Shown here: piece after piece, positions 1-64,000 of the stretch
Layout of the letters: the number at the start of each line of letters is the position of its first letter
Position numbering within the stretch: the stretch's first letter is position 1
Source of the DNA: Ostreococcus lucimarinus
Lineage: Eukaryota
NCBI GenBank assembly: GCA_000092065.1
Contig: CP000581.1
Length of the DNA: 64,000 nucleotides
Reading direction: 5' to 3' (one strand)
Translations under genes and position numbers: made by a program
The notes under the pieces: model-generated
Databases searched by the model: none
Seen by the model: the letters and a program-made list of their open reading frames with translations, nothing else
Told to the model about the DNA's origin: nothing

Positions 1-1117
1 GGCGCCGGCGCCGGCGGCGAAGAAGAAGCGCGGAGGAGGCGGGCGTAAGAAAGTCATCGAGGAAGAGGAAGAGGCGGCCCCGGCGGAGGTGGCGGGAGAA
101 GAAGAGACGCAAGCGGCGAATGATGACGTTGAAGATTACAAACCGAACGCCGAGGAGGAGGAGGCGAAGCCGAGCGGCAAGAAGCGCAAGCTCAGTAAAA
201 AGGCTGACGGCGAAGACAAAAAGGATAAACAGCCCGCGGAGAAGAAGCCGGCGAAATCGAAAAAGGTAGAAATCGAAAAACCAGTGATCAAAGTACCGTC
301 GAGTACACCTAGATTGTTAGAGTTGAAAACCGAGCTCGAGGATGGGCTGCAGGCGTACGAGGACACGCAAGAGCAACAAGAGCGTGCTCGATTGGAGCTT
401 GAAAAAGCAAAGGAAGCCGTGGCTGCGGCGCAGATGAAAGTGGAGCAGGCAAATTCGCACGCCAACCGCGTCGTTCGAAGATTGAAGCAAACCGCTCGGC
501 ATATTCAGGAGCAAAGCGTGAACCCAGTCATGTTGCAGGAAACGTTAATCACCAAAACCGTGAAAAAAGGTAGCAAGGTGAAGGATCCTTCGCTCGCAGA
601 CTTTGCAAAGACGTGTGGAACGGTGATGGTAGAGTGGATCGAGCTTGTACGAACCTCTGCAGTGAACATGGTCGCCGTTCAGCCCGTGGAAGAGGTGAAG
701 AAAGTGGTCAAGGAGGAAAATTCGGCGGAGGACGTGAAGATGGAAGACGCTGAAGACAAGCCCGCGACGGATTCACCTGCCAAGTTAAACTTGCCTCCGG
801 TATTAGCGGAAACATTTGCTAAGAAGGGGTCGGTTGCCAAGCCCGCGGCTCCGGCTGCTGGCGGAGTACCTAAAGAGCCCGCGCACGACGCCACTCGTCT
901 CCGCGTGGCACGCTACTTGGAGCAAGAGCACGGCTTATCTCGAAACGCCTCGCTCACGCTCGAAGCTGCGCTTTTCGATCAAGCGGGGGAACCAGGTATG
1001 GCGTACAAAGCCGCGCTCAAGCGCATCGTGAACCAGCCGTCCATCATGTCGTCCAACGCGCCGGCGCTCGATTCAGGCACAGTCAAACCGGCGCTCTTGC
1101 TCGCGTTTCGAGGTTAA
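1..1117 (+). CDS. Lys/Glu-rich acidic-basic nuclear-type protein, 5' partial; the C-terminal ~50 aa resemble a DEK-C-like helical domain
   Basis: The reading frame is open from nt 2 upstream of the listed start (APAPAAKKKRGGGGRKKVIEEEE...), so the gene continues beyond the window edge. It contains long KKxK/EEE tracts and a coiled-coil segment. The C-terminal TRLRVARYLEQEHGLSRNASLTLEAALFD...KAALKRIVNQ has the spacing of a DEK-C/SAP-like DNA-binding helix bundle. That family assignment is weak. Confidence 0.4.
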   Translation, partial: APAPAAKKKRGGGGRKKVIEEEEEAAPAEVAGEEETQAANDDVEDYKPNAEEEEAKPSGKKRKLSKKADGEDKKDKQPAEKKPAKSKKVEIEKPVIKVPSSTPRLLELKTELEDGLQAYEDTQEQQERARLELEKAKEAVAAAQMKVEQANSHANRVVRRLKQTARHIQEQSVNPVMLQETLITKTVKKGSKVKDPSLADFAKTCGTVMVEWIELVRTSAVNMVAVQPVEEVKKVVKEENSAEDVKMEDAEDKPATDSPAKLNLPPVLAETFAKKGSVAKPAAPAAGGVPKEPAHDATRLRVARYLEQEHGLSRNASLTLEAALFDQAGEPGMAYKAALKRIVNQPSIMSSNAPALDSGTVKPALLLAFRG

Positions 1118-1136
1118 CGCGACGGTTAGCGCTGGC

Positions 1137-1172
1137 AAACGAACGAACGAACGAACGAACAAACGAACAAAC
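1137..1172. repeat. (GAAC/ACGA)n microsatellite
   Basis: gaacgaacgaacgaacgaacaaacgaacaaac seen directly, just 3' of the first gene. Confidence 0.8.
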
Positions 1173-1541
1173 TTTTGTAATTCATTCACTCCCTACTACG
1201 ACCTAAAAGTCTCGCATAAATCACACCCAATCCCTCTCCGTCTCCCGACGTCGTCCCGCAAACCTTCAACGCAACTTAAATCCGAGTTTCCGCATCGGCT
1301 GCATCAGCGTCTCGTGCACCAGCGTCGACGACCGCAACCGCATCCTCTGTTTCGGCGTCTTCGCGAACGCGCAGTGTCTCTTTCCCTTTCGTTTCCGCAG
1401 TATCTTCCCGCTCGCCGTGACTTGAAACCTGCCCTTGTACGACGAGTACGGCTTAATCTTCACCTTCGTCTTCCCGTTCGCCCCGACCTTGACCTTGCGC
1501 GCGTACGCGCGCCGCGCCGCGACGCCGCCGATCGACGATCG

Positions 1542-1582
<41 letters not shown>

Positions 1583-1583
1583 C
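1542..1583. repeat. (GCCGTC)n hexamer repeat in a GC-rich intergenic tract
   Basis: cgccgtcgccgtcgccgtcgccgtcgccgtcgcc seen directly. A related (GACGGC)n block lies at about 1797-1824. Confidence 0.75.
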
Positions 1584-1842
1584 GCGCGCCGTCGTCGCCG
1601 TCACCATCGCCGTCGACGCGAACGCGCGACACCGCGCGCGCGCCGCCTCGACGGCGCCCGTCGACGACTCGCGCGCGCGCGCGGGCGCGAGCGCGGCGCG
1701 CCGGACGACGCGCGACGTCGTCGCGCGCGCGGACGCGAGCGCGCGGCGCGCGACCGCCGCGAGCATGACGCGACCGAGTCTGCAGACGCGGTCGCGGCGA
1801 CGGCGACGGCGACGGCGACGACGGCCGGCGACGGCGCGCGCG

Positions 1843-2853
1843 ATGGCGCACGTCGCGCTCGCGCTCGTCGCGCTCGTCGCGCTCGCGCGCGCGACGACGC
1901 GGGACGAGGGCGAGGCGCTGCGACGCGCGGAGGACGCGCGCGCGGCGGAGCGGCGCGGGCGAACGACGGCGGAGCGCGCGCTGCGCGAGGCGCGCCTGGA
2001 GCTCGAGCGCTGCCGACGAGCGATGGACGCGCGCGGAGGCGCGACGCGAGCGAGGGCGTCGACGTCGCACGAGATGATGGCGATGGGGACGTTCGCGAGC
2101 GCGTTCGATCGAAGGCTGGGGACGCCGCGGCAACCGTCGCTGGTGCCGCTGGCGCGAGGACGCGTCGAACTCGACGCCCGGGTGCCGGCGAGCGCGCTGG
2201 AGGGATTGGACGAGTTCACGCACTGTTGGTTGGTGTACGTGTTTCATGAGAACACGGATCTGGGCGCGGGGGCGGAGAAAAATGGGAAAGTGGGCGCGGC
2301 GGATGGGCCGAAATCGACGCTTCGCGGGAAGATTCGGGTGCCGAGATTGAACGGGGAGAAGCGAGGGTGCTTGGCGACACGAACGCCGCATCGACCGTGT
2401 CCGATAGGACTTAGCTTAGTGCGAATCGTTCGCGTGAATGGGAAATCGTTGGACGTGGCGGGGGCGGACTTAGTGCACGGGACGCCGGTTTTGGACGTAA
2501 AACCATACGTGCCGTACAGCGATTGCGTCGTCGACGCTCGCGCGCCGGAGTGGGTCGGAAACGATCTCGCCGATGGTGACGGACCGTTGACCGTAGATGA
2601 AGTGAAACTTACGGACGCCGGCGAGGCTGCTTTGCGCGCGGCGTGGGAGCGTCGGCGCAAAGATTCACTGTACGAAAGCGCCGACGAATTCGTCGCGTTT
2701 GTGACGCAGGCGCTCGGGCGAGACATTCGGTCGTATCACCAGCGCTTGGGCGATGTTGCGCCAGACACGGATTGGCGCGTAAGTTTAGATGGTGTTATCG
2801 TCGTGTACCGTCAGTCAGCGAAGCGCGTGGTCGTCGTCGGGGCTGAAAACTAG
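1843..2853 (+). CDS. TRMO: tRNA (adenine37-N6)-methyltransferase TrmO/TsaA family (YaeB/UPF0066)
   Basis: The C-terminal 230 aa align to E. coli YaeB: RQPSLVP~[17 protein letters not shown]~[38 protein letters not shown]~[41 protein letters not shown]~GTPVVDIKPYLPF. The start was chosen at the in-frame M (MAHVALAL) after the GC-rich low-complexity tract. An alternative M lies at about 1765. Confidence 0.75.
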   Translation: [336 protein letters not shown]

Positions 2854-2868
2854 TGTTAGAAACTTGTA

Positions 2869-5283
2869 TTACTGCTGCTCTACTTGGCGCCCTTCCGTCG
2901 TCGCGTTGACAAACTTTTTAAATACGACGTTCTCGTCGGCTTTAGTCGGGTTCTTCGAAGAATCCGACGGACTTTCTGCGGTGATTTCTTTTAAGATTTC
3001 ACTGGCTCGTTGCACGGCGCGGCTCGAAGCACCGTCTTGCGTGTTGTTTTGGAGCACCGTCTCGACAGCGCGCTCCGCCTCTTCGTCTGTCACCTTGTTC
3101 GAGGCGGCGACTATCTTTTCAACGATATCTTCCTGACTATCGACGTCTTTGCCCTTGCCCTTCTTCCACGCACGTGGTGCGATATTTATGGGTTCTTTCA
3201 GATTCTTGATGAGTTCATCTTTATTCTCCGTCTCTTCGACCACATTAGTCGCCGCTTGCCACACGGCCTCCGCTCCAGACTTTTTCGCCCCTCGTACCTC
3301 CTCCAACGTTTGCTCGATGATCGTGTCCGTCATTTCTAACCGTTCAGACGCAACCTGTAATCCATCGAGATCGGTGTTGACGTCTTCGGTCAGTTCTAGG
3401 ACGTCCGATGTTTCTTCGAGCGCATCGTCCGTTGCTCGTACTTTCTCAAGCGCCTCATCTGCGCGCTCGTGAACGTCGTCGGAGCTCTCATCAGCCTGGC
3501 TCGCTTCCCCTTCCTCTTCTATATCTCTCAACGTCTCGCGAACCTCGCGTAGGGTATCGCTTACATTTCTGTACGATTCTCTCGCTTTGGCGAATTTCTC
3601 CTTTGCCTCTCGCACGTCCTCTTCGTCGACATCTTTTCGAAACGGATTGAGCGAGTCGAATTCGCGCATCGCCGCTGAACGCGTTTCCTGACTTGAAGCG
3701 AGCGCGAGCGTGGATGTCACATCTTTCACCACGCTCTCGCTTAATTTCGACTCTTCGGAAAGTTGTGAAACAACTCGTTCTACGGCATCGATTCTTCTGA
3801 ATTTCGCCGCCGCGGTGAGAATCCTGTCGTAAACTTGCACCCTCGATCGTACGAATGTTTGAGCGGCGACGAGTCGTTGTATGATGACGACAACCTCAGC
3901 TTCTTCTTTCAAGGACTGCAGTGTGCTTCGTGTACATGCGATACCAATAAATACGCCAAATAGAATTAGCGCGTGCGCGCTGAGACGCACACCGCTCCCG
4001 AGCTGCTGCAGTAGTTTGAAATCATTCATACTTTTCTTCGAGCTCGACGACGGACACGTGCGCAGAAACATCATCCCAGGAAGAATGAATGTAAGTATCG
4101 AGCATGTCGTGCTACCGATGAGACCGAACACGTGTTGAATGTTTGGCACTGAAATGGACACGCGCAAGCAGCTGTAAAGCACGAGAACATCAAACACTAA
4201 TTCGGTGTGTCTTCCCGCCACGCGCGAGAGCGACAGCAAGAGCGAGGGCGATATTTCTCGCAAGGAAATGAAGAGAAGCGGCACGCCGGTGCATATAGCG
4301 CACCCGTACAAGAACCGTACCAACTGCGTGTAAATCCCAAACCATCCACTTTCCGCACCAAAGTTGCGCAAAACGTTACCGTTCACGCTCGACCCGAACG
4401 CCACGTATCCGCACGCGCCGGTGACGATGTAAAAGATCAACAAATGCACCATCGTCTCGTTCGCGATGCCGACGACGCGCGAGGTCGACATCACCGCCGT
4501 GCCCGAACTCTTCAACGCTGGAAACACCATCACGTGCGCCGCAAAATTAAATACCATGATCGGTAGCACCAGACCCAGCCCGCTCGCGTCCCACGTCTTC
4601 GACGCGCTCGATTTCCCGTCGCCGAGCGCCAACCGTCGCGCCGCGAGCGTCACCAAACACAATCCAAACAACCCCGTCGTCGCCAACCCGAACCCCACCA
4701 CTTTTTCGAGTCTTTTTTGACTCTTCACGAACGTCGCCAACGGCAAAAACACCCCAAACGTCACCCCCGCCATGACGCGTTCGCGATTCACCTCCACCCC
4801 AGCCGGCAGCACGCCGCTCGACGCCGCCGTGAAGAAATTATCCCCCACGATGTTTACGTACGCCACCACCACCCCGACCAACAGCGCGGCGATGCTATAC
4901 TTCGCGACGATCCTCCCTCGTCGTCCCAGCGTCGCGCTCGTCAAATCTTCGTACGACCACGCGCCGTGCGCGTTCGCGCAGTACAACATTTGCTCGAGCG
5001 ACAGCGCGCACGCCAGGCACGCCCCCGCGCTCGTCGCCGTCGTCAGCGCCAATCCGCACGCCGCGAAGCACGACGGCACCGCGAGCGCGCCGCTGCCGAG
5101 CATCGAGTTCAGGAGGCTCTTCGAGCTCGCGCGCGACGACGACGACGGCGCGAACGCGCGACGACGCGCCGCGCTCGAGCTCAGAATCTCATCTTGCGTC
5201 CGCCGCGGCGTCGAGCGCGCGCGCGCCGCGGCGTCGAGCGCGCTCGCGCTCGCGCGGGCGACCGCGCGCGCGGGGTCGCGCAT
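2869..5283 (-). CDS. Amino-acid transporter (Aa_trans/SLC38-AVT type) with a long acidic coiled-coil C-terminal tail
   Basis: The N-terminal SKSLLNSMLGSGALAVPSCFAACG matches the Aa_trans signature (N..n.ilGaGiLalP), followed by about 10 hydrophobic segments. About 330 aa of E/D/K-rich coiled coil follow the membrane domain. The stop lies only 15 bp from the TrmO stop (convergent). Confidence 0.7.
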   Translation of the reverse strand: MRDPARAVARASASALDAAARARSTPRRTQDEILSSSAARRRAFAPSSSSRASSKSLLNSMLGSGALAVPSCFAACGLALTTATSAGACLACALSLEQMLYCANAHGAWSYEDLTSATLGRRGRIVAKYSIAALLVGVVVAYVNIVGDNFFTAASSGVLPAGVEVNRERVMAGVTFGVFLPLATFVKSQKRLEKVVGFGLATTGLFGLCLVTLAARRLALGDGKSSASKTWDASGLGLVLPIMVFNFAAHVMVFPALKSSGTAVMSTSRVVGIANETMVHLLIFYIVTGACGYVAFGSSVNGNVLRNFGAESGWFGIYTQLVRFLYGCAICTGVPLLFISLREISPSLLLSLSRVAGRHTELVFDVLVLYSCLRVSISVPNIQHVFGLIGSTTCSILTFILPGMMFLRTCPSSSSKKSMNDFKLLQQLGSGVRLSAHALILFGVFIGIACTRSTLQSLKEEAEVVVIIQRLVAAQTFVRSRVQVYDRILTAAAKFRRIDAVERVVSQLSEESKLSESVVKDVTSTLALASSQETRSAAMREFDSLNPFRKDVDEEDVREAKEKFAKARESYRNVSDTLREVRETLRDIEEEGEASQADESSDDVHERADEALEKVRATDDALEETSDVLELTEDVNTDLDGLQVASERLEMTDTIIEQTLEEVRGAKKSGAEAVWQAATNVVEETENKDELIKNLKEPINIAPRAWKKGKGKDVDSQEDIVEKIVAASNKVTDEEAERAVETVLQNNTQDGASSRAVQRASEILKEITAESPSDSSKNPTKADENVVFKKFVNATTEGRQVEQQ

Positions 5284-5382
5284 GGCGCGCGCGACGACGC
5301 GGCGCGCGGCGCCGTGTGCCGACGCGCGGGGCCGTTATCGTTCAAAGCGACCGGCGACGCGGCAGAGCGCGACGCGCGCGCG

Positions 5383-8300
5383 ATGCGGCGCGCGACGCCG
5401 CGCGCGCGCGAGCGTCGAGCGGCGCGCGTCGAGCGAGACGCGACGTCGAGCGACGACGACGACGACGACGACGCGCCGCGAGTGGACGATTTGTTGGTGC
5501 CGTCGTCGAGCGACGACGAAGACGAAGACGAAGGCGACGACGACGGCGGCGAGACGACGCGCGAGGCGACGCGCGACGTCGGAACGATGCCGCTGTCGCT
5601 GTCGCGATCGATCGGGGACGCGAGCGACGCGGCGGTGCGAGTGCTCGTGCGACGAGTGTCGAGACGCGCGGAGGCGTCGGCGGCGGACGAAGACGACGAG
5701 GACGACGCGAGCGCGGACGACGCGAACGAGGACGAGAGCGAAGAGGATGGTTTAGCGATCGCGGCGATGCGCGAGGCGAGGTTGCTCGCCGGAGAGCGAG
5801 GGAAGAGCGAGGTGGGGACGTCGACGGCGGACGACGCGCGAGACGAGGCGAGACGAGCGCTTCGCGCGCTGCGAGCTCGAACGGAAAAGAATAGGACGGT
5901 GGGGACGGCGGCGAGCGCGGGTGGGGTGGTAGATTTAGTGAATGTGGAGAGAGTGACGAACGCTATGATGGATACCGTCGACGCGGGGAGGGCGATGTGT
6001 TGCGCGCTGGGTCCCGGAGAACGCGTCGCCGTGGGAACGGAGGGCGGTTTTATTTTTCTCGAACGCGGCGTGAACGATGAGCGGACGGTTTCGTGCCTGA
6101 AATCGGCGAATACTTTTGCTGGAATTTCAGCCACGCCCGGGGTGACGAGTTTGTGCTTCGATGAAAGGGGTGAGTGGCTCTTGGTGGGACACGACGACGG
6201 CGGTCTCACGCTGTGGGATATCAAGCGCACGCCGACGATTTTGAAAACAATCGTCGGCGCGCATCGAACGCCCGTGATAGCGCTCGTAATGCTTTCAAAA
6301 GTGGAGTCAAACGGTGTTGTTGACGTGATATCGTCCGAGGAGGGTGGCCTCGTCATTCATCACACGCTTTCGCCTCTCGGAATGGGTGTCGTTCGAGTCA
6401 AATCGGCGTCGCTCGGCGAGCGGACGTTCGTGATAGCGGCGCACGCGCTGCCTCGAGTCGGCTCGGTGAGTGTATCAGATATTAACGCCCATGATAATGG
6501 TATCATCAGTCCTACGTACGGTGAAACGCTGAGCGCAGCGAAGAATATTGCAGACGCCGCAGGCGTTGCGGCGTTGTGCACGATGAACGCCGTGCTCATC
6601 ATGCGACTCAATCCACGAGCTGAGGTCATCGCAAAGATCGTTCGGCCGCCAAACATCGCGGCTACCGTGCTACCTGTGATGTGTTGGAGCCCGAGGTGGG
6701 CGGATGAAGTCACTACGCATGACAACGTAGAAGAATGCAATCTTGTCGTGGTATGGGGCGCGAGCGTGTACGTGCTCTCCGTCGACGTTGAATCGATCAA
6801 GCGATCGCCTGGAGAAAATGAACGAACTAAACGCGCCGCAAATACATCGCGTATCCTGAATTCGTGGAGCATCGATCCAGAAGGCGTCGTTGCGAGTGCG
6901 ATGGCGACGGCTTGGCTGTCGCAAGACTTGATTTGTGTCCTTAGTAGCCGAAACAAGCTATTTGTTTACACGTCTCATGGGCAGCTCATAGAACGTGTTG
7001 CGACGAGCGAGCCTCCGATTGCTCGTGAAATTGTACAAGCCACCGCGAGCCATGACGCTGTTTTCGAGCGTTTGCCATATTGGCATGGATCTGTCGCCGT
7101 GCGCGGCGTTCATTTCGCTATGCTATCACCTTCGAGATTACGACGCGGCAAATTTTTCGGTTGGTTCGAGCGAATGCAAGCAAAGAAGGCGGAAGGCAAC
7201 TGGGTTGGTACTTTGAACACGCTTATTGAAGTCGCATCGGATGAGCTGCCGTTGTGGCCGAGCTTGTCGAAAAAGTATGCAGATCCGGAGACTACCCGGG
7301 AAAGGGCGGTGCAAGCGTTTGTCGACGTAGTCCCACAGTTCCTTGATGAATCTTTGAACAAACGTGGTATCGACTCTGACGATGCTGCGTATTTCGAACT
7401 AATAACAAGTGTCGTTTTCGGTCTGTTGCTTGCGTTTAACGCACTGAATCAAGTGTATGCGCCGGTGGTATTCGGTGCCTTCCTAAACTCAAAATGCAAA
7501 GCGGCGTTTTTGAAAGGCATGGTGCCCCATATCTTATCGGACAAGTTGCGTTCGTTACCTGCAGAAGTGATGCAAGCGCTCGTGGAGCACTATGCTGCGC
7601 TTGATGCGGCAAATGTGATTGAACAGTGCGTTCTGCATATGGATGTAGAATCGCTTGATTTGAATCAAGTCGCTCGACTCTGCAAACATCATGGCATGTA
7701 CAGCGCGCTCGCGCACGTGTTCACGAGAGCTTTAAATGATTTCATCACACCGGTCGAAGCCATGTTTCAAGCCTCGCTGGAGCCCAAGTTTGGTGATAAA
7801 GCTCGCGTTCGACAGGTCTTGCTGTTTATTTTCAAGACTATTCAAGGCGAACAGTTTCCAACAAACGGTTGTAGATTGTCGAGCGAAATCGTTAGTCAGT
7901 TTCGAATGGAGGTGATGAAATTTCTGTTTGAGCCAGTCGATCTTAATGTGTTTACAATGAGCACGCATGATTCCGAGTCAAGTTTGAGTACCACGTGGAA
8001 CGCAGCGATGGCGCTCGCCGTACGAGAAGACGATTCATCATGTCCACCATTGCGTCTTTTGTATCTTCTTCTTGCCGAACCCAAAGCCTCGACTGTTGTG
8101 CTGACGGAAATTTTGAAAGACTGGGACGCAAGTGAGAGCGAAATACTCGCCATAGATGGCCTTCCAACCGATCGCATGGGATCTCAGGTTATTGTTGAAG
8201 CCGTGGTTTTCGCCGCCGGTGCGTGTGGTCCCGTAAATTCAGCTCCAACTCGTTCAAGACTTCTCACGTTTGCCGCAAGCATCGTCGGTACCGGCCGCGC

Positions 8301-9678
8301 CACAGTGACGCAGCAAGTTGAACGGGAGCTCTTGGAAACTTTGGCGCTCGCGAAGACGAAACATGACGTCATAGAAAGAGAGAAGGCGATGGTATCCATC
8401 ATCGGACGGCGCATAGACGAAGATATTACGTTGAATGACGAGTGTCAAATCCTCAATCTCGCGCGAGAAGCACATTTTGCTCAAGCCGAAGCCGTGATAT
8501 ACATCGCATCTGGTGATCATATCAACGCTTTGAAGGCGCTCGCCGGTGATGAGCACCGGAGAAACGCTGCTGTACATTATGTAGACGTGTGCCTTGGTAA
8601 ATCAGGTCCAGGCATCGTGCATGCAGAGCAAATGAACGCTGGACCAGCGGTGGCACGAGCGCATCCACTCGACACCGAGAGCGCCAAGGTCTTTCAAAAC
8701 GAGCTCCTTGCGATCATGCCCGTCGTCGCCGCTAAATCCGCTGATGTATGCGCTCGTATTGCAATCGCGTACTTCCCACACGCACAAGCTGAAGTTCTGA
8801 ACGCACTATCATCGGAGCCTGTCTTGCAGTTTCAATACCTGCGACAAGTTCTCGAAGCCGTGCACGAAGTTAAAGACGGCGTCGGCAGCCCTCACGACAT
8901 GAGTCTCGTGGACTTGGTGTCGGCGACAAAATCCGTCGTAACGACGGAAATGGCTGAGTTGTACTTTCGACTCATGTGTCAATTCGAACCACAAGATGTG
9001 TTGAAGTACTTAAAAAGTGAAGACGTGAAGAGTTTAGACGAAGCTCGGTGCCTTGAATACTGCCGAGAGTTCAACGTCATGGATGCTACGGCCTACTTGC
9101 TCGAGGCTGCGGGTAACTACAACGAAGCGCTCAGTATTCATCTATGCAACTACTCCACTGGTATTCGCGCGATGGCGCAGCTCTTCACGACGAGTGGGGC
9201 AGAGTGGACAAAGACTGCGCCCGCGGAGAGTTTGATGAAGGGATTCGTCATCGAGACAAACGAAGCTTTACATGTAGCCGTCGGGATGTGTAGACGCGTC
9301 TCGAGCGAAGTATCAAATAGTGAAGAAATGTGGTGGTCTTGCCTCGATAGTGTGTTCCGTTCGTTGTTAGAGCTCACGGATGGCGCTTACAAGAGAGTGC
9401 GCGATGTTCTTGACGAACACTTGGAAGATGTTTTACGAGTGATGCTCGGACGTGTAGATAACGCGCATCTTTTGGAGATGATTATCAGCCGCTACGGCGG
9501 TAGAGATATCTCCGAACTTAGAAAATTACTCACACGCGTTTTCGGAAATTGCGCACTCGAGAGAGAGTTCTTAAAATCAGAGGGATCTAGCGTTAAGCAA
9601 GAGGCAGATAAAAAAGTTCTCGAGGATTTCCAAATTCGTCGCCGCGCTCAACGAGGGACGCGGCGCACGGTTCGATAG
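5383..9678 (+). CDS. VPS8: Vps8-like CORVET subunit (N-terminal WD40/beta-propeller plus Vps8-type alpha-solenoid); no C-terminal RING
   Basis: WD40-like LWDIKRTP...HRTPVIALV occurs near the N-terminus. The central block LNQVARLCKHHGMYSALAHVFTRALNDFITPVEAMF resembles the Vps8 family core (LCREHGLYDA...NDYVTP). Start set at the first in-frame ATG (5383) after the divergent transporter start at 5283. The listed ORF start at 4717 is a GC-rich read-through. Confidence 0.55.
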   Translation: MRRATPRARERRAARVERDATSSDDDDDDDAPRVDDLLVPSSSDDEDEDEGDDDGGETTREATRDVGTMPLSLSRSIGDASDAAVRVLVRRVSRRAEASAADEDDEDDASADDANEDESEEDGLAIAAMREARLLAGERGKSEVGTSTADDARDEARRALRALRARTEKNRTVGTAASAGGVVDLVNVERVTNAMMDTVDAGRAMCCALGPGERVAVGTEGGFIFLERGVNDERTVSCLKSANTFAGISATPGVTSLCFDERGEWLLVGHDDGGLTLWDIKRTPTILKTIVGAHRTPVIALVMLSKVESNGVVDVISSEEGGLVIHHTLSPLGMGVVRVKSASLGERTFVIAAHALPRVGSVSVSDINAHDNGIISPTYGETLSAAKNIADAAGVAALCTMNAVLIMRLNPRAEVIAKIVRPPNIAATVLPVMCWSPRWADEVTTHDNVEECNLVVVWGASVYVLSVDVESIKRSPGENERTKRAANTSRILNSWSIDPEGVVASAMATAWLSQDLICVLSSRNKLFVYTSHGQLIERVATSEPPIAREIVQATASHDAVFERLPYWHGSVAVRGVHFAMLSPSRLRRGKFFGWFERMQAKKAEGNWVGTLNTLIEVASDELPLWPSLSKKYADPETTRERAVQAFVDVVPQFLDESLNKRGIDSDDAAYFELITSVVFGLLLAFNALNQVYAPVVFGAFLNSKCKAAFLKGMVPHILSDKLRSLPAEVMQALVEHYAALDAANVIEQCVLHMDVESLDLNQVARLCKHHGMYSALAHVFTRALNDFITPVEAMFQASLEPKFGDKARVRQVLLFIFKTIQGEQFPTNGCRLSSEIVSQFRMEVMKFLFEPVDLNVFTMSTHDSESSLSTTWNAAMALAVREDDSSCPPLRLLYLLLAEPKASTVVLTEILKDWDASESEILAIDGLPTDRMGSQVIVEAVVFAAGACGPVNSAPTRSRLLTFAASIVGTGRATVTQQVERELLETLALAKTKHDVIEREKAMVSIIGRRIDEDITLNDECQILNLAREAHFAQAEAVIYIASGDHINALKALAGDEHRRNAAVHYVDVCLGKSGPGIVHAEQMNAGPAVARAHPLDTESAKVFQNELLAIMPVVAAKSADVCARIAIAYFPHAQAEVLNALSSEPVLQFQYLRQVLEAVHEVKDGVGSPHDMSLVDLVSATKSVVTTEMAELYFRLMCQFEPQDVLKYLKSEDVKSLDEARCLEYCREFNVMDATAYLLEAAGNYNEALSIHLCNYSTGIRAMAQLFTTSGAEWTKTAPAESLMKGFVIETNEALHVAVGMCRRVSSEVSNSEEMWWSCLDSVFRSLLELTDGAYKRVRDVLDEHLEDVLRVMLGRVDNAHLLEMIISRYGGRDISELRKLLTRVFGNCALEREFLKSEGSSVKQEADKKVLEDFQIRRRAQRGTRRTVR

Positions 9679-9740
9679 CTAGTTTAGGAAAATCAGAAAA
9701 GTAAAAACAAATTGCTAACATTGCTAAAGCTCGACGCGTT

Positions 9741-11009
9741 TCAATCTCCTGTTTCTTGGCGAACAAGCTTGCCAGACGGTGTTTCTGTGTAGTCGACGAC
9801 CACGTCCCCTGTTGGAATGTCAACCATCGATCGCGAGCGATGCAACCCGTTTTCAGATTCCGTATCTTCGTCAAACGACAGGCGTGGGGGCTTCCAGCCA
9901 TCTTTCACCGCCTTCGTTAAAGGTGGAACGAAGTCTTTCTTGCGGCTCACCAGGCCCGGAAGTTTCAGCATCGTTCCATCGTTCTCGAGCACTCCACTGT
10001 ACGCCGCCACGGCGAGCGAGGCCTCGACGCGTCCGCAGATCAGCAGTGTGGACGTGAGGTTGACAATGTCGACGATAGCTAGAAGCATGGCTTTCGTGGA
10101 TGGCGTCACCAACTTTACGGCGCGCATTTCCGGAAGTATATCCGCCGCTCGCGAGAGCGATGCGTCCGCATCCGTCGTCTCGATGACCGAATACGCCACC
10201 TCGTACGTCTCCTGATCACCAGTGAACTTGAACTGCTTCATATCACCGTTCACGAGTGCATACGGTGTCATCAGACTCAGCGACTGACTCTTCGCGCGAA
10301 ACTGTCGGGCTGCGAGCTCGTTCACATCCTGGACCTCTAAGTACTGCACCAGCATCGTCACGACGCGCTCATCCCACGTCGTCGTCGTTGGAGACTTCAA
10401 GTTTAGCGTGTCACTCAAAATCGCGCTAAGCAACATTCCGGCTATGTGTTTGGGCAAAAACTTCCCTTGTACCGCGTGATTATGCGCGATGATGGACGAC
10501 ATGCACCCCCACGGTCGAATGTCGACGAAAATCGGTCGCTCAGTCACGATGGTGTTCGACTGCAGCGCGTGATGATCGATAATCCCCACGATGTTCCCCA
10601 TCGGAATCGCCGGGTTCAACTGCGACTGCTGCTGAAAATCAACCAAGCAGACGTTCCTATCCGGTCGTTCCGCTAAAAGTGTCTCCACGGGTTCGGGCAG
10701 CGTCGCGCCCCACGTATCCAGCGCGAATCGCGTCTCCGTGTTCACGGCGCTCGCGACCGCCGCGCTCCCTCCGTACAGATTCGCCGCCCCGATCGCCCCC
10801 GCGACGGAATCTAAATCTGTCACCAAGTGTCCGACGAATATCGCGTCGTCCAGGCTCGGAAAGAACGCGTTCGTCTCCCCCTCGCGCGTCGGCAGGTGCG
10901 CCAGGAGTTTTTCAGCCTCCGCCCAGTTCGCGTCGACCGCGTGCTCCAGCGTCGTCTCTTCGCGCGCGCTGTACGTCTCCCGCCGCTCGCGCTTCAGCGT
11001 CATCTTCAT
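9741..11009 (-). CDS. DHH-family phosphoesterase: family II inorganic pyrophosphatase / exopolyphosphatase (DHH plus DHHA2)
   Basis: GHLVTDLDSVAGAIGAANLYGG (Asp-rich motif I/II) and GIIDHHAL (DHH motif) are present, plus a DHHA2-like C-terminal half. Start set at MKMTLKRE (aa 201 of the listed ORF). The 200 upstream residues are R/S/T low complexity that overlaps the divergent promoter. A targeting extension cannot be excluded. Confidence 0.7.
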   Translation of the reverse strand: MKMTLKRERRETYSAREETTLEHAVDANWAEAEKLLAHLPTREGETNAFFPSLDDAIFVGHLVTDLDSVAGAIGAANLYGGSAAVASAVNTETRFALDTWGATLPEPVETLLAERPDRNVCLVDFQQQSQLNPAIPMGNIVGIIDHHALQSNTIVTERPIFVDIRPWGCMSSIIAHNHAVQGKFLPKHIAGMLLSAILSDTLNLKSPTTTTWDERVVTMLVQYLEVQDVNELAARQFRAKSQSLSLMTPYALVNGDMKQFKFTGDQETYEVAYSVIETTDADASLSRAADILPEMRAVKLVTPSTKAMLLAIVDIVNLTSTLLICGRVEASLAVAAYSGVLENDGTMLKLPGLVSRKKDFVPPLTKAVKDGWKPPRLSFDEDTESENGLHRSRSMVDIPTGDVVVDYTETPSGKLVRQETGD

Positions 11010-11267
11010 CGACGCGATCGCGACCGCGACGACGCACGCCCACGCCGCCGTTCGGCGCGGCGTCGCCGGTCGCGCGCGCGGTGTCGTAACCGCCTCGACG
11101 CTCGCGTCGGCGCGCGCGCGAGCGCGTCGCGCGCGCGAGCGCGTCGCCGTCGTCCGCGACGACGCGGCGATGACGCGTCGCGCCTCGCTCGCGCGCGCTC
11201 GAGGCGCGCGCGCGTCGCGATGTCGCGTCGTCGCCGTCCGTCGCCGCGCGTCGTCGAGCGATGCATC

Positions 11268-11290
11268 GGTCGATCGATCGATCGATCGAT
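11268..11290. repeat. (GATC)n microsatellite in a bidirectional promoter
   Basis: gtcgatcgatcgatcgatcgatgg lies between the PPase start (11009, minus) and the VPS26C start (11317, plus). Confidence 0.8.
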
Positions 11291-11316
11291 GGACGCGCGC
11301 CAGACGACGACGCGCG

Positions 11317-12294
11317 ATGAGCCGCGTGGACGTGTTCCTGGAGTCGAGCGATAGTAAATACCGCGAGCGCGACGTCGTGCGCGGCGAGGTGGTGGTGCGC
11401 GTCGAACGCGAAGACGCGCCGTTCGCGCACAACGGTGTTCTGCTCACGGCGTGTGGAAACGTGCAGCTGCGCGTCGGAGACTCGAGCGTGAGCGTGCTGG
11501 AATCGCTGTTCATGGTCGTCGAACCGGTGCGCGTGCTGGACGTGTCGCTGGTGCTGGCGCCGCCGGGACGGCTGGCGGTGGGGGTGCACGCGTTTCCGTT
11601 TTCGTTCACGCTGGGGAGCTTTCCGCCGACGACGCCGATGTACGAGACGTTTCACGGGCAGAACACGCAGATAGTGTACGCGATCGATGCGGAGGTGGTG
11701 CGGCCGATCCTGCGTGGGGGGTCGCTGTCGACGGGGATGTGCGAATTTTTAGTGGAGACGAAGCCGGACGAGGACGACGTCGCCGACGCGGCGGCGAGCG
11801 AGACGATGGCGTTCGAGATCACGGAGGAGCGGCAAGATTTGGGACCGGCGCCTGGATTGTTAGCGAGCGAAGGGTTCTTGATTCGCGGATCGTTCGATAA
11901 GACGAGTTGGTTTTTAGAGGAGGCGATCACGGGGCGGCTCGTCGTCGAACGCTCGGCGGCGCCGCTCAGGGCGATCGAAATCGAGCTGTGTCGCATCGAG
12001 GGTTGCAGCACGAGCGAGGGTCAGGTGGTGAGTGAGACATCGCCCGTGCAGTTCACGCAAATCGTCGACGGCGACTGTCCGCGCGGGGTGGAGATTCCGA
12101 TACACGTCGTCATCCCGCGCCTGTTCGCGTGTCCGAGCGTGCAGGCGCCGACGTTTAGCGTCGCCTTCATGCTGCGCGTTCTGTGCGTGTTCGAGCCATT
12201 GAACCCTGGAAATAAAGAACCGGTGGCCGTTCGCGCGGTGCCAATTCAGTTATACCGAGGCGGGCCCGACATCCCGAGCGCGTTGGCGTATTAA
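11317..12294 (+). CDS. VPS26C: VPS26C / DSCR3 (retriever complex arrestin-fold subunit)
   Basis: Strong match to human DSCR3: PMYETFHGQNTQIVYAIDAEV~LYETYHGVFVNIQYTLRCDM; GRLVVERSAAPLRAIEIELCRIEGC~GELVVESSEAAIRSVELQLVRVETC; IVDGDCPRGVEIPIHVVIPRLFACPSVQAPTFSVAF~IADGDVCRGLSVPIYMVFPRLFTCPTLETTNFKVEF. Start at the in-frame ATG (MSRVDVF), 326 aa. Confidence 0.8.
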   Translation: MSRVDVFLESSDSKYRERDVVRGEVVVRVEREDAPFAHNGVLLTACGNVQLRVGDSSVSVLESLFMVVEPVRVLDVSLVLAPPGRLAVGVHAFPFSFTLGSFPPTTPMYETFHGQNTQIVYAIDAEVVRPILRGGSLSTGMCEFLVETKPDEDDVADAAASETMAFEITEERQDLGPAPGLLASEGFLIRGSFDKTSWFLEEAITGRLVVERSAAPLRAIEIELCRIEGCSTSEGQVVSETSPVQFTQIVDGDCPRGVEIPIHVVIPRLFACPSVQAPTFSVAFMLRVLCVFEPLNPGNKEPVAVRAVPIQLYRGGPDIPSALAY

Positions 12295-12506
12295 ATCTCG
12301 TAGTGCGAATAGCGTTAGCGTCTCGAAGAGACATACAATCAAATCAAACCCCCGTCGACCCGGGTCACGGCGTCGTCGCGCGCATCGCGCTTACTTCGTT
12401 CGCGCGCGCGCGTGCGCTATTTTCTCGCTCACTCGTCGTTCATTATCATCACAACGAACGAACGACGACGTCCCGTTCGTTCTTCTACATAGCCTTCTAA
12501 TCAATC

Positions 12507-12782
12507 TCAATCCTCCTCCTCGCTCTCGTCCTCGTCCTTGGCGTTGATCCTCTCGCACGCGTCGATCCAATCGCTGTACACGTCGATCGGTTCGCTCAGG
12601 TGCGTGATGTTGCACGTGTACTTCTGTCCGCACGTCCCGCACTCCACCAGCCCCTTCTCGGCGACGTGATCGAGTCGCGCGAACACGCTCTTGTCGTGAT
12701 TGCAAAACGGACACGTGAACGTCGTGTCCACCTTCGGGGCCACCTTCTTGGGCGGCGGCTTGGAGCTCTTGCGCTTGCCCAT
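12507..12782 (-). CDS. ELF1: Transcription elongation factor 1 homolog (ELF1, Zn-ribbon)
   Basis: MGKRKSSKPPPKK...FTCPFCNHDKSV...ECGTCGQKY...IDVYSDWIDACE plus an acidic tail; 91 aa. This is the classic Elf1 C4 zinc ribbon. The rest of the listed 237-aa ORF is GC-rich read-through. Confidence 0.85.
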   Translation of the reverse strand: MGKRKSSKPPPKKVAPKVDTTFTCPFCNHDKSVFARLDHVAEKGLVECGTCGQKYTCNITHLSEPIDVYSDWIDACERINAKDEDESEEED

Positions 12783-12840
12783 GGCGAGCGCGCGCGGGCG
12801 GTCGTGCGACGAGCGATGCGGCGCGCGCGCGACTCTGCGG

Positions 12841-12880
12841 ACGGGACGACGGACGACGGACGACGGACGACGGACGACGC
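12841..12880. repeat. (GGACGAC)n heptamer repeat in the ELF1 / APH-kinase divergent promoter
   Basis: acgggacgacggacgacggacgacggacgacggacgacgcg seen directly. Confidence 0.75.
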
Positions 12881-13037
12881 GCGCGCCACACGCGCGCGCG
12901 AACGACGCGCGGCGCGAGCGATGGCGACGCGCGCGAACGCGCGCGGCGCGCGCGCGACGCGCGCGAGCGCGCCGACGGTGACGTCGCGCGTCGCGCGGGG
13001 ACGGCGCGTCGCGGATAAAACGCGTGGGACGCGCGGG

Positions 13038-14025
13038 ATGACGGCGGCGGCGAGCGTGGCGTCGACGAACGAGTCCGCGGAGGCGGCCGCGGCGCCGGCG
13101 GTGGTGTCGACGTCGACGTTCGCGAGCGCCGACGACGCGGAGCTGCGCATGACGTGCGAGGCGTTCGCGCCGGGGAGCGCGTTCGCGCTGACGGATACGA
13201 GCGGCGGCGTGAATAATCACGTGCGATATTGCGATTGCGAGAACGGTGAGCGATTCGTCGTTCGATTATATAATAATGGACGCGAAACCGAGCGTGTTTG
13301 AACTCATTCCTGGTTCGCTCCCGAAGACGCGCTTCGCCGACGCGGTGGGAGAGGCGACGGCGGCGCTTTCGAAGTGTATGGAAGAAGCCGAAAGCGAAGT
13401 GCGTGCCGTTGCTCCGGTGAGCCCGACGAGCGTGTATCGGGACATCTTCGGAGCGTTCATCAAGAAAGGTGGGTCGCGCGATGCATTTTTCGTCGAGGCG
13501 GAGACGAACCCAGGTTTGGATGCCGTTCGAGTTTCGGTGAACGACTTGCTCAACTCTATTCGCGTACTTGAAGAAAAATTGGCCGACATCGAATCTTCGG
13601 GAGGCTTACCCGAGACGCTGATCCACGGCGACGTCCATTACGATAATTCCCTCGCGGATGAGACGACGGGTAAAGTCACGGGCATCATCGACTTTGAGTT
13701 TGCATCGTACGACTGGCGTATGATGGAAGCCGCCGCAGGTTTGTCCAAGTACGTCGGCGAACGCGATCCTCTGCCGTTCGTTGTCGACTACATCAAGGGA
13801 TTTTGCCGGCGCGCGACGCCGACCGAGGCCGAGATCGACGCCCTTCCGGACTTGATAAAACTTCGCGTGCTCGAAACCGTCGTGTACTTCGTCGCGAGAA
13901 GCGCCGCGAAAGAAGACGACATCTCGCAACTAGCGCTCAGAGCCGAAAACTACGCCGCGCGCGTTCGATGGATCGACGCCAACGCGCAAGTCATTCGCGA
14001 CACCATGCGCACCGCGCTCGCGTAA
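13038..14025 (+). CDS. APH-fold phosphotransferase (homoserine kinase type II / aminoglycoside-phosphotransferase-like). The reading frame is broken between the N-lobe and the C-lobe.
   Basis: The N-lobe in frame 0 (about 13038-13298) reads ...ALTDTSGGVNNHVRYCDCENGERFVVRLYNNGRETERV*, which is the Gly-rich loop plus the VxLK-type beta3 strand. The C-lobe in frame +1 (13246-14025) carries LIHGDVHYDN (HGDxHxxN catalytic loop) and IIDFEFASYDWRMME (DFE metal-binding motif). The frames can only be joined by a 1-nt shift near 13285-13295 or by an unconventional intron. See findings. Confidence 0.55.
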
Positions 14026-14186
14026 ACGATCGTTATTTTTTAACTATTCTTTCTCCATTCACTCGCGCGCTCGCGCGCTCGCGTTTTCGCTCTTCACTAA
14101 AACCGTAAAATCCACGCCTGGATGCAATCTCGAGATCTTCGTATGCGCAAACAGTCGCGGGCGACGCGACGGCACAACTCGACACG

Positions 14187-15557
14187 ATGCTTTCGACGAC
14201 CATCACCACCCCGAGCGCTTTCGTGAAGCCGCAAGCGCCGCGAACGCGCGTCAAGGCGCGCGCCGACAGCACCATGGCCCCGCCCACGACGCGCGTGCCG
14301 CCGAGAAACCCCGAAGGTGCGCGACGGCGCGATCGATGCGCGCCGACGCGATGTCGTGGTTTATCCAGTGCGATGGGTGACGATGACGACGCGTGTGACG
14401 GCGTGCGATGCGTGAACGACGCGATGGGGATGAGAAAGGATGTGAAATGATATCGATCGCCGCGAAACGCGTCGACGCGGGCGAACGCGATGACTGACGA
14501 GTGTGGATGACGATTGATTGCTCCAGGCGCGCCGACGGTGGTGCCGCAAGATTTGCCGAGCCGACCGCGACGCAACCGCCGCTCGCCGACGGTGCGAAAG
14601 GCGTTCCGCGAGACGATTCTCACGCCGGATAACTTCATTTACCCGATTTTCGTGCACGAGGGCGATGAGAACATTCCCATCGGTTCTATGCCGGGACAAG
14701 ACCGCCTGAGCTTCAAGAATGGCATGATCAAGCAAGTGCGCGAGGCGCGCGCGGCCGGCGTGAACCAAGTGGTCGTCTTCCCGAAGACCCCGGATAACTT
14801 GAAGACGGCTTGCGGGAAGGAGGCGTTCAATCCGAACGGCTTAGCCCAACGCTCGATCTCGTTGTTGAAGGATACGTTCCCCGATTTGGAAGTGTACACC
14901 GACGTCGCGCTCGATCCGTACAACACTATGGGCCACGACGGCATGGTGCGCTCCGACGGCGTCGTCATGAACGACGAAACGGTGTACTATTTGTGCCAAC
15001 AAGCCGTGTCCCAAGCGCGCGCGGGTGCTGATGTTATTTCTCCGTCCGATATGATGGATGGTCGCGTCGGTGCCATTCGCCAAGCGCTCGACGACGAAGG
15101 TTTCACCAACGTCGCCATCATGAGTTACACCGCCAAGTACAACAGCGCGTACTACGGTCCGTTCCGTGATGCCTTGGCGTCGGCGCCGCGTCCGGGTAGT
15201 GAAGACTGGAAGATTCCGAAGGACAAGGCTGAGTACCAAATGGACCCGGCCAACTACCGTGAGTGCTTGCGCGAAGCTGCTCTCGATGAACAAGAGGGCG
15301 CGGACATCATGATGGTCAAGCCGGCGGGCGCCTACTTAGACATCATCCGCGCGCTTAGAGACAGCACCACGCTCCCAATTTCCGCGTACCAAGTGTCTGG
15401 CGAATACTCCATGTTGAAGGCTGCCGCCGCGGCGGGTTACCTTAACGAACGCGATGCGGTCTTGGAATCCTTGATCGCCATCAAGCGCGCCGGAGCCGAC
15501 TTGACGTTAACGTACTATGCCATCGATGCCGCCAAGTGGATCCAAGAAGGCAACTAA
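14187..15557 (+). CDS. HEMB: Delta-aminolevulinic acid dehydratase (porphobilinogen synthase), Mg-type, with a transit peptide encoded on a separate 5' exon: join(14187..14316,14527..15557)
   Basis: Exon 2 is unmistakable ALAD: PRRNRRSPTVRKAFRETILTPDNFIYPIFVHEGDE..., DVALDPYNTMGHDG in place of the Cys-rich Zn site (so plant/plastid Mg-type), and the active-site Lys region MVKPAGAYLDII. Exon 1 reads MLSTTITTPSAFVKPQAPRTRVKARADSTMAPPTTRVPPRNPE, which is Ser/Thr/Arg-rich and transit-peptide-like. Donor G|GTGCGC at 14317; acceptor TGATTGATTGCTCCAG| ending at 14526. The join is in frame and gives ...NPE-G-APTVVPQDLPSRPRRNR, as in plant ALADs. Confidence 0.8.
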
Positions 15558-15795
15558 GTTGAACGCGAGTAGGACATACATTTTTAATATCGATGATTAC
15601 GCAATGATTTACGAACGAGCGCCGACGAAGGAGGCAAAACAGGGCGAATGCGCATGAGGTCGGCGAAGCTTCTGACTTTTCACTACACCGCTGATGAAAT
15701 CTAACTCAAACCTCGAGACGCTCCAGCGCTAGACACCGCTCTCGACGATCTAGGGTCGATCATATTCGATCGAATTCTCCACTCCACGCGACCAC

Positions 15796-16549
15796 TTAGT
15801 AGAAGTAGCCGAGCACCTTGCCACCAACCTTCTTGCGACGGGCCTCCTCGTGGTCCATGATGCCCGACGACGTGGTGAGCACGATGACACCAAACAAACG
15901 AGAGGGCAAAAGTCGACCAACCCAGTCCTCAAGGTCGTGGTGGGACAAATCATAACGCGGGCTACGAGTTTAAAACCATTCATCGTCAGTCTCCGAGTCT
16001 TAATCGACGTTTAAAGAAGACGCGCTTCTCGACGAGCGTTCGCGCAGACCCTAAAACACACGCACCTGATGACGCCGCACTTGTTGATACGTCCGTTAAG
16101 CTCAACGACGATCTTTCCCGCTCTGTGATCATCAATGAACTCGAATTCGTTGATGTAGCCTATTCGTTGTAAACCATTCCGTCGTCAGTCTCCACATTCA
16201 TCCTGTGATGCGCGCGCCGCTTTCAGGATCGTTCGCGCGCGTCCCGCTCGCGTTCCCCTCTCTTCACACGTACCGTGCTTTTGCATCACTTGCAAGAACT
16301 TGATCACCACCTTGGAAACCGGGCGCACGAGCACCTGACGCTTCCCACGCTTTTCCGCGTTGTACATCGACTCTGCAGAGCGCGCGAACACGATCGATCG
16401 CGAGGTTAGTCACAGACCCTAAAACACCACAGCGCGAGGACGCGATTCGGCGCCGTCGCGACACGCGCGACGTCGCGACGCGTCATAACGCGCGTGCGAA
16501 CGATGATAGACGTACTGAGAGTGTCATTCAAGACGCTGATTCGGACCAT
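15796..16549 (-). CDS. RPS15A: 40S ribosomal protein S15a (uS8), 4 exons: complement(join(15796..15961,16066..16159,16274..16372,16516..16549))
   Basis: Not in the ORF track as one unit. The spliced translation is [130 protein letters not shown] (130 aa). It is colinear with human RPS15A (130 aa) at about 70% identity. Donors: A|GTACGT, G|GTACGT, AG|GTGCGT. Acceptors: TCTGCAG|, CGAATAG|, CTCGTAG|. Exon lengths 34+99+94+166 = 393 nt, and all phases are consistent. Confidence 0.9.
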
Positions 16550-16679
16550 GGCGCTTGTCTCTTGACCGCACGCGTCGTCTAAAGGCGGATGCGACTGGCC
16601 GCGCGAGGGCTTTCGACTTCGTGGTCCGTGTGGCAAGACCGACATTAGGGCTTTCAGCGCTTTCGAGGCCGTCGGGCGT

Positions 16680-16805
16680 CTGAAGGAGTCTGCTCGTGAT
16701 ACGGACGACGACGATGGTCATCTGAAGGAGTCTACTCGTGATACGGACGACGACGATGGTCATCTGAAGGAGTCTACTTGTAATACATACATACGATGAA
16801 GATCG
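16680..16805. repeat. 42-bp tandem repeat, about 2.7 copies, upstream of RPS15A
   Basis: tctgaaggagtctgctcgtgatacggacgacgacgatggtca is followed by a near-identical copy (g to a) and then a degenerate third copy. It lies about 130-250 bp 5' of the RPS15A ATG on the minus strand, immediately 3' of the cyclophilin gene. Confidence 0.75.
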
Positions 16806-17894
16806 TCATCTAAAGGATTCTAGGACGCCGGCGCGGACGATTTTTGCCTCGCCCGTGGGCTCGCCGTCGGAAGAGGCCAACTTGTTGATCGCCCAAGCGT
16901 GCTCCATGCCGTCGACGACTTCGCCAAAGATGACGTACGAGCCATCTAAATGCGGCGCTGGGGCCATGACGATACTAAAGTGCCCTGTGTTGGTGTTTGG
17001 TCCGGCGTTGGCGACGCTTAGCAAACCAGGCCGGTCGTGTTTGAGTCGCAAGCCGCCGGGATCGTCGTCGAACGCTTTTCCCGGATTCACAGCACTTCCC
17101 GAGGCGGTGTGCGACCCTGTCTGGTCAATGAATCGGTCGAGAATTCTATAAAACTTCGAACCGACCCATGTATACTCTTCCGAAGGTTCGCCCACGCACA
17201 TTCGTCGGAAATTTTCCGCCGCGAGCGGGCTCGTGTCGGCGTACAATACAAATTCGATGCGCTCCGCGTCAGCGCCGTCGATGGAGACGTCGAGGTACAC
17301 GCGATGATTCCCTTTGGCGTGGCGTCTTTTAGTCTTCGCTCTTTCTTCTGCGTTGACTTCTTCCTCCGCTTTTTCCGCTTCTTCCGATGAAAACAACGCC
17401 CCGCTCGTCCATCGAGAGTCACCGCCTCGTCGTTCCGCGGCAAACAGTGCCCGCGCCGCGTTCTTCGCGTCGTACTTCAACCAACACTCCCCGCGCTTTC
17501 TATCACCTCCGCACCCCCCTTCGTCGCCGCACCAGACCCATACGTTACATTTTCTCGCGCTCTCTTCGCACGCTCGGCAGCACGCCTCGGCGCTCGACGT
17601 CTTGAAATCGCTGCCCCAGCGCACGACGCCGCCGTCGAGCTCAACGCGAGCCCCGACGTCCGCACCGCACGTTCCGGTCATCGATGATCGTCGTGAATCG
17701 ATCGCGCGCACGACATCGACGTCATCGACGCCATTTACGTCGCTCACGAACGCGCGCGAGTGCGACGTGATTGGATTGTTCACGATGACGTAAAACGCGA
17801 GCGCAACGGCGGCGGCCACGGAGTAACGCACCGTACGCAGAAGCGCTCGAGCGTCGACATTTCGTCTGTACTGCCCGCCACGCGCGAGAGCCAT
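16806..17894 (-). CDS. Membrane-anchored cyclophilin-type peptidyl-prolyl isomerase with an N-terminal PAN/Apple-like Cys-rich domain
   Basis: N-terminal signal anchor (YSVAAAVALAFYVIVNN). PAN-like Cys pattern FKTSSAEACCRACEESARKCNVWVWCGD...GECWLKY. C-terminal cyclophilin domain VYLDVSIDGADAERIEFVLYADTSPLAAENFRRMC...FYRILDRFIDQTG...GHFSIVMAPAPHLDGSYVIFGEVVDGMEHAWAI. Confidence 0.75.
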   Translation of the reverse strand: MALARGGQYRRNVDARALLRTVRYSVAAAVALAFYVIVNNPITSHSRAFVSDVNGVDDVDVVRAIDSRRSSMTGTCGADVGARVELDGGVVRWGSDFKTSSAEACCRACEESARKCNVWVWCGDEGGCGGDRKRGECWLKYDAKNAARALFAAERRGGDSRWTSGALFSSEEAEKAEEEVNAEERAKTKRRHAKGNHRVYLDVSIDGADAERIEFVLYADTSPLAAENFRRMCVGEPSEEYTWVGSKFYRILDRFIDQTGSHTASGSAVNPGKAFDDDPGGLRLKHDRPGLLSVANAGPNTNTGHFSIVMAPAPHLDGSYVIFGEVVDGMEHAWAINKLASSDGEPTGEAKIVRAGVLESFR

Positions 17895-17972
17895 CGCCGC
17901 GCGGAGGTCTGACGAGGAAGGACGACGCGAGCCAGTCGAAAATATCTATTTCTACGTTACAACTAAGATGAG

Positions 17973-19901
17973 CTAGTACGCGTTGGAAAACGCGGTATTC
18001 GCGCGCCCGTCGAGATGGCGAGGACTTTCACCGCTCGTCAACGCGGTGTACATGGACGGCTCCGCGGCGGGCTGTTTTGGATTCGGCGCGGCGGCGCCCG
18101 ACGCCGTCGGAGGAAGACCAGACTTCTTCGCAAGCTTGGCAGATACTTCGTACTTCATCGTCGGCTTTATGGCCATATGGAACTGCGCTTCAAGACCGGC
18201 AAAGGAGCCAAAAATCATGTCAGCCAAGGGCATGAGCATCCATTGCACTTGGCTCACGAGTTGCCACCACATTGGCGCGACGTTGCACTCGAAGTGTTCT
18301 CTGTCGTGAATGACGAAGAGACGAATGTAAAATTCACTGATGATGATGGCCCAGCACGCAAACGTCATCGGAAAGAACGCTACTACGGTGAGAGAGCGTA
18401 ACCCAATTCCAAATGGATACGTCTCGAGCACTGGGTTCGCCCAAGTCGAGCATAAACCGCCCAACATGCACGTAAACCAAAAGAGAGTCCACGAAATGTG
18501 GTGCTCCGCCGCGTGCACGTACAGCTTCATCATCCGCGTGAATGAAACCTTGTCTCGTCTCTCTAAGTAATTCATCACGATGTACGACAGATCGATCGCC
18601 CCCCAGGCGTGTCTTTTGGCTTGAATGTATCGAGCCTTAATGGCCTCATTCCATGACCGCTCTTCGATGGCATCGTTGCCCATCACCATGAAGATGGGCA
18701 CAACGCGGTAATCACCATCCTTTTTAAACCAGCACTTTAAATAGTGGTGCCAATCTTCGGGGATGATATCCACATCCCAACCACCGCACTCGATGGACGT
18801 TCTGAGACTTTGCGAATAAATCGCAAATGGGAACGGATGACTAAACGGCGACGCGAGTTGACCGAGGAAACCGACGCTATCAATCACAGCCTTGATACGA
18901 ATGAGAATCGGTACGTTCCAAATGTTCGGGAAAAAAGTCTCCGCAGCCTGGTACGTGGTGTTGTACGGCTTTGGATTTTGCACGTGATTATACGCCAAGC
19001 AGTCCATGAACTGCGAGTCAAAGTACGTATCCGCGTCGCACACCGTGAGCATAATTTGCTCCGGCGCCAATCCGCGCTTCTCCACAAACTCTCTCTTGAC
19101 GCATCGAACCGACCACGCACAGTTCGAACTTTTCCCGACCGCCTCGCCTGCGCCGAGCACGTGCTTGGTGTAATACAGTCCCAGGAGCGACGACCCGAAC
19201 TCGTCGATTAGTTCTCCCACCTTGGCCGGCGCCTCGGTGTCTCGACTCTCCGTCGCGAGTACGACGATTAATCGCTCTTTCGCACACGTCTGCGTCGCCA
19301 ACGTCCCTACAGTCTTACGCAGTGTCCCGAGAGGCTCTTTGTACGTGGGAATCACGCACACATGGATGATATCGTTAAACTTATCCGTGAGTCCGCGCTT
19401 CAACTTCCCGTCCACGCCGCTCGTCCACGTGTGCTCGTCGTCCCCAACCAACGTCGGTTTTTCGTTCGCCTTGTACACCTGTCCGGCGCCGCCAAAGAAC
19501 CTATCGTAACACGGTGATTTCAACGTTCCATCGTTTCCGAGTCGATGCCAATCCGCATCCTTATACGTGTGTAACAACGGAATCCCAACCAGCAACGCCG
19601 CGAAGCCGCTGTGAATGCCTTTCACCCACCCATAACAAATGTACGCGCAGATGAACGCCACCGTCAGCGCTGGGCTCAGGCGCGCCCCCCACAGCAAAAC
19701 AAACGTAATCAGCGTCATGCTCATCGCGAATGGCAGCGTGAACATCACCCGTTCCAACGCTCCGCCGCGGTACGCGATGTTGTCCCGAAGATCCTCGCTC
19801 GCGTCGTCGAGCAACGCGGCGTCGCCGACGTCCATCGAGCGCACTTTCGGGCGCGCGAGGGCGTCGGAGACGACCAAGCGCACTCGCGTCGATCGAGTCA
19901 T
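17973..19901 (-). CDS. Family-2 membrane glycosyltransferase (Glyco_trans_2_3-like; processive beta-glycan-synthase-like)
   Basis: TM helices flank a cytosolic GT-A domain: VCDADTYF (DxD), QAKRHAWG (QxxRW-like), and a C-terminal multi-TM pore region (TLFWFTCMLGG..., FFPMTFACWAIIISEFYIRLF). The substrate is unknown. Confidence 0.6.
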   Translation of the reverse strand: MTRSTRVRLVVSDALARPKVRSMDVGDAALLDDASEDLRDNIAYRGGALERVMFTLPFAMSMTLITFVLLWGARLSPALTVAFICAYICYGWVKGIHSGFAALLVGIPLLHTYKDADWHRLGNDGTLKSPCYDRFFGGAGQVYKANEKPTLVGDDEHTWTSGVDGKLKRGLTDKFNDIIHVCVIPTYKEPLGTLRKTVGTLATQTCAKERLIVVLATESRDTEAPAKVGELIDEFGSSLLGLYYTKHVLGAGEAVGKSSNCAWSVRCVKREFVEKRGLAPEQIMLTVCDADTYFDSQFMDCLAYNHVQNPKPYNTTYQAAETFFPNIWNVPILIRIKAVIDSVGFLGQLASPFSHPFPFAIYSQSLRTSIECGGWDVDIIPEDWHHYLKCWFKKDGDYRVVPIFMVMGNDAIEERSWNEAIKARYIQAKRHAWGAIDLSYIVMNYLERRDKVSFTRMMKLYVHAAEHHISWTLFWFTCMLGGLCSTWANPVLETYPFGIGLRSLTVVAFFPMTFACWAIIISEFYIRLFVIHDREHFECNVAPMWWQLVSQVQWMLMPLADMIFGSFAGLEAQFHMAIKPTMKYEVSAKLAKKSGLPPTASGAAAPNPKQPAAEPSMYTALTSGESPRHLDGRANTAFSNAY

Positions 19902-20041
19902 CGCTCGCGCGAGCGTGGCGGTCGCGCGCGACGACGTGTGCGGCCGCAGACGAGCCGTAACACCCTCCGGCGCGGTGACAGTCCGTGTGGCTGCGCAATC
20001 GAGTTCACGATAGAAATCGCGCGCGCGGGCGCGTCAGACTC

Positions 20042-22303
20042 ATGCGCGGCGCTCGACGGGGCGTCCTGAACGTCTTACGCGCGACGTTTGAACTCTCCGT
20101 CGCGTCTCGAGGGGCGCTGCGTCGATACTCAGCGCGGACGCACGGTTTAATCGCGCGTACTCCGAGCGTGGAACCGACCGCGTCGAGCGCGATGCGAACG
20201 AAAGTCAGCGCATCGACGGTCGCGCGCACGTTTGACGGTGCGCGGCGATGCGCGCGATCGTTCGCAACGCCGGCGCGAAGGGTGGTGACTCGAGCGGCGT
20301 CGCGCGAGGACGACAGCGAGCGGACGTATTTGCAAACTTTGAAAATTGCAAACTTTGCGTTGGTGAGCGAGCAGACGATTGAGTTTGAGAAGGGGTTGAA
20401 TGTCATCACCGGGAAGTCGGGATCGGGTAAATCGGTGCTGTTGGACGCCATCGCGCAGATTTGTGGATCACCGGCGAAGGAGGAGAGCATTCGGGCGAAC
20501 GCGGGTGGGGCGAAACTGGAGGCGACGTTTCGCGTGGCGACGGCGTCTCTCGGATCGATTTACGACATCGTGAACGATCAGATTACGTCTTTGTCCACGA
20601 AGGATGGGAAAAATGTCAAGCCGTTCGCACCGCCGAAAGAAGACGCAAATGCGTTGAATATCACGAGGGAGTTGCAGTACGTCGACTCGAGCGGGAAGAC
20701 GAAGCGCATTCGAAGCGTGTGTCGCATCAATGGCAGAGTGGTCCCACTGAAAGCACTCAAGGCTTTGGGTGAGATTCTCATGGATTTCAATGGTCAAGGC
20801 GCTGCGTCGACGCTGAGCGACGAGAACGCGCAGCTAGAGTTGTTGGATGAGTGGGCAGGCACGAAGGCGATGCGACAAAAATTTGAGCGCCTGTCCACGG
20901 AGTTGGCGGTACAGTTCAACAAGGTGAAGAACGCGGTAGAGCTCTTGCCGGGCGAGCGCGAAGAACTCGAAGCTTTGTTGGAGGAGTATTACGCAGTTGA
21001 TCCGGAGCCACTCGAAGACGTCGCCTTGAAAGCTGAACTTAGAAGGTTGGAGTCGAGCCGAGTCGCCGTGGAAATGTGCGGTTCTGTGATTTCAACCATC
21101 GCGGGCGAGCGTGGAGCGAGAGGTTTGCTTCGTGAAGCTGCGCACGAAGTGAAAGGCTTGATCGCCGCTGCCGAACGCCGCGCTGAGAGCGCGAGTTCGT
21201 CAACGCGCACCCCAGGAGATGAGGACTCAGCGTCTGAACCGGAACCAGGCCTCGACGAGGCGTCGCTGCAAGGCTTGAACGATGCGCTCGACCTCCTTTA
21301 CCAGGCCGAACAAATCTCCGAGAACGCGGAGGAGCAGGTGGGAAAGTACGCCGAAGCCCTCGCGAGCTCGCCACACCGGCGAGAGGAAGCGCAGGCACGT
21401 TTGCGCGAACTCGATAGATTGTTCAAAACGCTGCGAGTGCGAACCGCCGACGCTGCCATTGAAGCCGCTCAAGCTGCTCAGGAAAGGCTCGAAGCCGCGG
21501 AGGTGGGCGAAGAAGAACGCGAAGAAAGTATCGCGGAGTTGGATCGCTTACGCAAGGCCACCGCGGATTGTGCGTTCCAATTAGCGCTTGCTCGTCGAGA
21601 AGCCGCGGGCGCCCTCAGAGGTGCCGTCACGTCGGCTTTGACGGACCTGGAGATGGCTGGAAGCCGATTCGACGTCACTCTTTCGTGGACTGCGCGCGAG
21701 GGAGCGAGTGAGGATACGAATGGAAACGTTTTGCGCGTCCCGAGAGCGAGCGAAATCGGTGAAGACGACCATCTTGTCTTTGCGGTGCGTCCGACTGGTT
21801 TGGATCGCGCGACGTTTTTGCTCGCCGCCGGACAAAACGAACCGCTCCGACCGATGGCGTCGATCGCTTCCGGTGGTGAAAAGGCTCGATTAATGCTCGC
21901 ATTGAAAATGGCTCCAGTCATGACGGATGATTACGCGAGCACGCGCGCTAATCGAGAGCTCGCGAGCGGTGGCATCTCCGTCTTTGACGAAGTCGACAGC
22001 GGCGTCGGCGGTCGCGTCGGCGCTCGCATCGGCCACGCCCTTCGTCGCCTCACCACCACGGGCTCGCAGCAAGTTTTGTGTGTCACCCATCTCCCTCAAG
22101 TCGCCGCGTGCGGCGATACCCACCTCATAGTTTCCAAATCACCCGACGACGACGCCGACGGTCGCACCACCATCGACATCCGCCGCATCGATTCTCGCGA
22201 CTCTCGCGTCGAGGAAATCTCCCAAATGCTCGGCATCGGCGACGTCGAGGGTCGCGAGAGCGCCAACAGACTCGTCGACGAGGCCGTCGCCGCGTTTTCC
22301 TAA
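20042..22303 (+). CDS. RECN: DNA repair protein RecN (SMC-like ATPase) with an N-terminal extension that is probably organellar targeting
   Basis: N-terminal YLQTLKIANFALVSEQTIEFEKGLNVITGKSGSGKSVLLDAIAQICG (Walker A, RecN-type). Long coiled coil. C-terminal ASGGEKARLMLALK (signature) and ISVFDEVDSGVGG (Walker B), then LCVTHLPQVAA (H-loop). Start is uncertain; alternatives are 19985 (listed ORF), 20042 and 20192. Confidence 0.75.
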   Translation: MRGARRGVLNVLRATFELSVASRGALRRYSARTHGLIARTPSVEPTASSAMRTKVSASTVARTFDGARRCARSFATPARRVVTRAASREDDSERTYLQTLKIANFALVSEQTIEFEKGLNVITGKSGSGKSVLLDAIAQICGSPAKEESIRANAGGAKLEATFRVATASLGSIYDIVNDQITSLSTKDGKNVKPFAPPKEDANALNITRELQYVDSSGKTKRIRSVCRINGRVVPLKALKALGEILMDFNGQGAASTLSDENAQLELLDEWAGTKAMRQKFERLSTELAVQFNKVKNAVELLPGEREELEALLEEYYAVDPEPLEDVALKAELRRLESSRVAVEMCGSVISTIAGERGARGLLREAAHEVKGLIAAAERRAESASSSTRTPGDEDSASEPEPGLDEASLQGLNDALDLLYQAEQISENAEEQVGKYAEALASSPHRREEAQARLRELDRLFKTLRVRTADAAIEAAQAAQERLEAAEVGEEEREESIAELDRLRKATADCAFQLALARREAAGALRGAVTSALTDLEMAGSRFDVTLSWTAREGASEDTNGNVLRVPRASEIGEDDHLVFAVRPTGLDRATFLLAAGQNEPLRPMASIASGGEKARLMLALKMAPVMTDDYASTRANRELASGGISVFDEVDSGVGGRVGARIGHALRRLTTTGSQQVLCVTHLPQVAACGDTHLIVSKSPDDDADGRTTIDIRRIDSRDSRVEEISQMLGIGDVEGRESANRLVDEAVAAFS

Positions 22304-22493
22304 TCATCGCTTGTAACGCAGTCGTCGCCGCCGCCCGCGCGCCGGTTACCATCAATTTGAAACCCGATCTTTTTTTCCCAAACGACGGGACTCCGCGTCG
22401 AGTCCTGATTCGTCGTTCTTCTCGAACTTTCGAGAGAAACGAGAAACTGCCGCTGACGCGGCAGTTCGCGGCGCGAGCGAGCGAGCGCGAGCG

Positions 22494-25400
22494 ATGGAGC
22501 GCGCGGAGAGCCCGCCGCGCGCGCGGCGAACCTCCGTCGACGGCGGACGCATGGGAAGCCCGCGAAACAGCCAAGACCTGAGCGGCACGCTCGCGTCGTC
22601 GCCGCTGAGGAACTTGCACGCCGACTCCGAGGCTGGACGACTGGCGCGCGCGTCCATGAGCTCGCTCACGGGCGCCGTGGCCAGCCGAGGCTCGATCGAT
22701 GACTTGCGACAACGCATGGAGACGATCGGGACGCCCGCGACCGTGGCCGCGGGGGCGGGAGCGAACGCGGGGGAGATTGAAACCACGCGCGTCGATCGGT
22801 TGTTGCGCGAACGCGAGCAGATGCGAAAGACTCGATCGCAGACGAATCTGAACGCGAGCGATGAGGGCGATGATTTTGATGGTGAATCCGTTGGACGCGT
22901 GCAGTCCCTCATCATCGCGGCGAATCGATTGCCGATCAGTGTGAAGAAGAAGCCGGACGGGACGTGGGATCTTCGGACGTCGGCGGGCGGACTGGTGAGC
23001 GCGCTGTTGGGCGTACGAAAGACGTACGACATGACGTGGATTGGATGGCCGGGGGTGTTCGTAGAAGAGGGACCCGATCGCGACGCGCTCACGGCGACGT
23101 TACGTAAGCAGAACTTCTTGCCGGTGTACTTGACGAAGACGCAAGTCGAGCTGTATTACAATGGGTACTGCAACAATGTGCTGTGGTCGCTGTTTCACTA
23201 CGTGCCGCTGAGTTTCGAAGCCAAGCTCAGCGAAGATACGAACATGCACGCGCAATGGTTGGCTTATAAGGAAGCCAATCGCGCGTTTAGCGATGCCATC
23301 ATGAGCGTGTATCGCACAGGGGACGTCGTCTGGGCGCACGATTACCATTTGATGCTCGTGCCGCAAATGTTGCGAGCGTACGAAGATAGCATGAAAATTG
23401 GTTGGTTTCTGCACACGCCGTTTCCGAGTTCGGAAATTTACCGAATGTTGCCGATGAGAGAAGAGCTGTTGCACGGGTGTTTGGCGGCTGATCTCGTTGG
23501 CTTTCACACGTACGATTACGCGCGGCACTTTGTATCGGCGACGAGCCGAATTCTTGGTTTAGAGGCGACACCCGAGGGCGTGGAAAATAACGGGAGCTTT
23601 ACGCGTGTTGCGGCGTTTCCCATCGGTATCGATCCGGGTCGCTTCACCTCGGCTCTACGCACAAATGAGGTGCAGGTGCACATTAACGAGCTCCGCGAAC
23701 GCTTCCGAGGTCGCAAAGTCATGCTCGGTGTCGACCGTCTCGACATGATCAAGGGTATCCCGCACAAGTTGTTGGCGTTTGAGAAATTTTTGAGTGAGAA
23801 TCCTGATTGGGCGAATAAGGTGATTCTCATCCAGATCGCCGTGCCGACTCGCAGCGACGTTCCGGAGTACCAACGACTCGCCTCGCAAGTGCACGAACTT
23901 GTTGGGAGAATCAACGGCCGTTTCGGCTCCATCGGGAGCGTTCCGATTCAGCATTTGGATTGTACTATGCAGTTTCCTGAGCTTTGCGCGCTTTATGCAG
24001 TTACAGACGTCATGCTCGTCACTTCTCAGCGCGACGGTATGAACCTCGTCTCTTATGAGTTTGTTTCGTGCCAAAGCAAGAACGACGCCGGCGTGTTGGT
24101 TCTATCCGAATTCGCGGGCGCCGCGCAGTCTATCGGCGCTGGGGCTCTTTTAGTGAACCCGTACAACGTCACCGACGTCGCAAGCGCCATTAAAGACGCG
24201 TTAACGATGCCTGAAGTGGAAAAGATTGAGCGACACAGAAGCAGCTTCTCGCACGTGAGCATTCACACTTCGCAAGCGTGGGCGGACACGTTCATCAGTG
24301 AACTCAACGACACGCACGTCGAAGCAGAATTACGTCAAAAGCGTATTCCGCCGCATCTCAAGCCCGAAGCGATGGTCAAATCGTTTCAAATGGGTAAAGA
24401 ACGGCTCATCATTCTGGGCTACAACGCCACACTCACCGATCCCATGGAGAGCAAGACCAAGATACGGCCGAAGCTCGAGTCGCAGAAGAGTCGTCACAAG
24501 ATTCATCCGGTCGCACAGGAGTGCCTCACGCGCCTGTGCGATGATCCTAATACCACTGTTTGTATCTTCAGCGGTTCCGAGCGCAACAAGTTGGCGCAAA
24601 TCTTTGCGATGTTGCCCAAGGTTTGGATCGCGGCGGAAAATGGCGTTTTTATTCGACCACCACTTCAAGGCAAGAACGGCACCGACACTCCAAAGTGGCT
24701 GACCATGATTGAGACTACGAATTTGGACTGGTTGGAGAGCGTTGAAGTCGTTTTTGAGTACTTTTGTGAGCGTACTCCGAGAAGTCACGTGGAGATGCGC
24801 GAAACGTCGCTGGTGTGGAGTTACAAGTACGCCGATCCGGACTTTGGTCGTCAACAAGCGCGCGACTTGCTACAGCACTTATGGACTGGCCCGATTTCGA
24901 ATGCTCCCGTGGATGTCATCATGGGTGCAAAGTCTGTCGAAGTGCGTCCGGTCGGCTTGAGCAAGGGAACCGCAGTCGAGCGCATCGTGCAAATGATCGG
25001 CGGACACGGCAAAGAACTCATTGAAGTCGATTTCGTCGCGTGCTGCGGTCACTTCTTAGGCCGTGACGAGGATATCTTCTCGTTCTTGGAGATGAAGTCT
25101 TTGCCTCCGGAGGATCAGTTGCCAGCTGTGCAAACTTCGCCGGGATCTCCCATCAAAATGAACAGCGCCGTCGGCATTTCCAGCCCGATTGCGGGCGACC
25201 CTGATTCCGACGACGAAAAGAAAGAAGCCGATATTCGATTCCACGACGTCTTCACCTGCACCGTTGGACGCAAACGTTCGAGTGCTCGGTACTACGTGAA
25301 CGATTCCGACGAGATTGCGCAGTGTCTCGCAGCCCTGACGAACAGCTTGAACGACGGAAAAGGCTTCATCGAACTCTTGCAGTTTGAGGACTCGTTGTCG

Positions 25401-25511
25401 AGCGCTCCTTCGATGAGCAGCTCTAGAAACAACTTACGCGAACGAATCGGGAGTTTACCCCTCGTCAACGAGAAGGAGGTCTTTCGAACCTCAAGCGGAC
25501 AGAGCATTTAA
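22494..25511 (+). CDS. TPS: Trehalose-6-phosphate synthase/phosphatase (GT20 TPS domain plus C-terminal TPP-like domain)
   Basis: LIIAANRLPISVKKKPDGTWDLRTSAGGLVSAL, YYNGYCNNVLWSLFHYV and HDYHLMLVPQMLR are GT20 hallmarks. The C-terminal half has a HAD-like trehalose-phosphatase fold (LIILGYNATL... region). 1005 aa. Confidence 0.85.
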   Translation: MERAESPPRARRTSVDGGRMGSPRNSQDLSGTLASSPLRNLHADSEAGRLARASMSSLTGAVASRGSIDDLRQRMETIGTPATVAAGAGANAGEIETTRVDRLLREREQMRKTRSQTNLNASDEGDDFDGESVGRVQSLIIAANRLPISVKKKPDGTWDLRTSAGGLVSALLGVRKTYDMTWIGWPGVFVEEGPDRDALTATLRKQNFLPVYLTKTQVELYYNGYCNNVLWSLFHYVPLSFEAKLSEDTNMHAQWLAYKEANRAFSDAIMSVYRTGDVVWAHDYHLMLVPQMLRAYEDSMKIGWFLHTPFPSSEIYRMLPMREELLHGCLAADLVGFHTYDYARHFVSATSRILGLEATPEGVENNGSFTRVAAFPIGIDPGRFTSALRTNEVQVHINELRERFRGRKVMLGVDRLDMIKGIPHKLLAFEKFLSENPDWANKVILIQIAVPTRSDVPEYQRLASQVHELVGRINGRFGSIGSVPIQHLDCTMQFPELCALYAVTDVMLVTSQRDGMNLVSYEFVSCQSKNDAGVLVLSEFAGAAQSIGAGALLVNPYNVTDVASAIKDALTMPEVEKIERHRSSFSHVSIHTSQAWADTFISELNDTHVEAELRQKRIPPHLKPEAMVKSFQMGKERLIILGYNATLTDPMESKTKIRPKLESQKSRHKIHPVAQECLTRLCDDPNTTVCIFSGSERNKLAQIFAMLPKVWIAAENGVFIRPPLQGKNGTDTPKWLTMIETTNLDWLESVEVVFEYFCERTPRSHVEMRETSLVWSYKYADPDFGRQQARDLLQHLWTGPISNAPVDVIMGAKSVEVRPVGLSKGTAVERIVQMIGGHGKELIEVDFVACCGHFLGRDEDIFSFLEMKSLPPEDQLPAVQTSPGSPIKMNSAVGISSPIAGDPDSDDEKKEADIRFHDVFTCTVGRKRSSARYYVNDSDEIAQCLAALTNSLNDGKGFIELLQFEDSLSSAPSMSSSRNNLRERIGSLPLVNEKEVFRTSSGQSI

Positions 25512-25610
25512 ATCACTCGAACGATCCGTTCAAACCTACGCATTCAAAGCACGCACCACTAGCGACGAGTTGAGCATGTAAAAAATAACAATTACAACAT
25601 TGAGGCGTGG

Positions 25611-26984
25611 CTACAACATAGGAATATACGCAGGCAAAGCTTCAGTCCCGGAGTAATCGGGACTATAATCATCGTCTGATTTAGGCAAAGTTCGTTTATG
25701 CTCGTGAAGGAGCTTCATAATGCGCTCTTTAAGCTCATCGATTCCTCGACCTTCGTCGGCACTCGTCGCGGTCGCGTTTGGAATTTGCGCCATCGCGCGT
25801 TCAGCCTCCTTAACGTCCTCTTCGCTCCATAACTCTTGCGTATCCGGGTCTGTCTCACCTCCTAAAACCGGTACTAGTGCCGACTTGGAGAAGACGTCGA
25901 TCCACGGTCGACGCTCGGCGAATTGTTTGTAGAGCTCTTCTCTGAGCTGCAACTGGTCGTCGATGGACGTGCCCGATAGCCCGGTTAAATCGGTGACGAA
26001 AATCACGCACGTCGGCAAGTGCTCCAACGTCGCGATGGTGAGCATTTCAATTTTATTTCGATCGGCCTCCGATCGATTAATCAAGCCCGGGGTGTCCGTG
26101 ACCACGTGTCGCTCGTCGTCGACGAAAAAGTGCCCCATCTTGATGCCCTTCGTCGTGAACGGGTAGTTACACACTTCCGGCAATCCACTAGACAGCACGC
26201 GCACCAACGAGCTCTTCCCCACGTTCGGTGCACCGACGAGCGCGACTGTGGGCGTCTCGAGCTCCGCCACCGGAAGCTTCCGGAGCAACTTGGCGATGGA
26301 TTTCAAATCGTCCACGCACCTCGCGTACTTTCTGTAATACGCCTCCATCTCCGCGAACCCCTTCTCTCGCATCTCTTCCGCCTCTTTCAGCGCCGTCGTC
26401 TTCGTGACTTGCGACGCGTACCCTTTACCTATCCCAAGCATCCCCTTCCGCATCGAATCCACCGCCGCGAGCGTCGTTCTATACTTTTTATCGCTCAGCG
26501 TCAGCTCCAACAGCGCCCGCTCAAACGGGTGCAACCGCTCCGGCGGCGGAAACCCCTTCACGTACTCCTTCAACGGTTTACACACCCCCGTCGTCAGCGC
26601 GTCGAGTTGTTTCGCGCTCTTATTCCTCTCCCTCGCCGCATCCTTCAATCCCCGCGTCGGCGTCACCCGTCCCGCTCGTTTCACCGCGCTCGCGATCAAT
26701 TGCTCCGCGGGCGACACGTTCGGCAACCGCCCGAACGCTCCCGGCCGGTGCGCTCGCCTCGTCGTCGCCGCCACCGTTTCGTCCGTTCGCGCGTCCGCGT
26801 CTTCGTCCTCGCGTCCGCGCTCGCGCGGTTCGTCGCGCGCGTCCCTCGTCGACGTTCCCGCGTCGTCGCGCGCGTCGCCGCCGCCACCGCGCGCGCGCGT
26901 CGTCGTCGTCGTCGTCGCGCGTCGCGCTCGCGTCGTCCACGGTCGTCGCGACAGCGCGCCGGCGATCGCGCGCGCCGTCGCCAT
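25611..26984 (-). CDS. NOG1-family GTPase, short organelle-type (archaeal/plastid NOG1-like) with an N-terminal extension
   Basis: NOG1 N-domain followed by a G-domain: LVGAPNVGKSSLV (G1), NYPFTTKG (G2), DTPGLINR (G3), plus the NOG1-type EDRNKIEMLTIATLEHL. There is no long NOGCT tail; total 457 aa. The N-terminal 90 aa are R/T-rich and transit-like. It resembles plant plastid NOG1-like GTPases; that comparison is from recall, not an alignment. Confidence 0.65.
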   Translation of the reverse strand: MATARAIAGALSRRPWTTRARRATTTTTTRARGGGGDARDDAGTSTRDARDEPRERGREDEDADARTDETVAATTRRAHRPGAFGRLPNVSPAEQLIASAVKRAGRVTPTRGLKDAARERNKSAKQLDALTTGVCKPLKEYVKGFPPPERLHPFERALLELTLSDKKYRTTLAAVDSMRKGMLGIGKGYASQVTKTTALKEAEEMREKGFAEMEAYYRKYARCVDDLKSIAKLLRKLPVAELETPTVALVGAPNVGKSSLVRVLSSGLPEVCNYPFTTKGIKMGHFFVDDERHVVTDTPGLINRSEADRNKIEMLTIATLEHLPTCVIFVTDLTGLSGTSIDDQLQLREELYKQFAERRPWIDVFSKSALVPVLGGETDPDTQELWSEEDVKEAERAMAQIPNATATSADEGRGIDELKERIMKLLHEHKRTLPKSDDDYSPDYSGTEALPAYIPML

Positions 26985-27075
26985 CGCGATCGCGCGCGCC
27001 GTCGACGCGTCGCGCCGTGCCGACGCCGTCGACGCGGCGCCGTCGCGCGCGAATGAATCGGCGCGCGGCGACCGA

Positions 27076-27095
27076 CCTAAACCCTAAACCCTAGG
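27076..27095. promoter_or_regulatory. Two tandem telo-box / interstitial telomere-like repeats (CCTAAACCCTAAACCCTAGG)
   Basis: Seen directly. They lie in the 314-bp divergent promoter between the NOG1-like GTPase (start 26984, minus) and the PP2C (start 27299, plus). The AAACCCTAA telo-box is an established plant cis-element of translation and ribosome-biogenesis genes. Confidence 0.6.
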
Positions 27096-27298
27096 AAGCC
27101 CTCATCAGGCGAACGCGACCGACCGACCGACCGACGGACGGCGCGACGGCGCGACGCGTCCGACGACGCCGCAGACGCGCGCGGCGTCGACGCGCGCGGC
27201 GAAACGTCGAAAAAAACGCGCGTTCGCGATCGACGCGCTCCGAGGCGGCGCGAGCGACGCGCGCGCGACGGGAAGGCGCGATCGGAGACGCGATTGGA

Positions 27299-28273
27299 TT
27301 GGCGACGCGATCGAGCGAACGACGCGCGATGGCGACGCGAGTGCGCGCGAGCGACGCGGGAACGGCGCGCGCGATGCGGGTGAACGCTTGGAGATCGCGC
27401 GGACGCGGCGGTGGGGGGGTCGGGACGACGCGAGGAGGCGCGAGAAGGGCGAGGGGAGGGACGGCGGCGCGCGCGGCGGCGACGAGGTTGGAGGTTTCGA
27501 GCGCGGGGGCGATTTTAGTGCCGCATCCGGATAAGGCGGATAAGGGCGGCGAAGACGCGTGCTTCGTGTTGAAGCAAAGCGGTGCGTTCGGGGTGTTCGA
27601 CGGCGTCGGAGGATGGGCGGAGGAGGGGGTGGATCCGGCGGAGTATAGCGAAAAGTTTGCCGAGAAATCCGCGCAGAGCGTGTTGGCGGGACAACGCGAC
27701 CCGGTCGCGGTGATGAGGGACGCGCACGAGGCGACGCAGGTGATCGGTTCGTGCACGGCGTGCATCGCGGTGTTGAAAAATGGAAACGTGCTGGATATCG
27801 CGAACTTGGGCGACGCCGGGGCGTTGGTTTCGCGCGACGGCGGCGTGGTGTTTCACACAAAGTCGCAACAGCACGAGTTCAACTTGCCGTATCAGCTCGG
27901 CTGGACGAAGGTGTATCCCGAAGGCGATCGCCCGGACGCGGCGGATCGCGTCGAGGTAGAGATGAAACCGGGCGATGCCGTCGTTTTGGGGTCGGATGGT
28001 TTATGGGACAACGTGCCGTACGCTGAAGTCGCGGCGCTGTGCGCCGAGCACCAAGGCGACGCCGAAGAGTGCGCCGAGGCCATCGCGACGCTCGCGTTCG
28101 GTTACTCTTGTGATCCCGAGTACGACTCGCCTTTCACGCAAGAAGCGCGAAAAGCGGCGGAGGGGAGACCGGAATGGGCCGATAGAAGAAACTTGATTGG
28201 TGGGAAGATGGACGACATCGCCGTCGTGTGCATGTTCGTAGAAGCTTCGCGAGGTTTGAGCGGTGGGACTTAG
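27299..28273 (+). CDS. PP2C-family protein phosphatase (PTC7 / SpoIIE-like PPM)
   Basis: EDACFVLKQSGAFGVFDGVGGW (PPM motif DGxGG), ...LGSDGLWDNV and a C-terminal MDDIAVVCMFV (metal-binding Asp). N-terminal 75 aa are Arg/Gly-rich and look like a targeting sequence. Confidence 0.75.
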   Translation: MATRSSERRAMATRVRASDAGTARAMRVNAWRSRGRGGGGVGTTRGGARRARGGTAARAAATRLEVSSAGAILVPHPDKADKGGEDACFVLKQSGAFGVFDGVGGWAEEGVDPAEYSEKFAEKSAQSVLAGQRDPVAVMRDAHEATQVIGSCTACIAVLKNGNVLDIANLGDAGALVSRDGGVVFHTKSQQHEFNLPYQLGWTKVYPEGDRPDAADRVEVEMKPGDAVVLGSDGLWDNVPYAEVAALCAEHQGDAEECAEAIATLAFGYSCDPEYDSPFTQEARKAAEGRPEWADRRNLIGGKMDDIAVVCMFVEASRGLSGGT

Positions 28274-28349
28274 AGGCATTTTTAAAACTTCAAATCGCGA
28301 CATAGACTACAATCATCTGCTAAACTAACGTCGCCTCAACGACGTCGCT

Positions 28350-29432
28350 TCACGCAAGCTCGTCGTCGAGACCGCGCACGAGGAGCATGAACCACAGAGC
28401 GCTCGTGAAACTCTTCTCTTTAATCGTCATCGTCAACGCGCCGGCGAGGACGGTTTTCACGAGCTGCGCGTCGAGACCTTTGTACATACCACTCACGCCT
28501 TCTTCTCTGTGCACTCGCTTGAGCGTGCCTAATAGCGAACGTCTATCTTCCTCGCGCGTTCCCGCCTTTTGCAAAACCTTGGCGCGCACGAGAGGGTACG
28601 TCAGCATCGTCGCCGTCGCCTTGGACGCGGCGCCGAGGACAAAGGCGTCAAACATCGACAACTCCACGACGGGCTTTAAGATCCCACGCCGCTGCGCGCG
28701 AGCGTTGTGCACGATCATCAACTTTTGACGAAGTTGCTCGAAGACGGTGTATTGAATCGCGGGATTGATCGTCAGCGCGAGTGAAGCGCCGAGACCGCTA
28801 TACAATCCGCCGCGCGCGTCGGCGGCGCCTCGTCCGCCTCGCAACGCTCGTAAAGTGTTTTTGAACCCATCATCGCCCTCGTCGTCATCGAACGCCTTTG
28901 AGCCAGTATCACCGACCGTTTTCTTTCCTTCCAGTTGTTTCCGCGTCGTGTACGTATCTAAAGGCTCCGTGACGAGCACGTTACAGCATCCCGCCGCCGC
29001 CGCCGCCGCGAGCGTCGCCCCCACCCCAATCTTTTTCCCCGTTCGCTCCTCGTACGTCCGCTTCAGCGCGCTGAACGCTAAAAAGTACAAAAAGCTCGAC
29101 GAAAGCGAATGTGCCGACTTCGCCAACGCCCCACCGTACGCCCCCGCCGCGCCTTCCTCGCGAAACACCCGCGCCAACTTTGTCACCCACTGGGGACACC
29201 AAAAACCGTTACCGTCGTCGTCGGCTTCCGAGTTGTTTCCGCGCGCCGCGCTCTCGGCCTGGATCCGCGTCTTCACCGTGTCGATCGGGTATAACGCGAG
29301 CGTGCCGAACAATCCGCCGAGCGCGCCTGCGAACGCGCGCGTCGTCGTCAGTCGCGCGGTTTCGTCGGAAGCGATCGAGCCGTGCGAACGCGTCGAGCCG
29401 TCGAGACGCGCGCGGCGCGACGCGAGACGCAC
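28350..29432 (-). CDS. Mitochondrial carrier family (SLC25) protein
   Basis: Three tandem approximately 100-aa repeats, each with the PxD/ExxK/R-type signature (LYPIDTVKTRIQ, EPLDTYTTRKQ, TYPLVRAKVLQ) and 6 TM helices. Confidence 0.8.
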   Translation of the reverse strand: MRLASRRARLDGSTRSHGSIASDETARLTTTRAFAGALGGLFGTLALYPIDTVKTRIQAESAARGNNSEADDDGNGFWCPQWVTKLARVFREEGAAGAYGGALAKSAHSLSSSFLYFLAFSALKRTYEERTGKKIGVGATLAAAAAAGCCNVLVTEPLDTYTTRKQLEGKKTVGDTGSKAFDDDEGDDGFKNTLRALRGGRGAADARGGLYSGLGASLALTINPAIQYTVFEQLRQKLMIVHNARAQRRGILKPVVELSMFDAFVLGAASKATATMLTYPLVRAKVLQKAGTREEDRRSLLGTLKRVHREEGVSGMYKGLDAQLVKTVLAGALTMTIKEKSFTSALWFMLLVRGLDDELA

Positions 29433-29591
29433 CGGCCAAGGCCTCGACGAGGATCTTATCGTTCGACGTGAGCTTGCTCGACGCCTTGATGACGGACGTC
29501 GTCGGCGTCGGCGTCGACATCGCGAGAAGAGCGTGGAGAAGTGCGGCGCGGCGCGACGCGACGGGCGACGCGGAGGAAGTCGACTCGTGGA

Positions 29592-29766
29592 ATATTATAT
29601 TGAAAAGCTTACTTGAGGAGGAGTTCGGCGCATTGCACGGCGTTTAAGGCGGCGCCCTTCTTGATTTGGTCACCACACACGAACAAATCCAAGCCCTTGT
29701 TGTTGGGCTGGGAGATGTCTTGACGGATGCGACCGACGTAGACGTCGTCGTTATCCGTGGCGTCGA
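29592..29766. repeat. Repeat A: a 175-bp, 100% identical duplicate of the ASADH 3' coding end plus its downstream 32 bp (original at 36001..36175)
   Basis: Compared base by base: atattatattgaaaagcttacttgaggaggagttcggcgcattgcacggcgtttaaggcggcgcccttcttgatttggtcacc...ccgtggcgtcgag is identical at both places. The minus-strand ORF 29609..29839 ends with the same 47 aa as ASADH ([51 protein letters not shown]). Confidence 0.9.
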
Positions 29767-29791
29767 GACACGCCGTAACGCGTCTGCGCGC

Positions 29792-30027
29792 GATCGTCTC
29801 TCTCGTCAGTCTCCCGCGTCGCGTCGTCCTCGCGCGCACGCACCGGCACCTCGCGACGACTCTCGCGTCGGTCGTCGACCGTCAACGCGCCGAGACGCGC
29901 GCGCGCGCCCACCGTCTCGCGCGAGGACGACGACGGTGAAGACGACGCATCGTCTCGCGACGCGTCGGCTCGCGACGCGTCGGCTCGCGACGAGCGCGCC
30001 TCCACGCGCGCGCGAGGGCGCGCGTCC
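29792..30027. repeat. Repeat B copy 1 (about 235 bp; second copy at 34715..34949, about 95% identity, same orientation)
   Basis: atcgtctctctcgtcagtctcccgcgtcgcgtcgtc...gaggacgacgacggtgaagacgacgcatcgtctcgcgacgc...gagggcgcgcgtcc is present on both flanks of the peroxidase-PAN gene, with a few substitutions and one 15-nt unit variation. Confidence 0.85.
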
Positions 30028-30271
30028 ACGAGCTTGTCGCGCCGGGACGCCCGGCGCGCATGCCCCCAGCGCTTGTGCGTGAGACGCCCGCGCGCGTCAT
30101 CAATCAGTTCGCAGCATGGGGAATCCCCATGCCCGAAGAGCGACGCGACGCGGGCGACGAACACTGACGCGCGCGACCAAGACTCGTGCCCGGGTGGGCA
30201 CCTGCCGTTTTTTGTTTTTTTGTTTTTTGTCTATCTACTGTAAAGAGAATGTTAAATATGTAACATCGTGT

Positions 30272-30390
30272 GGGTCCGCTTTAAGTAGTTTAGGTCCGCT
30301 TTAGTACCTAGTAGTGTTTGGATCCGTTATAGTGCTATCTTGGGTCCGCCCTCAGTGGTCGTCCCGACCGACCGACCGACCGACCGATCG
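30272..30390. promoter_or_regulatory. Promoter-proximal degenerate approximately 20-bp tandem repeats (GGTCCGCTTTAGTA-like, 4 copies) followed by a (GACC)6 microsatellite, preceded by a T-rich tract (30206..30232)
   Basis: gggtccgctttaagtag / ttaggtccgctttagtac / ttggatccgttatagtg / ttgggtccgccctcagtgg, then cccgaccgaccgaccgaccgaccgatcgac. They end about 30 bp before the ATG at 30420. This is the only AT-rich upstream stretch in the window. Confidence 0.5.
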
Positions 30391-30419
30391 ACATTCTGGC
30401 GCGCGCGCGTCGCCCCGCG

Positions 30420-33400
30420 ATGGACGAATCGACGCCGTTGATCGGGCGGCGACGGGAAGGGAGACGCGGCGCGCGCGGCGCGCTCGTCGTCGGCGCGCTC
30501 GCGTGCGCGTGCGGAACGCTCGTGGCGTTGGCGAATTGCCCGCACCTGGTGTCGACACTCTCACGGGCGATTGGTGTTGGAGACGCGGACGGCGCGGGTG
30601 CGCGCGGGGTGAACGCGGTCTTCGCGCGCCTCGGTGCGGTGTGGGGACGCGATGATTCTGATTACGTGTACACGTCGCTCGAACGTGATTTACTGCGCCC
30701 TCACGAAGACGACGATGAAATCGAAGACGAAATCGACGAAATTGACGCCGACGCGAAGGACGGAAAGGTTGCCGAACACACTTCGACAGACCAACTGCAC
30801 GGTCGAGGAAACGAAGGCTTGGCAAAGGTCGCAACTCTGGGCGAGCCCGCACTTCCGACCGATTTGCCGCCGTCACGCGCGTTGGCGACGCTCGACGAGA
30901 TTGAAGCTGTTTTACTGGGCAACTGGCGAAAGTGGACGCGCTTGGACGTCGTGCGCGGACGCGCTGAACTGGAAACCGTGCGAGATAAACTCGCTGCTCT
31001 CGTTGGTGATGACGTGAATGAAACAACTGTCGCCAACTCTGCCGCAGAGGTGACAAACGAGACGTCGTTTATTTCTTGCAAGGCTGAACAACTCGTACGT
31101 GAAATCCTGAGTGAGTACGGCGGCGCACCCAAACTTCTACTCCCAAAATTGTTGCGCTTCATTTTCCACGACGCGGTTGACGAGAACAACTTATTAATCC
31201 AAAAGGATGGAGGCTATGTACCGTTTAGGGCACCAACTGGCTCGATATACGGCGGTTTGGACCTTTGCCTTTACTCTCCCCTGACGCATGGAACGTCTGG
31301 GAAACCAGACCCTGGGCATAACAGAAATGTTCGAATGAACCGCGAGGTTATCAAATTGTGTGACGCTGTCTGTAAAGATTTGAATACTGGTTTATGTGAA
31401 CTGCAGAATGATAAACCTAAACGGTGCTATACGGACATGTTAGCGTTTAGTTCCATAATCGTTCTGGAGAAGCACTCAAAGCTTAGTGCCCCATCTTCAA
31501 TGGTTTGGGGAAGGCGAGGCGGTGAGTGTGGCAACAGCATCGTTACACCATTTACCAAAAGCAGGGAGAAGCTTGAATCCTACGTTGGAAAACCTGCGCT
31601 GAACTTTGCGCCGGCGCTTCATGCCATGGACGATCCCGGCACCTTCTCGAGAGTCTTTGCAAAACTTGGATTTACGCCTTCAGAGCACGTCGCGTTGATG
31701 GGAGCTCACAGTGTGGGTAAAATTTCACCATGCGCGAGTGGACTCAACGGTATCGAAAAAGGTAACTTTTGCCCGATGAAGAAGCGATATGATCCACCCA
31801 TCGAGATAGGGAATGAATCCCCACAGTGCCAGCCACAAAAACACGTTCAGGGCAACTGTTGGAAACCCTCTGGACCGAAGTCTTATGCCACTCCGTATTA
31901 CTACTTCTTTCGTGGTGGGAGAACAGGGTACAAGACCGGCTTCGCCGACGGTGGGGTTTGGGATCACACGCCTGATTCGCTTGACAATCAGTATTACAAG
32001 TTGATGTACGACGAAGACTATGGGGGACGCACTAAGTGTTGCGGGAAAAAGAAGAATGGCGGTTGCCATCGGGGTGGGCAACCAGTCGACAGGGAAACTG
32101 GGAGAAAACTCCCTTTTTCCTCATTATGCAACATAAATTGGTGCCGCTCAGACCGCAAAGGTAGGACACACATGAAGTCTACAAAAGCTTGGGTCGAACC
32201 CAGACATTCGCTCTTAAAATTGCCCTACTTTCGCGGAACCATCGTGAAAATGATAAGACTTGCCGGTGATTGGGCTCTTCTCGGGAACAATGAAACACAA
32301 TCGATTCTGAAGCGTTATGCAGAAGATGAAAACGAATTCCATTCCAATTTTGCGGTGGCCTGGGATAAGGTGTTACGGAAGGGGTACTTCCTTGACGAGC
32401 TGAAAACGTGTTCGAACGTGTCAGGACCGAAAGATGCGCAACTTCTTACTCGCCTAAGGGAGTACCAAGCTGCACTGTCGGCCAAACGCGCCAAACGCGT
32501 GGCCAAAAATGCACGACGCGCCGGGGTCGAAGCCGAAAGTTCTGACCAAACATCGAATCTTGGAGATCAAAGTTCACACAACAAACTTGGACAACAAAGT
32601 TCAGCACAAGAAGATGCAACCACAGATAAAACACTGCAAGTTGCAACGGCAACCATGGATGATGCGAAGTACGACGACGGGCTTGACACTGCAACGAACG
32701 CATCGGATCTCGAGCAAGTTGTACCAAAGTCAATTTCAACGACCATTCAACATTGTGATAAGTTCAATGTGCTTGGTCTCGTCAAACACATCCGGTCAGA
32801 GATACAGAAGCTCCCTCGAGATACTACACCTCTTGCGATAGGGCAAGAGCTCACTGCGGCGAGAGACGTAGTCATGGGACAAAACGTACAGATGAGCGAG
32901 CCGACGCCTGCGCCTGCGCCCACACCTACGCCGACGCCTGCGCCTGCGCCTGCGCCTGCGCCTGCGCCTGCGCCTGCGCCCACACCCGCACCTTCGCCAG
33001 GAGTGGAGCAAAGCGACGAGTCCAGCAACGAAGATGGAGGTGACGCGAAAATCTACAGCTTGGAGCACGCAGGCGCACGGTGCGTAGGGCTGCCTCGTGC
33101 CAAGCGAGTGAAGCGAACGCGCAGTGTGGAGGAGTGTGCTGAGTTGGTGAAAAAACGTGGGCACCTCCACTTTGCCTTCCTCCGCAACACCGTGTGCTTG
33201 GAGCAGCCAAAACCGTGGAGCAAATGTCGTCGCATTCGCAAGGGCCGATTTGATCTTTACAAGATCAAAGCAGAGCCTGCGCCTCCTGCGCCTCCGCCTG
33301 CGCCTCCTGCGCCTCCTACGCCGTCTACGTGGTCGTCTACGTGGTCGTCTACACCTTCCACTTACAGTTACAGTGCAGCGACATGCAAGCGCGATCGTGG

Positions 33401-34619
33401 CAAGTTCGTTGATGGGAAATGCTGGCATATGGCTACGACTGACACATCTTGTGAAGAGACATGTGCTGACAAAAATCTTCAATATGATGAGGGCACGCAC
33501 CTGGGCTCGCCGAAGAACCCTGAGACCTGGGACAAGTGTGTGGCTGTCGCCCAGATGTTTAAAAAGCAGGCAAGGACGAATGGGCCAGCGATCGGCGGGG
33601 GTGGTGGCTGTGGCTGTTCAGTCTTTAAGATTCCTGTTTACGGTACGAATGATGCAGTTCGCCTGAGTGGCGCCAATACTACGAGCCCCGAGTGTTGGAA
33701 GATGGGCCCAATCCAAGCACGTCTCTGCGCATGCAAACCAGCATCAGCTGTTGGCGCAAGTTGCACCTCTTCCTCAAGCTGCTTGAACGCTTATTGTAAG
33801 TCAGGCGTTTGCACGAGTTTTTTGGCCCAGAACAGTGCATGCACCGAGCACGCTTCGTGCGTGACAGGCTATTGCTCACCAACGGAACGTAAATGCACGA
33901 CGGTGTCATGGAAGTCACAAAAAGGCGCGTATGCCAAAAAGTACTATAACGCTGGTAAAAAGAAATTCAGGGTTATGCCAAAACAGAAGAACGTACCTGA
34001 TTGGGAGGCGATGACGACGTTTCCAAAGGGTTTTTGTATCGGAAATGACAGCGCCGGTTGCTTGATAGCACGCGGTGTCAACCGCCAGAAGACGATTCAA
34101 AAAGCCAAACAGCGTTGTGCGTCGTCTGAGGAATGCGTGGCTGTTTGGTGTTGCGCAACAGGATGTCCAGCCACGACGTGTCATGCAGTCAAGACTAGAA
34201 CTCCAAATTACGCGGCGAACGATTGCCCGCTCTTTCCTGGAAGCTTCCGCGAGACCAAATACCCGGCTACGTTCTATACTAAAGACACGGAGGGCGCTCA
34301 AGTACACGAGTCACCGCGAAACATCGTGACGGAAGTGGACATTGCTGCGAGTGCCGATGAAGGGGAAAACATGTACAGTCGGATAAAAGGAGGGAAAAGA
34401 AGGAAGGTAGACGCAAAGCAATGCCCCTTACAAAAATTGAAAGCGCACACCTTGGACGAGTGCGCTGAGATGGTGAGGGAACACGGAAGCCTTCACTTTG
34501 CCTTCGGACATAAAAGGTGCTTTTTGGCCAAACAACCGTGGAGCGAATGCGAGACGAGCCATGGCAAGTATGATCTTTTTCAAATCGACGAACACGCACG
34601 CGACGACGATGAAGATTGA
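30420..34619 (+). CDS. Giant secreted/membrane-anchored plant-type (class II/III-like) heme peroxidase fused to Pro-Ala/Pro-Thr mucin-like linkers, Cys-rich modules and two PAN/Apple-like domains (1399 aa)
   Basis: N-terminal hydrophobic anchor (ALVVGALACACGTLVALANC). Peroxidase motifs: LLRFIFHDAV (distal His, R..FHD), ALMGAHSVG (proximal His), DSLDNQYYKLM (FDNxYY). (PA)n and PxxP linkers are encoded by (CCTGCG)n at 32904..32990 and again at 33275..33350. Two approximately 60-aa repeats, ...SVEECAELVKKRGHLHFAFLRNTVCLEQ... and ...TLDECAEMVREHGSLHFAFGHKRCFLAKQ..., have PAN-like Cys spacing. Additional Cys-rich (EGF/GCC-like) segments are present. Confidence 0.7.
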   Translation: MDESTPLIGRRREGRRGARGALVVGALACACGTLVALANCPHLVSTLSRAIGVGDADGAGARGVNAVFARLGAVWGRDDSDYVYTSLERDLLRPHEDDDEIEDEIDEIDADAKDGKVAEHTSTDQLHGRGNEGLAKVATLGEPALPTDLPPSRALATLDEIEAVLLGNWRKWTRLDVVRGRAELETVRDKLAALVGDDVNETTVANSAAEVTNETSFISCKAEQLVREILSEYGGAPKLLLPKLLRFIFHDAVDENNLLIQKDGGYVPFRAPTGSIYGGLDLCLYSPLTHGTSGKPDPGHNRNVRMNREVIKLCDAVCKDLNTGLCELQNDKPKRCYTDMLAFSSIIVLEKHSKLSAPSSMVWGRRGGECGNSIVTPFTKSREKLESYVGKPALNFAPALHAMDDPGTFSRVFAKLGFTPSEHVALMGAHSVGKISPCASGLNGIEKGNFCPMKKRYDPPIEIGNESPQCQPQKHVQGNCWKPSGPKSYATPYYYFFRGGRTGYKTGFADGGVWDHTPDSLDNQYYKLMYDEDYGGRTKCCGKKKNGGCHRGGQPVDRETGRKLPFSSLCNINWCRSDRKGRTHMKSTKAWVEPRHSLLKLPYFRGTIVKMIRLAGDWALLGNNETQSILKRYAEDENEFHSNFAVAWDKVLRKGYFLDELKTCSNVSGPKDAQLLTRLREYQAALSAKRAKRVAKNARRAGVEAESSDQTSNLGDQSSHNKLGQQSSAQEDATTDKTLQVATATMDDAKYDDGLDTATNASDLEQVVPKSISTTIQHCDKFNVLGLVKHIRSEIQKLPRDTTPLAIGQELTAARDVVMGQNVQMSEPTPAPAPTPTPTPAPAPAPAPAPAPAPTPAPSPGVEQSDESSNEDGGDAKIYSLEHAGARCVGLPRAKRVKRTRSVEECAELVKKRGHLHFAFLRNTVCLEQPKPWSKCRRIRKGRFDLYKIKAEPAPPAPPPAPPAPPTPSTWSSTWSSTPSTYSYSAATCKRDRGKFVDGKCWHMATTDTSCEETCADKNLQYDEGTHLGSPKNPETWDKCVAVAQMFKKQARTNGPAIGGGGGCGCSVFKIPVYGTNDAVRLSGANTTSPECWKMGPIQARLCACKPASAVGASCTSSSSCLNAYCKSGVCTSFLAQNSACTEHASCVTGYCSPTERKCTTVSWKSQKGAYAKKYYNAGKKKFRVMPKQKNVPDWEAMTTFPKGFCIGNDSAGCLIARGVNRQKTIQKAKQRCASSEECVAVWCCATGCPATTCHAVKTRTPNYAANDCPLFPGSFRETKYPATFYTKDTEGAQVHESPRNIVTEVDIAASADEGENMYSRIKGGKRRKVDAKQCPLQKLKAHTLDECAEMVREHGSLHFAFGHKRCFLAKQPWSECETSHGKYDLFQIDEHARDDDED

Positions 34620-34621
34620 GT

Positions 34622-34714
34622 CCCAAGAAATGAAATCCTTTACAAGTTTACAAGAAATGAAATCCTTTTACAACAATTTTTGATCACCATCCTTTTTAAA
34701 CAATTTTGATCACC
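34622..34714. repeat. AT-rich 3' UTR direct repeats (caagaaatgaaatcc x2; ttttgatcaccatc x2)
   Basis: Seen directly, immediately after the peroxidase-PAN stop codon. Confidence 0.6.
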
Positions 34715-34949
34715 ATCGTCTCTCTCGTCAGTCTCCCGCGTCGCGTCGTCATCGCGCGCACGCACCGGCACCTCGCGACGACTCTCGCGTCGGTCGTCGA
34801 ACGTCAACACGCCGAGACACGTGCGCGCGCCCACCGTCTCGCGCGAGGACGACGACGGTGAAGACGACGCATCGTCTCGCGACGCATCGTCTCGCGACGC
34901 GTCGGCTCGCGACGAGCGCTCCTCCACGCGCGCGCGAGGGCGCGCGTCC
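34715..34949. repeat. Repeat B copy 2
   Basis: See 29792..30027. Confidence 0.85.
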
Positions 34950-35254
34950 GCGCGTGGCGCGACCGGCGCGCGGGCGCGACCGACGGCGCGAGGCGCTGGC
35001 TATGTGTACGCACTCATAGTAGTGGTCACGATGACGTATCGTGCGCGTTCTTCACCCATCTATTTGCATTCCTCGACATCGCACTCGTAGTAGTGGTCAC
35101 GACGGCGGGAAAACCACCGTTCCTCCGCGGCTCACTGTTTGCGCATAGAGAAAAATTCCGGCGTGGTCGCCCGCGTCAGGAGGGACTCTTGGAGGTGTGT
35201 GACTCGTCGCTACATCTTAAACCTCGTGCGGAGATAGATCCCTTGCGGAGACGA

Positions 35255-35294
35255 TTACGCCGACGAGGGGAGACGATCGACGCGCGCGCGCGCG
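35255..35294. repeat. Repeat C (40 bp, ttacgccgacgaggggagacgatcgacgcgcgcgcgcgcg). Second copy at 35959..35998, directly abutting repeat A / the ASADH 3' end.
   Basis: Seen directly. The two copies flank the PLAC8 gene as direct repeats. Confidence 0.8.
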
Positions 35295-35452
35295 CGGGAC
35301 GCGGCATACATCGACGCACCGCGCGCCAAAACTCTCAAAGTATCGTCACCGAGCGCACACGCTCGATTTTGACGCATCTCGACGCACGTTTGTAACGCGC
35401 GCGACACCTGTTCAATCCTCAATCGGATCACTCAATTAACTTTTAAAACACC

Positions 35453-35836
35453 ATGCCGGAACGTAACCCTGGTTTGGCTTACATGATGCACGTCCCCGGT
35501 GGCTGCATGGAGGACACCGGCGATTGCTGCTACGCGTCCTGCTGCCCGGCTTGCCACATGGGTTCGATCGCGGACAGAACGAACACGGGCAGCTTCTGCA
35601 TGACGGCCGCTATCGCGAGTTGTCTCGGCCCATTCTCGCCCCTCTACTTGAAGTGCGTCGCGAGCAAGGCTCTCGAATCCGTCGGCGTCAAACCGGTCGG
35701 ATACGTGGAATCCTGCTCCATGCCGAGTTGCGTGGCGTGCCAAGTCAGCCGCGAGATCAACGAGAGAAAGCAAATGGGCGGCAAGACCGGCGGCGCGCCC
35801 ACCGCCGCTCCGACGGCGCAAACCGTCGCGCGATGA
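35453..35836 (+). CDS. PLAC8-family (FW2.2/CNR/PCR-like) small Cys-rich membrane protein
   Basis: GDCCYASCCPACHMG...FCMTAAIASCLGPFSPLYLKC...SCSMPSCVACQVSREINERK matches the PLAC8 signature: a CCxxxCCPxC start and a C-terminal CxxCA(L/C)xQxxRE. 127 aa. Confidence 0.75.
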   Translation: MPERNPGLAYMMHVPGGCMEDTGDCCYASCCPACHMGSIADRTNTGSFCMTAAIASCLGPFSPLYLKCVASKALESVGVKPVGYVESCSMPSCVACQVSREINERKQMGGKTGGAPTAAPTAQTVAR

Positions 35837-36017
35837 TTCCAATCATCATCCACTCGCGCCTCGGCCGACGCCATCGGCCGCGCGACGCCTCTGCGTTCGT
35901 CAACGACGACACAGCACGCACGACAATTACAATAAGTTTAATATGAATGACACGCACTTACGCCGACGAGGGGAGACGATCGACGCGCGCGCGCGCGCGA
36001 ATATTATATTGAAAAGC

Positions 36018-37235
36018 TTACTTGAGGAGGAGTTCGGCGCATTGCACGGCGTTTAAGGCGGCGCCCTTCTTGATTTGGTCACCACACACGAACAAATCCA
36101 AGCCCTTGTTGTTGGGCTGGGAGATGTCTTGACGGATGCGACCGACGTAGACGTCGTCGTTATCCGTGGCGTCGAGCGGGGTGGGGAAACGGTTGGCGGC
36201 GCGATCGTCGATGATGGAAACGCCCGCGGCGGAGGACAAGATTTCTTTCGCCTTGACTTCATCGAGCGGGTTCTTCAACGTCAAGTTGATGGATTCCGCG
36301 TGCGCACGCATCACCGGCACCCGAATGCACGTGGCGGTGATGTTGACGTCTTTGAAGTCCCAAATCTTTCTCGTCTCCTTGACCATCTTCATCTCTTCCT
36401 CGTTGTAACCATTCTCCGTCATCGGGGCGTTGTGAGAGAACAAGTTGAACGCATACTGCCACTGGAAGATTTCCATCGTCTTGCACTCACCGTCGTTCAC
36501 CACTTCTCTCGTTTGTTGCTCCAACTCCTTCATCGCGAGCGCGCCGGCGCCGCTCGCCGCTTGGTACGTCGACACGACGATACGTTCGACGCCCACGGCG
36601 CGGTGAATCGGCGTCACCGCCATGAGCGCGATGATGGTGGAGCAGTTCGGGTTCGCGATGATCCCAGCCTTACCACCGAGCTTCAAGTGCGCCATGGCTT
36701 CCGGATTCACCTCCGGAATCACCAACGGCACCCCATCCGTCATGCGAAACGCGCTCGAGTTATCCACCACGAAGCACCCCTTCTCCACCGCCACCGGTCC
36801 AAACTTTTTCGAGATCGACCCCCCCGCGGAGAACAACGCGATATCTTGCCCATCGAACGAGCTCTCCGTCAGTTCCTCCACGACGTACGTCTCGCCGTCG
36901 AAATCCACCTTCGACCCCGCGCTTCGCGCGCTCGCCAGCATCTTCATCTCGCTATACGGAAAGTCCCTCTCCTTGAGCACGCGCAGGAACTCCTGTCCGA
37001 CCGCGCCCGTGATTCCCGCGATGACCACCTTCGGTCCGTCCGCCGTTCGCTTCGCCTCGACGCGCACCGCCCCTCGCGTCCCGCGCGCGCCCCGCGCGAT
37101 CCTTTTCGTCGTCGCTTTCAGCGCGTTCGCGTTCGCGATTCGCGCTCTCGCGCTCGTCGTCGCGCGCATCGTCGTCGTCCGCTCGTCCCTCGTCCCTCGT
37201 CGGCGCTCGTCGCGGCGCGTCGGCGTGTGTCGCAC
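36018..37235 (-). CDS. ASD: Aspartate-semialdehyde dehydrogenase with an N-terminal transit-like extension
   Basis: VVIAGITGAVGQEF (Rossmann fold), GIIANPNCSTIIALMAVTPIH (active-site Cys), ...YQAASGAG... and the C-terminal [19 protein letters not shown]. The first 70 aa are R/T/A-rich. Confidence 0.85.
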   Translation of the reverse strand: MRHTPTRRDERRRGTRDERTTTMRATTSARARIANANALKATTKRIARGARGTRGAVRVEAKRTADGPKVVIAGITGAVGQEFLRVLKERDFPYSEMKMLASARSAGSKVDFDGETYVVEELTESSFDGQDIALFSAGGSISKKFGPVAVEKGCFVVDNSSAFRMTDGVPLVIPEVNPEAMAHLKLGGKAGIIANPNCSTIIALMAVTPIHRAVGVERIVVSTYQAASGAGALAMKELEQQTREVVNDGECKTMEIFQWQYAFNLFSHNAPMTENGYNEEEMKMVKETRKIWDFKDVNITATCIRVPVMRAHAESINLTLKNPLDEVKAKEILSSAAGVSIIDDRAANRFPTPLDATDNDDVYVGRIRQDISQPNNKGLDLFVCGDQIKKGAALNAVQCAELLLK

Positions 37236-37504
37236 CGCGCGCGCGTCGCCTCTCTTTTGGGGTTTCTCGACGCGCGCTGATCTTCGCCATACGAGGGTGT
37301 TTTTCGACGTTCGCCGCGCGAGGGTTTTTTTCGACGCGCGCGAATCGAACGAATCGAATCTCGCGCGCGAGGGCGCGACGCGACGGACGCAGATCGCGAC
37401 GCGCGCGAACGCCGAGCGAAGGCGGAACGCGCGAAGGCGCGAAGGCGCGAACGCGCGAAGGCGCGAACGCGAGCGACGGACGCGGGACGCGACGGCGAGC
37501 GACG

Positions 37505-40300
37505 ATGCCGATGCGGTTGGACATCAAGCGCAAGCTCGTGCAGCGGAGCGACCGGGTGAAGGGGGTGGAGATACACCCCACGGAACCGTGGATACTGACG
37601 AATCTGTACTCGGGGAACGTGGCGATATGGGATTACGAGACGAACGCGCTGGTGAAGTCGTTCGAGGTGACGGAACTGCCGGTGAGGACGTCGAAGTGGA
37701 TCGCGCGCAAGCAGTGGATCGCGACGGGGGCGGACGACATGTTCCTGAGGGTGTATAATTATAACACGTCGGAGTTGGTGGTCGGGTTCGAGGCGCACAG
37801 CGATTACATACGGTCGATCGCGGTGCATCCGACGCAACCGTACGTGGTGACGTGCTCGGATGATATGCTCATCAAGCTTTGGGATTGGGAAAGGCAGTGG
37901 GACTGCGCGATGGTGTTCGAGGGACACTCGCACTACGTGATGCACGTGGTGTTCAACCCGAAGGATACGAACACGTTCGCCAGCGCCTCGCTCGATCGCA
38001 CCATCAAGGTGTGGAACGTGACGTCGCCGGTGTGCAATTTTACGCTCGAGGGTCACGAAAAAGGGGTCAACTGCGTCGACTACTTCGCCGGCGGCGATCG
38101 CCCGTACCTCATCTCCGGCGCTGACGATAAGTTGGCTAAGATTTGGGATTACCAGACGAAATCGTGCGTTCAAACGCTCGAAGGTCACGCGCACAACGTT
38201 TCGGCGGTGAGCTTCCACCCCGAACTTCCCGTGATCATCACCGGGAGCGAGGACGGGACGCTGCGCATCTGGCATCAGAATACGTATCGCTTGGAGAACA
38301 CGCTCAACTATGGATTGGAGCGGGTTTGGGCGATCGGTTGCTTGAAGGGATCGAATTCGGTGGCGATCGGTTACGACGAAGGGACGGTGATGTTCAAGAT
38401 CGGTCGCGATGAGCCCGTGGTGAGCATGGACAGCACCGGTAAGATCATCTGGTGCAAACACAACGAAGTGCAGACGACAAACGTCAAGGCGCTTCCGGCG
38501 GATTACGAAGCCGCGGACGGTGAGAGACTGCCGTTACCGGTGAAGGAACTCGGTAACAGTGAACTGTACCCGCAGAGCTTGGCGCACAACCCGAACGGAC
38601 GGTTCGTTGCCGTTTGCGGCGACGGCGAATACATCATCTACACCGCCCTCGCGTGGAGAAATAAGAGCTTCGGGAGCGCGATTGAATTCGCTTGGAGCAT
38701 CGATCCCAGCGAGTTCGCTGTTCGTGAAAGTTCGAGTAAGATTAAAGTTTTCAAGAACTTTACGGAAAAGAACGCTTTCCGCCCTAATTTCACCGCTGAA
38801 GGTTTGCACGGCGGCGCATTGCTCGGTCTTCGCTCGACGGATTTCATTTGCTTTTACGATTGGGATGAGTGCCGTGTCATTCGTCGCTTGGATGTGTCGG
38901 TTAAAAACGTCATCTGGAGTGAGTCGGGTGAAATGGTCACCATAGTAAGCGATACGAGCTTCTTTATCCTGCGATACAACCTTGAAGCGACTGCGGAGGC
39001 TTTCGCATCTGGACACGTGGACGAGAGCGAGGGCGTTGAAGAGTCGTTCGAGCTGATTTCCGAAATCAACGAGTCGGTCAGCACGGGTATTTGGGTGGGA
39101 GATTGCTTCATCTACACTAACACCGATAAGCGTTTGAACTACTGCGTCGGTGGCGAAGTGACGACCCTTACACACTTGGATCGTTCCATGTTCATCTTGG
39201 GTTACCTCGCGGCGCAAAACCGTGTCTTCTTGATGGACAAGAATTTTGCCGTCGTGTCCTTTACTTTGCTGTTGACCGTGGTCGAATTCAAGACATTGAT
39301 CCTTCGCGGTGAGTTGGAGGCCGCAGAGGAAGTTCTCGAGACGATCCCGGTCGATCAGCACAATTCCATCGCGCGCTTCCTCGAGTCTCGCGGCTTGGTG
39401 AGCGACGCCTTACGCATTGCGACCGACCCGGATTTCAAGTTTGAACTCGCTGTTCAATTAGGTGAACTCGATATCGCCCGAGAAATCGTAGAAACGGAAG
39501 GTGCGAATGAGTCGAAATGGAAGCAACTCGGTGAGCTTGCGATGTCGAATGGTGACCTCGAGCTCACGAACAAGTGCTTAGAAAAGTCTGGAGATTTGTC
39601 TGGTCAGTTGTTACTTGCGACCTCATCTGGATCACCAGAGACGCTCAAGCAACTCGTGGAGGAATCGAAACTCAAGGGTAAGAACAATGTGGCGTTTGTA
39701 TCGATGTTCATGCTGAAAGATATCGATGGTTGCATCGACTTATTGATCGAGACAAAGCGTATTCCCGAGGCGGCGTTCATGGCGCGCACATATGCGCCGA
39801 GTCGTGTATCTGAAATCATCGCATTGTGGAAGGATGACTTGAGTAAGGTAAACAAGAAGGCAGCCGAGGCTTTAGCCGATCCAGCGGGACATCTGGAGTT
39901 ATTCGAAGGCTTTGATGAGGCACTCGACGCGGAAAAACACGCCAGAGCGCAAGCGGGCGCCCAGGCCGACGCGTGCGAATATGGCGTCGGGCTCGCCGTT
40001 GACAAGCTTACGGATGCGATCGACGACATCGATGTGAACGAGCAACAAGATCAGTCAGAAGCTGTAGCGGAGCCCGAAATCGAGGAAGAGGCGTCGCCGG
40101 AATCCGATATCGCGGTGGAGCCAGAATCTGAAGTGGTGGATGAGGCGGAACAGGAAGTCGAGGCAGAACAGGAAGTCGAGGCGGAACAGGAAGTCGAGGC
40201 GGAACAGGAACCCGAGGTATCATCCGGCGAGCCAGCCGCAGATGGTGGTGAAGAGGATTGGGGTTTGGACGATGACGCCGCACCGGCGAAGGCTGATTAA
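37505..40300 (+). CDS. COPB2: Coatomer subunit beta-prime (COPB2)
   Basis: MPMRLDIKRKLVQRSDRVKGVEIHPTEPWILTNLYSGNVAIWDYETNALVKSFEV... is near-identical to eukaryotic beta-prime COP WD40 repeats. An alpha-solenoid follows, then an acidic Glu/Gln-rich tail encoded by (GGAACAGGAAGTCGAGGC)n. Confidence 0.9.
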   Translation: MPMRLDIKRKLVQRSDRVKGVEIHPTEPWILTNLYSGNVAIWDYETNALVKSFEVTELPVRTSKWIARKQWIATGADDMFLRVYNYNTSELVVGFEAHSDYIRSIAVHPTQPYVVTCSDDMLIKLWDWERQWDCAMVFEGHSHYVMHVVFNPKDTNTFASASLDRTIKVWNVTSPVCNFTLEGHEKGVNCVDYFAGGDRPYLISGADDKLAKIWDYQTKSCVQTLEGHAHNVSAVSFHPELPVIITGSEDGTLRIWHQNTYRLENTLNYGLERVWAIGCLKGSNSVAIGYDEGTVMFKIGRDEPVVSMDSTGKIIWCKHNEVQTTNVKALPADYEAADGERLPLPVKELGNSELYPQSLAHNPNGRFVAVCGDGEYIIYTALAWRNKSFGSAIEFAWSIDPSEFAVRESSSKIKVFKNFTEKNAFRPNFTAEGLHGGALLGLRSTDFICFYDWDECRVIRRLDVSVKNVIWSESGEMVTIVSDTSFFILRYNLEATAEAFASGHVDESEGVEESFELISEINESVSTGIWVGDCFIYTNTDKRLNYCVGGEVTTLTHLDRSMFILGYLAAQNRVFLMDKNFAVVSFTLLLTVVEFKTLILRGELEAAEEVLETIPVDQHNSIARFLESRGLVSDALRIATDPDFKFELAVQLGELDIAREIVETEGANESKWKQLGELAMSNGDLELTNKCLEKSGDLSGQLLLATSSGSPETLKQLVEESKLKGKNNVAFVSMFMLKDIDGCIDLLIETKRIPEAAFMARTYAPSRVSEIIALWKDDLSKVNKKAAEALADPAGHLELFEGFDEALDAEKHARAQAGAQADACEYGVGLAVDKLTDAIDDIDVNEQQDQSEAVAEPEIEEEASPESDIAVEPESEVVDEAEQEVEAEQEVEAEQEVEAEQEPEVSSGEPAADGGEEDWGLDDDAAPAKAD

Positions 40301-40377
40301 AATCACACTAGCTTGATGTAAATACGAGAGGCAAACCTTGCGTTGCGCCAGCAGCCACAGAGTACGACTCGGTCGAC

Positions 40378-41022
40378 ATGCCGCACGTTCGCGCACTCAC
40401 GGTAACGTGCGGGAACGCGGGAAAGAAAAAAGCATCCGCGGCATCAAAGCAGCAATCTGCGGCGTCCAAGAAGTCGTTGGCGTACCGCGTTTCCCGTGGC
40501 GGGCTGACGCTGGAGAAGATTCCGCAGCCGTTAGTCGAACGCTCGCCGTCCGTCGCTCTGGCCTTCACTTACCTCGGTGACGCGGTTTGGGAGCTCTACG
40601 CTCGACAACACATGATTCTAAAGCGCGTCACGTCGAGCGAGAGCGCGTCGACGTCGGGAAGGGCCATCAGGCCTCAAGACGGCGTCTCCAAGGGCTGGTG
40701 CAGCGCCAAAGCCATGCACGCACACCTGAATAGGCTTCTTGAACAGGATTTATTGACAGATCAAGAGCTCGCGGTGTTGAAATGGGGAAGAGATTTCGGA
40801 CACGAGTCGCGGTCGGGACATAAAGGGGATGTGCACAGGGACGCAAGCGCTTTGGAGGCGCTTGTGGCGTACCTGTATTTATTCGAGAGCGATAGGTTGC
40901 ACGAAGTATTAGAGCTGTGCGGCATGACCTTTTGCGGGAAGCCTCTGAACGGGCTCGTGGGAATCGCGGACGCAACGCTCGAGACGATGGACGCCCTGAA
41001 TTTCGACGTTGAGGCGGTTTGA
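40378..41022 (+). CDS. Mini-ribonuclease III (RNase III domain only), plastid/organelle type
   Basis: RNase III signature ALAFTYLGDAVWELYAR (ERLEFLGDA-like), ...LKWGRDFGH. 214 aa with a basic N-terminal extension. Confidence 0.7.
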   Translation: MPHVRALTVTCGNAGKKKASAASKQQSAASKKSLAYRVSRGGLTLEKIPQPLVERSPSVALAFTYLGDAVWELYARQHMILKRVTSSESASTSGRAIRPQDGVSKGWCSAKAMHAHLNRLLEQDLLTDQELAVLKWGRDFGHESRSGHKGDVHRDASALEALVAYLYLFESDRLHEVLELCGMTFCGKPLNGLVGIADATLETMDALNFDVEAV

Positions 41023-41079
41023 TGATACCGTTCATCGCATAGATTTAGACTCAATATAGCAATTTCACTACCGTCAAGC

Positions 41080-42108
41080 TCAAGCTTCCGCGGCGTAATC
41101 TTCCTTGATTTCAATAGCGCTCATCTTTTCGATCGTCGCACTCACTTCTTCATCGCCTTTTGTTTCACCTTCTTGCTCACTACAAAGACATTTGAGCCAG
41201 TCATCCATTTTCTTCACAGTCGTCGGTAAGAAACCGTCCACTGTCGTAACGCAGTCCTTCTGTCCTGGCGTGTGACCTTCCGGCACGAGGAAGTCGGGAA
41301 TATCTTCATCCTCAAGTAATCTTTGCAAACCAGTATACTGCGACTCTGCTTGGCTGAAAATCTTGATTTTATGTTGCGTGTGCACCGCGAGAAGAGGTTT
41401 GACCGCGCTCCACAAGTAGTCAAACGCTGACGGCGCGTTGACAACGTAGATGGCCTTGGAGAGCTCCGGATAGTTGTGCGAAGCGACGCTATTGATTGTC
41501 TTCAACACATAGAGGCATCTCAACGCCGACATACCTATCCCGTCCATGTCGATGATGACGACTTGCTTATCCACCAAACCGTCGTAATCGTCGCTCGAAG
41601 CCTCTTGCTCCTTGCCCTCAGCTTTGATCTTCTTCGCTCTCTCTGTAGCCTCGGGGATAATCGACTGCACCAAGTGCTCAGCGCGTACGATCGTAGAGTA
41701 GACGTGCGTTTCGTCGCTTGCCGACGTCGCTAACGCGGCATCACCCTTACCCAGCCGTAACATGTACACCGGGAACCCCTGTTTCGTGTAGCATAAAAAT
41801 GGTGTCCCCGTCATAATCTTACGGTTATCGGCGAGCAAATCCCATCGTGGTTCGCTCGCTAGGATCGCATCAACGCCCACACGATCGCCAATTTTCACTG
41901 TCTTACGCCACTCCATCGCCTCTCTCAGCGCGGCCTCGGCGTTATCCAAACTATACTTGCGCGCTACTAAAAATCGTCGAAGCGTCGCGCGGCGGTTCCC
42001 CAACGGGCACATCCCCTCGGGAATTTCCTCGCAGTCCTCCCCGAATCGCCCCGCCAATTCATCCACGAGCTCTTTCCAGTTCTCCGGGTGCGGAAACTCG
42101 TGAAACAA
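41080..42108 (-). CDS. SEC14-like phosphatidylinositol transfer protein (CRAL-TRIO)
   Basis: CRAL-TRIO N-domain LRRFLVARKYSLDNAEAALREAMEWRK and a lipid-binding domain (...VIIDMDGIGMSAL...YPELSKAIYVVNAP...). Confidence 0.8.
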   Translation of the reverse strand: MFHEFPHPENWKELVDELAGRFGEDCEEIPEGMCPLGNRRATLRRFLVARKYSLDNAEAALREAMEWRKTVKIGDRVGVDAILASEPRWDLLADNRKIMTGTPFLCYTKQGFPVYMLRLGKGDAALATSASDETHVYSTIVRAEHLVQSIIPEATERAKKIKAEGKEQEASSDDYDGLVDKQVVIIDMDGIGMSALRCLYVLKTINSVASHNYPELSKAIYVVNAPSAFDYLWSAVKPLLAVHTQHKIKIFSQAESQYTGLQRLLEDEDIPDFLVPEGHTPGQKDCVTTVDGFLPTTVKKMDDWLKCLCSEQEGETKGDEEVSATIEKMSAIEIKEDYAAEA

Positions 42109-42685
42109 TTTAGTAGGATCAGTTTCCCTGCGTTTGTCAAAGCGCGCTCCGTCAGTCGCGGCCGGCGTCCTCGACAGCTATCGGCGAGGTTTCTGATCTC
42201 ATCCATATCCGCGTCGTTCGCTTCGATTGATCGCTCTTTTGCCACCGCGTGTCGCGCGGGAGCGCGTCAACAAACACCATCGCGCGCGTCGTCGATCGCG
42301 CGCACGTACGGTTTATCCTCGCCATCCGCGGTCGCCGAGAACCAGCCACCGACGCTGCCAAACATGGAACTCATTTCCCTCGTCCGCCGCGCGCGATCGC
42401 GTGCGCGCGCGACGCGTGCGCGTGGACGTGGGCGCGAGAAACTCCTTAACCACCGATCGGCGTCGATACGACGCGCGTCGAGGAGCCGCGGGCGTGCGCG
42501 CGAAGGTCTGAGGTTTGATCGAACGAAGAAAGAACGAAGCGCGCCGACGGCAGAACGCGTCGCGCGGCGAATCGAGCGCGAGCGAAGTCGCTAAGGCGTC
42601 CGACGACGCGCTTTCGAGCGACAGCTAGCGGCGATCGCGCGCGCAGGCGGTGAAAGAGGCGCGGCGCGCGAAGTTGACGGATTCA

Positions 42686-45140
42686 ATGAAGGTCGAGGCG
42701 AACGCCGCGATGGAAATTGCGGTGGCGGAGGTGAAAAAGACGGAAGTCGAGCGCGGGAATAAGGTGCTGGTGACGCCTTTGTACGGAGTGAAGGGTAAGT
42801 AACGAGAGGACGCGAACGGCGGATGGTGCGAATGAAGAGATCAGAGTGACTGACGACGGCGAATTACGAACGAATCGCGCAGGAGAACAACCGATGTGCT
42901 ATCACGTCTCCATCGATGGCTGTAACATCTTGCTCGATTGTGGATGGAATGACAAATTTGATGTGGACATGCTCAAGCCGCTGGCGGCGATCGCGCCGAA
43001 GGTTGACGCGGTTTTGATTTCGCATCCAGACACGGCGCACTTGGGCGCGTTGCCCTACGCGTTTGGAAAGTTGGGAATGAATTGCAAGGTTTACGCGACG
43101 CTGCCGGTGCACAAGATGGGACAGATGTACATGTATGATCACTTTTTGACGAGGCAAGATCAGGGGGATTTTCAGGAGGTGTTTTCGCTCGACGACGTCG
43201 ACACGGCTTTCGCGGCGTTTGTGCCCGTCAAGTACATGCAATTGTCGATGCTGCGCGGGAAGGGTGATGGAATCTCGGTCATGGCTTACGCCGCTGGCCA
43301 CACGCTTGGTGGTGCGGTGTGGAAGATAGGAAAAGATGCTGAAGACGTGGTGTACGCCGTAGATTACAACGTGCGGAAGGAGAGACACCTGAACGGCACA
43401 TCTTTCGACGCCATTCACAGACCTGCGCTTCTCATCACTGACGCGAGTAGTGTCGACCGCGAAGTGCCGAACAAGACTACTCGAGACGCCAAGCTGATTG
43501 ATTCGATATTGTCTAGCTTGCGCATGAACGGTAACGTGCTCATTCCGATCGATCCCGCTGGGCGCGTGCTCGAGTTGATTTTGTTGCTAGAAGAGAAGTG
43601 GGCGCAGCGTCAATTGGGATCGTACCAAATCGTGCTTTTGACCAACGTGGCGTATAACACGCTCGATTTCGCGAAATCACATTTAGAATGGATGGGGGAT
43701 CACGTGACAAACGCATTCGAGCGTAGACGCGAGAACCCATTTAACACAAAGTTTCTCACGCTGTGCCACTCGATGGAGGAGTTGCAGGCGTTACCGCCGG
43801 GGCCTAAAGTCGTCCTCGCGTCGTTCGGAAGCTTGGAGGCGGGACCATCGAGACATTTGTTCGCTGAATGGGCTGAAGATAAGAGCAACTTGGTGATTCT
43901 CACCGGTCAACCGGAGCATGGTTCGCTCACTGAGCAAGTCGTGCAGCTCAGCGCGAAGGCCACGGCGAAGAAAAAGATCAAGCTCACGTTATCGCGCCGC
44001 ATCCCTTTGGAAGGATCAGAGCTAGCGGAGCACGAGAGTAGTCGCAAATCGAGTACAAGTACTGAGCTGGAGAAGAAGGAGAGCGAGACTGTGATAGCAG
44101 AGGAAGAAATGACGGATATAAAACCGGTTGAAGCAGAGGCTGAGCCCATGGATGTACTTTTTGGTGTGACAACGGTGGGATCTACTCAGGAAGCCGATTT
44201 ACGACGGCGCGATACCTTGACGGAGGGATTCACACCGATTTCCACGCCACATGGTCCCATGTTTCCTGATGAAGTGTGGGAGCCGACGATGACGGATTAT
44301 GGTCAAGAGATAGACATCGAAACGTTTCATCAAATTTCACAAATGTCGAGCGGGATACCTATTCCAGAACCGATGAAGGAGACAACTGTAGTCGACGACC
44401 TTGATGTCGCAAACATCGAAGAAGACGAAGAAGAAGAGCCTCAAGAGGTTCCTACGAAACTCGTCACCGAGACTCGTGAAATTAACATCCGTGCGACAAT
44501 CATAACTGTTGACTTTGAAGGAAAGGCAGACGGCAAGAGCGTCCGCACTCTCATCACGCAAGCTGCGCCGAGACGGGTAGTTTTAGTTCATGGTGATGCG
44601 AAGGAGACTAAAACGCTCAAAGATGCGCTCACTGCGGGATTACCCGGTGTGCAGATCGATGCTCCTGATGCGGGTAAGACGATTGAGTGCACTTCGGCTT
44701 CGGCAACGTACAAGATTCGCGTCTCAGACGCGCTCTTTCAAAAGGCAAACATGCGAGACATGGCGGGTTACAAAGTTGGCTGGGTCAACGGTGTCGTTGG
44801 CAAAGCCTTGGAAGAGGGTGGTGCTCCAATGTTGCTGCCTGTCTCTGCCTTGAACTCGAACGCTGATGGCATGGCGCTCGCGCCGTCAAACGCCACGATG
44901 ACAAAGGTGTCTGCGCAGCCCGGTTCCGTATTTTTGGGCGATTTGCGTCTTTCTGATTTCCGTCAGGCGCTAGCTCAAGAAGGCATCATCGCCGAATTCG
45001 CCGATGGTGTGCTGGTGTGTGCCAACGGTCGTGTCACGGTTAGAAAGGACGGTGATGAAAAGCTCGTCGTCGAGGGCGCGTTATCCCAAGACTATTTCGA
45101 GGTTCGACAGATCCTTTACTCGCAGTACAGCATCCTCTAA
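42686..45140 (+). CDS. CPSF2: Cleavage and polyadenylation specificity factor 100-kDa subunit (CPSF2), two exons: join(42686..42794,42883..45140)
   Basis: Exon 2 carries the MBL and beta-CASP domains: ILLDCGWNDKFDVDMLKPLAAIAPKVDAVLISHPDTAHLGALPYAFGKLGMNCKVYATLPVHKMGQMYMYD. The HxHxDH motif is degenerate, as in CPSF100. Exon 1 (MKVEANAAMEIAVAEVKKTEVERGNKVLVTPLYGVKG) supplies the conserved N-terminal strand (human IKLTTLSGVQEESALCY). Donor G|GTAAGTAAC at 42795. The intron contains AGTGACTGACGACGG. Acceptor ATCGCGCAG| at 42882. The join is in frame and gives ...YGVKG-EQPMCYHVSIDG. Confidence 0.8.
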
Positions 45141-45198
45141 AGGAATTGGCTAGCTCTAGATTAACAATGTACTATGACGAAAGTAGATTTGAAACAAC

Positions 45199-47088
45199 TC
45201 ACGCGGAAGACGAGAGCTTCTTCTCCAACTCTGCGATTTGCTCCTTCATCAGCGCCAAGTCTCGCGCCACGCGCTCTGTATTGTTCGGTTGTTTGCTAAT
45301 TTCCACCACCTTTCGCTGCAAATCGGTTTGCGCGCGACGTGCGACGCCGGTGGCTTCAACTTTACTCACTAAGTCGGCGAAGTCGCTATGCATTCCGTGA
45401 AGGTGTTTGTACGCAGCTCGACACAACTCATCCGAGCGCGCTTCTCTGAACAACGTCTCCTCAACGACGGTATATGTGCGTTGTAGCAGCACCTCTGCGG
45501 ATTGGATTTCGGTTTGCACGCTGCGAGTATCGCTCACGATTTTCGAGATCTCTCCTTCCTGCTTCTTGATATTCTTTATGATTTCGTTAACTCGTCGCAC
45601 GAACGAAGGACGGTGCACGTTCTTCGGCGATGCCTCATATTCCTCAAGCAGTTGACGTTGCTCGTGCTCCTTGACGCGCAACAACGCGCTCGTTTCTTTG
45701 CCTTCAGAGCGCCACTGTTCAATCTCCTCGAGTTGATGCTTTGCATTTTCACGCTTTTCACTGGCCGCAACCGCATGCGCTTCGATGGCGGCAATAAGCG
45801 GAGCTTTTGCGGCTTCCCACTCAGCCTTGAGTTGTTCCATTCTCTCCTTCGCAGTGTTGAGCACCTTGTTCAATTCGGCTTCGCTCTCCTCGATGGGACG
45901 ATCGGTGGCCAATACCATACCCACGGCTTGTTTATGCAACAAATAATTCGACTCAAGCTCTGCCGTTCGCGCGCGTTTCTCATCTGTGGACTCCAAAGCT
46001 TCTTTCACTTTGGCCGCGCACGAGGCGATTTCATCATCCACTGTCGACAGCACGGCAATGGCTTCATCGATTCGACGCTGAATATCTTCCACGTCGCGTT
46101 CTCGCGCGCTCAAACGCCCTTCGAGTGTATCAAGAGCCTCATTTTCTACTTCCATCGCTGTCTCGAGAACGTTTGTCTCGTCCATCTTCGTTTCGAGTTC
46201 GCGTCTTGCCCGTCTCGCCTTTGGCTCAGCATAGAATCCGCCTTCAATCGCGAATTTGAACACCTCCGCAATCAATCCACGCAAGCCTCCACGAGTGCGC
46301 AAATCGAATGGTTTTCCATCGGGTCCGATAAAATCTATGCGCTCCACGCCTCCAAACTTCAATCTTTGCGCATCTTCTTCGCGTTCGGTATCCGCGCGGC
46401 TGCGCGACGCATACTCTAAGATGGATGCCAACGTCGAGGCCTCTCCGCCTTCTTTGAGCTTCCCAAAAAACCCAGCCTCGTCCTCCGTCGCCAACCGCAC
46501 CGTGCGAAATTCTTGAGTATCCTCCACGTCGTCCGTCTTTTTCTTCGCCCTCGCCGCGGCCGCGATCCCTGCGAACCCTCCGAGTGACTTGGCCGCCTTT
46601 CCCCACGCCGCGCCCGCGCGCGTCGATTTCGCCACCGCCTTGATCGCACGCTGTCCCGCACTCCCGACCCCGACGGTCTCATTCTTCGTTCGTCCCCCAG
46701 CACTTCCAGAAATCGCCTCTTCGACCTCTTTCCTCGGCAATTTGTCGAGAACGAATTTCAAAATCGACCGCGCGCTCGCCTCGCTCGGATACAAAAACTG
46801 TTGAAATCCAATTTCCCCATCCCCTCCGTACCCAATCGTCCTGAGCGCTTCCGCGTACGCCCCGGCGACGCGAAACCGTTCCGCAACGTTCGCATCGTCA
46901 TCTTCGCTCGGTAGCGTCTCCGGGAGGTGCTTGAACGCGACGGAATCGATGCGGACGAGCGCCGAACGGATGAGTTTGGCGAACGCCACGCCGTCGTCGA
47001 CGAGCGATGCGAGGTCATCGGACGCGATCGGGACGTCCGCGGCGCGAAGGGCGAGGACCAGAACACCGTCGGCGTCGGCGGAGGACAT
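45199..47088 (-). CDS. CCDC22: CCDC22 (CCC/Commander complex coiled-coil subunit)
   Basis: N-terminal IGYGGDGEIGFQQFLYPSE matches human LGYQNFLYPSE. C-terminal VRRVNEIIKNIKKQEGEISKIVSDTRSVQTEIQSAEVLL...LCRAAYKHLHGMHSDFADLVSKVEATG matches human TRRILEIVGNIRKQKEEITKILSDTKELQKEI...AVRKAYKYLAALHENCSQLIQTIEDTG. Start set at MSSADADG (629 aa; human 627). The upstream part of the listed ORF overlaps the next promoter. Confidence 0.8.
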   Translation of the reverse strand: MSSADADGVLVLALRAADVPIASDDLASLVDDGVAFAKLIRSALVRIDSVAFKHLPETLPSEDDDANVAERFRVAGAYAEALRTIGYGGDGEIGFQQFLYPSEASARSILKFVLDKLPRKEVEEAISGSAGGRTKNETVGVGSAGQRAIKAVAKSTRAGAAWGKAAKSLGGFAGIAAAARAKKKTDDVEDTQEFRTVRLATEDEAGFFGKLKEGGEASTLASILEYASRSRADTEREEDAQRLKFGGVERIDFIGPDGKPFDLRTRGGLRGLIAEVFKFAIEGGFYAEPKARRARRELETKMDETNVLETAMEVENEALDTLEGRLSARERDVEDIQRRIDEAIAVLSTVDDEIASCAAKVKEALESTDEKRARTAELESNYLLHKQAVGMVLATDRPIEESEAELNKVLNTAKERMEQLKAEWEAAKAPLIAAIEAHAVAASEKRENAKHQLEEIEQWRSEGKETSALLRVKEHEQRQLLEEYEASPKNVHRPSFVRRVNEIIKNIKKQEGEISKIVSDTRSVQTEIQSAEVLLQRTYTVVEETLFREARSDELCRAAYKHLHGMHSDFADLVSKVEATGVARRAQTDLQRKVVEISKQPNNTERVARDLALMKEQIAELEKKLSSSA

Positions 47089-47239
47089 CGGGACCCGCGA
47101 TGTCGGCCGCGCAATGCGGCGATCGAGACGGACACAGCGACGCCGCGTTCGAGGGTGCTGACGCCATAGCGCCGCGCGCGGTTCGTGTGCGCGCGGACGC
47201 GCCGCGCGCGGGGTCGGCGCGCGAAGCTTTGAATCGGTC

Positions 47240-48205
47240 ATGTCGGACGAACGCGACGCGCGCGATGCCGCGACGACGCCAAAGCCACCGCGAACGCCCG
47301 AAAAGACGCTCGTGCATCGACTCGCGCAACCGAAAAGCGCCGACGAGCTCGTCGCGCTCGTGCCGAAGACTATTCTGCTCACGGAACACGCGGAGGGCGC
47401 GTCCGCGATGGCGCGAGCCGAGGTTTTGGACCATTTTTCGGTAATGTTTTGGATCGCGAACGATTGCTGTTGGAGCCAAGAGACGACGTGGGTATTCGTG
47501 CCGATGGCGTTCGTGGTGATATTCTTTACGCATAACGTGTGGGCGTCGAGGAACGACGCGAATGAGTTCAGACACGCGCTGGCGGTGTTCTTTTGGCTCG
47601 TCGGGGCGAATTCATGTTGGGTTTGGATGGATTTCTACGGGTCGGTGTACGCGCTCGAGGTGTGGTGTGTGATTTGCTTTGCGACGAGCGTACTCATAGA
47701 AGCCGCGCAGCTCACGGTTTTGGCGGTGCCGGCGATGAATAATGCGGGCGAAGTCGACACGCAAGACGTCACCGATGCGTTTCAGGCGATCGCAATTTTG
47801 TCCTGGGCGGCGCACGACTTGACGGTGTTTTTGTATTACAATCTGTCGTCGGTATCGCAAGATTACTGCCGTGTCGCGTGGTGGATCTTGGGCGCTGTAA
47901 TTGTGTTTCAGGTATCGTACTATCTGTACTTACAGATCAAGATTTATCGCGCGCGTCCGGAAAGTTCGGGCGTAGACTATGCCTTGGCTCTTTTCGCGTG
48001 GTCGATCGGGTGTATATTCTGGGAATTTGGTGATTTTTACGCAACCGACCATCAAGATCCGGAACCCGTGTTTCGACCGCCGCGACATGTCGATAACTTT
48101 CGATGGTGGTCGTTTTGGATCATAGTTATCGGCGCGCTACCGCTCGCGGTGTGGTGCGTGCGACACTCATTGAATATCCTGGCGTGGAGTAAGAAGAATC
48201 GATAG
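47240..48205 (+). CDS. Hypothetical Trp-rich multi-pass membrane protein
   Basis: About 7 predicted hydrophobic helices rich in W/F/Y (FWIANDCCWSQETTWVFVPMAFVVIFF..., WWSFWIIVIGALPLAVW). I recognise no family. It is the correct size, on the expected strand, and fills the gap between neighbours. Confidence 0.45.
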   Translation: MSDERDARDAATTPKPPRTPEKTLVHRLAQPKSADELVALVPKTILLTEHAEGASAMARAEVLDHFSVMFWIANDCCWSQETTWVFVPMAFVVIFFTHNVWASRNDANEFRHALAVFFWLVGANSCWVWMDFYGSVYALEVWCVICFATSVLIEAAQLTVLAVPAMNNAGEVDTQDVTDAFQAIAILSWAAHDLTVFLYYNLSSVSQDYCRVAWWILGAVIVFQVSYYLYLQIKIYRARPESSGVDYALALFAWSIGCIFWEFGDFYATDHQDPEPVFRPPRHVDNFRWWSFWIIVIGALPLAVWCVRHSLNILAWSKKNR

Positions 48206-48280
48206 CAAACTAGAATGTACAACTAGAATGTACAACAAGTATCTACCTACAGTAGGACTAAAATTAAATTCTGAATTCTT

Positions 48281-51200
48281 TCATGCTGCCTCGACAGCGC
48301 GCTCGAGTTGGATCTCGAACACGTCCGTTCTGAGGCTGATTCCCTTGCCACGCATGACATCGAGCAGGGCGGCACGTTCTTTGGTCGAAAACACCGACGC
48401 TAGTGATTCGATCCCATACAGCCAAATCGTTTTATTCCACGGTACCGCGTTTATGGCGCGTAAGAAGATTGTCTTAGCGCTGGACGCTTGTCCGCACGAC
48501 ACGTACGCGCGCATGTACGTAAGCCACAATAAAGGCGACTGCGCCGTGATTAATGCCGGTTGCAATGCTCGCTCGAGGACGGAAATTACGCGAGGGTTCG
48601 ATACGAACGGTTTGCCGACCTCCATGCCGAGCGCGTAGTACATCAGCGTCACGTTTGGATTGCGCTCGAGTTCAAAATCCAATAAACGACGCATGCGCTG
48701 CCTGCCTTGGACATCAAGTTCAAGTTCACACATCTTCAGAAGCAGATGCGGACTCCTTGGAAAAACTTTTAGCGCGCATTCAAGACTTGAGCGCCGTGTT
48801 GCGAGTGGCTTCATGTCCAACAGCTTGACGTGCAAACTGTGCCAATGCTCCACGTTCGTCGCGCGAAGTTGCGTCTCTGGTGGTACTGCACAAATCGCAT
48901 CGTCAATTTCCTTGCACGTCTGCTTGTTCAAGTACTGGAAGTGCGCGAAGCATTGAATCAACGCAATTCCATATTCTTGCAGACCATCGTGTTCGCGACC
49001 CTTCCACACACCGCCGCCTGCAAAAGCGTTGTTCATTTTTTGGTTGAACAAATTTTGCGCTCGTAGAAAGACCGTGGCGCCTTCAACGCGGGCGGCGTTC
49101 GGAGTGGTCTCTTCACCAGAATCTACGCTCGCGAGTGCCAACAACACTTTCAGTGCGTTTTCTCTATCACTCTCGCGCAGTTCGCATTCGACCCAAGATA
49201 GAGCTAGATGTGAGATGTCTTGCACCTTGGCTGACGTCGCAGTGCTGAACACTTTTGCATAAATTTTTCGCGCCGATGCCTTACGTCCAGATTCCCACTC
49301 CATTTTCGCAAAATGCGACCAAAGCTTGAGAGAATTTTCGTGGACACCCGACAGAAGCTCCTTTGCAACATCTTTCTCGGTGACGACGCGACATGAGAAA
49401 ATGGTTGGATCATAGCTTGCGAAAACGCGAAACATATTCGCTCCAAGAGCGCCGCGTCCAGCATCGGCGGTGACCCACGCGTGCTCAAGTCCATAACTCT
49501 GTGAAAGCCATGTTCCATTGTGCTTCACGCCATCGGCGGAGGCAAAAACTCTCGAGGCATTTACATACGGACCAGCCGTGCATTCAATGAGATCGAGCGA
49601 TTTATCATGATCAAAATCAGTAGGGAGCTTGTCCAAAGTGCCGACGAGACGTAGTGTTTGCATCCACAATCGCCGCTTTGCAGTTTCGTCGCTCAGCCTT
49701 ATCAAACCGTGCTTGATATCATCGAACCATATCACACGAGGTGACGCGCTTTGTTCATCTTCTTGCACGTCCATCGATCGAGCTGGTCTCCATATCTCGC
49801 AACAGCGTTCCCTCTCTTTCACAATCCATCGACGCAATATCTCATCATCAATTTCAATGTCCGCTGCTGCGTCAAGCTGCTCTTCGAGAAGTGCGAGCGC
49901 GGCTGCGTCTGGTTCTTCATCCTCCTCACTATCGTCGCCAACGCAATCTTCATCGTTGTCTATTGCAGTGTCTTCAAAACGTTCCCAGCCACCACCAAGG
50001 ATGGCTCCTGCTGGCACATCCGGTGGAGGCGGAGGAGGCGGAGGCACTTCGTAAGGCGTTTGATGCGCATGTTTGTTCCTACTCGCTGCGTCTGATTTCG
50101 CATCACGAACTATTATCTTGAGCTCCGTGTTCATGGACATCCATTCGTTCCATCCCGTGGCATTCGGCTCACCGATACGAGGCTCACCGCACTCCCAAAA
50201 TTGCTCGAATGCATCCACCAATTCGTCTTCCGTCTGCGTCGACGGGGAGAGGCAACAAAACTCTACTGCTGCTTGAATCCTTGCTACTGCTAGTTCCGTT
50301 TCACCAGTTTGAATGTCGAATCGACATACATCGACAATGAGATCGACAATTGCGCGTTCTAGTTCAGACACCTTGCTTGGTGCAGCAGATATTTGCTTCA
50401 ACTGGTTCCTTGCTATCGCGAGTGAACGTAACGCTCTGTTGAAGTCGTCACGAACGCTGCTCGCGCTAAAGTTACTAAAGTCACGCATACGGTAACGAAG
50501 ATACGCGTGCCAAATATCAGGACTTCCAGTATTTTGCTCTAACGCGTAATGCCAGCGTGATTTGATTGAAGGACTCTCTTCAACCTTTTCGTACTCCATG
50601 AGCAGCATGATGATCACACGCGCATCGTGCGAATGATACCTCAGTGCCTGCTCCAGTATGGCGATCTTTTTCTCAACCAGTTGACGAATTTCACTTCGTT
50701 TCCTCGTCAAAGCCATGAACTCGTCTTGAAATCGGGCGAATTCGATCCAAAGTTCGACGTCCTCCGGACGCTCTCGCGTCTTTTCATTGAAGCTCTTCGT
50801 CCTTTGCATCAGATGCGCATGCGCGTTCTCCATCCCGTCTTCAGCCATGTGCGGAACGCCCAAGTTGTGTAACTCTAGCTTGACAAACTCTTCGGCGTTT
50901 GTATCTGCCTTTGCCGTATCCACAAGAGAAGGTTTGCGCAGTCTTGGCGCGCTTCGATCGCTTCGCGAAGACATCCCTCGTGTAAAGTAGCGCTCTTTCG
51001 TCGATTCACGCTCGCGTTTGCACGTCAAATTCAATCCATAAAAATCGCTCTCGCGCACTCTTGCCACGCGTTCGTACCACTCTCGCGCTTGATCCACGGC
51101 CCGTCGAAACTTGACGCCGTCTGCGCGCGCGACGCGCCCATATGCCAGATTGTCGCCGTCGCGTCGCGCGTCTTCATACGCATCCCTCCCCTGGCGCATG

Positions 51201-51571
51201 CGAACGTCACCAACGCGCGCATCCCGCGTTAAACGCCCATACTTTTCCTCTAAAGCCGCAATCTTGCGCGCATCGTCAACTCGAAGTCTCTTCTCCCTTC
51301 GTTCGCGCTTCTTCTCTTTGAGCTGCCGCTTGTCCCGCTTACTTTTCTTCCCACGCTTCTCTCCCCGGTCGTCGTCGTCATCTCGCGACGATGTCGAAGG
51401 CGAGATCGAGCGCACGCGCGCATCGGCGACGTCGCCGTCCGCGGGTGCGTCGTTCGCGCTGGCGCGGAAAGAATTCATTCGAAGCCAAGCGTCGGGCGCA
51501 GCGTCGGCGTTAGAACGCGACGAGGATGCGCGAACGCCATCGTCGCGCGCATCGATGGGAAAGAGCGCCAT
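48281..51571 (-). CDS. NRDE2: NRDE2 homolog (MTR4-exosome-associated HAT-repeat protein)
   Basis: MALFP N-terminus as in human NRDE2. DVELWIEFARFQDE~DTQLWMAFVAFQDE; VEKKIAILEQALR~LEKKLAILERAIE; FEQFWECGEPRIGEPNATGWNEWM~FEPFWDSGEPRAGEKGARGWKAWM. C-terminal HAT repeats. Confidence 0.8.
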   Translation of the reverse strand: MALFPIDARDDGVRASSSRSNADAAPDAWLRMNSFRASANDAPADGDVADARVRSISPSTSSRDDDDDRGEKRGKKSKRDKRQLKEKKRERREKRLRVDDARKIAALEEKYGRLTRDARVGDVRMRQGRDAYEDARRDGDNLAYGRVARADGVKFRRAVDQAREWYERVARVRESDFYGLNLTCKRERESTKERYFTRGMSSRSDRSAPRLRKPSLVDTAKADTNAEEFVKLELHNLGVPHMAEDGMENAHAHLMQRTKSFNEKTRERPEDVELWIEFARFQDEFMALTRKRSEIRQLVEKKIAILEQALRYHSHDARVIIMLLMEYEKVEESPSIKSRWHYALEQNTGSPDIWHAYLRYRMRDFSNFSASSVRDDFNRALRSLAIARNQLKQISAAPSKVSELERAIVDLIVDVCRFDIQTGETELAVARIQAAVEFCCLSPSTQTEDELVDAFEQFWECGEPRIGEPNATGWNEWMSMNTELKIIVRDAKSDAASRNKHAHQTPYEVPPPPPPPPDVPAGAILGGGWERFEDTAIDNDEDCVGDDSEEDEEPDAAALALLEEQLDAAADIEIDDEILRRWIVKERERCCEIWRPARSMDVQEDEQSASPRVIWFDDIKHGLIRLSDETAKRRLWMQTLRLVGTLDKLPTDFDHDKSLDLIECTAGPYVNASRVFASADGVKHNGTWLSQSYGLEHAWVTADAGRGALGANMFRVFASYDPTIFSCRVVTEKDVAKELLSGVHENSLKLWSHFAKMEWESGRKASARKIYAKVFSTATSAKVQDISHLALSWVECELRESDRENALKVLLALASVDSGEETTPNAARVEGATVFLRAQNLFNQKMNNAFAGGGVWKGREHDGLQEYGIALIQCFAHFQYLNKQTCKEIDDAICAVPPETQLRATNVEHWHSLHVKLLDMKPLATRRSSLECALKVFPRSPHLLLKMCELELDVQGRQRMRRLLDFELERNPNVTLMYYALGMEVGKPFVSNPRVISVLERALQPALITAQSPLLWLTYMRAYVSCGQASSAKTIFLRAINAVPWNKTIWLYGIESLASVFSTKERAALLDVMRGKGISLRTDVFEIQLERAVEAA

Positions 51572-51662
51572 CGTTGACGGCGCGCGCGTCGATGGCGCGC
51601 GCGTCGACGCCCCGCGTCACGCTTTGAGGTTCGCAGTCGGCGCGTCGTTAGGGGAAAGGGTT

Positions 51663-52091
51663 CTAACTTCTCACATGATATGCGTCCAGCGATGCGGTGA
51701 GATCCGCGGCGCGCTCGCGCTCCACGAAGATTGCGCGGTTTGTTTCTGCGAGATTTTGTTCCAGAGCGCGACAAAGCGAGTCGTGAAGGAGCCGGGCGAT
51801 GAGAGCAGCGCGCTGAAAATGCTCGAGAGTGTCTCGAGCGCCATCGTTTCCTGCGGCGGCGGCGGCGCGACGTTCGGTAATGTAGGCGACGATGTAGGCG
51901 ACTTTCGCGGCGTGGGCGAGGTTCTGCGCGTATTCAGTGATTAGAGAGTCGGCGAGAGAGTTTGCGATGGCGGCAGCACCGACGGCCACTTCTCTCGCGT
52001 GGGCGATGCGTTCGAGCGTCTCTGACGCGAGGGCGGACTCTTCGGCGCGTGCGTCGCGGACTTGATCGCCGTCTTTAGGTGGTTGGCACAT
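51663..52091 (-). CDS. Hypothetical small alpha-helical protein (142 aa)
   Basis: It fills the gap between NRDE2 and QNG1 on the same strand. It is non-repetitive, with helical heptads (IAHAREVAVGAAAIANSLADSLITEYAQNLAHAAKVAYIVAYI...). No recognisable family, so it could equally be a non-coding ORF. Confidence 0.3.
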   Translation of the reverse strand: MCQPPKDGDQVRDARAEESALASETLERIAHAREVAVGAAAIANSLADSLITEYAQNLAHAAKVAYIVAYITERRAAAAAGNDGARDTLEHFQRAALIARLLHDSLCRALEQNLAETNRAIFVERERAADLTASLDAYHVRS

Positions 52092-52237
52092 CGATGATTT
52101 CCGTCGCTAGCAAAATAATTCGCCACTTTTGCGGCGCTGCAGCGCGTTCTGCAGAGTCACAGCGTGCGCACGAGGGTCGAGAACAAATATAGCGCGCAAA
52201 CGAACGTCAACCAACTTACATGCTAACAAGCTACAGA

Positions 52238-53236
52238 CTAATAAAACGTCGTTCGCGTTCTATGATGCGGTTCTACCGAGGTTTTGCGCTTTTCTTCGCC
52301 TCTTTCCCACAGGTACCAGTCTATAACGATGCTGCTGACACGCTCACCGTGCTTTTTCGCGAAGGACTCGCGAATCGCTTCAACCGCCATCACCGTGCAT
52401 GCGCGAATCTCGACTTCTTCCGCACTGTTCGCTGGTATCTCCTCCTTATTCACGATTTTCGTTAACAGAGCGTCGTCATAGTGTAAGATGCCTTGCTCGC
52501 GAAGCGTCACCGGGACTCTGTAATCGGCGAACATGGTCAGCGCCTCGATATCATGAAACGATCCCAAACCTTGTCCGCGAAAGCCGCCCCAGAGATCCCC
52601 CACGAAAATTTGCGCGCGCTTATAGAAGAAAACGTCATCCCCGTTCGCATGCACCTCGTCACGAAATCCCGGGAAGTGTTCAAGAAGGAGCTCCACCAAC
52701 CGCACCGCCGATCCGTTCGCGGCTCGAACAAACTCGGCGCACGAACCGCCGAAACTTTTCGCCAACCCATCACCCACTTCCCGAATCAGTCTAGCCCGCG
52801 TCTCTTCGTCCGGCAGAGGCCGCGGCCAATTCAATATCGCTCGTAAATCTGGCCCACTCATCGTTTGCAACCGCTCGCACGTCAACACCGTCCAATCTCC
52901 CGCGTGTGCGTTCCTCCAGCCTCTCGTAAGATGCTCGTACTCTAGTCCTTCCTCCACGCCGTCGTCGTGATCGGGCCAAAAGCAAAAGTTTATCGCGTCC
53001 ACACACAGCGTGAACATTGCCATCGCCTCGTCGTCTCCACGGACGTCCCCGTGATGCGCGCCGTCGTCGAAGCCGCGACAGCCTCGTTTCAGACGCGCGA
53101 CGTCGTCGTCGCCCAGCGCGTCGACGAACCGCGCGACCGCATCCGCGTCCACTGTAACCTGACGAGCGCGTTGGGCTACCTTTGCACACGTCGCGCGCAC
53201 GCGCGCGCACGGATCGAGGGCATCGACCGACGACAT
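52238..53236 (-). CDS. QNG1: Queuosine salvage protein QNG1 (DUF2419; queuosine 5'-phosphate N-glycosylase/hydrolase)
   Basis: FTLCVDAINFCFWPD, ...FFYKRAQIFVGDLWGGF..., FHDIEALTMFADYRVP and ...IDWYLWERG are the DUF2419 hallmarks. Start at MSSVDALDP (333 aa). Confidence 0.75.
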   Translation of the reverse strand: MSSVDALDPCARVRATCAKVAQRARQVTVDADAVARFVDALGDDDVARLKRGCRGFDDGAHHGDVRGDDEAMAMFTLCVDAINFCFWPDHDDGVEEGLEYEHLTRGWRNAHAGDWTVLTCERLQTMSGPDLRAILNWPRPLPDEETRARLIREVGDGLAKSFGGSCAEFVRAANGSAVRLVELLLEHFPGFRDEVHANGDDVFFYKRAQIFVGDLWGGFRGQGLGSFHDIEALTMFADYRVPVTLREQGILHYDDALLTKIVNKEEIPANSAEEVEIRACTVMAVEAIRESFAKKHGERVSSIVIDWYLWERGEEKRKTSVEPHHRTRTTFY

Positions 53237-53575
53237 GTCGCGATGTGCTGCGCGTGGGGGGAGAAAATTTTTGAAATTGTGACAGCTGACGACACAACGC
53301 CACTCGTGCGCGTCGCACGGCGCGCGGAAAACGGACGACGGACGACGGACGGCGAGAACTGTGACTCGTGCGGGCTCCTTGACTCGTGCGGGCGATCGAA
53401 CCGCGAAGAACTCGACGAGCGCGCGCGGAACGAGATTTTCGTGGGATTGCTCGGGACGATCGCGGCCGGGACATCGAGACATCGGCCGACGCGCGTCGTG
53501 GGAGCGTGCGGACGACGGAGGTGCGGCGACGAGAAGTGTATTTAACGGCGCGTCGGACGCGACGGCGGAGACGAC

Positions 53576-56176
53576 ATGACGAGCGTGAACGTGAACGTGC
53601 AAGGGAGCGATGAGGTGCGAAGGAGGTTTCAGTCTTTTTTGAACGAGTACGTCTACGACGCAAGCGCGGATGCGCCCGACGATGGAGTGCTCGCCAGTCC
53701 GGGTGTTCGAGATGATGCAAGAAGGAATCAGCGACGAGTGTACGTGGAGCAGTTGGAGTACATGGACTCTAAGACGACGTTGACGGTTGATTTTTCACAC
53801 TTGATGGACTACGACAACGAACTCGGTGCCGAGGCGGTGCAGGCGAACTTTTACATGTATCAGCCGTTCTTGAACGAGGCGGTGGGATTATTTGTACGAG
53901 AACATCGACCGGAATTGGTAAGGTACGATGGTGGCGTGGAAAAAGAGTTTTGGGTGAAGTTTTTCAACTTGCCTCGAGTCGATCGGTTACGAAGTTTGAA
54001 GGCAAACAACATCGGGCAACTTTCGAGCTTTAGCGGGACAGTGACGCGCACGTCGGACGTTCGACCGGAGTTGTTGATGGGGTGCTTCAAATGTGGCGAG
54101 TGTGGAACCCTGGTGCCGAATGTGGAGCAGCAGTGTCGGTATACGGAACCGTCAATCTGCCTCAACGAAGTTTGCGGCAACAGAAACAAGTGGACCCTGG
54201 AGCGAGAGGGGTGCAAGTTTGTGGATTGGCAAAGAGTGCGTGTACAAGAGAACGCGGACGAGGTCCCGGCTGGCTCATTGCCAAGAAGCATGGACGTCAT
54301 ACTTCGACACGAAATCGTCGAAGAAGCGCGAGCCGGTGACAAGGCTGTGTTCACTGGCACTTTGCTCGTTGTGCCAGAGGTCGCCCCAAAGAACATGGCG
54401 GGCGATCGCACCGAGCTCCAATCTTCGGCCAAGGGACGAAGCGATGGTATTACGGGCTTGCGTCAGTTAGGTTGCCGAGAACTCTTCTATCGCATGGTTT
54501 TTGTCGCGCAAAGCGTCGTGAACACGGCCGAGCCAAGTGGCGGCGGTGCGGTAGATATTCGCGGCGATGACGAGGAAGAAGTTGTCAAAACCTTTTCTTC
54601 GCAAGAAAAGCGCGAGATCACGCAAATGGCGCAAGATCCGCACTTGTACGACAAGTTTGTGCGCTCTATCGCTCCTACTGTGCACGGACACAGCGATATC
54701 AAGCGTGCCATCACCCTTATGTTATTCGGTGGCGTTCACAAGAGTACTGGTCAGACGAATTTGCGGGGAGACATCAACGTGTTGATCGTGGGTGATCCAT
54801 CCTGCGCGAAAAGTCAGTTCCTGAAGTATGTCACCGCATTCTTACCGCGCGCCGTGTATACTTCAGGCAAGAGCTCTTCTGCGGCTGGTTTGACGGCAAC
54901 TGTCGCTAAAGATATCGAAACTGGTGAATATTGTATCGAAGCCGGCGCGCTCATGCTCGCCGATAACGGTATTTGCTGCATCGATGAATTTGATAAGATG
55001 GACGTGAAAGACCAAGTCGCCATTCACGAGGCGATGGAGCAACAGACCATCAGTATTGCTAAAGCAGGCATTCAAGCGACGTTGAACGCGAGGACGAGTA
55101 TTTTGGCCGCCGCGAATCCAAACGGCGGACGTTACGATCGAAGCAAAAAGTTGCGACATAACTTGTCGCTTCCTCCGGCTATTTTGTCTCGTTTTGATTT
55201 AGTTCACGTCATGATCGATGAACCGGATGAGTTCCACGACTACACGTTGGCTCGACACATCGTGAGCTTGCATCAAAAGCGTGAAACCGCCGTGGAAGTT
55301 GATTTTTCGTTGGAGCAGCTTCAACGTTACATCCGATACGCGCGCACAATCAAACCGAGAATGACGCCGGAAGCTCAGAAAGAAATCGTGGATGCGTACG
55401 TGAAACTGCGTCGGGGTGATAGCCAGCCAGGTACGCAAACAGCGTACAGAATCACCGTTCGTCAGCTCGAGGCAATCGTCCGTCTGTCTGAGGCTCTCGC
55501 GCGATTGCACTGCCGGGCGGAAGTGCATCCGAAGCACGTGAGAGAAGCGAGACGACTTTTGTCCGAGTCCATCATCGCTGTCGAGGCTCGCGATTTGACA
55601 CTCGACGCGGATGACATGGAGCTCGAGAACGACATCAGTGATCCCATCCTTCCCGAAGAAGTTCTCGAGAGCTTGCGAGCTAAGCGACGCGAGCAAGAAC
55701 GTCAAGCAAAAGCGCAAGAGAAAGGAGAGGATGCGGCTGACGGCGAGGACATGGCCCCCGCTGAACCCGAGCCTGTAGCTGAGAAGCGAACGACCACGGT
55801 GAGTTCCGAAAGGTACAATCAGGTCAAACACATTCTCCTGCGCCACATGCGCCAACGCGAGCGCGACAGCGAAGATGGCGCCGAAGCTGGTATGCTCCAG
55901 AAAGATTTAATCAGCTGGTACATCGACGAGCAAGTCGTACCCTCGGGCGTTTCCGATCCCGAGGACCTCTTAGCCGAATACAAACTGGTGCGCAACATCA
56001 TCAAGCATCTCATCAACCGAGAGCAAACGCTCTTGGTCGTGCAAGAGGCGCAACCTGCGCCTTTGCTCGCCGAAGACGACGCAGCATTGGATCCCGCCGC
56101 CGTCGCTGCTCGCGAGCGCCAGCGCATCATTGAGGAGCGCGTGCTCGCCATCAACCCCAACTTTGATTTCGAATAG
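53576..56176 (+). CDS. MCM6: DNA replication licensing factor MCM6
   Basis: Zn finger CFKCGECGTLV...CLNEVCGNRNKW. OB-fold region FVDWQRVRVQENADEVPAGSLPRSMDVILRHEIVEEARAGDKAVFTGTLLVVPEV. GDPSCAKSQFLKYV (Walker A), CCIDEFDKMD (Walker B), SRFDL (Arg finger). C-terminal ...NPNFDFE as in MCM6 (NPNYLLED). Confidence 0.9.
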   Translation: MTSVNVNVQGSDEVRRRFQSFLNEYVYDASADAPDDGVLASPGVRDDARRNQRRVYVEQLEYMDSKTTLTVDFSHLMDYDNELGAEAVQANFYMYQPFLNEAVGLFVREHRPELVRYDGGVEKEFWVKFFNLPRVDRLRSLKANNIGQLSSFSGTVTRTSDVRPELLMGCFKCGECGTLVPNVEQQCRYTEPSICLNEVCGNRNKWTLEREGCKFVDWQRVRVQENADEVPAGSLPRSMDVILRHEIVEEARAGDKAVFTGTLLVVPEVAPKNMAGDRTELQSSAKGRSDGITGLRQLGCRELFYRMVFVAQSVVNTAEPSGGGAVDIRGDDEEEVVKTFSSQEKREITQMAQDPHLYDKFVRSIAPTVHGHSDIKRAITLMLFGGVHKSTGQTNLRGDINVLIVGDPSCAKSQFLKYVTAFLPRAVYTSGKSSSAAGLTATVAKDIETGEYCIEAGALMLADNGICCIDEFDKMDVKDQVAIHEAMEQQTISIAKAGIQATLNARTSILAAANPNGGRYDRSKKLRHNLSLPPAILSRFDLVHVMIDEPDEFHDYTLARHIVSLHQKRETAVEVDFSLEQLQRYIRYARTIKPRMTPEAQKEIVDAYVKLRRGDSQPGTQTAYRITVRQLEAIVRLSEALARLHCRAEVHPKHVREARRLLSESIIAVEARDLTLDADDMELENDISDPILPEEVLESLRAKRREQERQAKAQEKGEDAADGEDMAPAEPEPVAEKRTTTVSSERYNQVKHILLRHMRQRERDSEDGAEAGMLQKDLISWYIDEQVVPSGVSDPEDLLAEYKLVRNIIKHLINREQTLLVVQEAQPAPLLAEDDAALDPAAVAARERQRIIEERVLAINPNFDFE

Positions 56177-56312
56177 GCCATCGTTTGTACATAGTGATTC
56201 CATCATAACTCCTGAACTTTTCCGTCGCCTGGGCCTCGCGCGTGGGTCACCTAATCATCACACGGCGACGCGCGCGCTCGGCGACCCGGGAGCGCTCCAG
56301 CCCTCGGTTTGA

Positions 56313-59300
56313 ATGGACCACACCGAGGATGCGGCAACAACAACCGTCTCCCTCGAGCGTCTCGTCAAGCTCGAGCGTGACAACGCGTTGATGTTGAGTT
56401 TCATTCTCGACGACAAACGCCTCGAGTTCAATCTACCGCCAGGAACGTCGATGGATGACGTGAACTACGGCGCGGTGAACGTCCAAGACGTAATCGAGCG
56501 ACTACGACGTAACGAGCGCGTAGACTTGAGCGGGGTGCTCACGGCGTCCGCGGCGACGAAACGAGCAGGAGGGGACGCCGCAACGCAAGAAACGAGCGCG
56601 TGCGCGCCGAAGCGGCTGGAACGGAGCAAAGCGATTTCCAACGAATCGTCGACGGCGAAAAATTCGACTAATCCGTTCGAAAACATGGTGAATGTTGGTG
56701 TGAGCGATGGTATGGGTACGGCAGTAGCAACGGTAGAGGCGAAAAAAGCAGACGAGACGACCGCGGTCTTTACGCTCGACAAAGCGCCGTCGTGCGCAAG
56801 CTCTGGCGAACTGAAGTTACCAGATTTGTATTCGGCTCTCAGCGTTACAGATTTACGCGAACTGGCGTTTGAAATTGTTTGCTCGGTACAGATGGACGAA
56901 GAGCAGTTAGAAACGGCTCGCATCGCCTTAGATATCGACCAGGAACTTGCTGACAAGATTCAAAAGCATTCTGAGAAATTCGCGCCAGCCATCAAAGAGG
57001 AGGGGATCTCAGCGCGTATCCATCTGCGCGCGATGATATCCGCGATAGAGCATTTTAATGGCCCTCTCGGCGAGGGTGAGCAGTTTTTCAAGAAGCGTTG
57101 TCGCGCAGCATGCGAGCTGTTGTGGGCGCGTCATTGCTCTGAGCAAAACGCGAGTGCGAGCAAGAAGACAGCAGCGAAGCATGATTCAGACGACGATACT
57201 CCGAATCTTACGACACAAAACGTATTGTCCGAGATAAACAGAATGTTGACGCTTCCTGAAGTCGACGCCACATGGGTCGAGTCGGCGATTGAGATGATTG
57301 AATCCGTAATCGAAAGCGAAAAGAACGGTTTTGGGTACCCTGGCATCTTTGGTATGAAGTTATACGTCGAACTTTTAAGCGCAGTCTTTGACCAGGTGGA
57401 AGATTACACTCTGGCATACGATGCAACGACCATCATTGACAGCTTTCAACCCGTGGCATGCGCTTTGGGTTTGACAGATGAAACTTCTAGAGGTGTGATG
57501 CTGGCGTTTGCCGTAGTCAGGCAAGCGATCGCAGCCATGAAAGACGTGGGAATAGACTACGACGAAGGATCACCAGCGCTGGCTCTTTTATCAAAAGCGA
57601 GAGATAGTTTGCATCGTACGGAGACGAAAATGTCGCCGGCGGTTGCTTCAGCGGTGAGTTCTATTCTGAGCTGGGGCAGATTCATGCTGCACGACTTCAT
57701 GCACACCGTCGCGCCACCAGCGACACACGATGATCGTGACATCCTGATGATCGATCCAGAGGTGTTTGACGTTATTGTTGACATCACTTACGACACAGCG
57801 CAAATGTTGGGTCTAGATGGTGTCGCTATTTTGAAGGATGCTTGTCAAAAGTCTGCGTGCGCAGAGTATGATCGCGTTCGCACCGCTGCGATGGAGGATG
57901 CGAATGTACAAGGCGGTGATGCAACGTGTACCTCCCTCCGAACGATCGCTCAAACGACAGCACACAGCGCCGATCAGTTCTCTGCGCATCTAGAACGGTA
58001 CATAGTGACCTCCCCTGGAATGAGTTCCAACGTGACGGGATGCTTTGCTGCTCAACTCGGCGACCGCTTCAAGAAAGATTTATACGCTTGGCTCGAGTCA
58101 GGACCGCAACTCAATGTTCAATCTTTAGAGACTATATGGACGGTTGGTGATCTACAAAACGCACTCGTCGCTACTGGTGGTGATGCGGTCGAGCCCATGG
58201 CGTTAGATGAGCGCACGTCTGTTCTCGTGTTCACTTGGCTGAATGTGAAAATTGACGATTTAAACACCATCGTCGATCGATGCATCTCGACCGAGAGATG
58301 GAAAGTAAACAAGGATAGCGCTCCCGTTCCGAGTGCAGTCGACTTTTTACGAGCCGTGAACGAGACGTTGGATGGTTTTTTCTCGTTGAAAATCCCTGCG
58401 CACGTGAGCGCTTTGAGAGCGCTGACTGAGGGCATCGACGCCGCTGTGCGAAAGTATTCAAGGTCTGCCGTTCAATCGCTCGGTTCGGCTGAAGAGATCG
58501 TGCCGCCAATACCTACTATGACACGGTACAAAAAGGCTATAGTCGACGATCTCCACAACAATTTCAAGTCCGAAGAACCGCCACGATTTTCTTTTGAAGA
58601 AGGATGCGTCGGTGCGTCGACGCTGCGTTTGACTTCACTGAAATTCCTCATGGATAAGATGTACTTGCTTGAGCAAGAAATCATTCCGAAGTGGAAAAGT
58701 ATGCAACGTTCTGCGTCACTGCTGACTCATCCCAACGCGGAACACGTCGTGCCGAGTGCAGATTGGTTTGAAGGCATGATGGCTGGGGCGAGACAGGCGC
58801 TTCGCCAGAGCATGAGTCAAATAGCGAACCACATGGCGTACAGCGTTATCTATCGGGATTTGAGCGGCGCAATTCTACATAACATCTATGCGCAAGGCGT
58901 TCATAGAAGTTCGCACAACATCAGCACTGAGATATTGCCGTACTTGGATGGCGTCTTGGGTTACGTAGCCGTGCGACTGGACAGTCAGACTCGAAACGCG
59001 GTTGGCTCTTTTTTGCTACAAGCCACGGTCTCGGGATGGATGCGTGTGTTGTTGAACGGTGGGCCGAGTCGTGTGTTCGTTGCAAACGATGTTGAGCTTT
59101 TAGAAGAAGAAATAGAAATTCTTCGAGACTTTTTCATCGCGGGAGGCAACGGCTTGGACGTCGCCGAAGTCACCGCTCGCATCACGCCGATGTCCGCCAT
59201 TCTGTCCATGATGAGCCTCTCCACGGACGACTTGTGCCAAAATTACACCGATTTGAGTCAAAAAGAGATGCACACGCCGGTGTCAAACGCGGACGACACC

Positions 59301-59438
59301 GATATCATAAATATCCACACCGCCGACGTCGTCTTGCGAGTGCTCTGCCACCGCGCAGAACACTCGGCGAGCAAGTGGATCAAGGCACACTTTTCCATAC
59401 GCAAAACGGAATCTGCCGGCATGTTCGGTTTCATGTAG
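56313..59438 (+). CDS. Large conserved protein, probably a Munc13-homology (DUF810/MHD1-MHD2) tethering factor
   Basis: 1041 aa, largely alpha-helical. The C-terminal segment LEEEIEILRDFFIAGGNGLDVAEV... matches the MHD2-type motif (DL..L.dfF.a.G.GL) of plant unc-13 homologs. The assignment is from recall only. Confidence 0.4.
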   Translation: MDHTEDAATTTVSLERLVKLERDNALMLSFILDDKRLEFNLPPGTSMDDVNYGAVNVQDVIERLRRNERVDLSGVLTASAATKRAGGDAATQETSACAPKRLERSKAISNESSTAKNSTNPFENMVNVGVSDGMGTAVATVEAKKADETTAVFTLDKAPSCASSGELKLPDLYSALSVTDLRELAFEIVCSVQMDEEQLETARIALDIDQELADKIQKHSEKFAPAIKEEGISARIHLRAMISAIEHFNGPLGEGEQFFKKRCRAACELLWARHCSEQNASASKKTAAKHDSDDDTPNLTTQNVLSEINRMLTLPEVDATWVESAIEMIESVIESEKNGFGYPGIFGMKLYVELLSAVFDQVEDYTLAYDATTIIDSFQPVACALGLTDETSRGVMLAFAVVRQAIAAMKDVGIDYDEGSPALALLSKARDSLHRTETKMSPAVASAVSSILSWGRFMLHDFMHTVAPPATHDDRDILMIDPEVFDVIVDITYDTAQMLGLDGVAILKDACQKSACAEYDRVRTAAMEDANVQGGDATCTSLRTIAQTTAHSADQFSAHLERYIVTSPGMSSNVTGCFAAQLGDRFKKDLYAWLESGPQLNVQSLETIWTVGDLQNALVATGGDAVEPMALDERTSVLVFTWLNVKIDDLNTIVDRCISTERWKVNKDSAPVPSAVDFLRAVNETLDGFFSLKIPAHVSALRALTEGIDAAVRKYSRSAVQSLGSAEEIVPPIPTMTRYKKAIVDDLHNNFKSEEPPRFSFEEGCVGASTLRLTSLKFLMDKMYLLEQEIIPKWKSMQRSASLLTHPNAEHVVPSADWFEGMMAGARQALRQSMSQIANHMAYSVIYRDLSGAILHNIYAQGVHRSSHNISTEILPYLDGVLGYVAVRLDSQTRNAVGSFLLQATVSGWMRVLLNGGPSRVFVANDVELLEEEIEILRDFFIAGGNGLDVAEVTARITPMSAILSMMSLSTDDLCQNYTDLSQKEMHTPVSNADDTDIINIHTADVVLRVLCHRAEHSASKWIKAHFSIRKTESAGMFGFM

Positions 59439-59598
59439 TCGTCATCATTTCCACGCCTATTCTCGATTCGTAGACGACGACGACGCGTCGTCGCGCTCGC
59501 CGAGGAAGAAATAGATAGAAATAGAAATCCCAAGTCTTGCGAAAGCAGCAAAGCTTCGTCGACCGACCGCGAACACCATTCTTTGACGCCCGCGCGCG

Positions 59599-61188
59599 AT
59601 GGAGTCGAAGCCGCTGCTCGACGTCGTCACCGTGCGTGACGACAGCGATGACGGATCGATCGATCACGCGCACGTCGCGCCGTCGCGCGCGATCCGTCGA
59701 CGGACGAAGTGCGTCGCCTTTGCGTGCGTGACCCTGCTCTTGAGTGCGTTCGTCTTCCTGATGGCGCACGACGCGGTGCGATCGGAATCGTTAGGGCGCA
59801 CGAACTCGGTGGCGTGGTTCAAAACGATGCTCTCTGGCGCTCCGTCGACGGATGTCGAAGCTGGGGGCGATGGAAACGCGAGCACAGCGCAAGGAAAGGG
59901 TGCGGCGCTCGGTCAATCGAGGGTGTTGACGCCGACGAAGGCGTTGACGAGGCAGATGGTGTTGGTAGAGGAGACGCGGAACGTGCCGATGAAGGATAGA
60001 TCGGTCGTCGAAGTAACGCGATCATACGATGGTCGCCGAGTGCGAGTGCCAACGTTTTTGGAAAAGTGGGCGACGGCGCCGTTTTGGGAAGACAACGCGT
60101 ACCTCAACGTGCACGAGAGTCCGAATTCAGAGACGGGAAAGCTTTTCGTCAGTGGACACTCGACGGATATGGGGAAATACGCCAACGTGTGGTTGGCGTC
60201 GGCCACGCATTGGGGGTTGCCGGCGAGAATTACCGGTCACGGGACGACCTGGAACAACTGGGAGGATAAGACAATGGGTTTGAGGACAGATTTAGAACAC
60301 ATGAGCGGCAATCCCGTCGTCGTCGTGAGCGACACGGGCGATGTTTTCTTCTCGTGTGGGCAAGACGAGTTGCTCAAACGATTCGAAGACAGTGGAGCGG
60401 ATATGCTTGTTAGTGGAGAGACGCAACTGTACCCGGAAGTCATGAGTTATTACGAGTTTCGCGACGACATTGACTGGATGGATAAGCACAACAATATGGG
60501 TGAAATCGGTCGAGTCGCTGAAGGCGAGCCGTTCCGCGGCGGCATTCCTGGTGACCCACGCGCATTCCGTTGGCCCAACGCCGGCTTGATGATGGGTCGC
60601 AAAGATGCACTGCTCAAGTATTTCGACTATCTCGAAGATAGTTTTGTCGAGACGGAGAATCTCTCAGGCGAGCGACGCTTTCGAAGCACGTGCAAGGCGT
60701 TTCAGCACACCGATGCACAAGCAAAGGAGGAGCGTATGAACGATGGATTTTACGACGATCAGCTTTGTTTGGCCTCGTACGCCATGTCTCGCATCGCCGA
60801 CCGCGATCCAAAATTCAAAATCGACCTCGACGGGTCGATCCTCCACTCTCCCGGAGCGATGGATATGCGACTGATGCGCCGAGATGAAAAAACTGGCCGC
60901 GTGTACAACGCCGAGACCGGGAAATCGCCATGCGCGTGGCATTTCAACACCGCCAACGCCAAAACTCATTTATCGATGGCCGTGGAAAAGTTCCCAAACT
61001 ATTTCGTCTCCGAGAACGTTGGAAACGAAATCCTGGGCCGGGAATTCGAGCCCGCGCTCGGCGCAGTCCCGACGCCGCCGCCGAAGTCCAAAAAGAAATC
61101 GTCCAAAAAGTCGAAGAAGCGATCCCACGTCGTCGTCGTCGACGACGACGACGACGACCCCTTCGACTTTGACCTCAACCTCGCGTGA
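59599..61188 (+). CDS. Type II membrane glycosyltransferase with an LH3/PLOD-type GT-A domain (hydroxylysine/hydroxyproline-glycan glycosyltransferase-like)
   Basis: N-terminal cytosolic tail plus one TM (CVAFACVTLLLSAFVFLMA). The lumenal domain aligns to the human LH3 N-terminal GT domain: NPVVVVSDTGDVFFSCGQDELLKRFEDSGADMLVSGETQLYPE~[45 protein letters not shown], plus downstream conserved blocks. Basic/acidic low-complexity C-terminus. Confidence 0.65.
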   Translation: MESKPLLDVVTVRDDSDDGSIDHAHVAPSRAIRRRTKCVAFACVTLLLSAFVFLMAHDAVRSESLGRTNSVAWFKTMLSGAPSTDVEAGGDGNASTAQGKGAALGQSRVLTPTKALTRQMVLVEETRNVPMKDRSVVEVTRSYDGRRVRVPTFLEKWATAPFWEDNAYLNVHESPNSETGKLFVSGHSTDMGKYANVWLASATHWGLPARITGHGTTWNNWEDKTMGLRTDLEHMSGNPVVVVSDTGDVFFSCGQDELLKRFEDSGADMLVSGETQLYPEVMSYYEFRDDIDWMDKHNNMGEIGRVAEGEPFRGGIPGDPRAFRWPNAGLMMGRKDALLKYFDYLEDSFVETENLSGERRFRSTCKAFQHTDAQAKEERMNDGFYDDQLCLASYAMSRIADRDPKFKIDLDGSILHSPGAMDMRLMRRDEKTGRVYNAETGKSPCAWHFNTANAKTHLSMAVEKFPNYFVSENVGNEILGREFEPALGAVPTPPPKSKKKSSKKSKKRSHVVVVDDDDDDPFDFDLNLA

Positions 61189-61343
61189 CTCGCTTAGTTT
61201 CATAGCACCATTAGTACGATTCCAAACAAAAGCAACCGCGAGCGCGCTCCACATTTTTAAACCCGAAAAGTCGGCTGTCGTCCAGATGGAATTTTTCGAA
61301 TACCGCACACCGCGCCGTCGGCCGAACGCGCTGACCGTCGCGC

Positions 61344-63299
61344 GTGACGCGAAGTGACGTAACATCGCAACGCACCGTGACGCATCGCAGCATGACGCAG
61401 AACGACGCCGTCGACGCGCTCGTGACGGACCCACTGGGATTCATCCAGCGCGCGTTCGCTCGATCGACGACGACGACGACGACGAAGCCGACCGATGAGG
61501 ATTGGGGCGTGCGCGAGACCGCGCTTGAACTCACACGATGCGAGGAAAAGTTCAACGCGCTGCCGGAGATTAACGCGCACGGCGGGGTGGAGACGATTCA
61601 AAACAACGCCCTGGTTCGGTTTCGCGGCTTGGTGCAGGACATGTACGAGCCGGAGTACTACGTCGGGGCGTATGAACGCGCGAATGGGGACGAGAAGACG
61701 TGGGTGACGACGAAATATGCGGAATCAACGATGGATGACGTGAACGGAGGGATCGGAGAGAGCGTACTGTTCGAGAGACGCGTGCTGTATTGCGTGCCGG
61801 TGCCGGGCGAACGGCGGTGGGTGGGCGAACGCGAGCGGGCGACGATGAACGAGCGGGCGGCTAGTGAAGATGCACACGGGGAGAAGCGAGCGCGAGAGGA
61901 GGAAGCACATATGGACGTGTGTGCGGATGCGAACGTGATGACGCCGACGACGGGGACGGCGATGTTGATTAGACCGGACATTGAACGCGTGAAAAAGGCG
62001 AGCGCGGGGGATCGCACGGCGCCGGATACTCCGGAACAGATTGGTGAAGAAGAGGTCCACGAGGAATCGCTCGATCAGTTGCTAAACTTTCCTCTTATTC
62101 CTGAGTCGCGTTCGCCGTGCATTGTGAAGTTGTACGGCGAAACGGACGACTCACTGAAGTTGAACGACGTCGTAGAATTTGTCGGCATGCTGTACTATGC
62201 GCCAGAACTCGGAGTCGAGAAACGGGATCAGCAGATGGAAGACAGCCCGAACGCCGCTTTGTACGCGTCATCGGCGTTTCCCGAGGAAGATGCGTCCAAG
62301 AATCCGGTGACGAGTTTGGTTCCTAGATTCCACGCCTTGGCGTACAAGGTGACGTCCCAGAATAAATTTGTCAACTCGACGCCGGTGGAACGCTTCAGTG
62401 AAACCGAAATGGAAACTTCGCACAAGCTCTCGCCAGAGCAGGTTAATTCGGCGCGCTCTAAATTACTGGATATCCTTACTAACGTCCTCGGTGGTGATGT
62501 TTTTGCAGCGGAGTTGGTGTTGATGACGTTGATTTCGCGCGTCCACACGCGAACGGACATGCTCACATTGGGTAAGTTTTCTGTCAACCTCACCGGATGT
62601 AAATTGGATTCGTGCGAAACGGGAACGATATCTGAAATGCTGTCTACTGTGATCGGTCAGGTGTGCCCGAGCACTGCACACCTTCCCGTGACAGTACCCG
62701 CGCTTAACGCACGCTCGTGGTCGCCGAAGAAGGATTACGTGTACAACCGTCTTCGCTCTGGTCCGTTGCAACTTGCCGCGAGCACAGTTTTGCTATTGGA
62801 CGAGACCAAACTGGAGGCCGGTACTTTGACTGAGATTGGCATTCGAAACGTCGATGCGCTGAAGTCGCTGTCTACGTTGCAAGATCTCGAGTACGATTTT
62901 CAGTATCATCAGATGCGAATGCCCGTGGACGTTCCGCTCATCATCTTGTCCGACACGAAGAGCATCATTCCGGCGGACGTTATCGTACCTTTGCGACGCG
63001 TGCGTCAGCCGAAAGTCATCGAAACCACCGAAGATGAACTTGCAATCATGCGTGCCTTCGTCTCCGGAGCTCGCATGACTAAGCACACGATCTCTGAACA
63101 AACATCTGCGGACATCGAAACCGAAATCGTCGCCGCTCGCAAAAACGACAAGGCGTTGACGCAAGAAGTTTTACATTTGCTGCTCACCATGGCGCGTCTC
63201 CACGCCCTCGCCCTCGGAGGTTCAGAAGTCACGAAGCAGACGTGGATCGAAACCGTCGAAATCAATCGCCGTGTCGCCGAACGGAATCGCGTCGTTTAG
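61344..63299 (+). CDS. MCMBP: MCM-binding protein (MCMBP/ETG1)
   Basis: [20 protein letters not shown]~[35 protein letters not shown]~[26 protein letters not shown]~[23 protein letters not shown]~DYDFSYHQMEFP (human MCMBP). Confidence 0.85.
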   Translation: [651 protein letters not shown]

Positions 63300-63388
63300 C
63301 AGGTTGTCAACGTTGTCGCTTCCCCACGACCGTCATTGTCCCGCGCGTGTGCGCCCGTCTCGCGCGTGTTGAACGCACCGACGCACGC

Positions 63389-63967
63389 ATGACGTCTTCA
63401 CACCTTCGTCGCGCCATCTCGCGTCTCGCGCTCCGCGTCTCGTCCTCTATCGTCGTCGCGCGCGCGGCGACAACGCGCGACGTCTTGCACACGTCGTGTG
63501 CCACGTGGACGCCGCGACACGACCGCGTGTGGCGCTCGACGCGCCCGTTCGCGTCCGACGTCGATCGACCGGCATCGTCTGTGACGGCAGAGGAACCGAA
63601 AGACGTCGAAGACGCCTCACCATCGACGCCGAACGCGAGAAAAGATTTATACATGATGTTCACGTGCGGGCGGTGCGACGCGCGCGCTGCGAGAGGATTC
63701 AGTCGCCAAGCGTACGAAAACGGCGTCGTCATCGTGACTTGCCCGGGATGTCAAGCGAAACACGTCGTCGCCGATCGAATGGGATGGTTCGGCGAGCCGG
63801 GGAGCGTGGAGGATTTCATCGCGCAAAAGGCGGACGCGGAGGATGGCGAAGGCGGCGTCGCGCGCGGATCGATGAAACTCGTCGAAGGCGAAGATGGGAC
63901 GTTAGAGATAGATAAGAGTGAGCTCGAAGAGTGGTTGAAGAAGTTCACCGCGAGTAAAGGCGCGTAG
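63389..63967 (+). CDS. DNL-type zinc-finger protein (Hsp70 escort protein Hep1/Zim17/Tim15-like) with an organellar presequence
   Basis: MFTCGRCDARAARGFSRQAYENGVVIVTCPGCQAKHVVADRMGWF is the zf-DNL signature. Start at MTSSHLRRAISRLALRV... (amphipathic presequence), which lies after the MCMBP stop. Confidence 0.75.
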   Translation: MTSSHLRRAISRLALRVSSSIVVARAATTRDVLHTSCATWTPRHDRVWRSTRPFASDVDRPASSVTAEEPKDVEDASPSTPNARKDLYMMFTCGRCDARAARGFSRQAYENGVVIVTCPGCQAKHVVADRMGWFGEPGSVEDFIAQKADAEDGEGGVARGSMKLVEGEDGTLEIDKSELEEWLKKFTASKGA

Positions 63968-64000
63968 TCCGCGTTCGATTGTAATCATAGCTTTAGACGA

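Follow-up and report, generated by a model that had tools for sequence, protein, structure and literature searches.

Gene layout and reading frames

The window analysed here is a 64,000-nt stretch of Ostreococcus lucimarinus CCE9901 chromosome 1, and positions 13038-14025 within it hold the N-lobe and the C-lobe of an APH-fold kinase in two different reading frames (Table 1). The neighbouring genes are eukaryotic, with Elf1 upstream on the minus strand and ALAD downstream on the plus strand; the protein cluster of the ALAD neighbour includes XP_001415482.1, the next CCE9901 accession after XP_001415481.1, which is assigned to the kinase locus itself. Prokaryote-style gene callers spuriously extend the kinase ORF into the divergent region shared with Elf1, giving calls of 451 aa.

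The frame-0 ORF on the plus strand runs from ATG 13038 to its TGA, encodes MTAAAS...TSGGVNNHVRYCDCENGERFVVRLYNNGRETERV and contains the motifs TSGGVNNHV and VVRLYNNG, and the +1 frame contains VFELIPG, HGDVHYDN and IIDFEFASYDW; the two frames overlap by ~55 nt. An earlier note on this DNA had placed the end of the N-lobe at a TGA near 13299, the C-lobe motifs in the +1 frame from 13246 and the boundaries of a potential GTGAGC...AG intron at 13246..13351, and each of these observations was borne out. The same note had judged that a single-base shift at 13285-13295 would join the two lobes with all motifs intact, and had offered a sequencing or assembly indel, a recent pseudogenisation or a programmed +1 event as explanations for the split.

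Table 1. Coordinates of features at the kinase locus in the window and of deletion alleles on the intact reference contig L001
Feature	Sequence	Coordinates	Strand	Description
Elf1 gene	window	12507-12782	-	eukaryotic neighbour
Divergent intergenic/promoter region	window	12783-13037		shared with Elf1 gene; very GC-rich; GACGGAC/GACGAC repeat ~12841-12880
N-lobe remnant ORF	window	13038-13301	+	kinase residues 1-84 (MTAAAS...RLYNNGRET), then junction codons E-R-V and TGA 13299-13301
TSGGVNNHV motif	window	13197-13223	+	frame 0
Open +1 frame	window	13246-14025	+	GTG 13246 to TAA 14023-14025
GTGAGC and AG	window	13246; 13350-13351	+	boundaries of potential intron
VVRLYNNG motif	window	13257-13280	+	frame 0
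Annotated CDS	window	13276-14025	+	XP_001415481.1/ABO93773.1, 249 aa, "predicted protein"; exact-sequence match
Deletion junction	window	13290-13291	+	GA, 2-nt microhomology; 146 nt (L001 5477-5622) absent between 13291 and 13292
C-lobe remnant	window	13292-14025	+	+1 frame; residues ~134-377; metal-binding IIDFEF 13684-13701
VFELIPG motif	window	13294-13314	+	+1 frame
HGDVHYDN motif	window	13624-13647	+	+1 frame; catalytic loop
IIDFEFASYDW motif	window	13684-13716	+	+1 frame
ALAD gene	window	14514-15557	+	eukaryotic neighbour
Allele A	L001	5477-5622		146 nt, microhomology GA; window and three Logan contigs
Allele B	L001	5244-5736		493 nt, microhomology GCGTG; 17 contigs, many samples including TARA and coastal sets
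Allele C	L001	5370-5737		368 nt plus 10-nt insert; L008
Allele D	L001	5316-5663		348 nt, in frame, microhomology C; 947-kb JGI contig
Allele E	L001	5349-5556		208 nt, no microhomology; 1.13-Mb JGI contig
Allele F	L001	5452-5608		157 nt plus AA; three samples
Allele G	L001	5242-5561		320 nt, microhomology GAGCG; two samples
Allele G2	L001			1-nt variant of G; locus L026
Allele H	L001	5407-5558		152 nt, no microhomology; one place; six similar places
Allele I	L001	5289-5794		506 nt plus 1 nt; L042, and scaffold L013 with the same ends
Candidate allele J (putative)	L001	5241/N-gap/5830		L012 scaffold

Comparison with the intact allele

A protein search in which the query was a construct of the window repaired by 1 nt matched a 451-aa protein (P0001) that was identical to the construct except for an insertion of ~50 residues between ...RLYNNGRET and VFELIPG.... 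The contig that encodes P0001, an environmental sequence of 55,960 nt (ENA ERZ27295423; L001) used here as the intact reference, has the same gene order as the window (Vps8, DHH, Vps26, Elf1, kinase, ALAD) and carries the kinase as a single uninterrupted 377-codon ORF, with its ATG at 5223 and a stop that ends at 6356. BLAST aligned window 12401-13291 with L001 4586-5476 (99.8% identity) and window 13290-14200 with L001 5621-6531 (100%), and L001 has 146 additional nt exactly at window 13291/13292. At base resolution, the intact allele reads ...AAACCGA/TCGAGTGG...TTGCGGGA/GCGTGTTTG... and the window reads ...AAACCGA/GCGTGTTTG.... The N-lobe remnant matches the intact allele (P0034/P0001) over residues 1-84 without a difference, and the C-lobe remnant is likewise 100% identical to that allele. 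The reading frame changes at the junction because 146 is not a multiple of 3, and the junction recreates ...RETERV, which resembles the native ...RETDRV, so that a 1-nt shift looked sufficient to reunite the lobes; such a shift nevertheless leaves ~49 conserved residues physically missing.

The deleted stretch (residues ~85-134, DRVAFEHAVLRAVEPKVAACDSGFVVPRALEAKDGSGARYVVLPSGDCG) is found in all orthologues and includes the invariant residues V87, E90, L94, P111, and G130. Helix alphaC with the invariant Glu90 is lost along with beta4 and beta5 up to the hinge, and the AlphaFold model of the intact protein (pLDDT 89.7, pTM 0.87) places a helix at 84-103 (alphaC) and the strands up to 132-137 inside the deleted stretch. 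The PF01636 profile is matched at positions 6-231 by the intact allele, at 76-231 only by the 1-nt-repaired construct and at 78-231 only by the C-lobe ORF of the window. The window allele has no complete bilobal domain in one frame, as residues ~85-134 are absent and what remains is divided between two frames. Relative to the intact conspecific allele (L001/P0034), with flanks that are 99.8-100% identical, its ORF is disrupted in the manner of a segregating pseudogene, and recent pseudogenisation, by way of a 146-nt deletion, is the one of the earlier explanations that held. Given the elements that the model assigns to the missing stretch, we infer that no functional kinase could be made from this allele, and the annotated 249-aa protein would represent the leftover C-lobe ORF only. 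XP_001415481.1 begins with six residues, MDAKPS, that come from reading the N-lobe codons NNGRETE out of frame, and the annotated sequence is therefore specific to the deletion allele carried by the reference strain (allele A).

Against the PF01636 gathering cutoff of 23.2 bits, the intact allele scored 81.4 and the C-lobe ORF of the window 56.1, which places both in the APH family; the HxDxxxxN catalytic loop and the D(F/I)E metal-binding motif are present, and their columns are invariant in the family alignment. The NCBIfam homoserine kinase models were missed by a wide margin (NF003558, 41.1 against a cutoff of 271 bits; TIGR00938, 33.1 against 255.9 bits), and the JGI label "homoserine kinase type II" that relatives carry is thus unsupported as an equivalog. 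Among solved structures, the Agrobacterium type II (ThrB2-like) homoserine kinase (PDB 2PPQ) gave a profile match with E = 5e-15, and the APH-superfamily kinases 4OCJ (N-acetylhexosamine 1-kinase), 6EF6 (aminopropanol), and 6SUI (amicoumacin) are related; all four share with the algal kinase a bilobal protein-kinase-like fold, the HxDxxxxN loop, and the DFE motif. Foldseek TM-scores to solved relatives in the superfamily ranged from 0.63 to 0.77, whereas sequence identity to them was only 15-19%. The kinase family appears to be a green-algal clade of its own whose nearest named relatives are hypothetical proteins. The intact gene is conserved in Mamiellophyceae, and its product, a predicted small-molecule kinase, belongs to the APH / protein-kinase-like superfamily. 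Viral contigs yielded no homologue.

Deletion alleles in O. lucimarinus and the gene in other lineages

C-lobe proteins shortened like that of the window are abundant in the protein collection. Alleles were found through the truncated C-lobe proteins identical to the window's, the contigs of which were fetched and aligned to L001; a search of this design would miss deletions confined to the C-lobe, and the allele frequencies it gives are rough only. At least eight other sequence-verified deletions were present in the gene in metagenome contigs of the species, ranging from 152 to 506 nt, one of them in frame and the others frameshifting. Two short imperfect direct repeats fit allele D and candidate allele J. 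The C-lobe is 100% identical in all deletion alleles, which fits recent deletions and would also fit a retained C-lobe function.

The intact protein occurs on ~145 conspecific contigs (P0034 on 103, P0036 on 17, P0037 on 11, plus others), and truncated forms occur on a comparable number, some of which reflect contig ends or N-gaps. Wild O. lucimarinus commonly carries the intact allele, alongside which at least eight other deletion alleles of independent origin are present. Allele B lies on several combinations of flanking SNPs, as read from metagenome contigs that are consensus sequences and can be strain mosaics, and so does not trace to one clone or one assembly. The same loci are also collinear through ~11 kb of flanking sequence (window 7816-19025), where identity is 98.8-100%, gaps are few and at most 18 nt long, and no further indel of 100 nt or more occurs.

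Several further candidates were set aside. P0033, which resembled a deletion after RLYN in another genus, proved to be a Nextera adapter chimera at a contig end; P0055 (162 aa, ~50 contigs) had the appearance of a common allele, and the places examined for it, L012 and L013 among them, were scaffolds with 100-N gaps at the polymorphic spot; P0041 and P0038 were either fragments at contig ends or intact genes called from another start. When junction-spanning ORFs were looked up by exact sequence for allele counting, nine of the ten were absent from the collection. A protein search with the N-lobe only returned few clusters and omitted obvious full-length matches, and hence was not a fair survey of alleles disrupted in the C-lobe, yet it still turned up frameshifted alleles.

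A sister lineage (~91-93% identical) has an intact copy (L041) and several copies with different small frameshifts, located after residue ~165 in P0093 and after ~196 in P0022 and P0150, with multiple shifts in P0149. A separate small frameshift, inside the core shared by the O. lucimarinus deletions, follows residue ~98 in P0094, which is 96% identical to O. lucimarinus. P0150 is filed at NCBI, with P0054, under "bacterium". In at least six other lineages, spanning 93% to ~65% identity, the gene is uninterrupted in every locus that spans it, and nearly every member of the clusters from other lineages is full length, including those of O. tauri (XP_003083552.2) and of a very abundant lineage (P0014, ~200 contigs); the disruption is therefore no general assembly artefact. 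In O. tauri and more distant lineages the gene is mostly intact.

Origin of the deletions and alternative readings

We consider it very probable that window 13038-14025 is a null pseudogene allele produced by a 146-nt deletion, that it is one of a series of deletions in the wild, and that the gene is dispensable. The deletions probably arose by end joining or by replication slippage through short microhomologies: the junctions have 0-5 nt of microhomology, the sizes are 146-506 nt, and one allele has a templated inverted insertion, a combination that bears the signature of end joining. The insertion in question, CTCACCGGAG in allele C, is the reverse complement of window 13412-13421, just downstream of the lesion, and resembles polymerase-theta-type repair. 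Dispensability of the kinase in the O. lucimarinus clade would allow the deletions to persist, with its loss either neutral or favoured under some conditions.

The geometry of the deletions bears on a different reading, in which a break-prone site, by replication block or site-specific cleavage, generates deletions at a very high local rate, the ends being rejoined through microhomology or with templated sequence, and selection plays no part. All nine verified deletions have L001 5477-5556 in common, a core of 80 nt of the N-lobe, and their right ends fall into groups at 5557-5563 (E, G, G2, H), 5609-5623 (A, F), and 5732-5738 (B, C), such that four right breakpoints fall within 7 nt and two more, at 5732-5738, within 6 nt. 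Under a conservative simulated null that kept the deletion sizes and confined their placement to the detectable interval, a common core of at least 81 nt had P = 0.006 and the clustering of right breakpoints P = 0.03; with P values this modest and ascertainment biased, the pattern is suggestive, not overwhelming. The templated inverted insertion of allele C and the clean 11-kb flanks also speak for a local source of breaks. Against it, no G-quadruplex was found in the 5' half of the gene (G4Hunter, threshold 1.2), the single-stranded fold of L001 5440-5640, examined for a hairpin or cruciform, was weaker than that of shuffled sequences (z = +1.5), and the repeats were short and imperfect, with no long ones that could explain the clustering. 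The sister-lineage frameshifts, moreover, inactivate the gene at positions outside the core, so that a single fragile site is insufficient as an explanation and selection on the whole gene seems to be relaxed or reversed, while some local mutational bias may still lie behind the core and the clustering of ends. We regard a break-prone site as unlikely, both in place of selection and as the main cause of the clustering.

Returning to a null allele of a dispensable gene, we give relaxed constraint with ongoing neutral loss a nearly even chance of being the driver, and hold selection for loss of function as a tentative possibility; these two and local fragility are compatible with one another. 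That the N-lobe is being repeatedly knocked out in the wild, through an advantage of loss in some conditions or an unrecognised site-specific break in the 80-nt core, we find somewhat doubtful. If true, it would amount to a natural balanced presence/absence polymorphism of an enzyme in a highly abundant ocean picoeukaryote, readable from metagenomes. As to what the advantage might be, it is pure conjecture that the kinase activates a bacterial toxin or antimetabolite, or is used by a prasinovirus.

A functional role for the 249-aa C-lobe protein as a new isoform, for instance a pseudokinase or scaffold, would accord with an ORF that is open and unchanged from the intact allele in every deletion allele. 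It would also accord with an O. tauri-like contig (L037) that has an open frame, a heavily altered N-lobe, and a nearly unchanged C-lobe; in codons 46-150, 24 codons of L037 differ nonsynonymously and 3 synonymously from those of L038, mostly by AT-to-GC changes. Alone, however, the C-lobe would be without alphaC and the nucleotide-binding sheet; alleles B, C, and I have lost the ATGs of 13276 and 13379 and retain no comparable ORF start; and the sister-lineage frameshifts break the C-lobe. C-lobe identity is in any case expected if the deletions are young, and we consider a functional isoform very unlikely.

An indel error in the reference sequence or assembly, behind which the real gene of the strain would be intact, was one of the explanations in the earlier note, and frame breaks in draft genomes are often errors and the region is GC-rich. 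The lesion nevertheless measures 146 nt rather than 1 nt, and other contigs carry different, equally clean deletions. Three Logan assemblies, each independent and from a different SRA run (SRR1179203, SRR847307, and SRR23274481), show the identical junction of allele A and match the window at 100.0% over 2.2-3.7 kb, so an assembly error does not account for it and this explanation is extremely improbable. Allele A was found only in sequences identical to the reference strain, and it could be confined to this strain or even date from its time in culture.

Intact expression through the GTGAGC (13246)...AG (13351) intron, which the earlier note rightly disfavoured, or through programmed +1 frameshifting by the ribosome near 13290, which it had left standing, has the GT...AG boundaries and the ~55-nt overlap of frames in its favour but a negligible probability, as one unbroken ORF encodes the kinase in the intact conspecific allele and in every orthologue, the intron would also take out the conserved VVRLYNNG and give a product not collinear with the orthologues, a frameshifted protein would be incomplete, lacking APH profile positions ~35-76, and the 146 nt for alphaC-beta5 are absent from the DNA, which leaves nothing for the RNA or the ribosome to rescue.

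The feature in the window, which the reference annotation records as a protein of 249 aa, is a deletion pseudogene of an ordinary sort, and the wild multi-allelic deletion series is a new example of a known phenomenon, the segregating loss-of-function series. Allelic series of this kind, or polymorphic pseudogenes, occur in natural populations at Arabidopsis FRIGIDA and human CASP12. The kinase locus resembles them in having an intact and several independently disrupted alleles within one species; it differs in belonging to a haploid marine picoeukaryote read from metagenomes, and in that its lesions are mostly deletions of 150-500 nt with a shared core rather than scattered point mutations. 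The Pel enhancer of stickleback Pitx1 has reportedly undergone recurrent deletion through a combination of selection and DNA fragility, and the many independent deletions with differing ends and a common core are alike at the two loci, but the TG-repeat at Pel has reportedly been shown to be fragile and the phenotype under selection there is known, whereas no fragile motif was found at the kinase locus. Deletions attributed to polymerase theta at replication blocks in C. elegans are reportedly 50-300 nt long, with microhomology and templated inserts. The kinase deletions are similar in size range, in their 0-5 nt of microhomology, in the one templated inverted insertion, and in the breakpoint cluster at 5557-5563 with variable opposite ends, and dissimilar in that no G4 motif adjoins the fixed ends. 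A literature search found no report on the kinase locus or the deletion series.

For users of the reference genome, XP_001415481.1 merits a flag as a pseudogene fragment, and CCE9901 should be taken to be without an enzyme that is common among wild O. lucimarinus. In a globally abundant alga, the intact allele, one in-frame deletion, at least seven frameshifting deletions and the sister-lineage frameshifts form a natural knock-out series, which offers a way into the role of a green-algal kinase family so far uncharacterised and a test case, in a very large haploid population, for neutral versus adaptive gene loss versus DNA fragility. The amplicon differences of 146-506 nt also provide a ready size marker for strains. 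INDEL size markers in Bathycoccus prasinos have documented multi-allelic indels of hundreds of nt in Mamiellales populations (PMC11539686); those markers are mostly promoter or repeat-length variants, whereas the kinase series consists of gene-killing deletions in one enzyme gene.

Deletion breakpoints and scaffold gaps in the kinase gene

The independent deletion alleles B (493 nt) and C (368 nt with a 10-nt inverted insert) terminate no more than 6 nt apart at the junction of GTGCGTG and CCGTTGCTCCGGTGAGC (window 13399-13421), an interval that also holds the short palindrome GCTCCGGTGAGC, the template of the inverted insert in allele C. One sister-lineage frameshift, that of protein P0093, lies at roughly the codons (SEV/RAV) where the B and C deletions end. 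Exactly 100 N stand at the polymorphic spot of the kinase gene in four ENA '..._METAG-scaffold' records (L012, L013, L014, and L063), and the contig ends that flank the gaps coincide with deletion breakpoints, L013 matching allele I and L014 allele B; contig assembly is probably interrupted where an intact kinase allele co-occurs with a deleted one. The 162-aa fragments (P0055, ca. 50 contigs) are gene-caller output at scaffolds broken by the 100-N gap.

Misleading gene models

Two adjacent genes on a 24,770-nt contig, MDA9766446.1 (P0150) and MDA9766447.1 (P0054), are annotated at NCBI as 'phosphotransferase [bacterium]'; they are the two halves of one frameshifted Ostreococcus-lineage kinase, and the contig is picoeukaryote DNA placed in a bacterial MAG. 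P0033 was rejected as a truncated N-lobe protein, since its contig (L071) ends in the Nextera adapter CTGTCTCTTATACACATCTGACGCTGCCGACGA (positions 3106-3138). The metaclust sequence P0020 (382 aa) is a gene-model fusion in which the kinase of the O. tauri lineage has been joined to the mitochondrial-carrier gene (PF00153) lying downstream of it, a pairing that agrees with the gene order of the O. tauri-like contig L037. The kinase lies between GH47 and Mito_carr in O. tauri-like lineages, whereas in O. lucimarinus it lies between Elf1 and ALAD.

Both intergenic regions beside the kinase (window 12783-13037 and 14026-14513) have a GC content far above that of coding sequence, abound in CGCGCG runs, and are crossed on either strand by long spurious ORFs, which account for the 74-residue N-terminal extension of the 451-aa kinase calls.

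Repeat and examples of the spurious ORFs around the kinase gene
Feature	Window position	Strand	Remark
GACGGAC/GACGAC repeat	~12841-12880		differs among contigs
Spurious ORF	12600-13301	+	
Spurious ORF	12596-13150	-	
Spurious ORF	14033-14638	-	JGI calls a 201-aa gene here

Altered N-lobe in an O. tauri-like contig

Outside the window, the kinase orthologue of L037 (3001-3450) has an N-lobe strongly changed relative to that of L038, also O. tauri-like, with 24 nonsynonymous and three synonymous codon differences across codons 46-150. Of these differences, about 63% are changes from AT to GC, and together they abolish the GGVNNHV and VYNNG motifs. The reading frame of the L037 orthologue is open throughout, and its C-lobe is near-identical to that of L038. 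The N-lobe pattern resembles what would be left by localised hypermutation, by biased gene conversion, or by exchange with a degenerate copy.

Follow-up and report, generated by a model that had tools for sequence, protein, structure and literature searches.

The window, the whole 64,000-nt stretch of DNA that was analysed, very probably holds the nuclear HEMB gene for porphobilinogen synthase (ALAD) of Ostreococcus lucimarinus or a near-identical strain, divided into two coding exons and specifying an enzyme with a putative plastid presequence and predicted Mg2+ use. The start codon, ATG 14187–14189 on the plus strand, is confirmed in the sequence; upstream of it the first in-frame stop is at 14100–14102, with no in-frame ATG in between. 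The donor GTGCGC occupies 14317–14322, the acceptor CTCCAG ends at 14526, and the Gly44 codon is reassembled from G (14316) and GC (14527–8). The joined coding sequence specifies 386 aa without an internal stop and ends with TAA. Its product is identical at 386/386 residues to XP_001415482.1 (ABO93774.1; UniProt A4RR03), a 386-aa protein of O. lucimarinus CCE9901 deposited as 'predicted protein' and listed as delta-aminolevulinic acid dehydratase in UniProt. This identity shows that the two-exon model was already in the public annotation; the gene structure is ordinary and known.

A preliminary description made from the raw sequence had proposed the ATG at 14187, a donor at 14317, an acceptor ending at 14526 and a 210-nt phase-1 join. 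Sequence, cDNA-type contigs, homology and the deposited protein agree that these positions are correct to the base. The same description took the gene model to be completed by the upstream exon, and the product indeed equals the deposited protein and contains a full-length PF00490 domain. The raw-sequence reading recovered exactly the deposited model, which spliced transcripts from environmental samples now support as well. Beyond quality control the significance is small; neither the intron distribution nor the content of exon 1 would surprise a specialist.

In the mechanical listing the long ALAD ORF begins at TTG 14514, and its first in-frame ATG lies well within the conserved domain. It had been described as starting with this TTG directly at a conserved mature N-terminus. 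As the listed beginning of the ORF the TTG is correct; conservation, however, does not begin at APTVV, which marks the boundary of exon 2, but ~14 residues earlier (APPTTRVPPRNPEG), inside exon 1. In the gene model, exon 1 encodes a presequence of ~30 hydroxylated, basic and acid-poor residues followed by the first ~14 conserved N-terminal residues, the U2-type GT-AG intron interrupts the Gly44 codon in phase 1, and exon 2 supplies what remains of the N-terminal arm together with the TIM-barrel catalytic domain.

Table 1. Features of the ALAD gene and their positions in the window
Feature	Positions	Strand	Description
Exon 1	14187..14316	+	130 nt; codons 1-43 and first base of Gly44; colinear with 10 spliced contigs
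Presequence, residues 1-30 (MLSTTITTPSAFVKPQAPRTRVKARADSTM)	14187..14276	+	putative chloroplast transit peptide
Exon-1 part of conserved motif, APPTTRVPPRNPE(G)	14277..14316	+	conserved in Ostreococcus, Bathycoccus and Micromonas
Intron	14317..14526	+	210 nt, phase 1, GT-AG, spliceosomal; donor GTGCGCG 14317-14323
Branch-site motif GACTGACG	14492..14499	+	predicted branch A at 14497; exact match to published motif
Exon 2	14527..15557	+	last two bases of Gly44 to Asn386 and TAA 15555-15557; whole PF00490 domain
Asp-rich metal motif DVALDPYNTMGHDG	14901..14942	+	residues 169-182; A171, D173 and D181 replace Zn cysteines
Lys247, first Schiff-base lysine	15135..15137	+	equivalent to P. aeruginosa K205; invariant among aligned relatives
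Lys308, second Schiff-base lysine	15318..15320	+	equivalent to P. aeruginosa K260; invariant among aligned relatives

Spliced transcripts and the start of translation

Many short contigs encode exactly the 386-aa protein; ten of these (L006–L015) were fetched as the transcript set. Their sources are Logan assemblies of eight SRA/DRA runs, JGI sample 3300026465 and ENA ERZ4843228, which together represent at least nine sequencing runs. Each contig carries the coding sequence as an unbroken 1161 nt and aligns to the window by BLAST with 98.3–100% identity, in two blocks that omit 14317–14526. The 50-nt junction sequence (14292–14316 joined to 14527–14551) is present without mismatch in all ten, and an unspliced donor or acceptor was found in none of them. 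The cDNA-type contigs confirm the proposed 14316/14527 junction, and among the ten there is neither a transcript that starts downstream of 14450 nor one that uses another donor/acceptor pair.

L006 starts with CAACGCAGAGTACGGG, the tail of a SMART template-switch oligo, and therefore derives from cDNA. In L011 and L012 the two mapped introns of RPS15a, the gene next to ALAD, are missing as well; L006 lacks the one that it reaches. The metagenomic (METAG) contig L005, 99.6% identical to the window, keeps the ALAD intron, with no differences inside it and four in exon 2.

The 5' ends of the spliced contigs bear on where translation begins. L011, L012 and L015 begin at 14187 and L014 at 14186, four contigs from four different runs; the six others run upstream of 14187 into the neighbouring gene, and L013 opens at 13997 with three G that are non-templated. 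In de Bruijn assemblies the end of a contig often reflects a break in the graph and not the end of an RNA. The starts at 14186/14187 may mark a transcription start with a near-nil 5' UTR, or they may be assembly-graph breaks. If the former is true, use of the AUG at 14187 would need explaining, as almost no 5' UTR would precede it.

One reading of these ends retains the same intron but has transcription start at or near 14187, the cap-proximal AUG skipped and translation begin at Met30 (14274), which would leave the enzyme without a presequence. The recurrence of the 14186/14187 start in four runs and the strong ACCATGG context of ATG 14274 speak for it. We nevertheless consider it improbable: six contigs continue upstream of 14187, Met30 is replaced by L, A or P in relatives, and every relative, the transcript-derived ones included, has a presequence of 30–61 residues with the same character. 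The deposited model, too, begins at 14187, and the ALAD of plants and algae is located in the plastid (PMC6262466). It is similarly doubtful that a major transcription start lies at the ATG, with initiation at a cap-adjacent AUG or a skip to Met30 that would yield a second ALAD isoform without presequence. If true, a near-leaderless ALAD transcript would point to unusual control of initiation or targeting in a minimal eukaryote. We retain the start at 14187.

A 34-codon out-of-frame uORF (14122–14226; ATG 14122, second ATG 14144) overlaps the ALAD start codon. It would be relevant only if transcription began upstream of 14122.

Presequence and metal class of the enzyme

Plants and green algae carry out the tetrapyrrole pathway, as far as protoporphyrinogen, in their plastids. 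The N-terminal peptide encoded by exon 1 had been characterised as rich in Ser, Thr and Arg and poor in acidic residues, and residues 1–30, of which 9 are Ser/Thr, 5 Arg/Lys and only 1 acidic, fit this description; over the remaining 343 residues the net charge is -8. The presequences of relatives share this character but no sequence conservation, whereas the region downstream of them is conserved. Solved bacterial and apicomplexan chains align only from residue ~52 onward. The protein has an N-terminal extension that is absent from bacterial homologues, Ser/Thr-rich, net positive, acid-poor and poorly conserved, as transit peptides are. The preliminary description had placed a transit peptide on a separate 5' exon. 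The composition fits this assignment, but exon 1 is not presequence alone, as it also encodes ~14 conserved residues.

From composition, variability among relatives and the plastid location of plant ALAD, residues 1–30 are best read as a putative chloroplast transit peptide, which would direct import into the plastid and be cleaved somewhere before residue ~30. Basic, hydroxylated and acid-poor N-termini are common to plastid and mitochondrial presequences, and this one might instead target the mitochondrion, or both organelles. This is still less probable than a start at Met30, given that Arabidopsis ALAD1 is plastid-located (PMC6262466) and that the deposited name of the Micromonas commoda orthologue includes 'chloroplast precursor'.

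Arabidopsis ALAD1 consists of a transit peptide, then an N-terminal arm, then the barrel (PMC6262466). Its predicted transit peptide (ALAD1/HEMB1) has 52 aa, and the Ostreococcus presequence is much shorter. If the Arabidopsis domain map (PMC6262466) is transferred by a plain offset, the 'N-terminal arm' would begin near residue 2 of the Ostreococcus protein, which may mean that the presequence has fewer than 30 residues or that the arm is shorter.

The catalytic part of the protein belongs to a well-defined family. PF00490 (ALAD) matches residues 55–381 with E=7e-128 and 426.6 bits against a cut-off of 24.6, and the match covers profile positions 2–317 of 317. The Asp-rich motif DVALDPYNTMGHDG aligns with DVALDPFTTHGQDG of the Mg2+-dependent Pseudomonas aeruginosa enzyme (1B4K), so that A171, D173 and D181 correspond to A129, D131 and D139; D218 corresponds to D176 in the same alignment. 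The columns of the motif are invariant in the alignment of relatives. Ala, Asp and Asp thus occupy the Zn-cysteine positions within D-x-A-L-D-P-x(5)-G-x-D-G, the pattern of the plant-type subclass. Plant ALAD binds Mg2+, whereas the animal and yeast enzymes have three cysteines and Zn2+ at the equivalent site (PMC6262466). Like Arabidopsis ALAD1/HEMB1, pea ALAD, the Toxoplasma gondii enzyme (3OBK) and 1B4K, the Ostreococcus protein has an Asp-rich site in place of the Cys-rich Zn site, and it shares with these plant-type enzymes both Schiff-base lysines and the layout of a transit peptide, here putative, N-terminal arm and barrel. The protein is accordingly assigned, at the level of motifs, to the plant-type Mg class, and the motif together with the behaviour of plant ALAD suggests use of Mg2+ rather than Zn2+. 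Its earlier designation as a Mg-type ALAD holds at this level. A plastid-bearing host of the green lineage had also been proposed, and the host is indeed a plastid-bearing green alga; among named organisms, its nearest relatives are Ostreococcus, Bathycoccus and Micromonas.

Splice junction, intron signals and intron history

Enumeration of the sequence yields fifteen canonical GT-AG pairs that could join both ORFs in frame and stop-free, so the splice pair was undecidable from the sequence alone. That another of these pairs is used, or that ALAD begins within the long ORF and has no relation to the upstream one, is hardly credible: all ten spliced contigs use 14316/14527 and none another junction, the conserved PEG-AP motif is restored by 14317/14526 only, and a start at the first ATG of the long ORF would delete the conserved RPRRNR arm. 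Every other GT-AG pair is ruled out by the ten contigs and homology.

In a protein alignment, the sequence TTRVPPRNPEG/APTVVPQDL (the slash marks the exon junction) is conserved throughout the Mamiellales, a prasinophyte order. The corresponding motif reads TTRVAPRNPEGCPTVPPQDL in the O. mediterraneus cluster, TTRVPPRKPEGAPTVPPQDL in a third Ostreococcus-like lineage and TTRVPPTNPEGMPVVPPQDL in Bathycoccus, and the PEG(A/T)P core is also conserved in Cymbomonas and Chlorella. When two contigs from related Ostreococcus (L001 and L002) are compared with the spliced window, their alignments cross the junction with no gap.

The intron carries the signals of its genome. In EST-confirmed O. lucimarinus introns outside chromosome 2, the donor consensus is GTGCGTG (Irimia and Roy 2008, PMC2483917); 87% of these confirmed introns contain ACTGAC and 66.5% contain GACTGACG, the distance from branch site to AG is ~20–35 nt and CGCAG is preferred at the 3' end (PMC2483917). 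The ALAD intron resembles this class in having GACTGACG, a spacing of 26 nt between ACTGAC and the terminal AG, within the range of 20–35, and a donor that agrees at 6/7 positions; it differs in a C instead of T at donor position +6 and in the 3' end CTCCAG instead of CGCAG (PMC2483917). Its donor, branch site and branch-to-AG spacing also match both transcript-verified RPS15a introns of the window, which are delimited by transcripts as GTGCGT...GACTGACG...AG (minus strand, 16065–15962) and GTACGT...GACTGACG...AG (minus strand, 16273–16160). The ALAD intron is a U2-type intron typical of the bulk-genome class of O. lucimarinus. A scan of 13900–16800, which covers the intron and its surroundings, for structured RNA returned no Rfam family at E<=1.

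The first 11 nt of the intron (14317–14327, GTGCGCGACGG) are similar to the 12 nt with which exon 2 opens (14527–14538, GCGCGCCGACGG), and the BLAST alignments of the spliced contigs extend 11 nt into the intron. This resemblance probably arose by chance in CG-rich sequence. We reject intron gain by tandem duplication: the match is short for a CG-rich genome and the intron is common to Micromonas.

The top matches in the protein collection are ALADs of Mamiellophyceae, including Bathycoccus prasinos at 90% identity; the deposited O. lucimarinus protein falls in the cluster of a 99%-identical match. In M. commoda RCC299 (XP_002507193.1), a phase-1 intron lies in the equivalent Gly54 codon (LPDG/TP), and comparison of its genomic sequence (L016) with its own transcript (L017) places this first intron after CDS nucleotide 160. 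The M. commoda gene also has a presequence of the same character and forms a convergent pair with RPS15a; unlike in O. lucimarinus, the first intron is 92 nt long, two further introns follow and the presequence has ~40 aa. An intron of 208 nt, GTGCGT...CGCAG, occupies the same codon and phase in a second Micromonas-like contig (L004). The B. prasinos ALAD (P0008, FO082278.1) matches 91% of the query at the identity given above and contains the TTRVPPTNPEGMPVVPPQDL motif, yet its coding sequence is a single exon with no intron here, and its presequence is longer and rich in Ser, Thr, Lys and Met.

Micromonas is the outgroup to Ostreococcus and Bathycoccus in the established phylogeny. Because Micromonas and Ostreococcus share the codon and phase of the intron, the simplest reading given the accepted branching order suggests an old Mamiellales intron that was lost in Bathycoccus. 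We rejected a position that is ancient across green algae: the first intron of Chlorella sorokiniana lies about four codons upstream (AQR/RGVPEG), which is not a homologous position.

Neighbouring genes

Upstream of ALAD, on the plus strand, lies a kinase/APH-like gene (~12750–14025), from which the window lacks 146 nt at 13289–13291. This segment (TCGAGTGGCG...GATTGCGGGA) is present in the cDNA contigs L006 and L007, and its 3' part stands at the ends of the metagenomic contig L005 and the JGI contig L008. When the segment is included, the gene reads as a single uninterrupted ORF of at least 432 aa, whereas its halves in the window (ORFs 12600–13301 and 13246–14025) are in different frames. 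The source of the window therefore has, in this gene, a frameshifting deletion, a strain-specific pseudogene or an assembly error. Bathycoccus lacks this kinase-like gene upstream of ALAD.

Downstream, RPS15a (Ribosomal_S8 family; 15796–16650, minus strand) converges on ALAD. In addition to its two transcript-mapped introns (16065–15962 and 16273–16160), the ORF pattern predicts a third. In several cDNA-type contigs ALAD and RPS15a are joined, suggesting either that their 3' UTRs overlap or that the assembly merged them. Bathycoccus, Micromonas and O. mediterraneus have the same convergent pair.

The locus is flanked by a gene for an Elf1-type zinc-ribbon protein (12507–12782, minus strand) and a PAN/cyclophilin gene (16806–17894, minus strand). 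Both flanks stand in the same order in B. prasinos FO082278.1, where the synteny runs Elf1, ALAD, RPS15a and PAN-cyclophilin; in Bathycoccus, a ribosomal L23 gene lies between RPS15a and the cyclophilin gene.

Follow-up and report, generated by a model that had tools for sequence, protein, structure and literature searches.

A four-exon gene for cytosolic ribosomal protein uS8 (RPS15a) in Ostreococcus, with telomere-like motifs in its introns

Positions 15796-16549 on the minus strand of the window, by which we mean the whole 64-kb stretch of Ostreococcus DNA analyzed here, contain what we take, with a probability of about 97%, to be a single-copy nuclear gene for the cytosolic small-subunit ribosomal protein uS8 (RPS15a, hereafter S15a; S22 in yeast). 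The coding sequence runs from an ATG at 16549-16547, preceded by GCGCC, to a TAA at 15798-15796 and is divided among four exons of 34, 99, 94, and 166 nt, which join in frame to give 393 nt encoding 130 amino acids. The coding part of exon 1 (16516-16549, 34 nt) comprises codons 1 to 11 and the first base of codon 12; it reads ATG GTC CGA ... CTC A (in full, ATGGTCCGAATCAGCGTCTTGAATGACACTCTCA) and is followed directly by GTACGT, the beginning of intron 1 (16373-16515, 143 nt, GTACGT...CAG, phase 1). Exon 2 (16274-16372, 99 nt) precedes intron 2 (16160-16273, 114 nt, GTACGT...TAG, phase 1), exon 3 (16066-16159, 94 nt) precedes intron 3 (15962-16065, 104 nt, GTGCGT...TAG, phase 2), and the coding part of exon 4 (15796-15961, 166 nt) includes the TAA stop. 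All of these features lie on the minus strand, which an earlier sequence-only reading of the locus had left unstated. The three introns have the hallmarks of spliceosomal U2-type GT-AG introns, namely a GT donor, an AG acceptor, and a CTRAY branch-site motif, sought 20 to 40 nt upstream of the acceptor: in intron 1, a branch-site-like CTAAC (16409-16405) precedes the 3′ end by 33 nt, and in introns 2 and 3 the corresponding sequence is CTGAC (16188-16184 and 15989-15985), at 25 and 24 nt, respectively. In the scheme that we propose, the gene would be transcribed, its three spliceosomal GT-AG introns would be removed, and the 130-residue protein would serve as a structural component of the 40S subunit.

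Transcript contigs prove the junctions and confirm that the introns are precisely removed from mature RNA; the RNA origin of these contigs we infer from their lack of introns rather than from run metadata. A look-up with the exact protein gave six short contigs that hold the coding sequence as one uninterrupted 393-nt stretch. Four contigs from four different sequencing runs (L005-L008) are 100% identical to the window exons and skip exactly 16515-16373, 16273-16160, and 16065-15962. The coding sequence spliced at the coordinates of the sequence-only reading is an exact substring of L005, L006, L007, and L008, and when extended into the UTRs, by 16 nt on the 5′ side and 107 nt on the 3′ side, it is still an exact substring of three of the four. 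Every 25-mer of all three introns was looked for in L005-L008, and none was present. Two contigs from a related Ostreococcus (L003 and L004, 85-97% identical) have junctions identical to those of the window. The sequence-only reading had claimed four exons with a first exon of 34 nt, intron lengths of 143, 114, and 104 nt with the donors and acceptors given above, a full-length 130-residue uS8 product, and a eukaryotic, spliceosomal locus, and it had proposed alignment to transcripts and full-length alignment of the product as checks. These claims are borne out: the splice model is the single solution obtained, contigs identical to the window show exactly the claimed junctions, including that of exon 1 in L005-L008, the GT-AG introns are precisely absent from the transcript contigs, and the product matches uS8 over residues 1-130 as well as the Pfam family.

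The same contigs extend the gene beyond its coding sequence. Transcribed sequence upstream of the start codon (16550-16722, minus strand) includes at least 16 nt of 5′ UTR common to three contigs (to 16565), and L007 reaches 16722. The 3′ UTR (15660-15795, minus strand) ends at 15689 in L006 and L008 and at 15660 in L005, and L007 continues 3′ of S15a into the convergent ALAD gene. The 5′ parts of the Logan contigs L006 (1-616) and L008 (1-396) are chimeric joins with unrelated transcripts and do not map to the window; they consist of a further GC-rich coding sequence in L006 and of one that is AT-rich in L008. We used the S15a portion alone of these two contigs, and their chimeric 5′ ends leave the junction evidence unaffected; they do call for caution when UTRs are defined from such contigs.

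The encoded protein is predicted to be a cytosolic 40S protein. Residues 7-130 match positions 3-126 of the 126-position Pfam profile Ribosomal_S8 (PF00410) at 83.5 bits (E = 1.6e-23), relative to a curated cut-off of 24 bits. In a phmmer search of the PDB, residues 1-130 align without gaps to residues 1-130 of cytosolic uS8 chains, with E values from 6.6e-69 to 1e-57; the aligned chains include those of wheat (4v3p_SH, 6.6e-69), Arabidopsis-type ribosomes (8auv_e and 9h3g_AE), human S15a, and yeast S22, and the best matches are plant sequences. Like the product described here, the cytosolic uS8 proteins of solved structures are 130 residues long, align end to end without gaps, and belong to the Ribosomal_S8 fold family; they differ from it by ordinary sequence divergence only, for example in the VGVKEIESWTA segment of the wheat protein. 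From what is known of the family, the product would be expected to be incorporated into the 40S subunit and to bind 18S rRNA.

It is very improbable that the product is instead an organellar S8, whether the plant type-II S15a of mitoribosomes or a bacterial-type S8 of plastids or mitochondria. The mitoribosome of plants does contain a recruited S15a paralog (S15a-5), the corresponding chain (6xyw_Bg) is among the PDB matches, and some homologs are named "30S ribosomal protein S8, chloroplastic" in the database. However, in the phmmer search the E values are 1.7e-37 for the S15a-5 chain and about 1e-11 for bacterial S8, as compared to 1e-68 to 1e-57 for the cytosolic chains, which outscore both by at least 30 orders of magnitude. 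Moreover, the alignment begins at Met1 of the product, leaving no room for an N-terminal extension or a transit peptide, and the source annotation places the protein in the cytosolic 80S ribosome.

Somewhat less probable again is that the gene is real but follows another exon-intron model, with different junctions, an additional coding exon, or another start codon. Models built from sequence alone can misplace short exons, and junctions 2 and 3 carry an ambiguity of 1 to 2 nt in BLAST alignments, which is resolved by the GT-AG rule. Against such a model, a depth-first search through every combination of GT/GC..AG introns that reproduces the protein returned exactly one solution, the four-exon model, and the coding sequence spliced in this way is the one found intact in the four transcript contigs. 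In addition, the product is colinear over residues 1-130 with uS8 chains of 130 residues, and therefore no residues are missing or extra. A pseudogene or a chance assembly of open reading frames is the least probable explanation of all, and nothing was found in its favor: the frame is uninterrupted, different Ostreococcus species have a 100% identical protein and introns that differ by about 25-50%, transcript assemblies from many samples contain the gene in abundance, and the synteny is conserved.

The four-exon S15a gene also bears on the ORFs listed at the locus. The sequence-only reading had stated that the ORF track missed the gene and showed only unrelated fragments there; the first part stands insofar as the gene is fragmented in the track, but the fragments are not unrelated to it, since exons 1 and 2 and most of exon 4 are represented. 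In particular, the 79- and 68-residue ORFs were wrongly set aside, as they hold exons 1 and 2 in frame and then read into introns. The former (16406-16645, minus strand) contains exon 1 in frame and runs on into intron 1, and the latter (16185-16391, minus strand) contains all of exon 2. A 50-residue ORF (15796-15948, minus strand) covers most of exon 4, and for exon 3 alone, no ORF in the right frame is listed. A bacterial-style ORF track thus fragments the spliced genes of this window, in which first exons as short as 34 nt occur.

The S15a gene is already annotated in public Ostreococcus genomes and is no discovery. The identical 130-residue sequence is on record (P0121) under XP_001415819.1/ABO94111.1, which we take to be O. 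lucimarinus CCE9901, and under CEF96635.1/OUS42737.1, presumably O. tauri. It carries the name [quoted passage not shown] and the protein database search also gave a cluster representative that is 99% identical and a Micromonas pusilla match at 93%. Because an identical protein is already annotated, the finding is correct but known. As a housekeeping ribosomal protein gene, S15a matters little in itself; the case is of use as a validated positive control for the reconstruction of exons from sequence alone, and the gene establishes the window as nuclear DNA of a green picoalga.

Comparison to orthologs places the window close to, but outside of, O. tauri. The O. tauri gene encodes the identical 130-residue protein, has the same three intron positions, and lies between the same neighbors, whereas its length is 817 nt and its introns measure 131, 125, and 168 nt, as opposed to 754 nt and 143, 114, and 104 nt in the window. 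At the DNA level, the window is only 76-80% identical to two O. tauri assemblies and therefore represents a sister species rather than O. tauri itself, most probably O. lucimarinus or a strain very close to it. The gene for a PAN-domain cyclophilin (16806-17894, minus strand) lies upstream of S15a, and that for ALAD/HemB (14514-15557, plus strand) lies downstream in convergent orientation. The convergent S15a/ALAD pair is kept in O. tauri, Bathycoccus, and both Micromonas species (L001/L002, L009, L013, and L014). The upstream PAN-cyclophilin gene is common to Ostreococcus and Bathycoccus, and in Bathycoccus an additional gene with a Ribosomal_L23 domain, probably of mitochondrial type, is inserted between it and S15a. 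The interval that separates the S15a start from the stop codon of the cyclophilin gene in the window holds a 42-nt tandem repeat (16679-16786, 2.6 copies, 95% matches), of which contig L005 has exactly one unit fewer, reflecting either a copy-number polymorphism or an assembly collapse.

The positions at which introns interrupt the S15a coding sequence suggest that they differ in age. Introns are found after positions 34, 133, and 227 in the window and in O. tauri; 36 and 133 in Bathycoccus; 36, 133, 227, 294, and 379 in M. commoda; 133, 227, 294, and 372 in Cymbomonas; 133, 203, 294, and 372 in Myrmecia bisecta; and 68 and 126 in Chlamydomonas eustigma. The M. pusilla gene (L013) gave no splice solution with canonical introns, and tblastn HSPs were used to position its first intron. 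From this distribution, the short first exon of 34 or 36 nt, present also in O. tauri, Bathycoccus, and M. commoda, is a feature of the Mamiellales, and positions 133 and 227 are older than that of the first intron. The first intron lies at 34 (phase 1) in the window and O. tauri versus 36 (phase 0) in Bathycoccus (L009) and M. commoda (L014), an offset for which intron sliding is one possible explanation and separate gains at almost identical sites another.

The contents of the introns provide the only possibly new biology at this locus, which is the presence of telomere-like motifs in ribosomal protein introns across the Mamiellales; we regard this as a lead and not as a finding. A telomere-like motif, TTTTAGGGTCT, is present in S15a introns 1 and 3 and is kept in O. 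tauri despite divergence of the rest of these introns. The two introns have an exact 15-mer in common, which includes the telomere-type unit TTTTAGGG. One copy of the 13-mer GTTTTAGGGTCTG is located directly upstream of the branch site of intron 1 (16413-16425, minus strand), at the same place in O. tauri amid diverged flanks, and the other copy forms bases 9-21 of intron 3 (16045-16057, minus strand). When the largely diverged introns of the two species are aligned, O. tauri intron 1 retains GTTTTAGGGTCT at the same place, and both versions of intron 3 begin with the same 21 nt, GTGCGTGTGTTTTAGGGTCTG. The motif extends beyond Ostreococcus: TTAGGGT(C/T) occurs in an S15a intron of all five Mamiellales orthologs examined, with sites at 3126 and 3495 of L002 (O. 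tauri), 1620 of L014 (M. commoda), 1605 of L013 (M. pusilla), and 2095 of L009 (Bathycoccus). In the two Micromonas species, intron 1 holds TTAGGGTCT / TTTAGGGTTT, the M. commoda intron reading ATTAGGGTCT and that of M. pusilla TTTAGGGTTT; in Bathycoccus, the motif is found antisense in intron 2, as ATTAGGGTCC. On either strand and under uniform base composition, TTAGGGT(C/T) would be expected by chance about 0.02-0.05 times per gene, a figure that is indicative only, as the motif was chosen post hoc. The telomere-like motif is absent from S15a of Myrmecia bisecta and Chlamydomonas eustigma, and the one antisense TTAGGGTTA in intron 3 of the Cymbomonas gene represents a frequency compatible with chance. 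The TTAGGG hexamer occurs only eight times in the 64 kb; three of these are at the S15a locus, and one belongs to the canonical repeat at 27076-27093 described below. Besides the intronic copies, a TTAGGG hexamer (ACATTAGGGCTTTC) is found at 16645-16650 on the plus strand, antisense to S15a and about 96 nt before its start codon.

Other similarities among the introns were considered as well. A 23-nt tract, GGAGACTGACGA(C)(G/T)GAATGGTTT, which includes the branch site, is common to the 3′-terminal parts of introns 2 and 3 (16170-16193 and 15971-15994, minus strand). We rejected it as a conserved element: O. tauri keeps the CTGACG branch site alone, and the resemblance of the two intron ends is thus lineage specific. 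An origin from introners or other repeat elements, introners being recognized by many near-identical copies in the introns of unrelated genes, was likewise rejected, as the tracts common to the S15a introns are merely 13-23 nt long and neither the 13-mer GTTTTAGGGTCTG nor the 22-mer GGAGACTGACGANGAATGGTTT has further copies in the 64-kb window. The idea of a snoRNA or other RNA hosted in the introns was dropped after an Rfam scan of 15400-17000 gave one 14-bit chance match, located outside of the gene, relative to a gathering score of 42.

The intronic motif resembles an element described in land plants, in which the telo-box AAACCCTAA marks ribosomal protein and translation genes (PMC3212954, PMC2576244, PMC12616469). 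Telo-box enrichment has been described for land plants (PMC3212954, PMC2576244), the TRB binding proteins originate in streptophytes (PMC12616469), and the telo-box regulon is treated as a land-plant or streptophyte feature in the literature searched. The S15a motif is like the land-plant telo-box in its core, the telomere-repeat unit ACCCTAA/TTAGGGT, in its location, within the 5′ part of ribosomal protein genes or close to it, and in being kept while the flanks diverge. In the window and O. tauri, the S15a introns have the form AGACCCTAAAA, which agrees with the telo-box AAACCCTA(A/G) at eight of nine positions, and the canonical sequence is present in intron 1 of M. pusilla S15a (AAAACCCTAAA), in intron 2 of M. 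commoda S14 (AAACCCTAAAA), and at 27076-27093 of the window. Unlike the land-plant element, one of the S15a copies, that in intron 3, lies about 500 nt from the start of the gene, and the hosts of the motif are chlorophytes, a group in which those papers report no TRB proteins and no enrichment of the telo-box. No paper describing a telo-box or AAACCCTA in Ostreococcus, Micromonas, or the Mamiellales was found in the literature searched.

Related motifs are found at two further genes, and such motifs have been seen in two ribosomal protein genes (S15a in five species and S14 in two) and in one promoter of the NOG1 family. In RPS14 (uS11), CCCTAAA occurs in the orthologous intron, located after ...NDTFV, of both Micromonas species, although these introns are 65 and 116 nt long and differ in sequence. 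It takes the form AAGCCCTAAAG in M. pusilla (L013, about 925-940, within a gene at 329-1200 on the minus strand) and AAACCCTAAAA in M. commoda (intron 2, L020, position 1788). A search with the Micromonas RPS14 query gave Micromonas and Mantoniella, P0266 comprising transcript contigs only, and no Ostreococcus RPS14 entry was identifiable among the best 120 matches and ten inspected clusters; the Ostreococcus locus was not reached because RPS14 is too conserved. Inspection by eye of the six-frame translations of ORF-poor gaps in the window made no other ribosomal protein gene evident. The NOG1-family promoter is in the window itself: a canonical (TTTAGGG)2.5 at 27076-27093 on the minus strand, TAGGGTTTAGGGTTTAGG, lies some 100 nt before the ATG at 26984 of a gene for a NOG1-family ribosome-biogenesis GTPase (25611-26984, minus strand). 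This interstitial telomere repeat falls within a divergent promoter that the GTPase gene shares with an ORF at 27299-28273 on the plus strand. In O. tauri, TTTAGGGTTTAGGG is found between the ALAD and Elf1 genes (L002, 5464-5477).

We tentatively raise the possibility, which we consider rather doubtful at present, that intronic TTAGGGT(C/T) motifs act as functional transcriptional elements of the telo-box type that mark ribosomal protein and ribosome-biogenesis genes in the Mamiellales. If this were true, a regulon linking the telomere motif to the translation apparatus would predate the chlorophyte-streptophyte split and would operate without the TRB family of streptophytes. Should the motif prove to be general, it would bear on the age of the plant telo-box regulon.

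Several other observations concern the databases and the remainder of the window. The RPS14 search brought up eukaryotic RPS14 sequences deposited as Clostridioides difficile, Salmonella Typhi, and Lactiplantibacillus (P0135, P0329, and P0335), and these bacterially named entries evidently represent contamination of bacterial assemblies by host or other eukaryotic DNA. Within the window, two nested direct repeats flank a 1,399-residue ORF with a peroxidase domain (30420-34619). The copies of the outer repeat (29590-29767 and 35999-36176) are 178 nt long, 100% identical, and 6,409 nt apart, and those of the inner repeat (29793-30030 and 34715-34952) are 238 nt long, 96% identical, and 4,922 nt apart, an arrangement suggestive of segmental duplication or insertion. 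An aspartate-semialdehyde dehydrogenase gene (36018-37235, minus strand) shares its 3′ end with the outer repeat.

Follow-up and report, generated by a model that had tools for sequence, protein, structure and literature searches.

A telo-box-like motif shared by introns 1 and 3 of the RPS15A gene in Ostreococcus lucimarinus

Introns 1 and 3 of RPS15A, the gene for ribosomal protein uS8 in Ostreococcus lucimarinus, share an 11-nt core that resembles the telomere repeat. We consider it probable that this core is a telo-box-type cis-regulatory DNA element, and that the likeness between the 3' tails of introns 2 and 3 is a separate matter of generic branch consensus and conversion. Alignments of orthologous introns showed the 11-nt core to be under strong purifying selection across the genus Ostreococcus, and a TAGGGT core to be under such selection across the class Mamiellophyceae. 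A sequence-only reading of the same DNA had proposed, as one of two options, conserved intronic regulatory elements for both shared blocks. This proposal stood for the motif of introns 1 and 3, which is invariant, rare elsewhere and echoed in RPS14, RPL11 and RPL12, but not for the 35-nt block of introns 2 and 3.

The RPS15A gene and the motif in introns 1 and 3

The window, the whole 64-kb stretch of DNA that was analysed, belongs to O. lucimarinus chromosome 1 and shows synteny with O. tauri chromosome 1. RPS15A occupies positions 15796-16549 on the minus strand (ATG to stop), with four exons (16549-16516, 16372-16274, 16159-16066 and 15961-15796) separated by intron 1 (16373-16515; 143 nt, phase 1), intron 2 (16160-16273; 114 nt) and intron 3 (15962-16065; 104 nt). 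Its spliced translation is a 130-aa uS8 identical to the RPS15A protein of O. tauri and O. lucimarinus (P0123), and the splice junctions matched spliced RNA-seq contigs (L015-L018) at 100% identity. Transcript contigs from a sister clade begin their RPS15A alignment at 16584-16588, and we infer a transcription start at about 16588. An initiator-like pyrimidine element at this start, ATCCGCCTTT (16581-16590, minus strand), is conserved in O. tauri RPS15A and is also present upstream of RPL11 in the Ostreococcus-like locus L156.

On the plus strand of the window, the 15-mer CAGACCCTAAAACAC occurs exactly twice, at 16045-16059 in intron 3 and at 16413-16427 in intron 1, which confirmed the shared motif described in the sequence-only reading. 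Shuffled sequences gave an expectation of 0.09 copies, and no third copy was found in the window even with two mismatches permitted. Within the shared 15-mer lies a core of 11 nt, TTTTAGGGTCT(G). On the minus strand, the strand of the gene, it reads TTTTAGGGTCT at 16414-16424 in intron 1 and TTTAGGGTCTG at 16045-16055, positions 11-21 of intron 3. The intron 1 core is located about 165 nt downstream of the inferred start and 2 nt upstream of the branch site TGACTAAC (16405-16412, minus strand), the yeast-like branch already attributed to this intron, whose ACT[A/G]AC is invariant in the alignment of intron 1 from seven lineages. The intron 3 core directly follows the 5' splice site, at about +535 from the inferred start.

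Both copies of the motif contain the complete heptamer TTTAGGG/CCCTAAA as well as the octamer ACCCTAAA, and both read AGACCCTA, which matches the plant telo-box 8-mer AAACCCTA at 7 of 8 positions. A full match to AAACCCTA was found in Micromonas RPS15A, RPL11 and RPS14 and in Ostreococcus-like copies of RPL11. The only telomere-like tract in the window is an interstitial (AGGGTTT)n tract at 27076-27093, which reads TAGGGTTTAGGGTTTAGG on the minus strand and precedes the start codon (ATG) of a gene for a NOG1-family GTPase by about 100 nt. This tract may belong to the same element class as the RPS15A motif; it was not conserved upstream of the NOG1-family orthologue in Ostreococcus locus L069, the one locus compared that was not truncated.

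Conservation of the motif and its occurrence in other ribosomal-protein genes

When introns from seven Ostreococcus lineages were aligned, the sole invariant runs beyond the splice signals were TTTTAGGGTCT in intron 1 and TTTAGGGTCTG in intron 3; these introns had mean column identities of 64% and 51%, respectively. The intron 1 motif was positioned 2-5 nt before the branch site in 7/7 lineages, in the sense strand throughout, and the flanking TCT(G) was conserved past what telomere identity predicts. We observed no comparable invariant block in intron 2, where just the splice signals and a GATC patch were conserved across Ostreococcus. The motif has stayed fixed while its flanks diverged, the mark of selection and not of recent copying.

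Beyond the genus, [C/T]TAGGGT was detected in an RPS15A intron of every Mamiellophyceae lineage recovered (about 24). Counted by distinct RPS15A intron sets, of which 57 were parsed, [CT]TAGGGT was present in all 54 for which the relevant intron had been recovered. Comparison with orthologous RPS15A introns, which the sequence-only reading had put forward as a check, therefore upheld the motif, with an invariant core in the seven Ostreococcus lineages and a copy in all recovered Mamiellophyceae. Its location varies by type: introns 1 and 3 in Ostreococcus, intron 1 in Micromonas-type (in sense) and GC-rich types, and intron 2, in antisense, in all Bathycoccus types. The motif in Micromonas RPS15A has no recognisable branch site adjoining it. 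Across 173 kb of Ostreococcus loci, the two RPS15A intron sites accounted for 44 of the 46 TTAGGGT sites, and one more was in an RPS15A promoter.

Telo-box-like motifs, in both orientations, were also found in the promoters or 5' introns of RPS14, RPL11 and RPL12 in these algae. Intron 1 of RPL11 has TTTAGGGTTT in Micromonas sp. (L129), ATTAGGGTTTT in M. pusilla and AAAACCCTA in the Ostreococcus-like locus L156, while the RPL11 promoter of the Bathycoccus-like locus L151 has TTTAGGGTG. The orthologous intron of RPS14 contains AAACCCTAAAA in M. commoda, AAGCCCTAAA in M. pusilla and AAGCCCTAG in O. tauri, and AAAACCCTA recurs upstream of RPL12 in M. pusilla. At least one site was found in each of the 13 ribosomal-protein gene instances examined (RPS15A, RPS14, RPL11 and RPL12). 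Ribosomal-protein genes with 400 nt upstream make up 9% of 189 kb of non-redundant loci and held 12 of the 22 TTAGGGT sites (binomial p = 8e-8), in a small, non-random sample of four genes and few lineages, with loci picked around ribosomal-protein genes and a mostly coding background. A search of other ribosomal-protein genes and a test for enrichment, both proposed along with the original observation, thus yielded related motifs in three further genes and an excess of sites within these loci.

For this survey, RPS14 orthologues were taken from protein cluster members. No named Ostreococcus was among the best 120 RPS14 protein-search matches, looking up the O. lucimarinus RPS14 protein (P0382) gave no match, and tblastn with RPS14 against the collected loci matched M. 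pusilla only. With a set of ribosomal-protein queries, tblastn returned one extra Mamiellophyceae gene, RPL11 (L086 and L129). A 'Ribosomal_L23' gene beside Bathycoccus RPS15A was left out because it looks organellar. Two candidate instances of the motif were rejected: TTTTAGGGTTTT in O. tauri locus L143 is coding sequence of a protease, and a cluster of TTTAGGGT-like motifs at 8200-8800 of M. commoda locus L008 belongs to a large inverted-repeat element rather than to a ribosomal-protein gene.

The 3' tails of introns 2 and 3

The 3' tail of intron 2, GGAGACTGACGACGGAATGGTTTACAACGAATAG (16160-16193, minus strand; ACTGAC branch at 16189-16184), and that of intron 3, GGAGACTGACGATGAATGGTTTTAAACTCGTAG (15962-15994, minus strand; ACTGAC branch at 15990-15985), share two identical stretches, one of 12 nt and one of 9 nt, together with scattered matches. 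Their alignment score in O. lucimarinus was 17, compared with a cross-species null mean of 2.7 (sd 3.9), and 3 of 20000 branch-anchored shuffles reached that value. Within-species scores for the other six lineages were 1-8, and cross pairs without O. lucimarinus scored 7 or less. The tails are as the sequence-only reading quoted them and their likeness exceeds the chance expectation, although 'near-identical' was a generous description. The further claim that the likeness extends past the branch motif held for about 30 nt in O. lucimarinus, except that the first 9-12 nt of the shared tail are the generic extended branch consensus of the species (RACTGACG, then a T-run). The rest of the shared tail is missing from the other six Ostreococcus lineages. 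Because GGAGACTGAC is also found in unrelated introns, the truly specific part is GAATGGTTT, a tail found solely in RPS15A.

It is a real possibility, though one that we lean against, that generic branch-to-acceptor architecture and chance produced this likeness with no conversion at all. Most of the window's candidate introns (ALAD, CPSF100, CRAL-TRIO and others) contain RACTGACGA, all Ostreococcus tails share ACTGACG, 5-9 nt, a T-run and YAG, and GGAGACTGAC recurs in a segment that is duplicated at 29803 and 34725, as well as in the RPS14 intron of O. tauri. Against this, the O. lucimarinus pair stood apart from every other within-species pair in its score, which the anchored shuffles seldom reached. 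The intron 2 tail was also closer to foreign intron 3 tails (12 and 10 against those of clade X, the sister clade) than to its own orthologues (4 against orthologous intron 2 tails). The O. lucimarinus intron 3 tail is orthologously conserved, with scores of 13-16 against clade X intron 3 tails. Judged from these alignments, the intron 2 tail looks like the recipient of an intragenic conversion of about 30 nt, specific to O. lucimarinus, with the intron 3 tail as the inferred donor. On this view the block shared by introns 2 and 3 was copied recently and locally, and nothing points to a function for it.

The sequence-only reading had also raised introner-like repeated intron sequence, in which the blocks in common would be what is left of a family of mobile or duplicated introns such as that of Micromonas. 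Introner elements were first described in Micromonas, which belongs to the same order as Ostreococcus, and two intron pairs of one gene do have sequence in common. As in the introners of Micromonas and Aureococcus, sequence is repeated between introns, here in a Mamiellales alga. However, introners occur as nearly complete intron copies, at positions particular to a lineage, in hundreds to thousands of genes, whereas the RPS15A blocks are 11-30 nt long and confined to one gene with ancient introns. The age of the introns follows from their positions, of which 1-3 are common with Micromonas and 1-2 with Bathycoccus, where intron 3 is missing; the position of intron 1 is common to all three genera with an offset of 2 nt. 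The likeness spans just 15 nt between introns 1 and 3 and about 30 nt between introns 2 and 3, the remainder being unalignable, and the motif is fixed amid diverged flanks. With no further copy of the 15-mer in the window and TTAGGGT almost absent outside RPS15A in the 173 kb of Ostreococcus DNA, we rejected the introner explanation as extremely improbable.

DNA-level and RNA-level roles of the motif

In plants, telo-boxes cluster between -60 and +180 relative to the start, within 5'UTRs and first introns of genes for ribosomal proteins and ribosome biogenesis (PMC3022908, PMC2576244). The plant telo-box AAACCCTA(A), or TBX, has the same telomere-repeat-like core (TTTAGGG/TTAGGGT) as the algal motif, and both lie just downstream of the transcription start in genes of this kind, which for the plant element are cytosolic ribosomal-protein and ribosome-biogenesis genes. 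The plant element works in either orientation, which the algal motif parallels in its conservation in both. The Ostreococcus consensus TTTTAGGGTCTG agrees with AAACCCTA at 7/8 positions. Relative to a telo-box placement range of about -80 to +180, the intron 1 copy falls inside at about +165 and the intron 3 copy outside at about +535. A further difference is that the plant telo-box pairs with site II/TCP or tef boxes, whereas no site II motif (TGGGCY or RGCCCA) was found in 15700-16810 at the RPS15A locus.

Telo-box control of ribosomal-protein genes has been stated to be land-plant-specific (PMC3212954), while telobox over-representation has been reported in M. commoda promoters (bioRxiv 10.1101/2020.03.31.018291). 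The TRB proteins that bind plant telo-boxes are reported to have originated only in streptophytes (PMC10167121), so the algal trans-factor must differ. O. lucimarinus encodes two TRFL Myb proteins (XP_001421395.1 and XP_001416857.1; PMC3400083), and these TRF-like proteins are the candidate binders. In the mechanism that we propose, a double-strand telomere-repeat-binding protein would recognise the TTAGGGT core on DNA in either orientation, and its binding would help to set high, co-ordinated and probably late-night transcription of cytosolic ribosomal-protein genes.

The fungal ribosomal-protein regulon is run by telomere-binding proteins, Tbf1 on TTAGGG-type boxes and Rap1 in Saccharomyces. 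There, too, a telomere-repeat-like motif co-ordinates ribosomal-protein genes via a Myb/telobox protein, and one half of the fungal box, AGCCCTAA, is similar to the RPS14 variant AAGCCCTA(A). In fungi, though, the sites are in promoters rather than in introns, and in lineages so unrelated any homology of the circuit is conjectural.

Alternatively, the motif may act in the pre-mRNA, where the sense-strand UUUUAGGGUCUG would be a site for a splicing or RNA-stability regulator, or would pair with the branch region, and so tune the splicing of introns 1 and 3. We regard such a role as unlikely; it could fall to a UAGGG binder of the hnRNP-A/B type, to uS8 autoregulating its own gene, or to pairing with the branch-region AGACU. 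In each of the seven Ostreococcus lineages the motif has sense orientation, and both copies adjoin a core splicing signal: in intron 1 the branch site, 2-5 nt further on, and in intron 3 the 5' splice site, after which the motif fills positions 11-21. UAGGG elements of the hnRNP A1 type are intronic splicing silencers, and Ostreococcus likewise has a UAGGG core in pre-mRNA beside splice signals. Antisense and promoter copies in related genes and lineages argue against an RNA-level role. All Bathycoccus-type lineages have the motif reversed in strand and placed in another intron, RPS14 and Ostreococcus-like RPL11 have it as AAACCCTA in sense, and promoter copies were found in L151, RPL12 and L069. 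Orientation thus varies both among RPS15A genes (sense in Ostreococcus and Micromonas, antisense in Bathycoccus) and among copies of RPS14 and RPL11. A motif indifferent to orientation cannot be explained by a sequence-specific RNA role, and in Micromonas it is not beside a recognisable branch site.

Telomere identity leaves the conserved flank TCT(G) unexplained. The branch region contains [A/G]GACU, to which GGUCU is complementary, and a helix of 5 bp was predicted for intron 1. No predicted pair varies, however, and RNAalifold returned only weak helices (-5.2 kcal/mol for the intron 1 alignment and -2.9 kcal/mol for that of intron 3), with no informative covariation in either. Intron-based autoregulation is common among ribosomal-protein genes, including yeast RPS22B, a uS8 orthologue and so a member of the same uS8/RPS15A family with conserved non-coding information inside its introns. 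The RPS22B elements are RNA structures or a snoRNA, whereas the algae have a motif of 11 nt that is unstructured and tolerates being inverted.

Ribosomal-protein introns often house snoRNAs, among them snR44 in an intron of yeast RPS22B and in intron 2 of fungal-type RPS15A genes. A snoRNA or other structured non-coding RNA gene within the RPS15A introns, of which the conserved blocks would be part, is nevertheless scarcely credible. We obtained no Rfam match at E <= 1 in 15000-17500, and snR44 (Rfam RF01262) was found only in fungal-type RPS15A loci. The introns are just 104-143 nt long, the conserved stretch covers just 11 nt, and no structure covaries. Collectively, conservation and the analogy with plants suggest, as the best reading, that the motif belongs to a ribosomal-protein regulon as an intragenic telo-box-type element.

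These findings define, to within 11 nt, a candidate control element of a ribosomal-protein gene in a model alga. Ostreococcus is transformable and the smallest free-living eukaryote. Natural variants in the orientation and position of the motif across the algal class make the question of a DNA or an RNA role directly testable. The event that links the tails of introns 3 and 2, in turn, would be a small, clean case of intragenic exchange between introns. If the element is general, the link between telo-boxes and ribosomal-protein genes would reach from land plants to prasinophyte green algae that are without the known plant readers. The element also suggests a concrete cause for the retention of introns in the most highly expressed genes of compact genomes. 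A more tentative idea, possible but in our view doubtful, is that this link is ancestral to all green plants and older than the TRB/TCP readers. Compact picoalgal genomes would then have moved the elements into genes, and the introns of highly expressed genes (RPS15A, RPS14 and RPL11) would have been kept as housing for the main transcriptional control. Introns are in excess among highly expressed Ostreococcus genes (PMC2367439), which such a history, if true, would explain.

RPS15A gene model and its surroundings

The window is gene-dense, with a G+C content of ~57%, and contains a 529-aa ORF (59599-61188) that exactly matches XP_001415494.1 from O. lucimarinus CCE9901. Gene order around RPS15A is the same on O. 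tauri chromosome 1, running through a NOG1-family GTPase, TPS/TPP, SMC-like, GT2, cyclophilin and RPS15A genes and continuing with ALAD, Vps26, DHH, Vps8 and an amino-acid transporter. RPS15A (uS8) is encoded by the minus strand, with exons at 16549-16516, 16372-16274, 16159-16066 and 15961-15796 separated by introns of 143, 114 and 104 nt, and its 130-aa product matches protein P0123 of O. tauri/O. lucimarinus at every residue. The modelled junctions are the exact breakpoints of four spliced RNA-seq contigs (L015-L018) with 100% identity to the window.

We infer a transcription start at ~16588, within a conserved ATCCGCCTTT that is found 30-45 nt 5' of the ATG of RPS15A in O. lucimarinus and O. 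tauri and of RPL11 in an Ostreococcus-like lineage (window 16581-16590, minus strand; L012 ~9960; L156 ~3670). This element coincides with the start of transcript contigs and resembles a pyrimidine-rich (TOP/TCT-like) initiator of ribosomal-protein genes. Further upstream, the stretch separating the RPS15A promoter from the stop codon of the cyclophilin gene contains ~2.4 tandem copies of a 42-nt unit, GTAGACTCCTTCAGATGACCATCGTCGTCGTCCGTATCACGA (~16677-16777). Intron 1 follows nt 34 (phase 1, encoding K-S) in Ostreococcus (junction 16515/16516) and nt 36 (phase 0, encoding K-A) in Micromonas and Bathycoccus (L007, L008 and L019 at ~5036), an apparent small intron slide of 2 nt upstream in Ostreococcus.

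Conservation of the motif in introns 1 and 3

A sequence-only reading of this DNA had reported a telo-box-like 15-mer shared by introns 1 and 3, near-identical tails in introns 2 and 3, and a yeast-like branch site in intron 1. These observations stand: CAGACCCTAAAACAC occurs exactly twice in the window (16045-16059 and 16413-16427; shuffle expectation, 0.09), with no further window copy at up to two mismatches, both tails read as quoted, and TGACTAAC was identified as the intron 1 branch site. The TTAGGGT core is also rare elsewhere. Across 173 kb from 22 Ostreococcus loci, 44 of 46 TTAGGGT sites were the two RPS15A intron sites; of the remaining two, one belongs to the promoter of RPS15A in L069 and the other lies elsewhere. 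The promoter site, TGTTTAGGGTCTGCTAGGGA (L069 2377), is a third copy in one Ostreococcus lineage, oriented opposite to the gene.

Only four TTTAGGG heptamers were found in the window: the two RPS15A copies, one in coding sequence, and one in an interstitial telomere-like tract, TAGGGTTTAGGGTTTAGG (27076-27093, minus strand). The tract lies ~100 nt 5' of the start codon of the NOG1-family GTPase gene (25611-26984), which has a long, transit-peptide-like N-terminal extension. In L069, another Ostreococcus lineage, no conserved counterpart of the tract precedes the orthologue. At 16645-16654 (minus strand), ~100 nt 5' of the RPS15A start codon, AAAGCCCTAA is similar to the AAGCCCTA(A/G) variant of RPS14 introns in O. 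tauri and M. pusilla but was not conserved at the aligned position of O. tauri RPS15A. In M. commoda, a large inverted repeat between ALAD and FtsH (L008 8200-8800) has degenerate telomere-like sequence at the ends of its arms (…AACCCTGAAAACCCAACCCCC…, with TATCTTTAGGGTY repeated) and may represent a transposon-like palindrome.

Relatives were found without presupposing the motif, by running a degenerate exon 2/intron 2 junction pattern on metagenome contigs; parsing of the resulting 120 loci gave 57 distinct RPS15A intron sets from ~24 Mamiellophyceae lineages. In the O. tauri orthologue, intron 1 retains GTTTTAGGGTCT, and GTGCGTGTGTTTTAGGGTCTG persists at the 5' end of intron 3, while the remaining intron sequence has diverged. 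When the introns of seven Ostreococcus lineages were aligned, the sole invariant runs besides splice signals were TTTTAGGGTCT (intron 1) and TTTAGGGTCTG (intron 3); intron 2 had no such run. Shorter invariant mid-intron patches were seen at 16014-16018 (TTC.T, intron 3, ~27 nt 3' of the motif) and 16227-16230 (GATC, intron 2); the former is the complement of a GAAGAA-type motif reported near telo-boxes of Arabidopsis ribosomal-protein promoters.

Every Mamiellophyceae lineage for which the relevant intron was recovered carries [C/T]TAGGGT in some RPS15A intron. The site lies in introns 1 and 3 in Ostreococcus types, on the sense strand of intron 1, 32-83 nt upstream of the acceptor, in Micromonas-type and three GC-rich lineages, and in intron 2 on the opposite strand (ACCCTAAtgga), 32-63 nt from the donor, in all Bathycoccus types. 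The Bathycoccus-related L031 has an inverted pair, TTTTAGGGAGGACCCTAAAA, at ~+37 to +60 of intron 2, with two more TTTAGGG copies upstream. This pattern of sequence conservation indicates that the motif in introns 1 and 3 is under selection, in line with the earlier suggestion of a conserved intronic element. The alternative offered with it, an introner-like origin, was rejected, as the introns are ancient, the similarity is short and there are no other copies in the DNA scanned.

A snoRNA or other structured RNA was also rejected, with no Rfam match at E <= 1 in 15000-17500 and no conserved structure in the intron 1 and intron 3 alignments. The same junction scan recovered a mostly soil-metagenome group of RPS15A genes (L055 at 91-224, L041, L043, L048, L064, L073, L111, L133 and L137) that is probably fungal. 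These genes have intron 2 at the same position as the window gene, with a conserved CCGGGTTTAACTGG block, and lack the intronic motif. At least one hosts a snoRNA in its place: intron 2 of L055 matches the H/ACA snoRNA snR44 (Rfam RF01262, 35.1 bits), much as the yeast RPS22B intron hosts snR44.

Shared tails of introns 2 and 3

Part of the similar 3' block of introns 2 and 3 is generic. Candidate introns elsewhere in the window (ALAD, CPSF100, CRAL-TRIO and others, with the ALAD intron backed by cross-species transcripts) have RACTGACGA as their branch region, GGAGACTGAC also occurs in an O. tauri RPS14 intron and in a duplicated window segment (29803 and 34725), and all Ostreococcus tails share a layout of ACTGACG, short spacer, T-run and YAG. 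The similarity nevertheless exceeds this layout, with an intron 2 versus intron 3 score of 17 in O. lucimarinus compared to 1-8 in the other six lineages (cross-species null: mean 2.7, sd 3.9); 3 of 20000 branch-anchored shuffles reached 17. The simplest account would be that, once O. lucimarinus and its sister clade had separated, intron 3 converted ~30 nt of intron 2. Intron 3 is the likely donor because its tail is orthologously conserved (13-16 against sister-clade intron 3), while the intron 2 tail is closer to sister-clade intron 3 tails (12 and 10) than to that clade's intron 2 tails (4). The shared branch consensus may have seeded the conversion, and nothing suggests a function for the converted tail.

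The duplicated segment pairs 29590-30030 with 35999-36176 (178 nt, 100% identity) and 34715-34952 (238 nt, 96%). An intron-like GGAGACTGACGA segment lies within it, as does a duplicate of the aspartate-semialdehyde dehydrogenase gene's C-terminal end. The duplication brackets a 1399-aa peroxidase-domain ORF (30420-34619) with unusual AT skew and internal GCCTGC repeats.

A candidate telo-box at ribosomal-protein genes

Related sites were found in a small sample of other ribosomal-protein genes (RPL11, RPS14 and RPL12). RPL11 intron 1 carries TTTAGGGTTT in a Micromonas species (L129), ATTAGGGTTTT in M. pusilla (L161) and AAAACCCTA in the Ostreococcus-like L156, the sole site in 8.5 kb; in a Bathycoccus-like lineage (L151) the sole site, TTTAGGGTG, is on the promoter side, ~165 nt upstream of the ATG. 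M. commoda carries AAACCCTAAAA in an orthologous RPS14 intron (after ...DTFV), where M. pusilla has AAGCCCTAAA and O. tauri has AAGCCCTAG; AAAACCCTA lies ~380 nt upstream of M. pusilla RPL12. Among non-redundant loci totalling 189 kb, the 9% made up of ribosomal-protein genes plus 400 nt upstream held 12 of 22 TTAGGGT sites (p = 8e-8) and 19 of 44 sites for a relaxed pattern (p = 2e-9). This supports enrichment at ribosomal-protein genes, although the loci were picked around these genes, the background is largely coding sequence, and RPS15A orthologues were counted despite their mutual non-independence.

The main rival is that the motif acts at the RNA level. In Ostreococcus both copies are sense-oriented and touch splicing signals, the conserved flank TCT(G) is non-telomeric, and GGUCU is predicted to pair with AGACU in the branch region. 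These predicted pairs, however, show no variation, and a shared RNA function is hard to square with the antisense copies of Bathycoccus or the C-strand copies of RPS14 and RPL11. This reading is improbable, although a dual DNA and RNA constraint may apply in Ostreococcus. Orientation indifference, occasional promoter copies and a position just past the start instead suggest, by analogy with plants, that the motif is most likely a telo-box-type element that acts as double-stranded DNA. From the putative start, the intron 1 copy lies at ~+165, within the plant telo-box position range (PMC2576244), and the intron 3 copy at ~+535. Plant telo-boxes are concentrated in 5'UTRs and the first two introns of ribosomal-protein, rRNA-processing and snoRNA genes (PMC3022908).

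As a telo-box, the motif would be bound on DNA by a reader protein; we infer both this binding and an effect on expression. The reader must differ from the plant case, because TRB proteins are reported as arising in streptophytes (PMC10167121) and a search of the RPS15A locus found no site II motif. For O. lucimarinus, two Myb proteins of the TRF-like type have been reported (PMC3400083), and O. tauri 80S ribosome genes peak in expression before dawn (PMC2850359). The class was already known statistically from M. commoda, where genes orthologous to night-phased Arabidopsis genes are reported to have an excess of the telobox in their promoters (bioRxiv 10.1101/2020.03.31.018291). What is new is a cleanly footprinted member of the telo-box class in a lineage from which this class of element was claimed to be absent (PMC3212954).

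Follow-up and report, generated by a model that had tools for sequence, protein, structure and literature searches.

In the 64-kb stretch of Ostreococcus lucimarinus DNA analysed here (contig CP000581.1; hereafter the window), two genes diverge from a short spacer. A NOG1-family GTPase of 457 aa is encoded on the minus strand (25611-26984), and a PP2C-type phosphatase of 314 aa is encoded on the plus strand (27329-28273); gene callers on near-identical contigs give the same 314-aa product and hence the ATG at 27329. The spacer between them (26985-27328) measures 344 bp, with 74% G+C over 26985-27298, and contains the perfect telomere-phase run CCTAAACCCTAAACCCTA (27076-27093, plus strand), 18 nt long and equivalent to 2.6 CCCTAAA units. 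A sequence-only reading of this DNA had described the 20-mer CCTAAACCCTAAACCCTAGG as tandem telo-boxes situated 90-110 bp upstream of a NOG1-like gene, in a divergent promoter shared with a PP2C. These points are borne out: the 20-mer is exact at 27076-27095, fits the plant definition of a telo-box in both word and position, lies 92-111 nt upstream of the GTPase ATG, and falls in the one spacer that separates the two genes. The interval 26985-27298 given for it corresponds to the intergenic spacer, not to the motif itself. Measured towards the PP2C gene, the run is 234-253 nt from the ATG (27329) and 204-223 nt from an upstream TTG (27299); its C-rich strand (AAACCCTA) reads in the PP2C direction and its G-rich strand in the GTPase direction.

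The GTPase carries NOG1_N, MMR_HSR1, and NOG1 domains and sits in a 90% cluster with the O. lucimarinus CCE9901 protein XP_001415822. A nucleolar NOG1 was taken to combine NOG1_N, a G domain, NOG1, and a C-terminal NOGCT domain within about 640-660 aa, and no NOGCT domain was found in the 457-aa product. Its closest solved relative is the archaeal protein PH1320 (357 aa), matched over residues 83-427, and the alignment to yeast Nog1 stops at residue 293 of 647. The protein also has an N-terminal extension of 82 aa, rich in Arg, Ala, and Thr, which may point to organellar targeting. Because it lacks NOGCT, is closest to PH1320, and bears this extension, we regard the GTPase as a short archaeal-type Nog1 paralogue and not as the nucleolar NOG1 orthologue. 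Nothing usable on the function of the plant PDE318/At1g80770 GTPase was found in the literature searched.

The 20-mer occurs once in the window and was matched in none of 100 dinucleotide-preserving shuffles, even with two mismatches tolerated. The run includes AAACCCTA twice (starting at 27079 and 27086), AAACCCTAA once (27079-27087), and the exact 11-mer GGGTTTAGGGT. A single AAACCCTAA is not significant alone, since 18 of the 100 shuffles held at least one; the tandem run is significant, and on the evidence of the shuffles its 18 nt cannot be chance. Telomere-like words of at least 8 nt occur at four places in the 64 kb—that is, in two introns of the ribosomal-protein gene RPS15A, in the tandem run, and at a coding site at 31223. 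The hexamer CCCTAA/TTAGGG has eight sites, five of them in the non-coding fraction of about 12%, and three of those five lie in or next to RPS15A. Words of the AAACCTCA type are proposed as controls against which counts of the telomere-phase word can be compared. The expectation of TTTAGGG-type telomeres agrees with the literature on Ostreococcus (PMC3318450, PMC8287931).

The run is set in repetitive DNA. The exact 10-nt direct repeat GCGACCGACC (repeat family D20) has its left copy at 27068-27077 on the plus strand and its right copy at 27115-27124, the latter running into a (GACC)n/(GACG)n microsatellite with which it forms a plus-strand feature at 27115-27141 (repeat families D5 and D20). 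Together the two copies bracket the run and a variable segment, GGAAGCCCTCATCAGGCG (27094-27111, plus strand), which adjoins the run directly and is indel-polymorphic in a 12-contig alignment; (GGTC)n flanks the run on both sides, in the window and in a sister lineage alike. Such a setting also fits a neutral origin, in which a break in fragile (GACC)n would have been healed by telomerase-templated repeats, slippage, or template switching, with the promoter location reflecting nothing but open, break-prone DNA and the resulting scar having no regulatory function. The embedding in (GACC)n and the exact 10-nt repeat on both sides speak for this account, as does the telomerase/recombination model published for the spread of telo-boxes in plants (PMC3022908). 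Two kinds of sign were taken as marks of break repair: perfect head-to-tail units with an empty orthologous site in relatives are present here, and so are the border signs (direct repeat, indels, and repeat context), which are suggestive of the mechanism and not proof of it. We consider the neutral scar a serious rival, of substantial though minority probability.

As for promoter elements, the spacer has no TATA box, neither site II (TGGGCY) nor the TEF1 box was found on the two strands of 26985-27328, and the sister-lineage spacer likewise yielded no site II. The absence of TATA bears in addition on the idea of an unannotated telomerase RNA gene, transcribed from the plus strand, with the run as its template. 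The C-strand word does resemble a telomerase RNA template, and the O. lucimarinus gene is unidentified, with six candidate loci listed and none showing homology (PMC8287931 Table 1). Against this, the 200 nt preceding the run on the plus strand contain no type-3 promoter element (USE, CCCRTAA in O. lucimarinus), the closest copy on that strand being at 19629, and a search of Rfam over 26000-28500 with E values up to 1 gave only two matches, both at chance level. The 344-bp spacer would have to accommodate two promoters as well, and 18 nt far exceeds the minimum template, roughly one repeat and one further nucleotide, used in searches for such genes. In the sister lineage, moreover, the surroundings are unrelated and the run is inverted, and it is missing at this locus in other congeners. 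With no USE, TATA, or Rfam match and no conservation of the flanks, the telomerase RNA template was rejected as almost certainly wrong.

The PP2C-GTPase synteny is kept in every Ostreococcus lineage examined and lost in a lineage with 69% GTPase identity. The contigs carrying P0002, inspected for transcript ends, all stop within the GC-rich 5' portion of the GTPase coding sequence, short of the spacer. The O. lucimarinus-type set comprises 12 contigs (the window, L001, and L089-L098). An identical core, TAGGGTTTAGGGTTTAGG, is present in 12/12, and the whole spacer is almost invariant; since, in addition, the contigs were picked by identical protein, invariance within the species is weak evidence and is not counted as constraint. 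At the end of the run the window reads CCCTAGG and the 11 other contigs read CCCTAAG, which extends the telomere phase by one base, with C in the window alone. A likeness between AAGCCCT beside the run and AAAGCCCT upstream of RPS15A was dropped, because the former is specific to the window strain and other strains read GAACCCT. Indels occur at three sites in the 12-contig alignment, and variability is far greatest at the one adjoining the run, which has five length variants, among them an 11-bp deletion beside the run in L001 and L090; the two remaining indels are single ones.

The sister lineage, represented by five contigs from different samples (L125-L129) with a GTPase 93% identical to that of the window, carries CTAAACCCTAAACCCTAGG in perfect form in 5/5 contigs, on the opposite strand and within the same (GGTC)n tract. 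Its distance from the GTPase ATG is the same as in the window (-91 versus -103). Spacer identity between the two is 68% (248/363), with several indels, and of the exact words common to both spacers, in either orientation, the inverted 19-mer is the longest. The flanks of the sister-lineage run are unrelated to those in the window, and length polymorphism again lies directly beside it. Indel polymorphism exactly at the border in both lineages, unrelated flanks, and differing orientation all favour a repair scar. Retention of the same 19-mer, with its length, phase, and non-telomeric end, at 68% spacer identity is not expected of neutral DNA, and two independent insertions of an identical 19-mer are unlikely. 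If sites decay independently and the alignment is correct, the probability of keeping 18/18 bases would be 0.68^18, or about 0.001. Perfect retention of the 19-mer through the flip is hard to reconcile with neutrality.

The syntenic spacer of four more distant Ostreococcus lineages has neither the run nor the hexamer CCCTAA/TTAGGG; their GTPase identities are 81% (L002/L003), 79% (O. tauri, L008), 76% (L130), and 75% (L004/L005). The empty site in these four congeners is a further point for the scar, and the lack of the run there speaks against an ancient, conserved part for it in the control of the GTPase gene.

A second line of evidence comes from RPS15A, which encodes cytosolic ribosomal protein S15a and is the sole cytosolic ribosomal-protein gene in the window. 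Its coding sequence (15796-16549, minus strand) comprises exons at 16549-16516, 16372-16274, 16159-16066, and 15961-15796. Splicing gives a product with 99% identity to P0188 (130 aa), and P0443 (O. lucimarinus/O. tauri RPS15A) is a member of the 90% cluster of P0188; O. lucimarinus entries are present in both the RPS15A and the ALAD clusters. As the sequence-only reading had noted, its introns contain similar motifs: ACCCTAAA occurs at 16416-16423 in intron 1 and at 16048-16055 in intron 3, each time within an identical 15-mer, CAGACCCTAAAACAC. On the minus strand, the intron 1 element GTGTTTTAGGGTCTG (16413-16427) is located some 50 nt upstream of the 3' splice site and immediately 5' of the branch point TGACTAAC, and the intron 3 element, again GTGTTTTAGGGTCTG (16045-16059), follows directly on the 5' splice site and is kept in three Ostreococcus lineages.

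Intron 1 was compared among five Mamiellales lineages (O. lucimarinus, O. tauri, the Ostreococcus lineage with 81% identity, Micromonas pusilla, and M. commoda). The only word of at least 5 nt common to all five is TTAGGGT, and in each of them it precedes the 3' splice site by 33-50 nt; no 7-mer was shared by the five sequences in any of 20,000 shuffles. M. pusilla has TTTAGGGTTT in full. What RPS15A conserves as a core is TTAGGGT(C/T)T, which reads GACCCTAA on the opposite strand, and not AAACCCTAA. Judged from these alignments, the telomere-like element in RPS15A really is under constraint across the Mamiellales lineages compared. As related single units are constrained in RPS15A introns, the cell appears to read a TTAGGGT-type word, a point that weighs against a purely neutral scar in the GTPase/PP2C spacer.

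Further instances surround the same gene. In three Bathycoccus-like lineages (GC 0.49), it is intron 2 of RPS15A that conserves a related word, GACCCTAATGGA, in reverse orientation, and their contigs have the same RPS15A-ALAD-ELF1 synteny; in M. pusilla, RPS14, which is divergent from RPS15A, carries AAGCCCTAAA in a 65-nt intron. Upstream of O. lucimarinus RPS15A, AAAGCCCTAAT (16644-16654, minus strand) stands about 100 nt before the ATG, with a second, related copy, GAAAGCCCTCG, at 16604-16614 on the same strand. Two other Ostreococcus lineages have the form AAAGCCCTAT about equally far from the ATG, O. tauri in inverted orientation, and AAAGCCCTA(A/T)T occurs about 100 nt before the RPS15A ATG in three Ostreococcus lineages, again inverted in O. 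tauri. The transcript contigs recovered covered RPS15A only and were chimeric or fused with neighbouring transcripts. The matches from a single metagenome scan with RPS15A were for the most part transcripts lacking introns and eukaryotes of no close relation; its useful yield was the Bathycoccus-like loci and a plant-like contig (L013), which served as a positive control, with three copies of AAACCCTAA about 150-220 nt upstream of the RPS15A match. The ribosomal-protein evidence thus comprises one gene family and one neighbour.

The roughly 150 kb of non-redundant Mamiellales sequence examined (an estimate from locus lengths) yielded three more independent runs, each about two units long or longer. 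In O. tauri, the divergent spacer between ALAD and ELF1 contains TTTAGGGTTTAGGGTT, flanked by GATGGA direct repeats and lying among 47-nt repeats, a configuration that favours the repair account. In the same spacer, the Bathycoccus-like contigs L085/L086 have CCTAAACCCTAAACCC..ACCCTAAAC beside (GAA)15, and the Bathycoccus-like L081 has TTAGGGTTGTACACCCTAA, a palindrome with a 7-nt gap (N7); no run was found in the ALAD/ELF1 spacer of the remaining Bathycoccus-like lineages. In L006/L007, GGGTTTAGGGTTAGGGTTTAGG lies in a spacer of 128 nt where two genes meet with their 3' ends; the site is not a promoter, and this too counts in favour of a scar. ALAD and ELF1 are not translation genes. These runs indicate that tandem telomere-phase words recur in the Mamiellales, are evolutionarily labile, lie mostly but not only in divergent promoters, and extend beyond translation genes.

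Occurrence beside genes of unrelated function is also compatible with a functional element of another kind, not an activator of translation genes, which could act in chromatin or at a boundary (e.g., by Polycomb recruitment) or through POT1-type binding of a transiently single-stranded G-strand. In Arabidopsis, TRB1-3 are described as bringing PRC2 and JMJ14 to teloboxes (PMC11287191), and the 11-mer GGGTTTAGGGT contained in the run is, in single-stranded form, bound tightly by O. lucimarinus POT1, being the 11-mer this protein binds best (PMC2794166). The TRB proteins, however, are reported to arise only in streptophytes, with their origin placed in the Klebsormidiophyceae (PMC10167121), and the association with RPS15A and RPS14 points to the translation programme. 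We regard an element of this kind as improbable.

In its sequence, the feature is a short interstitial telomeric repeat of telo-box type in a prasinophyte divergent promoter; the literature searched holds no report of telo-boxes in promoters of Ostreococcus or other Mamiellales. A regulatory role of the run in the GTPase/PP2C promoter is likely but unproven. The idea that plant-like regulatory logic is conserved in this alga is supported by the constraint on TTAGGGT in RPS15A and by the perfect run in the sister lineage at 68% spacer identity. Its plant-like particulars are unsupported or weakened: four congeners are without the run, site II and the TEF1 box are missing from the spacer, the GTPase is not nucleolar NOG1, AAACCCTA reads with the PP2C gene and in the sister lineage its orientation is reversed, the RPS15A core differs from AAACCCTAA, and other runs stand at ALAD/ELF1 and in a 3'-3' spacer.

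The best explanation of the whole, which we rate as evenly poised between right and wrong, is that a run born of repair has been kept as a putative orientation-independent binding site for a telomere-repeat-binding factor. The run would have arisen in the common ancestor of O. lucimarinus and the sister lineage, probably when telomerase or error-prone repair acted on the broken microsatellite, in the manner of the Lescure model of plant telo-boxes; such an origin fits the microsatellite context, the direct repeat, the border indels, and the empty sites in congeners. It may since have been retained as an orientation-independent site for a putative Myb-type factor that binds double-stranded telomere repeats. 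We favour orientation-independent binding because the 19-mer is kept through a flip in a diverged spacer and because RPS15A is constrained. If the phylogeny that confines TRB to streptophytes holds, the factor cannot be a TRB (PMC10167121); by analogy with fungal Tbf1, it would be TRF/Tbf1-like instead. The same putative factor would also recognize the TTAGGGT elements in the RPS15A introns, and through it the telo-box run would link one flanking gene, or both, with the programme of growth and translation.

A broader proposal, which we put forward tentatively and consider rather doubtful, is that control of ribosomal-protein and ribosome-assembly genes by a telomere-repeat factor predates plant TRB and is present in the Mamiellales, where old intronic TTAGGGT elements would coexist with young promoter telo-boxes seeded by telomerase and kept in either orientation. 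If true, the telomere-ribosome link of plants and fungi would be either ancestral or repeatedly reinvented by the same route, and the proposal would be directly testable in a transformable alga of 13 Mb. A selectively retained prasinophyte telo-box, together with the intronic elements, would place the coupling of the telomere word to translation before TRB, with another factor in its place, as in fungi (Tbf1). The locus also offers a natural experiment, with the same 19-mer in both orientations in two sister lineages and an empty site in O. tauri, a species that can be transformed. The points most worth following are the inverted perfect copy in the sister lineage and the conserved intronic TTAGGGT of RPS15A.

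Among known systems, the plant telo-box is the closest parallel. In plants it is defined as AAACCCTA(A), about 1.1-1.3 telomere units located within 0-280 bp of the ATG (PMC3022908), and it occurs at translation genes (PMC3022908, PMC1794593). There it marks the 5' flank or 5' UTR of genes for ribosomal proteins, translation factors, and ribosome biogenesis, is associated with site II or the TEF1 box, and is read by Myb proteins of TRB type or by AtPur-alpha. As in Arabidopsis and rice, the word here is the organism's own telomere unit, it lies in the 5' flank within 0-280 bp of an ATG, and its neighbours are translation-related (the Nog1-family GTPase at this locus, RPS15A and RPS14 elsewhere). 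The simple repeats that accompany plant telo-boxes in 5' UTRs have counterparts in (GACC)n here and (GAA)15 in the Bathycoccus-like contigs. Unlike plant telo-boxes, the run has no site II or TEF1 partner and extends to 2.6 units rather than the usual 1.1-1.3; the constrained copies in RPS15A are intronic with the core TTAGGGT(C/T)T, orientation is not fixed, and the plant readers (TRB) are reported to be streptophyte-specific (PMC10167121). The telobox Polycomb response elements of Arabidopsis, read by TRB-PRC2, share the DNA word and the gene-proximal position (PMC11287191), but are repressive and depend on TRB, which again is reported from streptophytes only (PMC10167121).

In fungi, S. cerevisiae Tbf1 binds clustered TTAGGG at ribosomal-protein genes without rules of orientation or spacing, and that of C. 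albicans is confined to ribosomal-protein loci, with the palindrome TTAGGGN6CCCTAA (PMC2834713). The Mamiellales elements resemble these sites in placing a telomere-repeat word at ribosomal-protein genes, and TTAGGGTTGTACACCCTAA in L081 is a comparable palindrome with N7 spacing, although the kingdom and the telomere unit are different and the link is one of analogy only.

Short interstitial telomeric sequences inserted by telomerase at double-strand breaks have been described for vertebrate genomes. The run in the GTPase/PP2C spacer shares with them its head-to-tail units, an empty site in relatives, short direct repeats, and local instability; unlike them, it has been kept perfect after a flip of orientation across diverged lineages, which suggests that it is in use.

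The introns of the ribosomal-protein gene RPS15A (window 15796-16549, minus strand) were compared between the window and relatives' contigs, namely L109/L110 from O. tauri, L115-L117, L121 from M. pusilla, and L122. In the three Ostreococcus lineages and the two from Micromonas, TTAGGGT is the sole word common to intron 1 (window 16413-16427), and its distance to the 3' splice site is 33-50 nt in every lineage compared. In Ostreococcus, intron 3 has another copy immediately downstream of its 5' splice site (window 16045-16059); outside these elements, the introns have diverged. A telomere-like word is also found in Bathycoccus-like contigs (L081, L083-L088; GC 0.49), where GACCCTAATGGA, running opposite in orientation to the Ostreococcus element, is kept near the start of RPS15A intron 2 in three diverged lineages. 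Farther along the same intron, two of these three lineages have TGGGCCCTAG in common, which includes a site II-like TGGGCC. A second ribosomal-protein gene, the RPS14 of M. pusilla, carries an intronic telomere-like word as well, with CACAAGCCCTAAAGCG on the sense strand of a 65-nt intron (L121 1400-1470, minus strand).

Words of this kind were also observed 5' of RPS15A. About 100 nt upstream of the ATG, three Ostreococcus lineages carry AAAGCCCTA(A/T)T, the O. tauri copy being inverted; sites of this type lie at window 16644-16654 and 16604-16614, and also in L109 and L115. The spacer between RPS14 and RPS15A in M. pusilla (L121) contains GTAGGGCTAC. The motif resembles the fungal Tbf1-type ARCCCTAA site.

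Tandem telomere-like runs recur at other loci. ALAD and ELF1 are neighbours in O. tauri, in the Ostreococcus lineage with 81% GTPase identity, and in the Bathycoccus-like contigs, whereas in the window species ALAD is not adjacent to ELF1; there, the gene apparently has a short 5' exon (ATG 14188; window 14188-14530) followed by an intron of ~210 nt, with the long ORF downstream at 14688-15557. The divergent ALAD/ELF1 spacer of O. tauri holds a tandem run (L109/L110 4463-4478) flanked both by GATGGA direct repeats and by a ~47-nt repeat present in three copies, and that of one Bathycoccus-like lineage holds a tandem run adjoining (GAA)15 (L085 2590-2618, L086 4785-4813). In a different Bathycoccus-like lineage the spacer contains a TTAGGG-N7-CCCTAA palindrome (L081, about 2829-2848), and no such run or palindrome was found in the ALAD/ELF1 spacer of other lineages. 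In a Mamiellales lineage of GC 0.68, the run GGGTTTAGGGTTAGGGTTTAGG (L006 1146-1167, L007 1152-1173) sits in a 128-nt spacer that runs from stop codon to stop codon between two convergent genes, which is a non-promoter position.

The longest ORFs of the organellar-type ribosomal protein L35 (1266-1766, minus) and the tRNA methyltransferase TrmO (1765-2853, plus) point away from each other and share 2 nt where their 5' ends meet. Either the real start codons or the promoter must therefore fall within the ORFs as drawn. All ten metagenome contigs carrying the 351-aa product P0002 (L099-L108) stop within the coding region of the GTPase, in its GC-rich 5' part, at a low-complexity (GTC)n-type stretch equivalent to ~26750-26950 of the window. 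This common end point looks like a systematic break in assembly. Elsewhere, an exact ~200-nt duplicate (29590-29790 and 35999-36200), which takes in the aspartate-semialdehyde dehydrogenase 3' end and sequence downstream, flanks an ORF of 1399 aa (30420-34619) that has a weak peroxidase domain. In strain L001 (99% identical), the same slot holds an unrelated 401-aa ORF, BLASTP showing no similarity; the duplicate-bracketed slot is a strain-variable gene cassette.

A comparison with plant architecture is offered by L013, a plant-like metagenome contig (GC 0.38) in which AAACCCTAA occurs three times inside 70 nt (137-204), ~150-220 nt 5' of the RPS15A match. This triplet upstream of RPS15A is the classical plant arrangement, and the contig can serve as a positive control.
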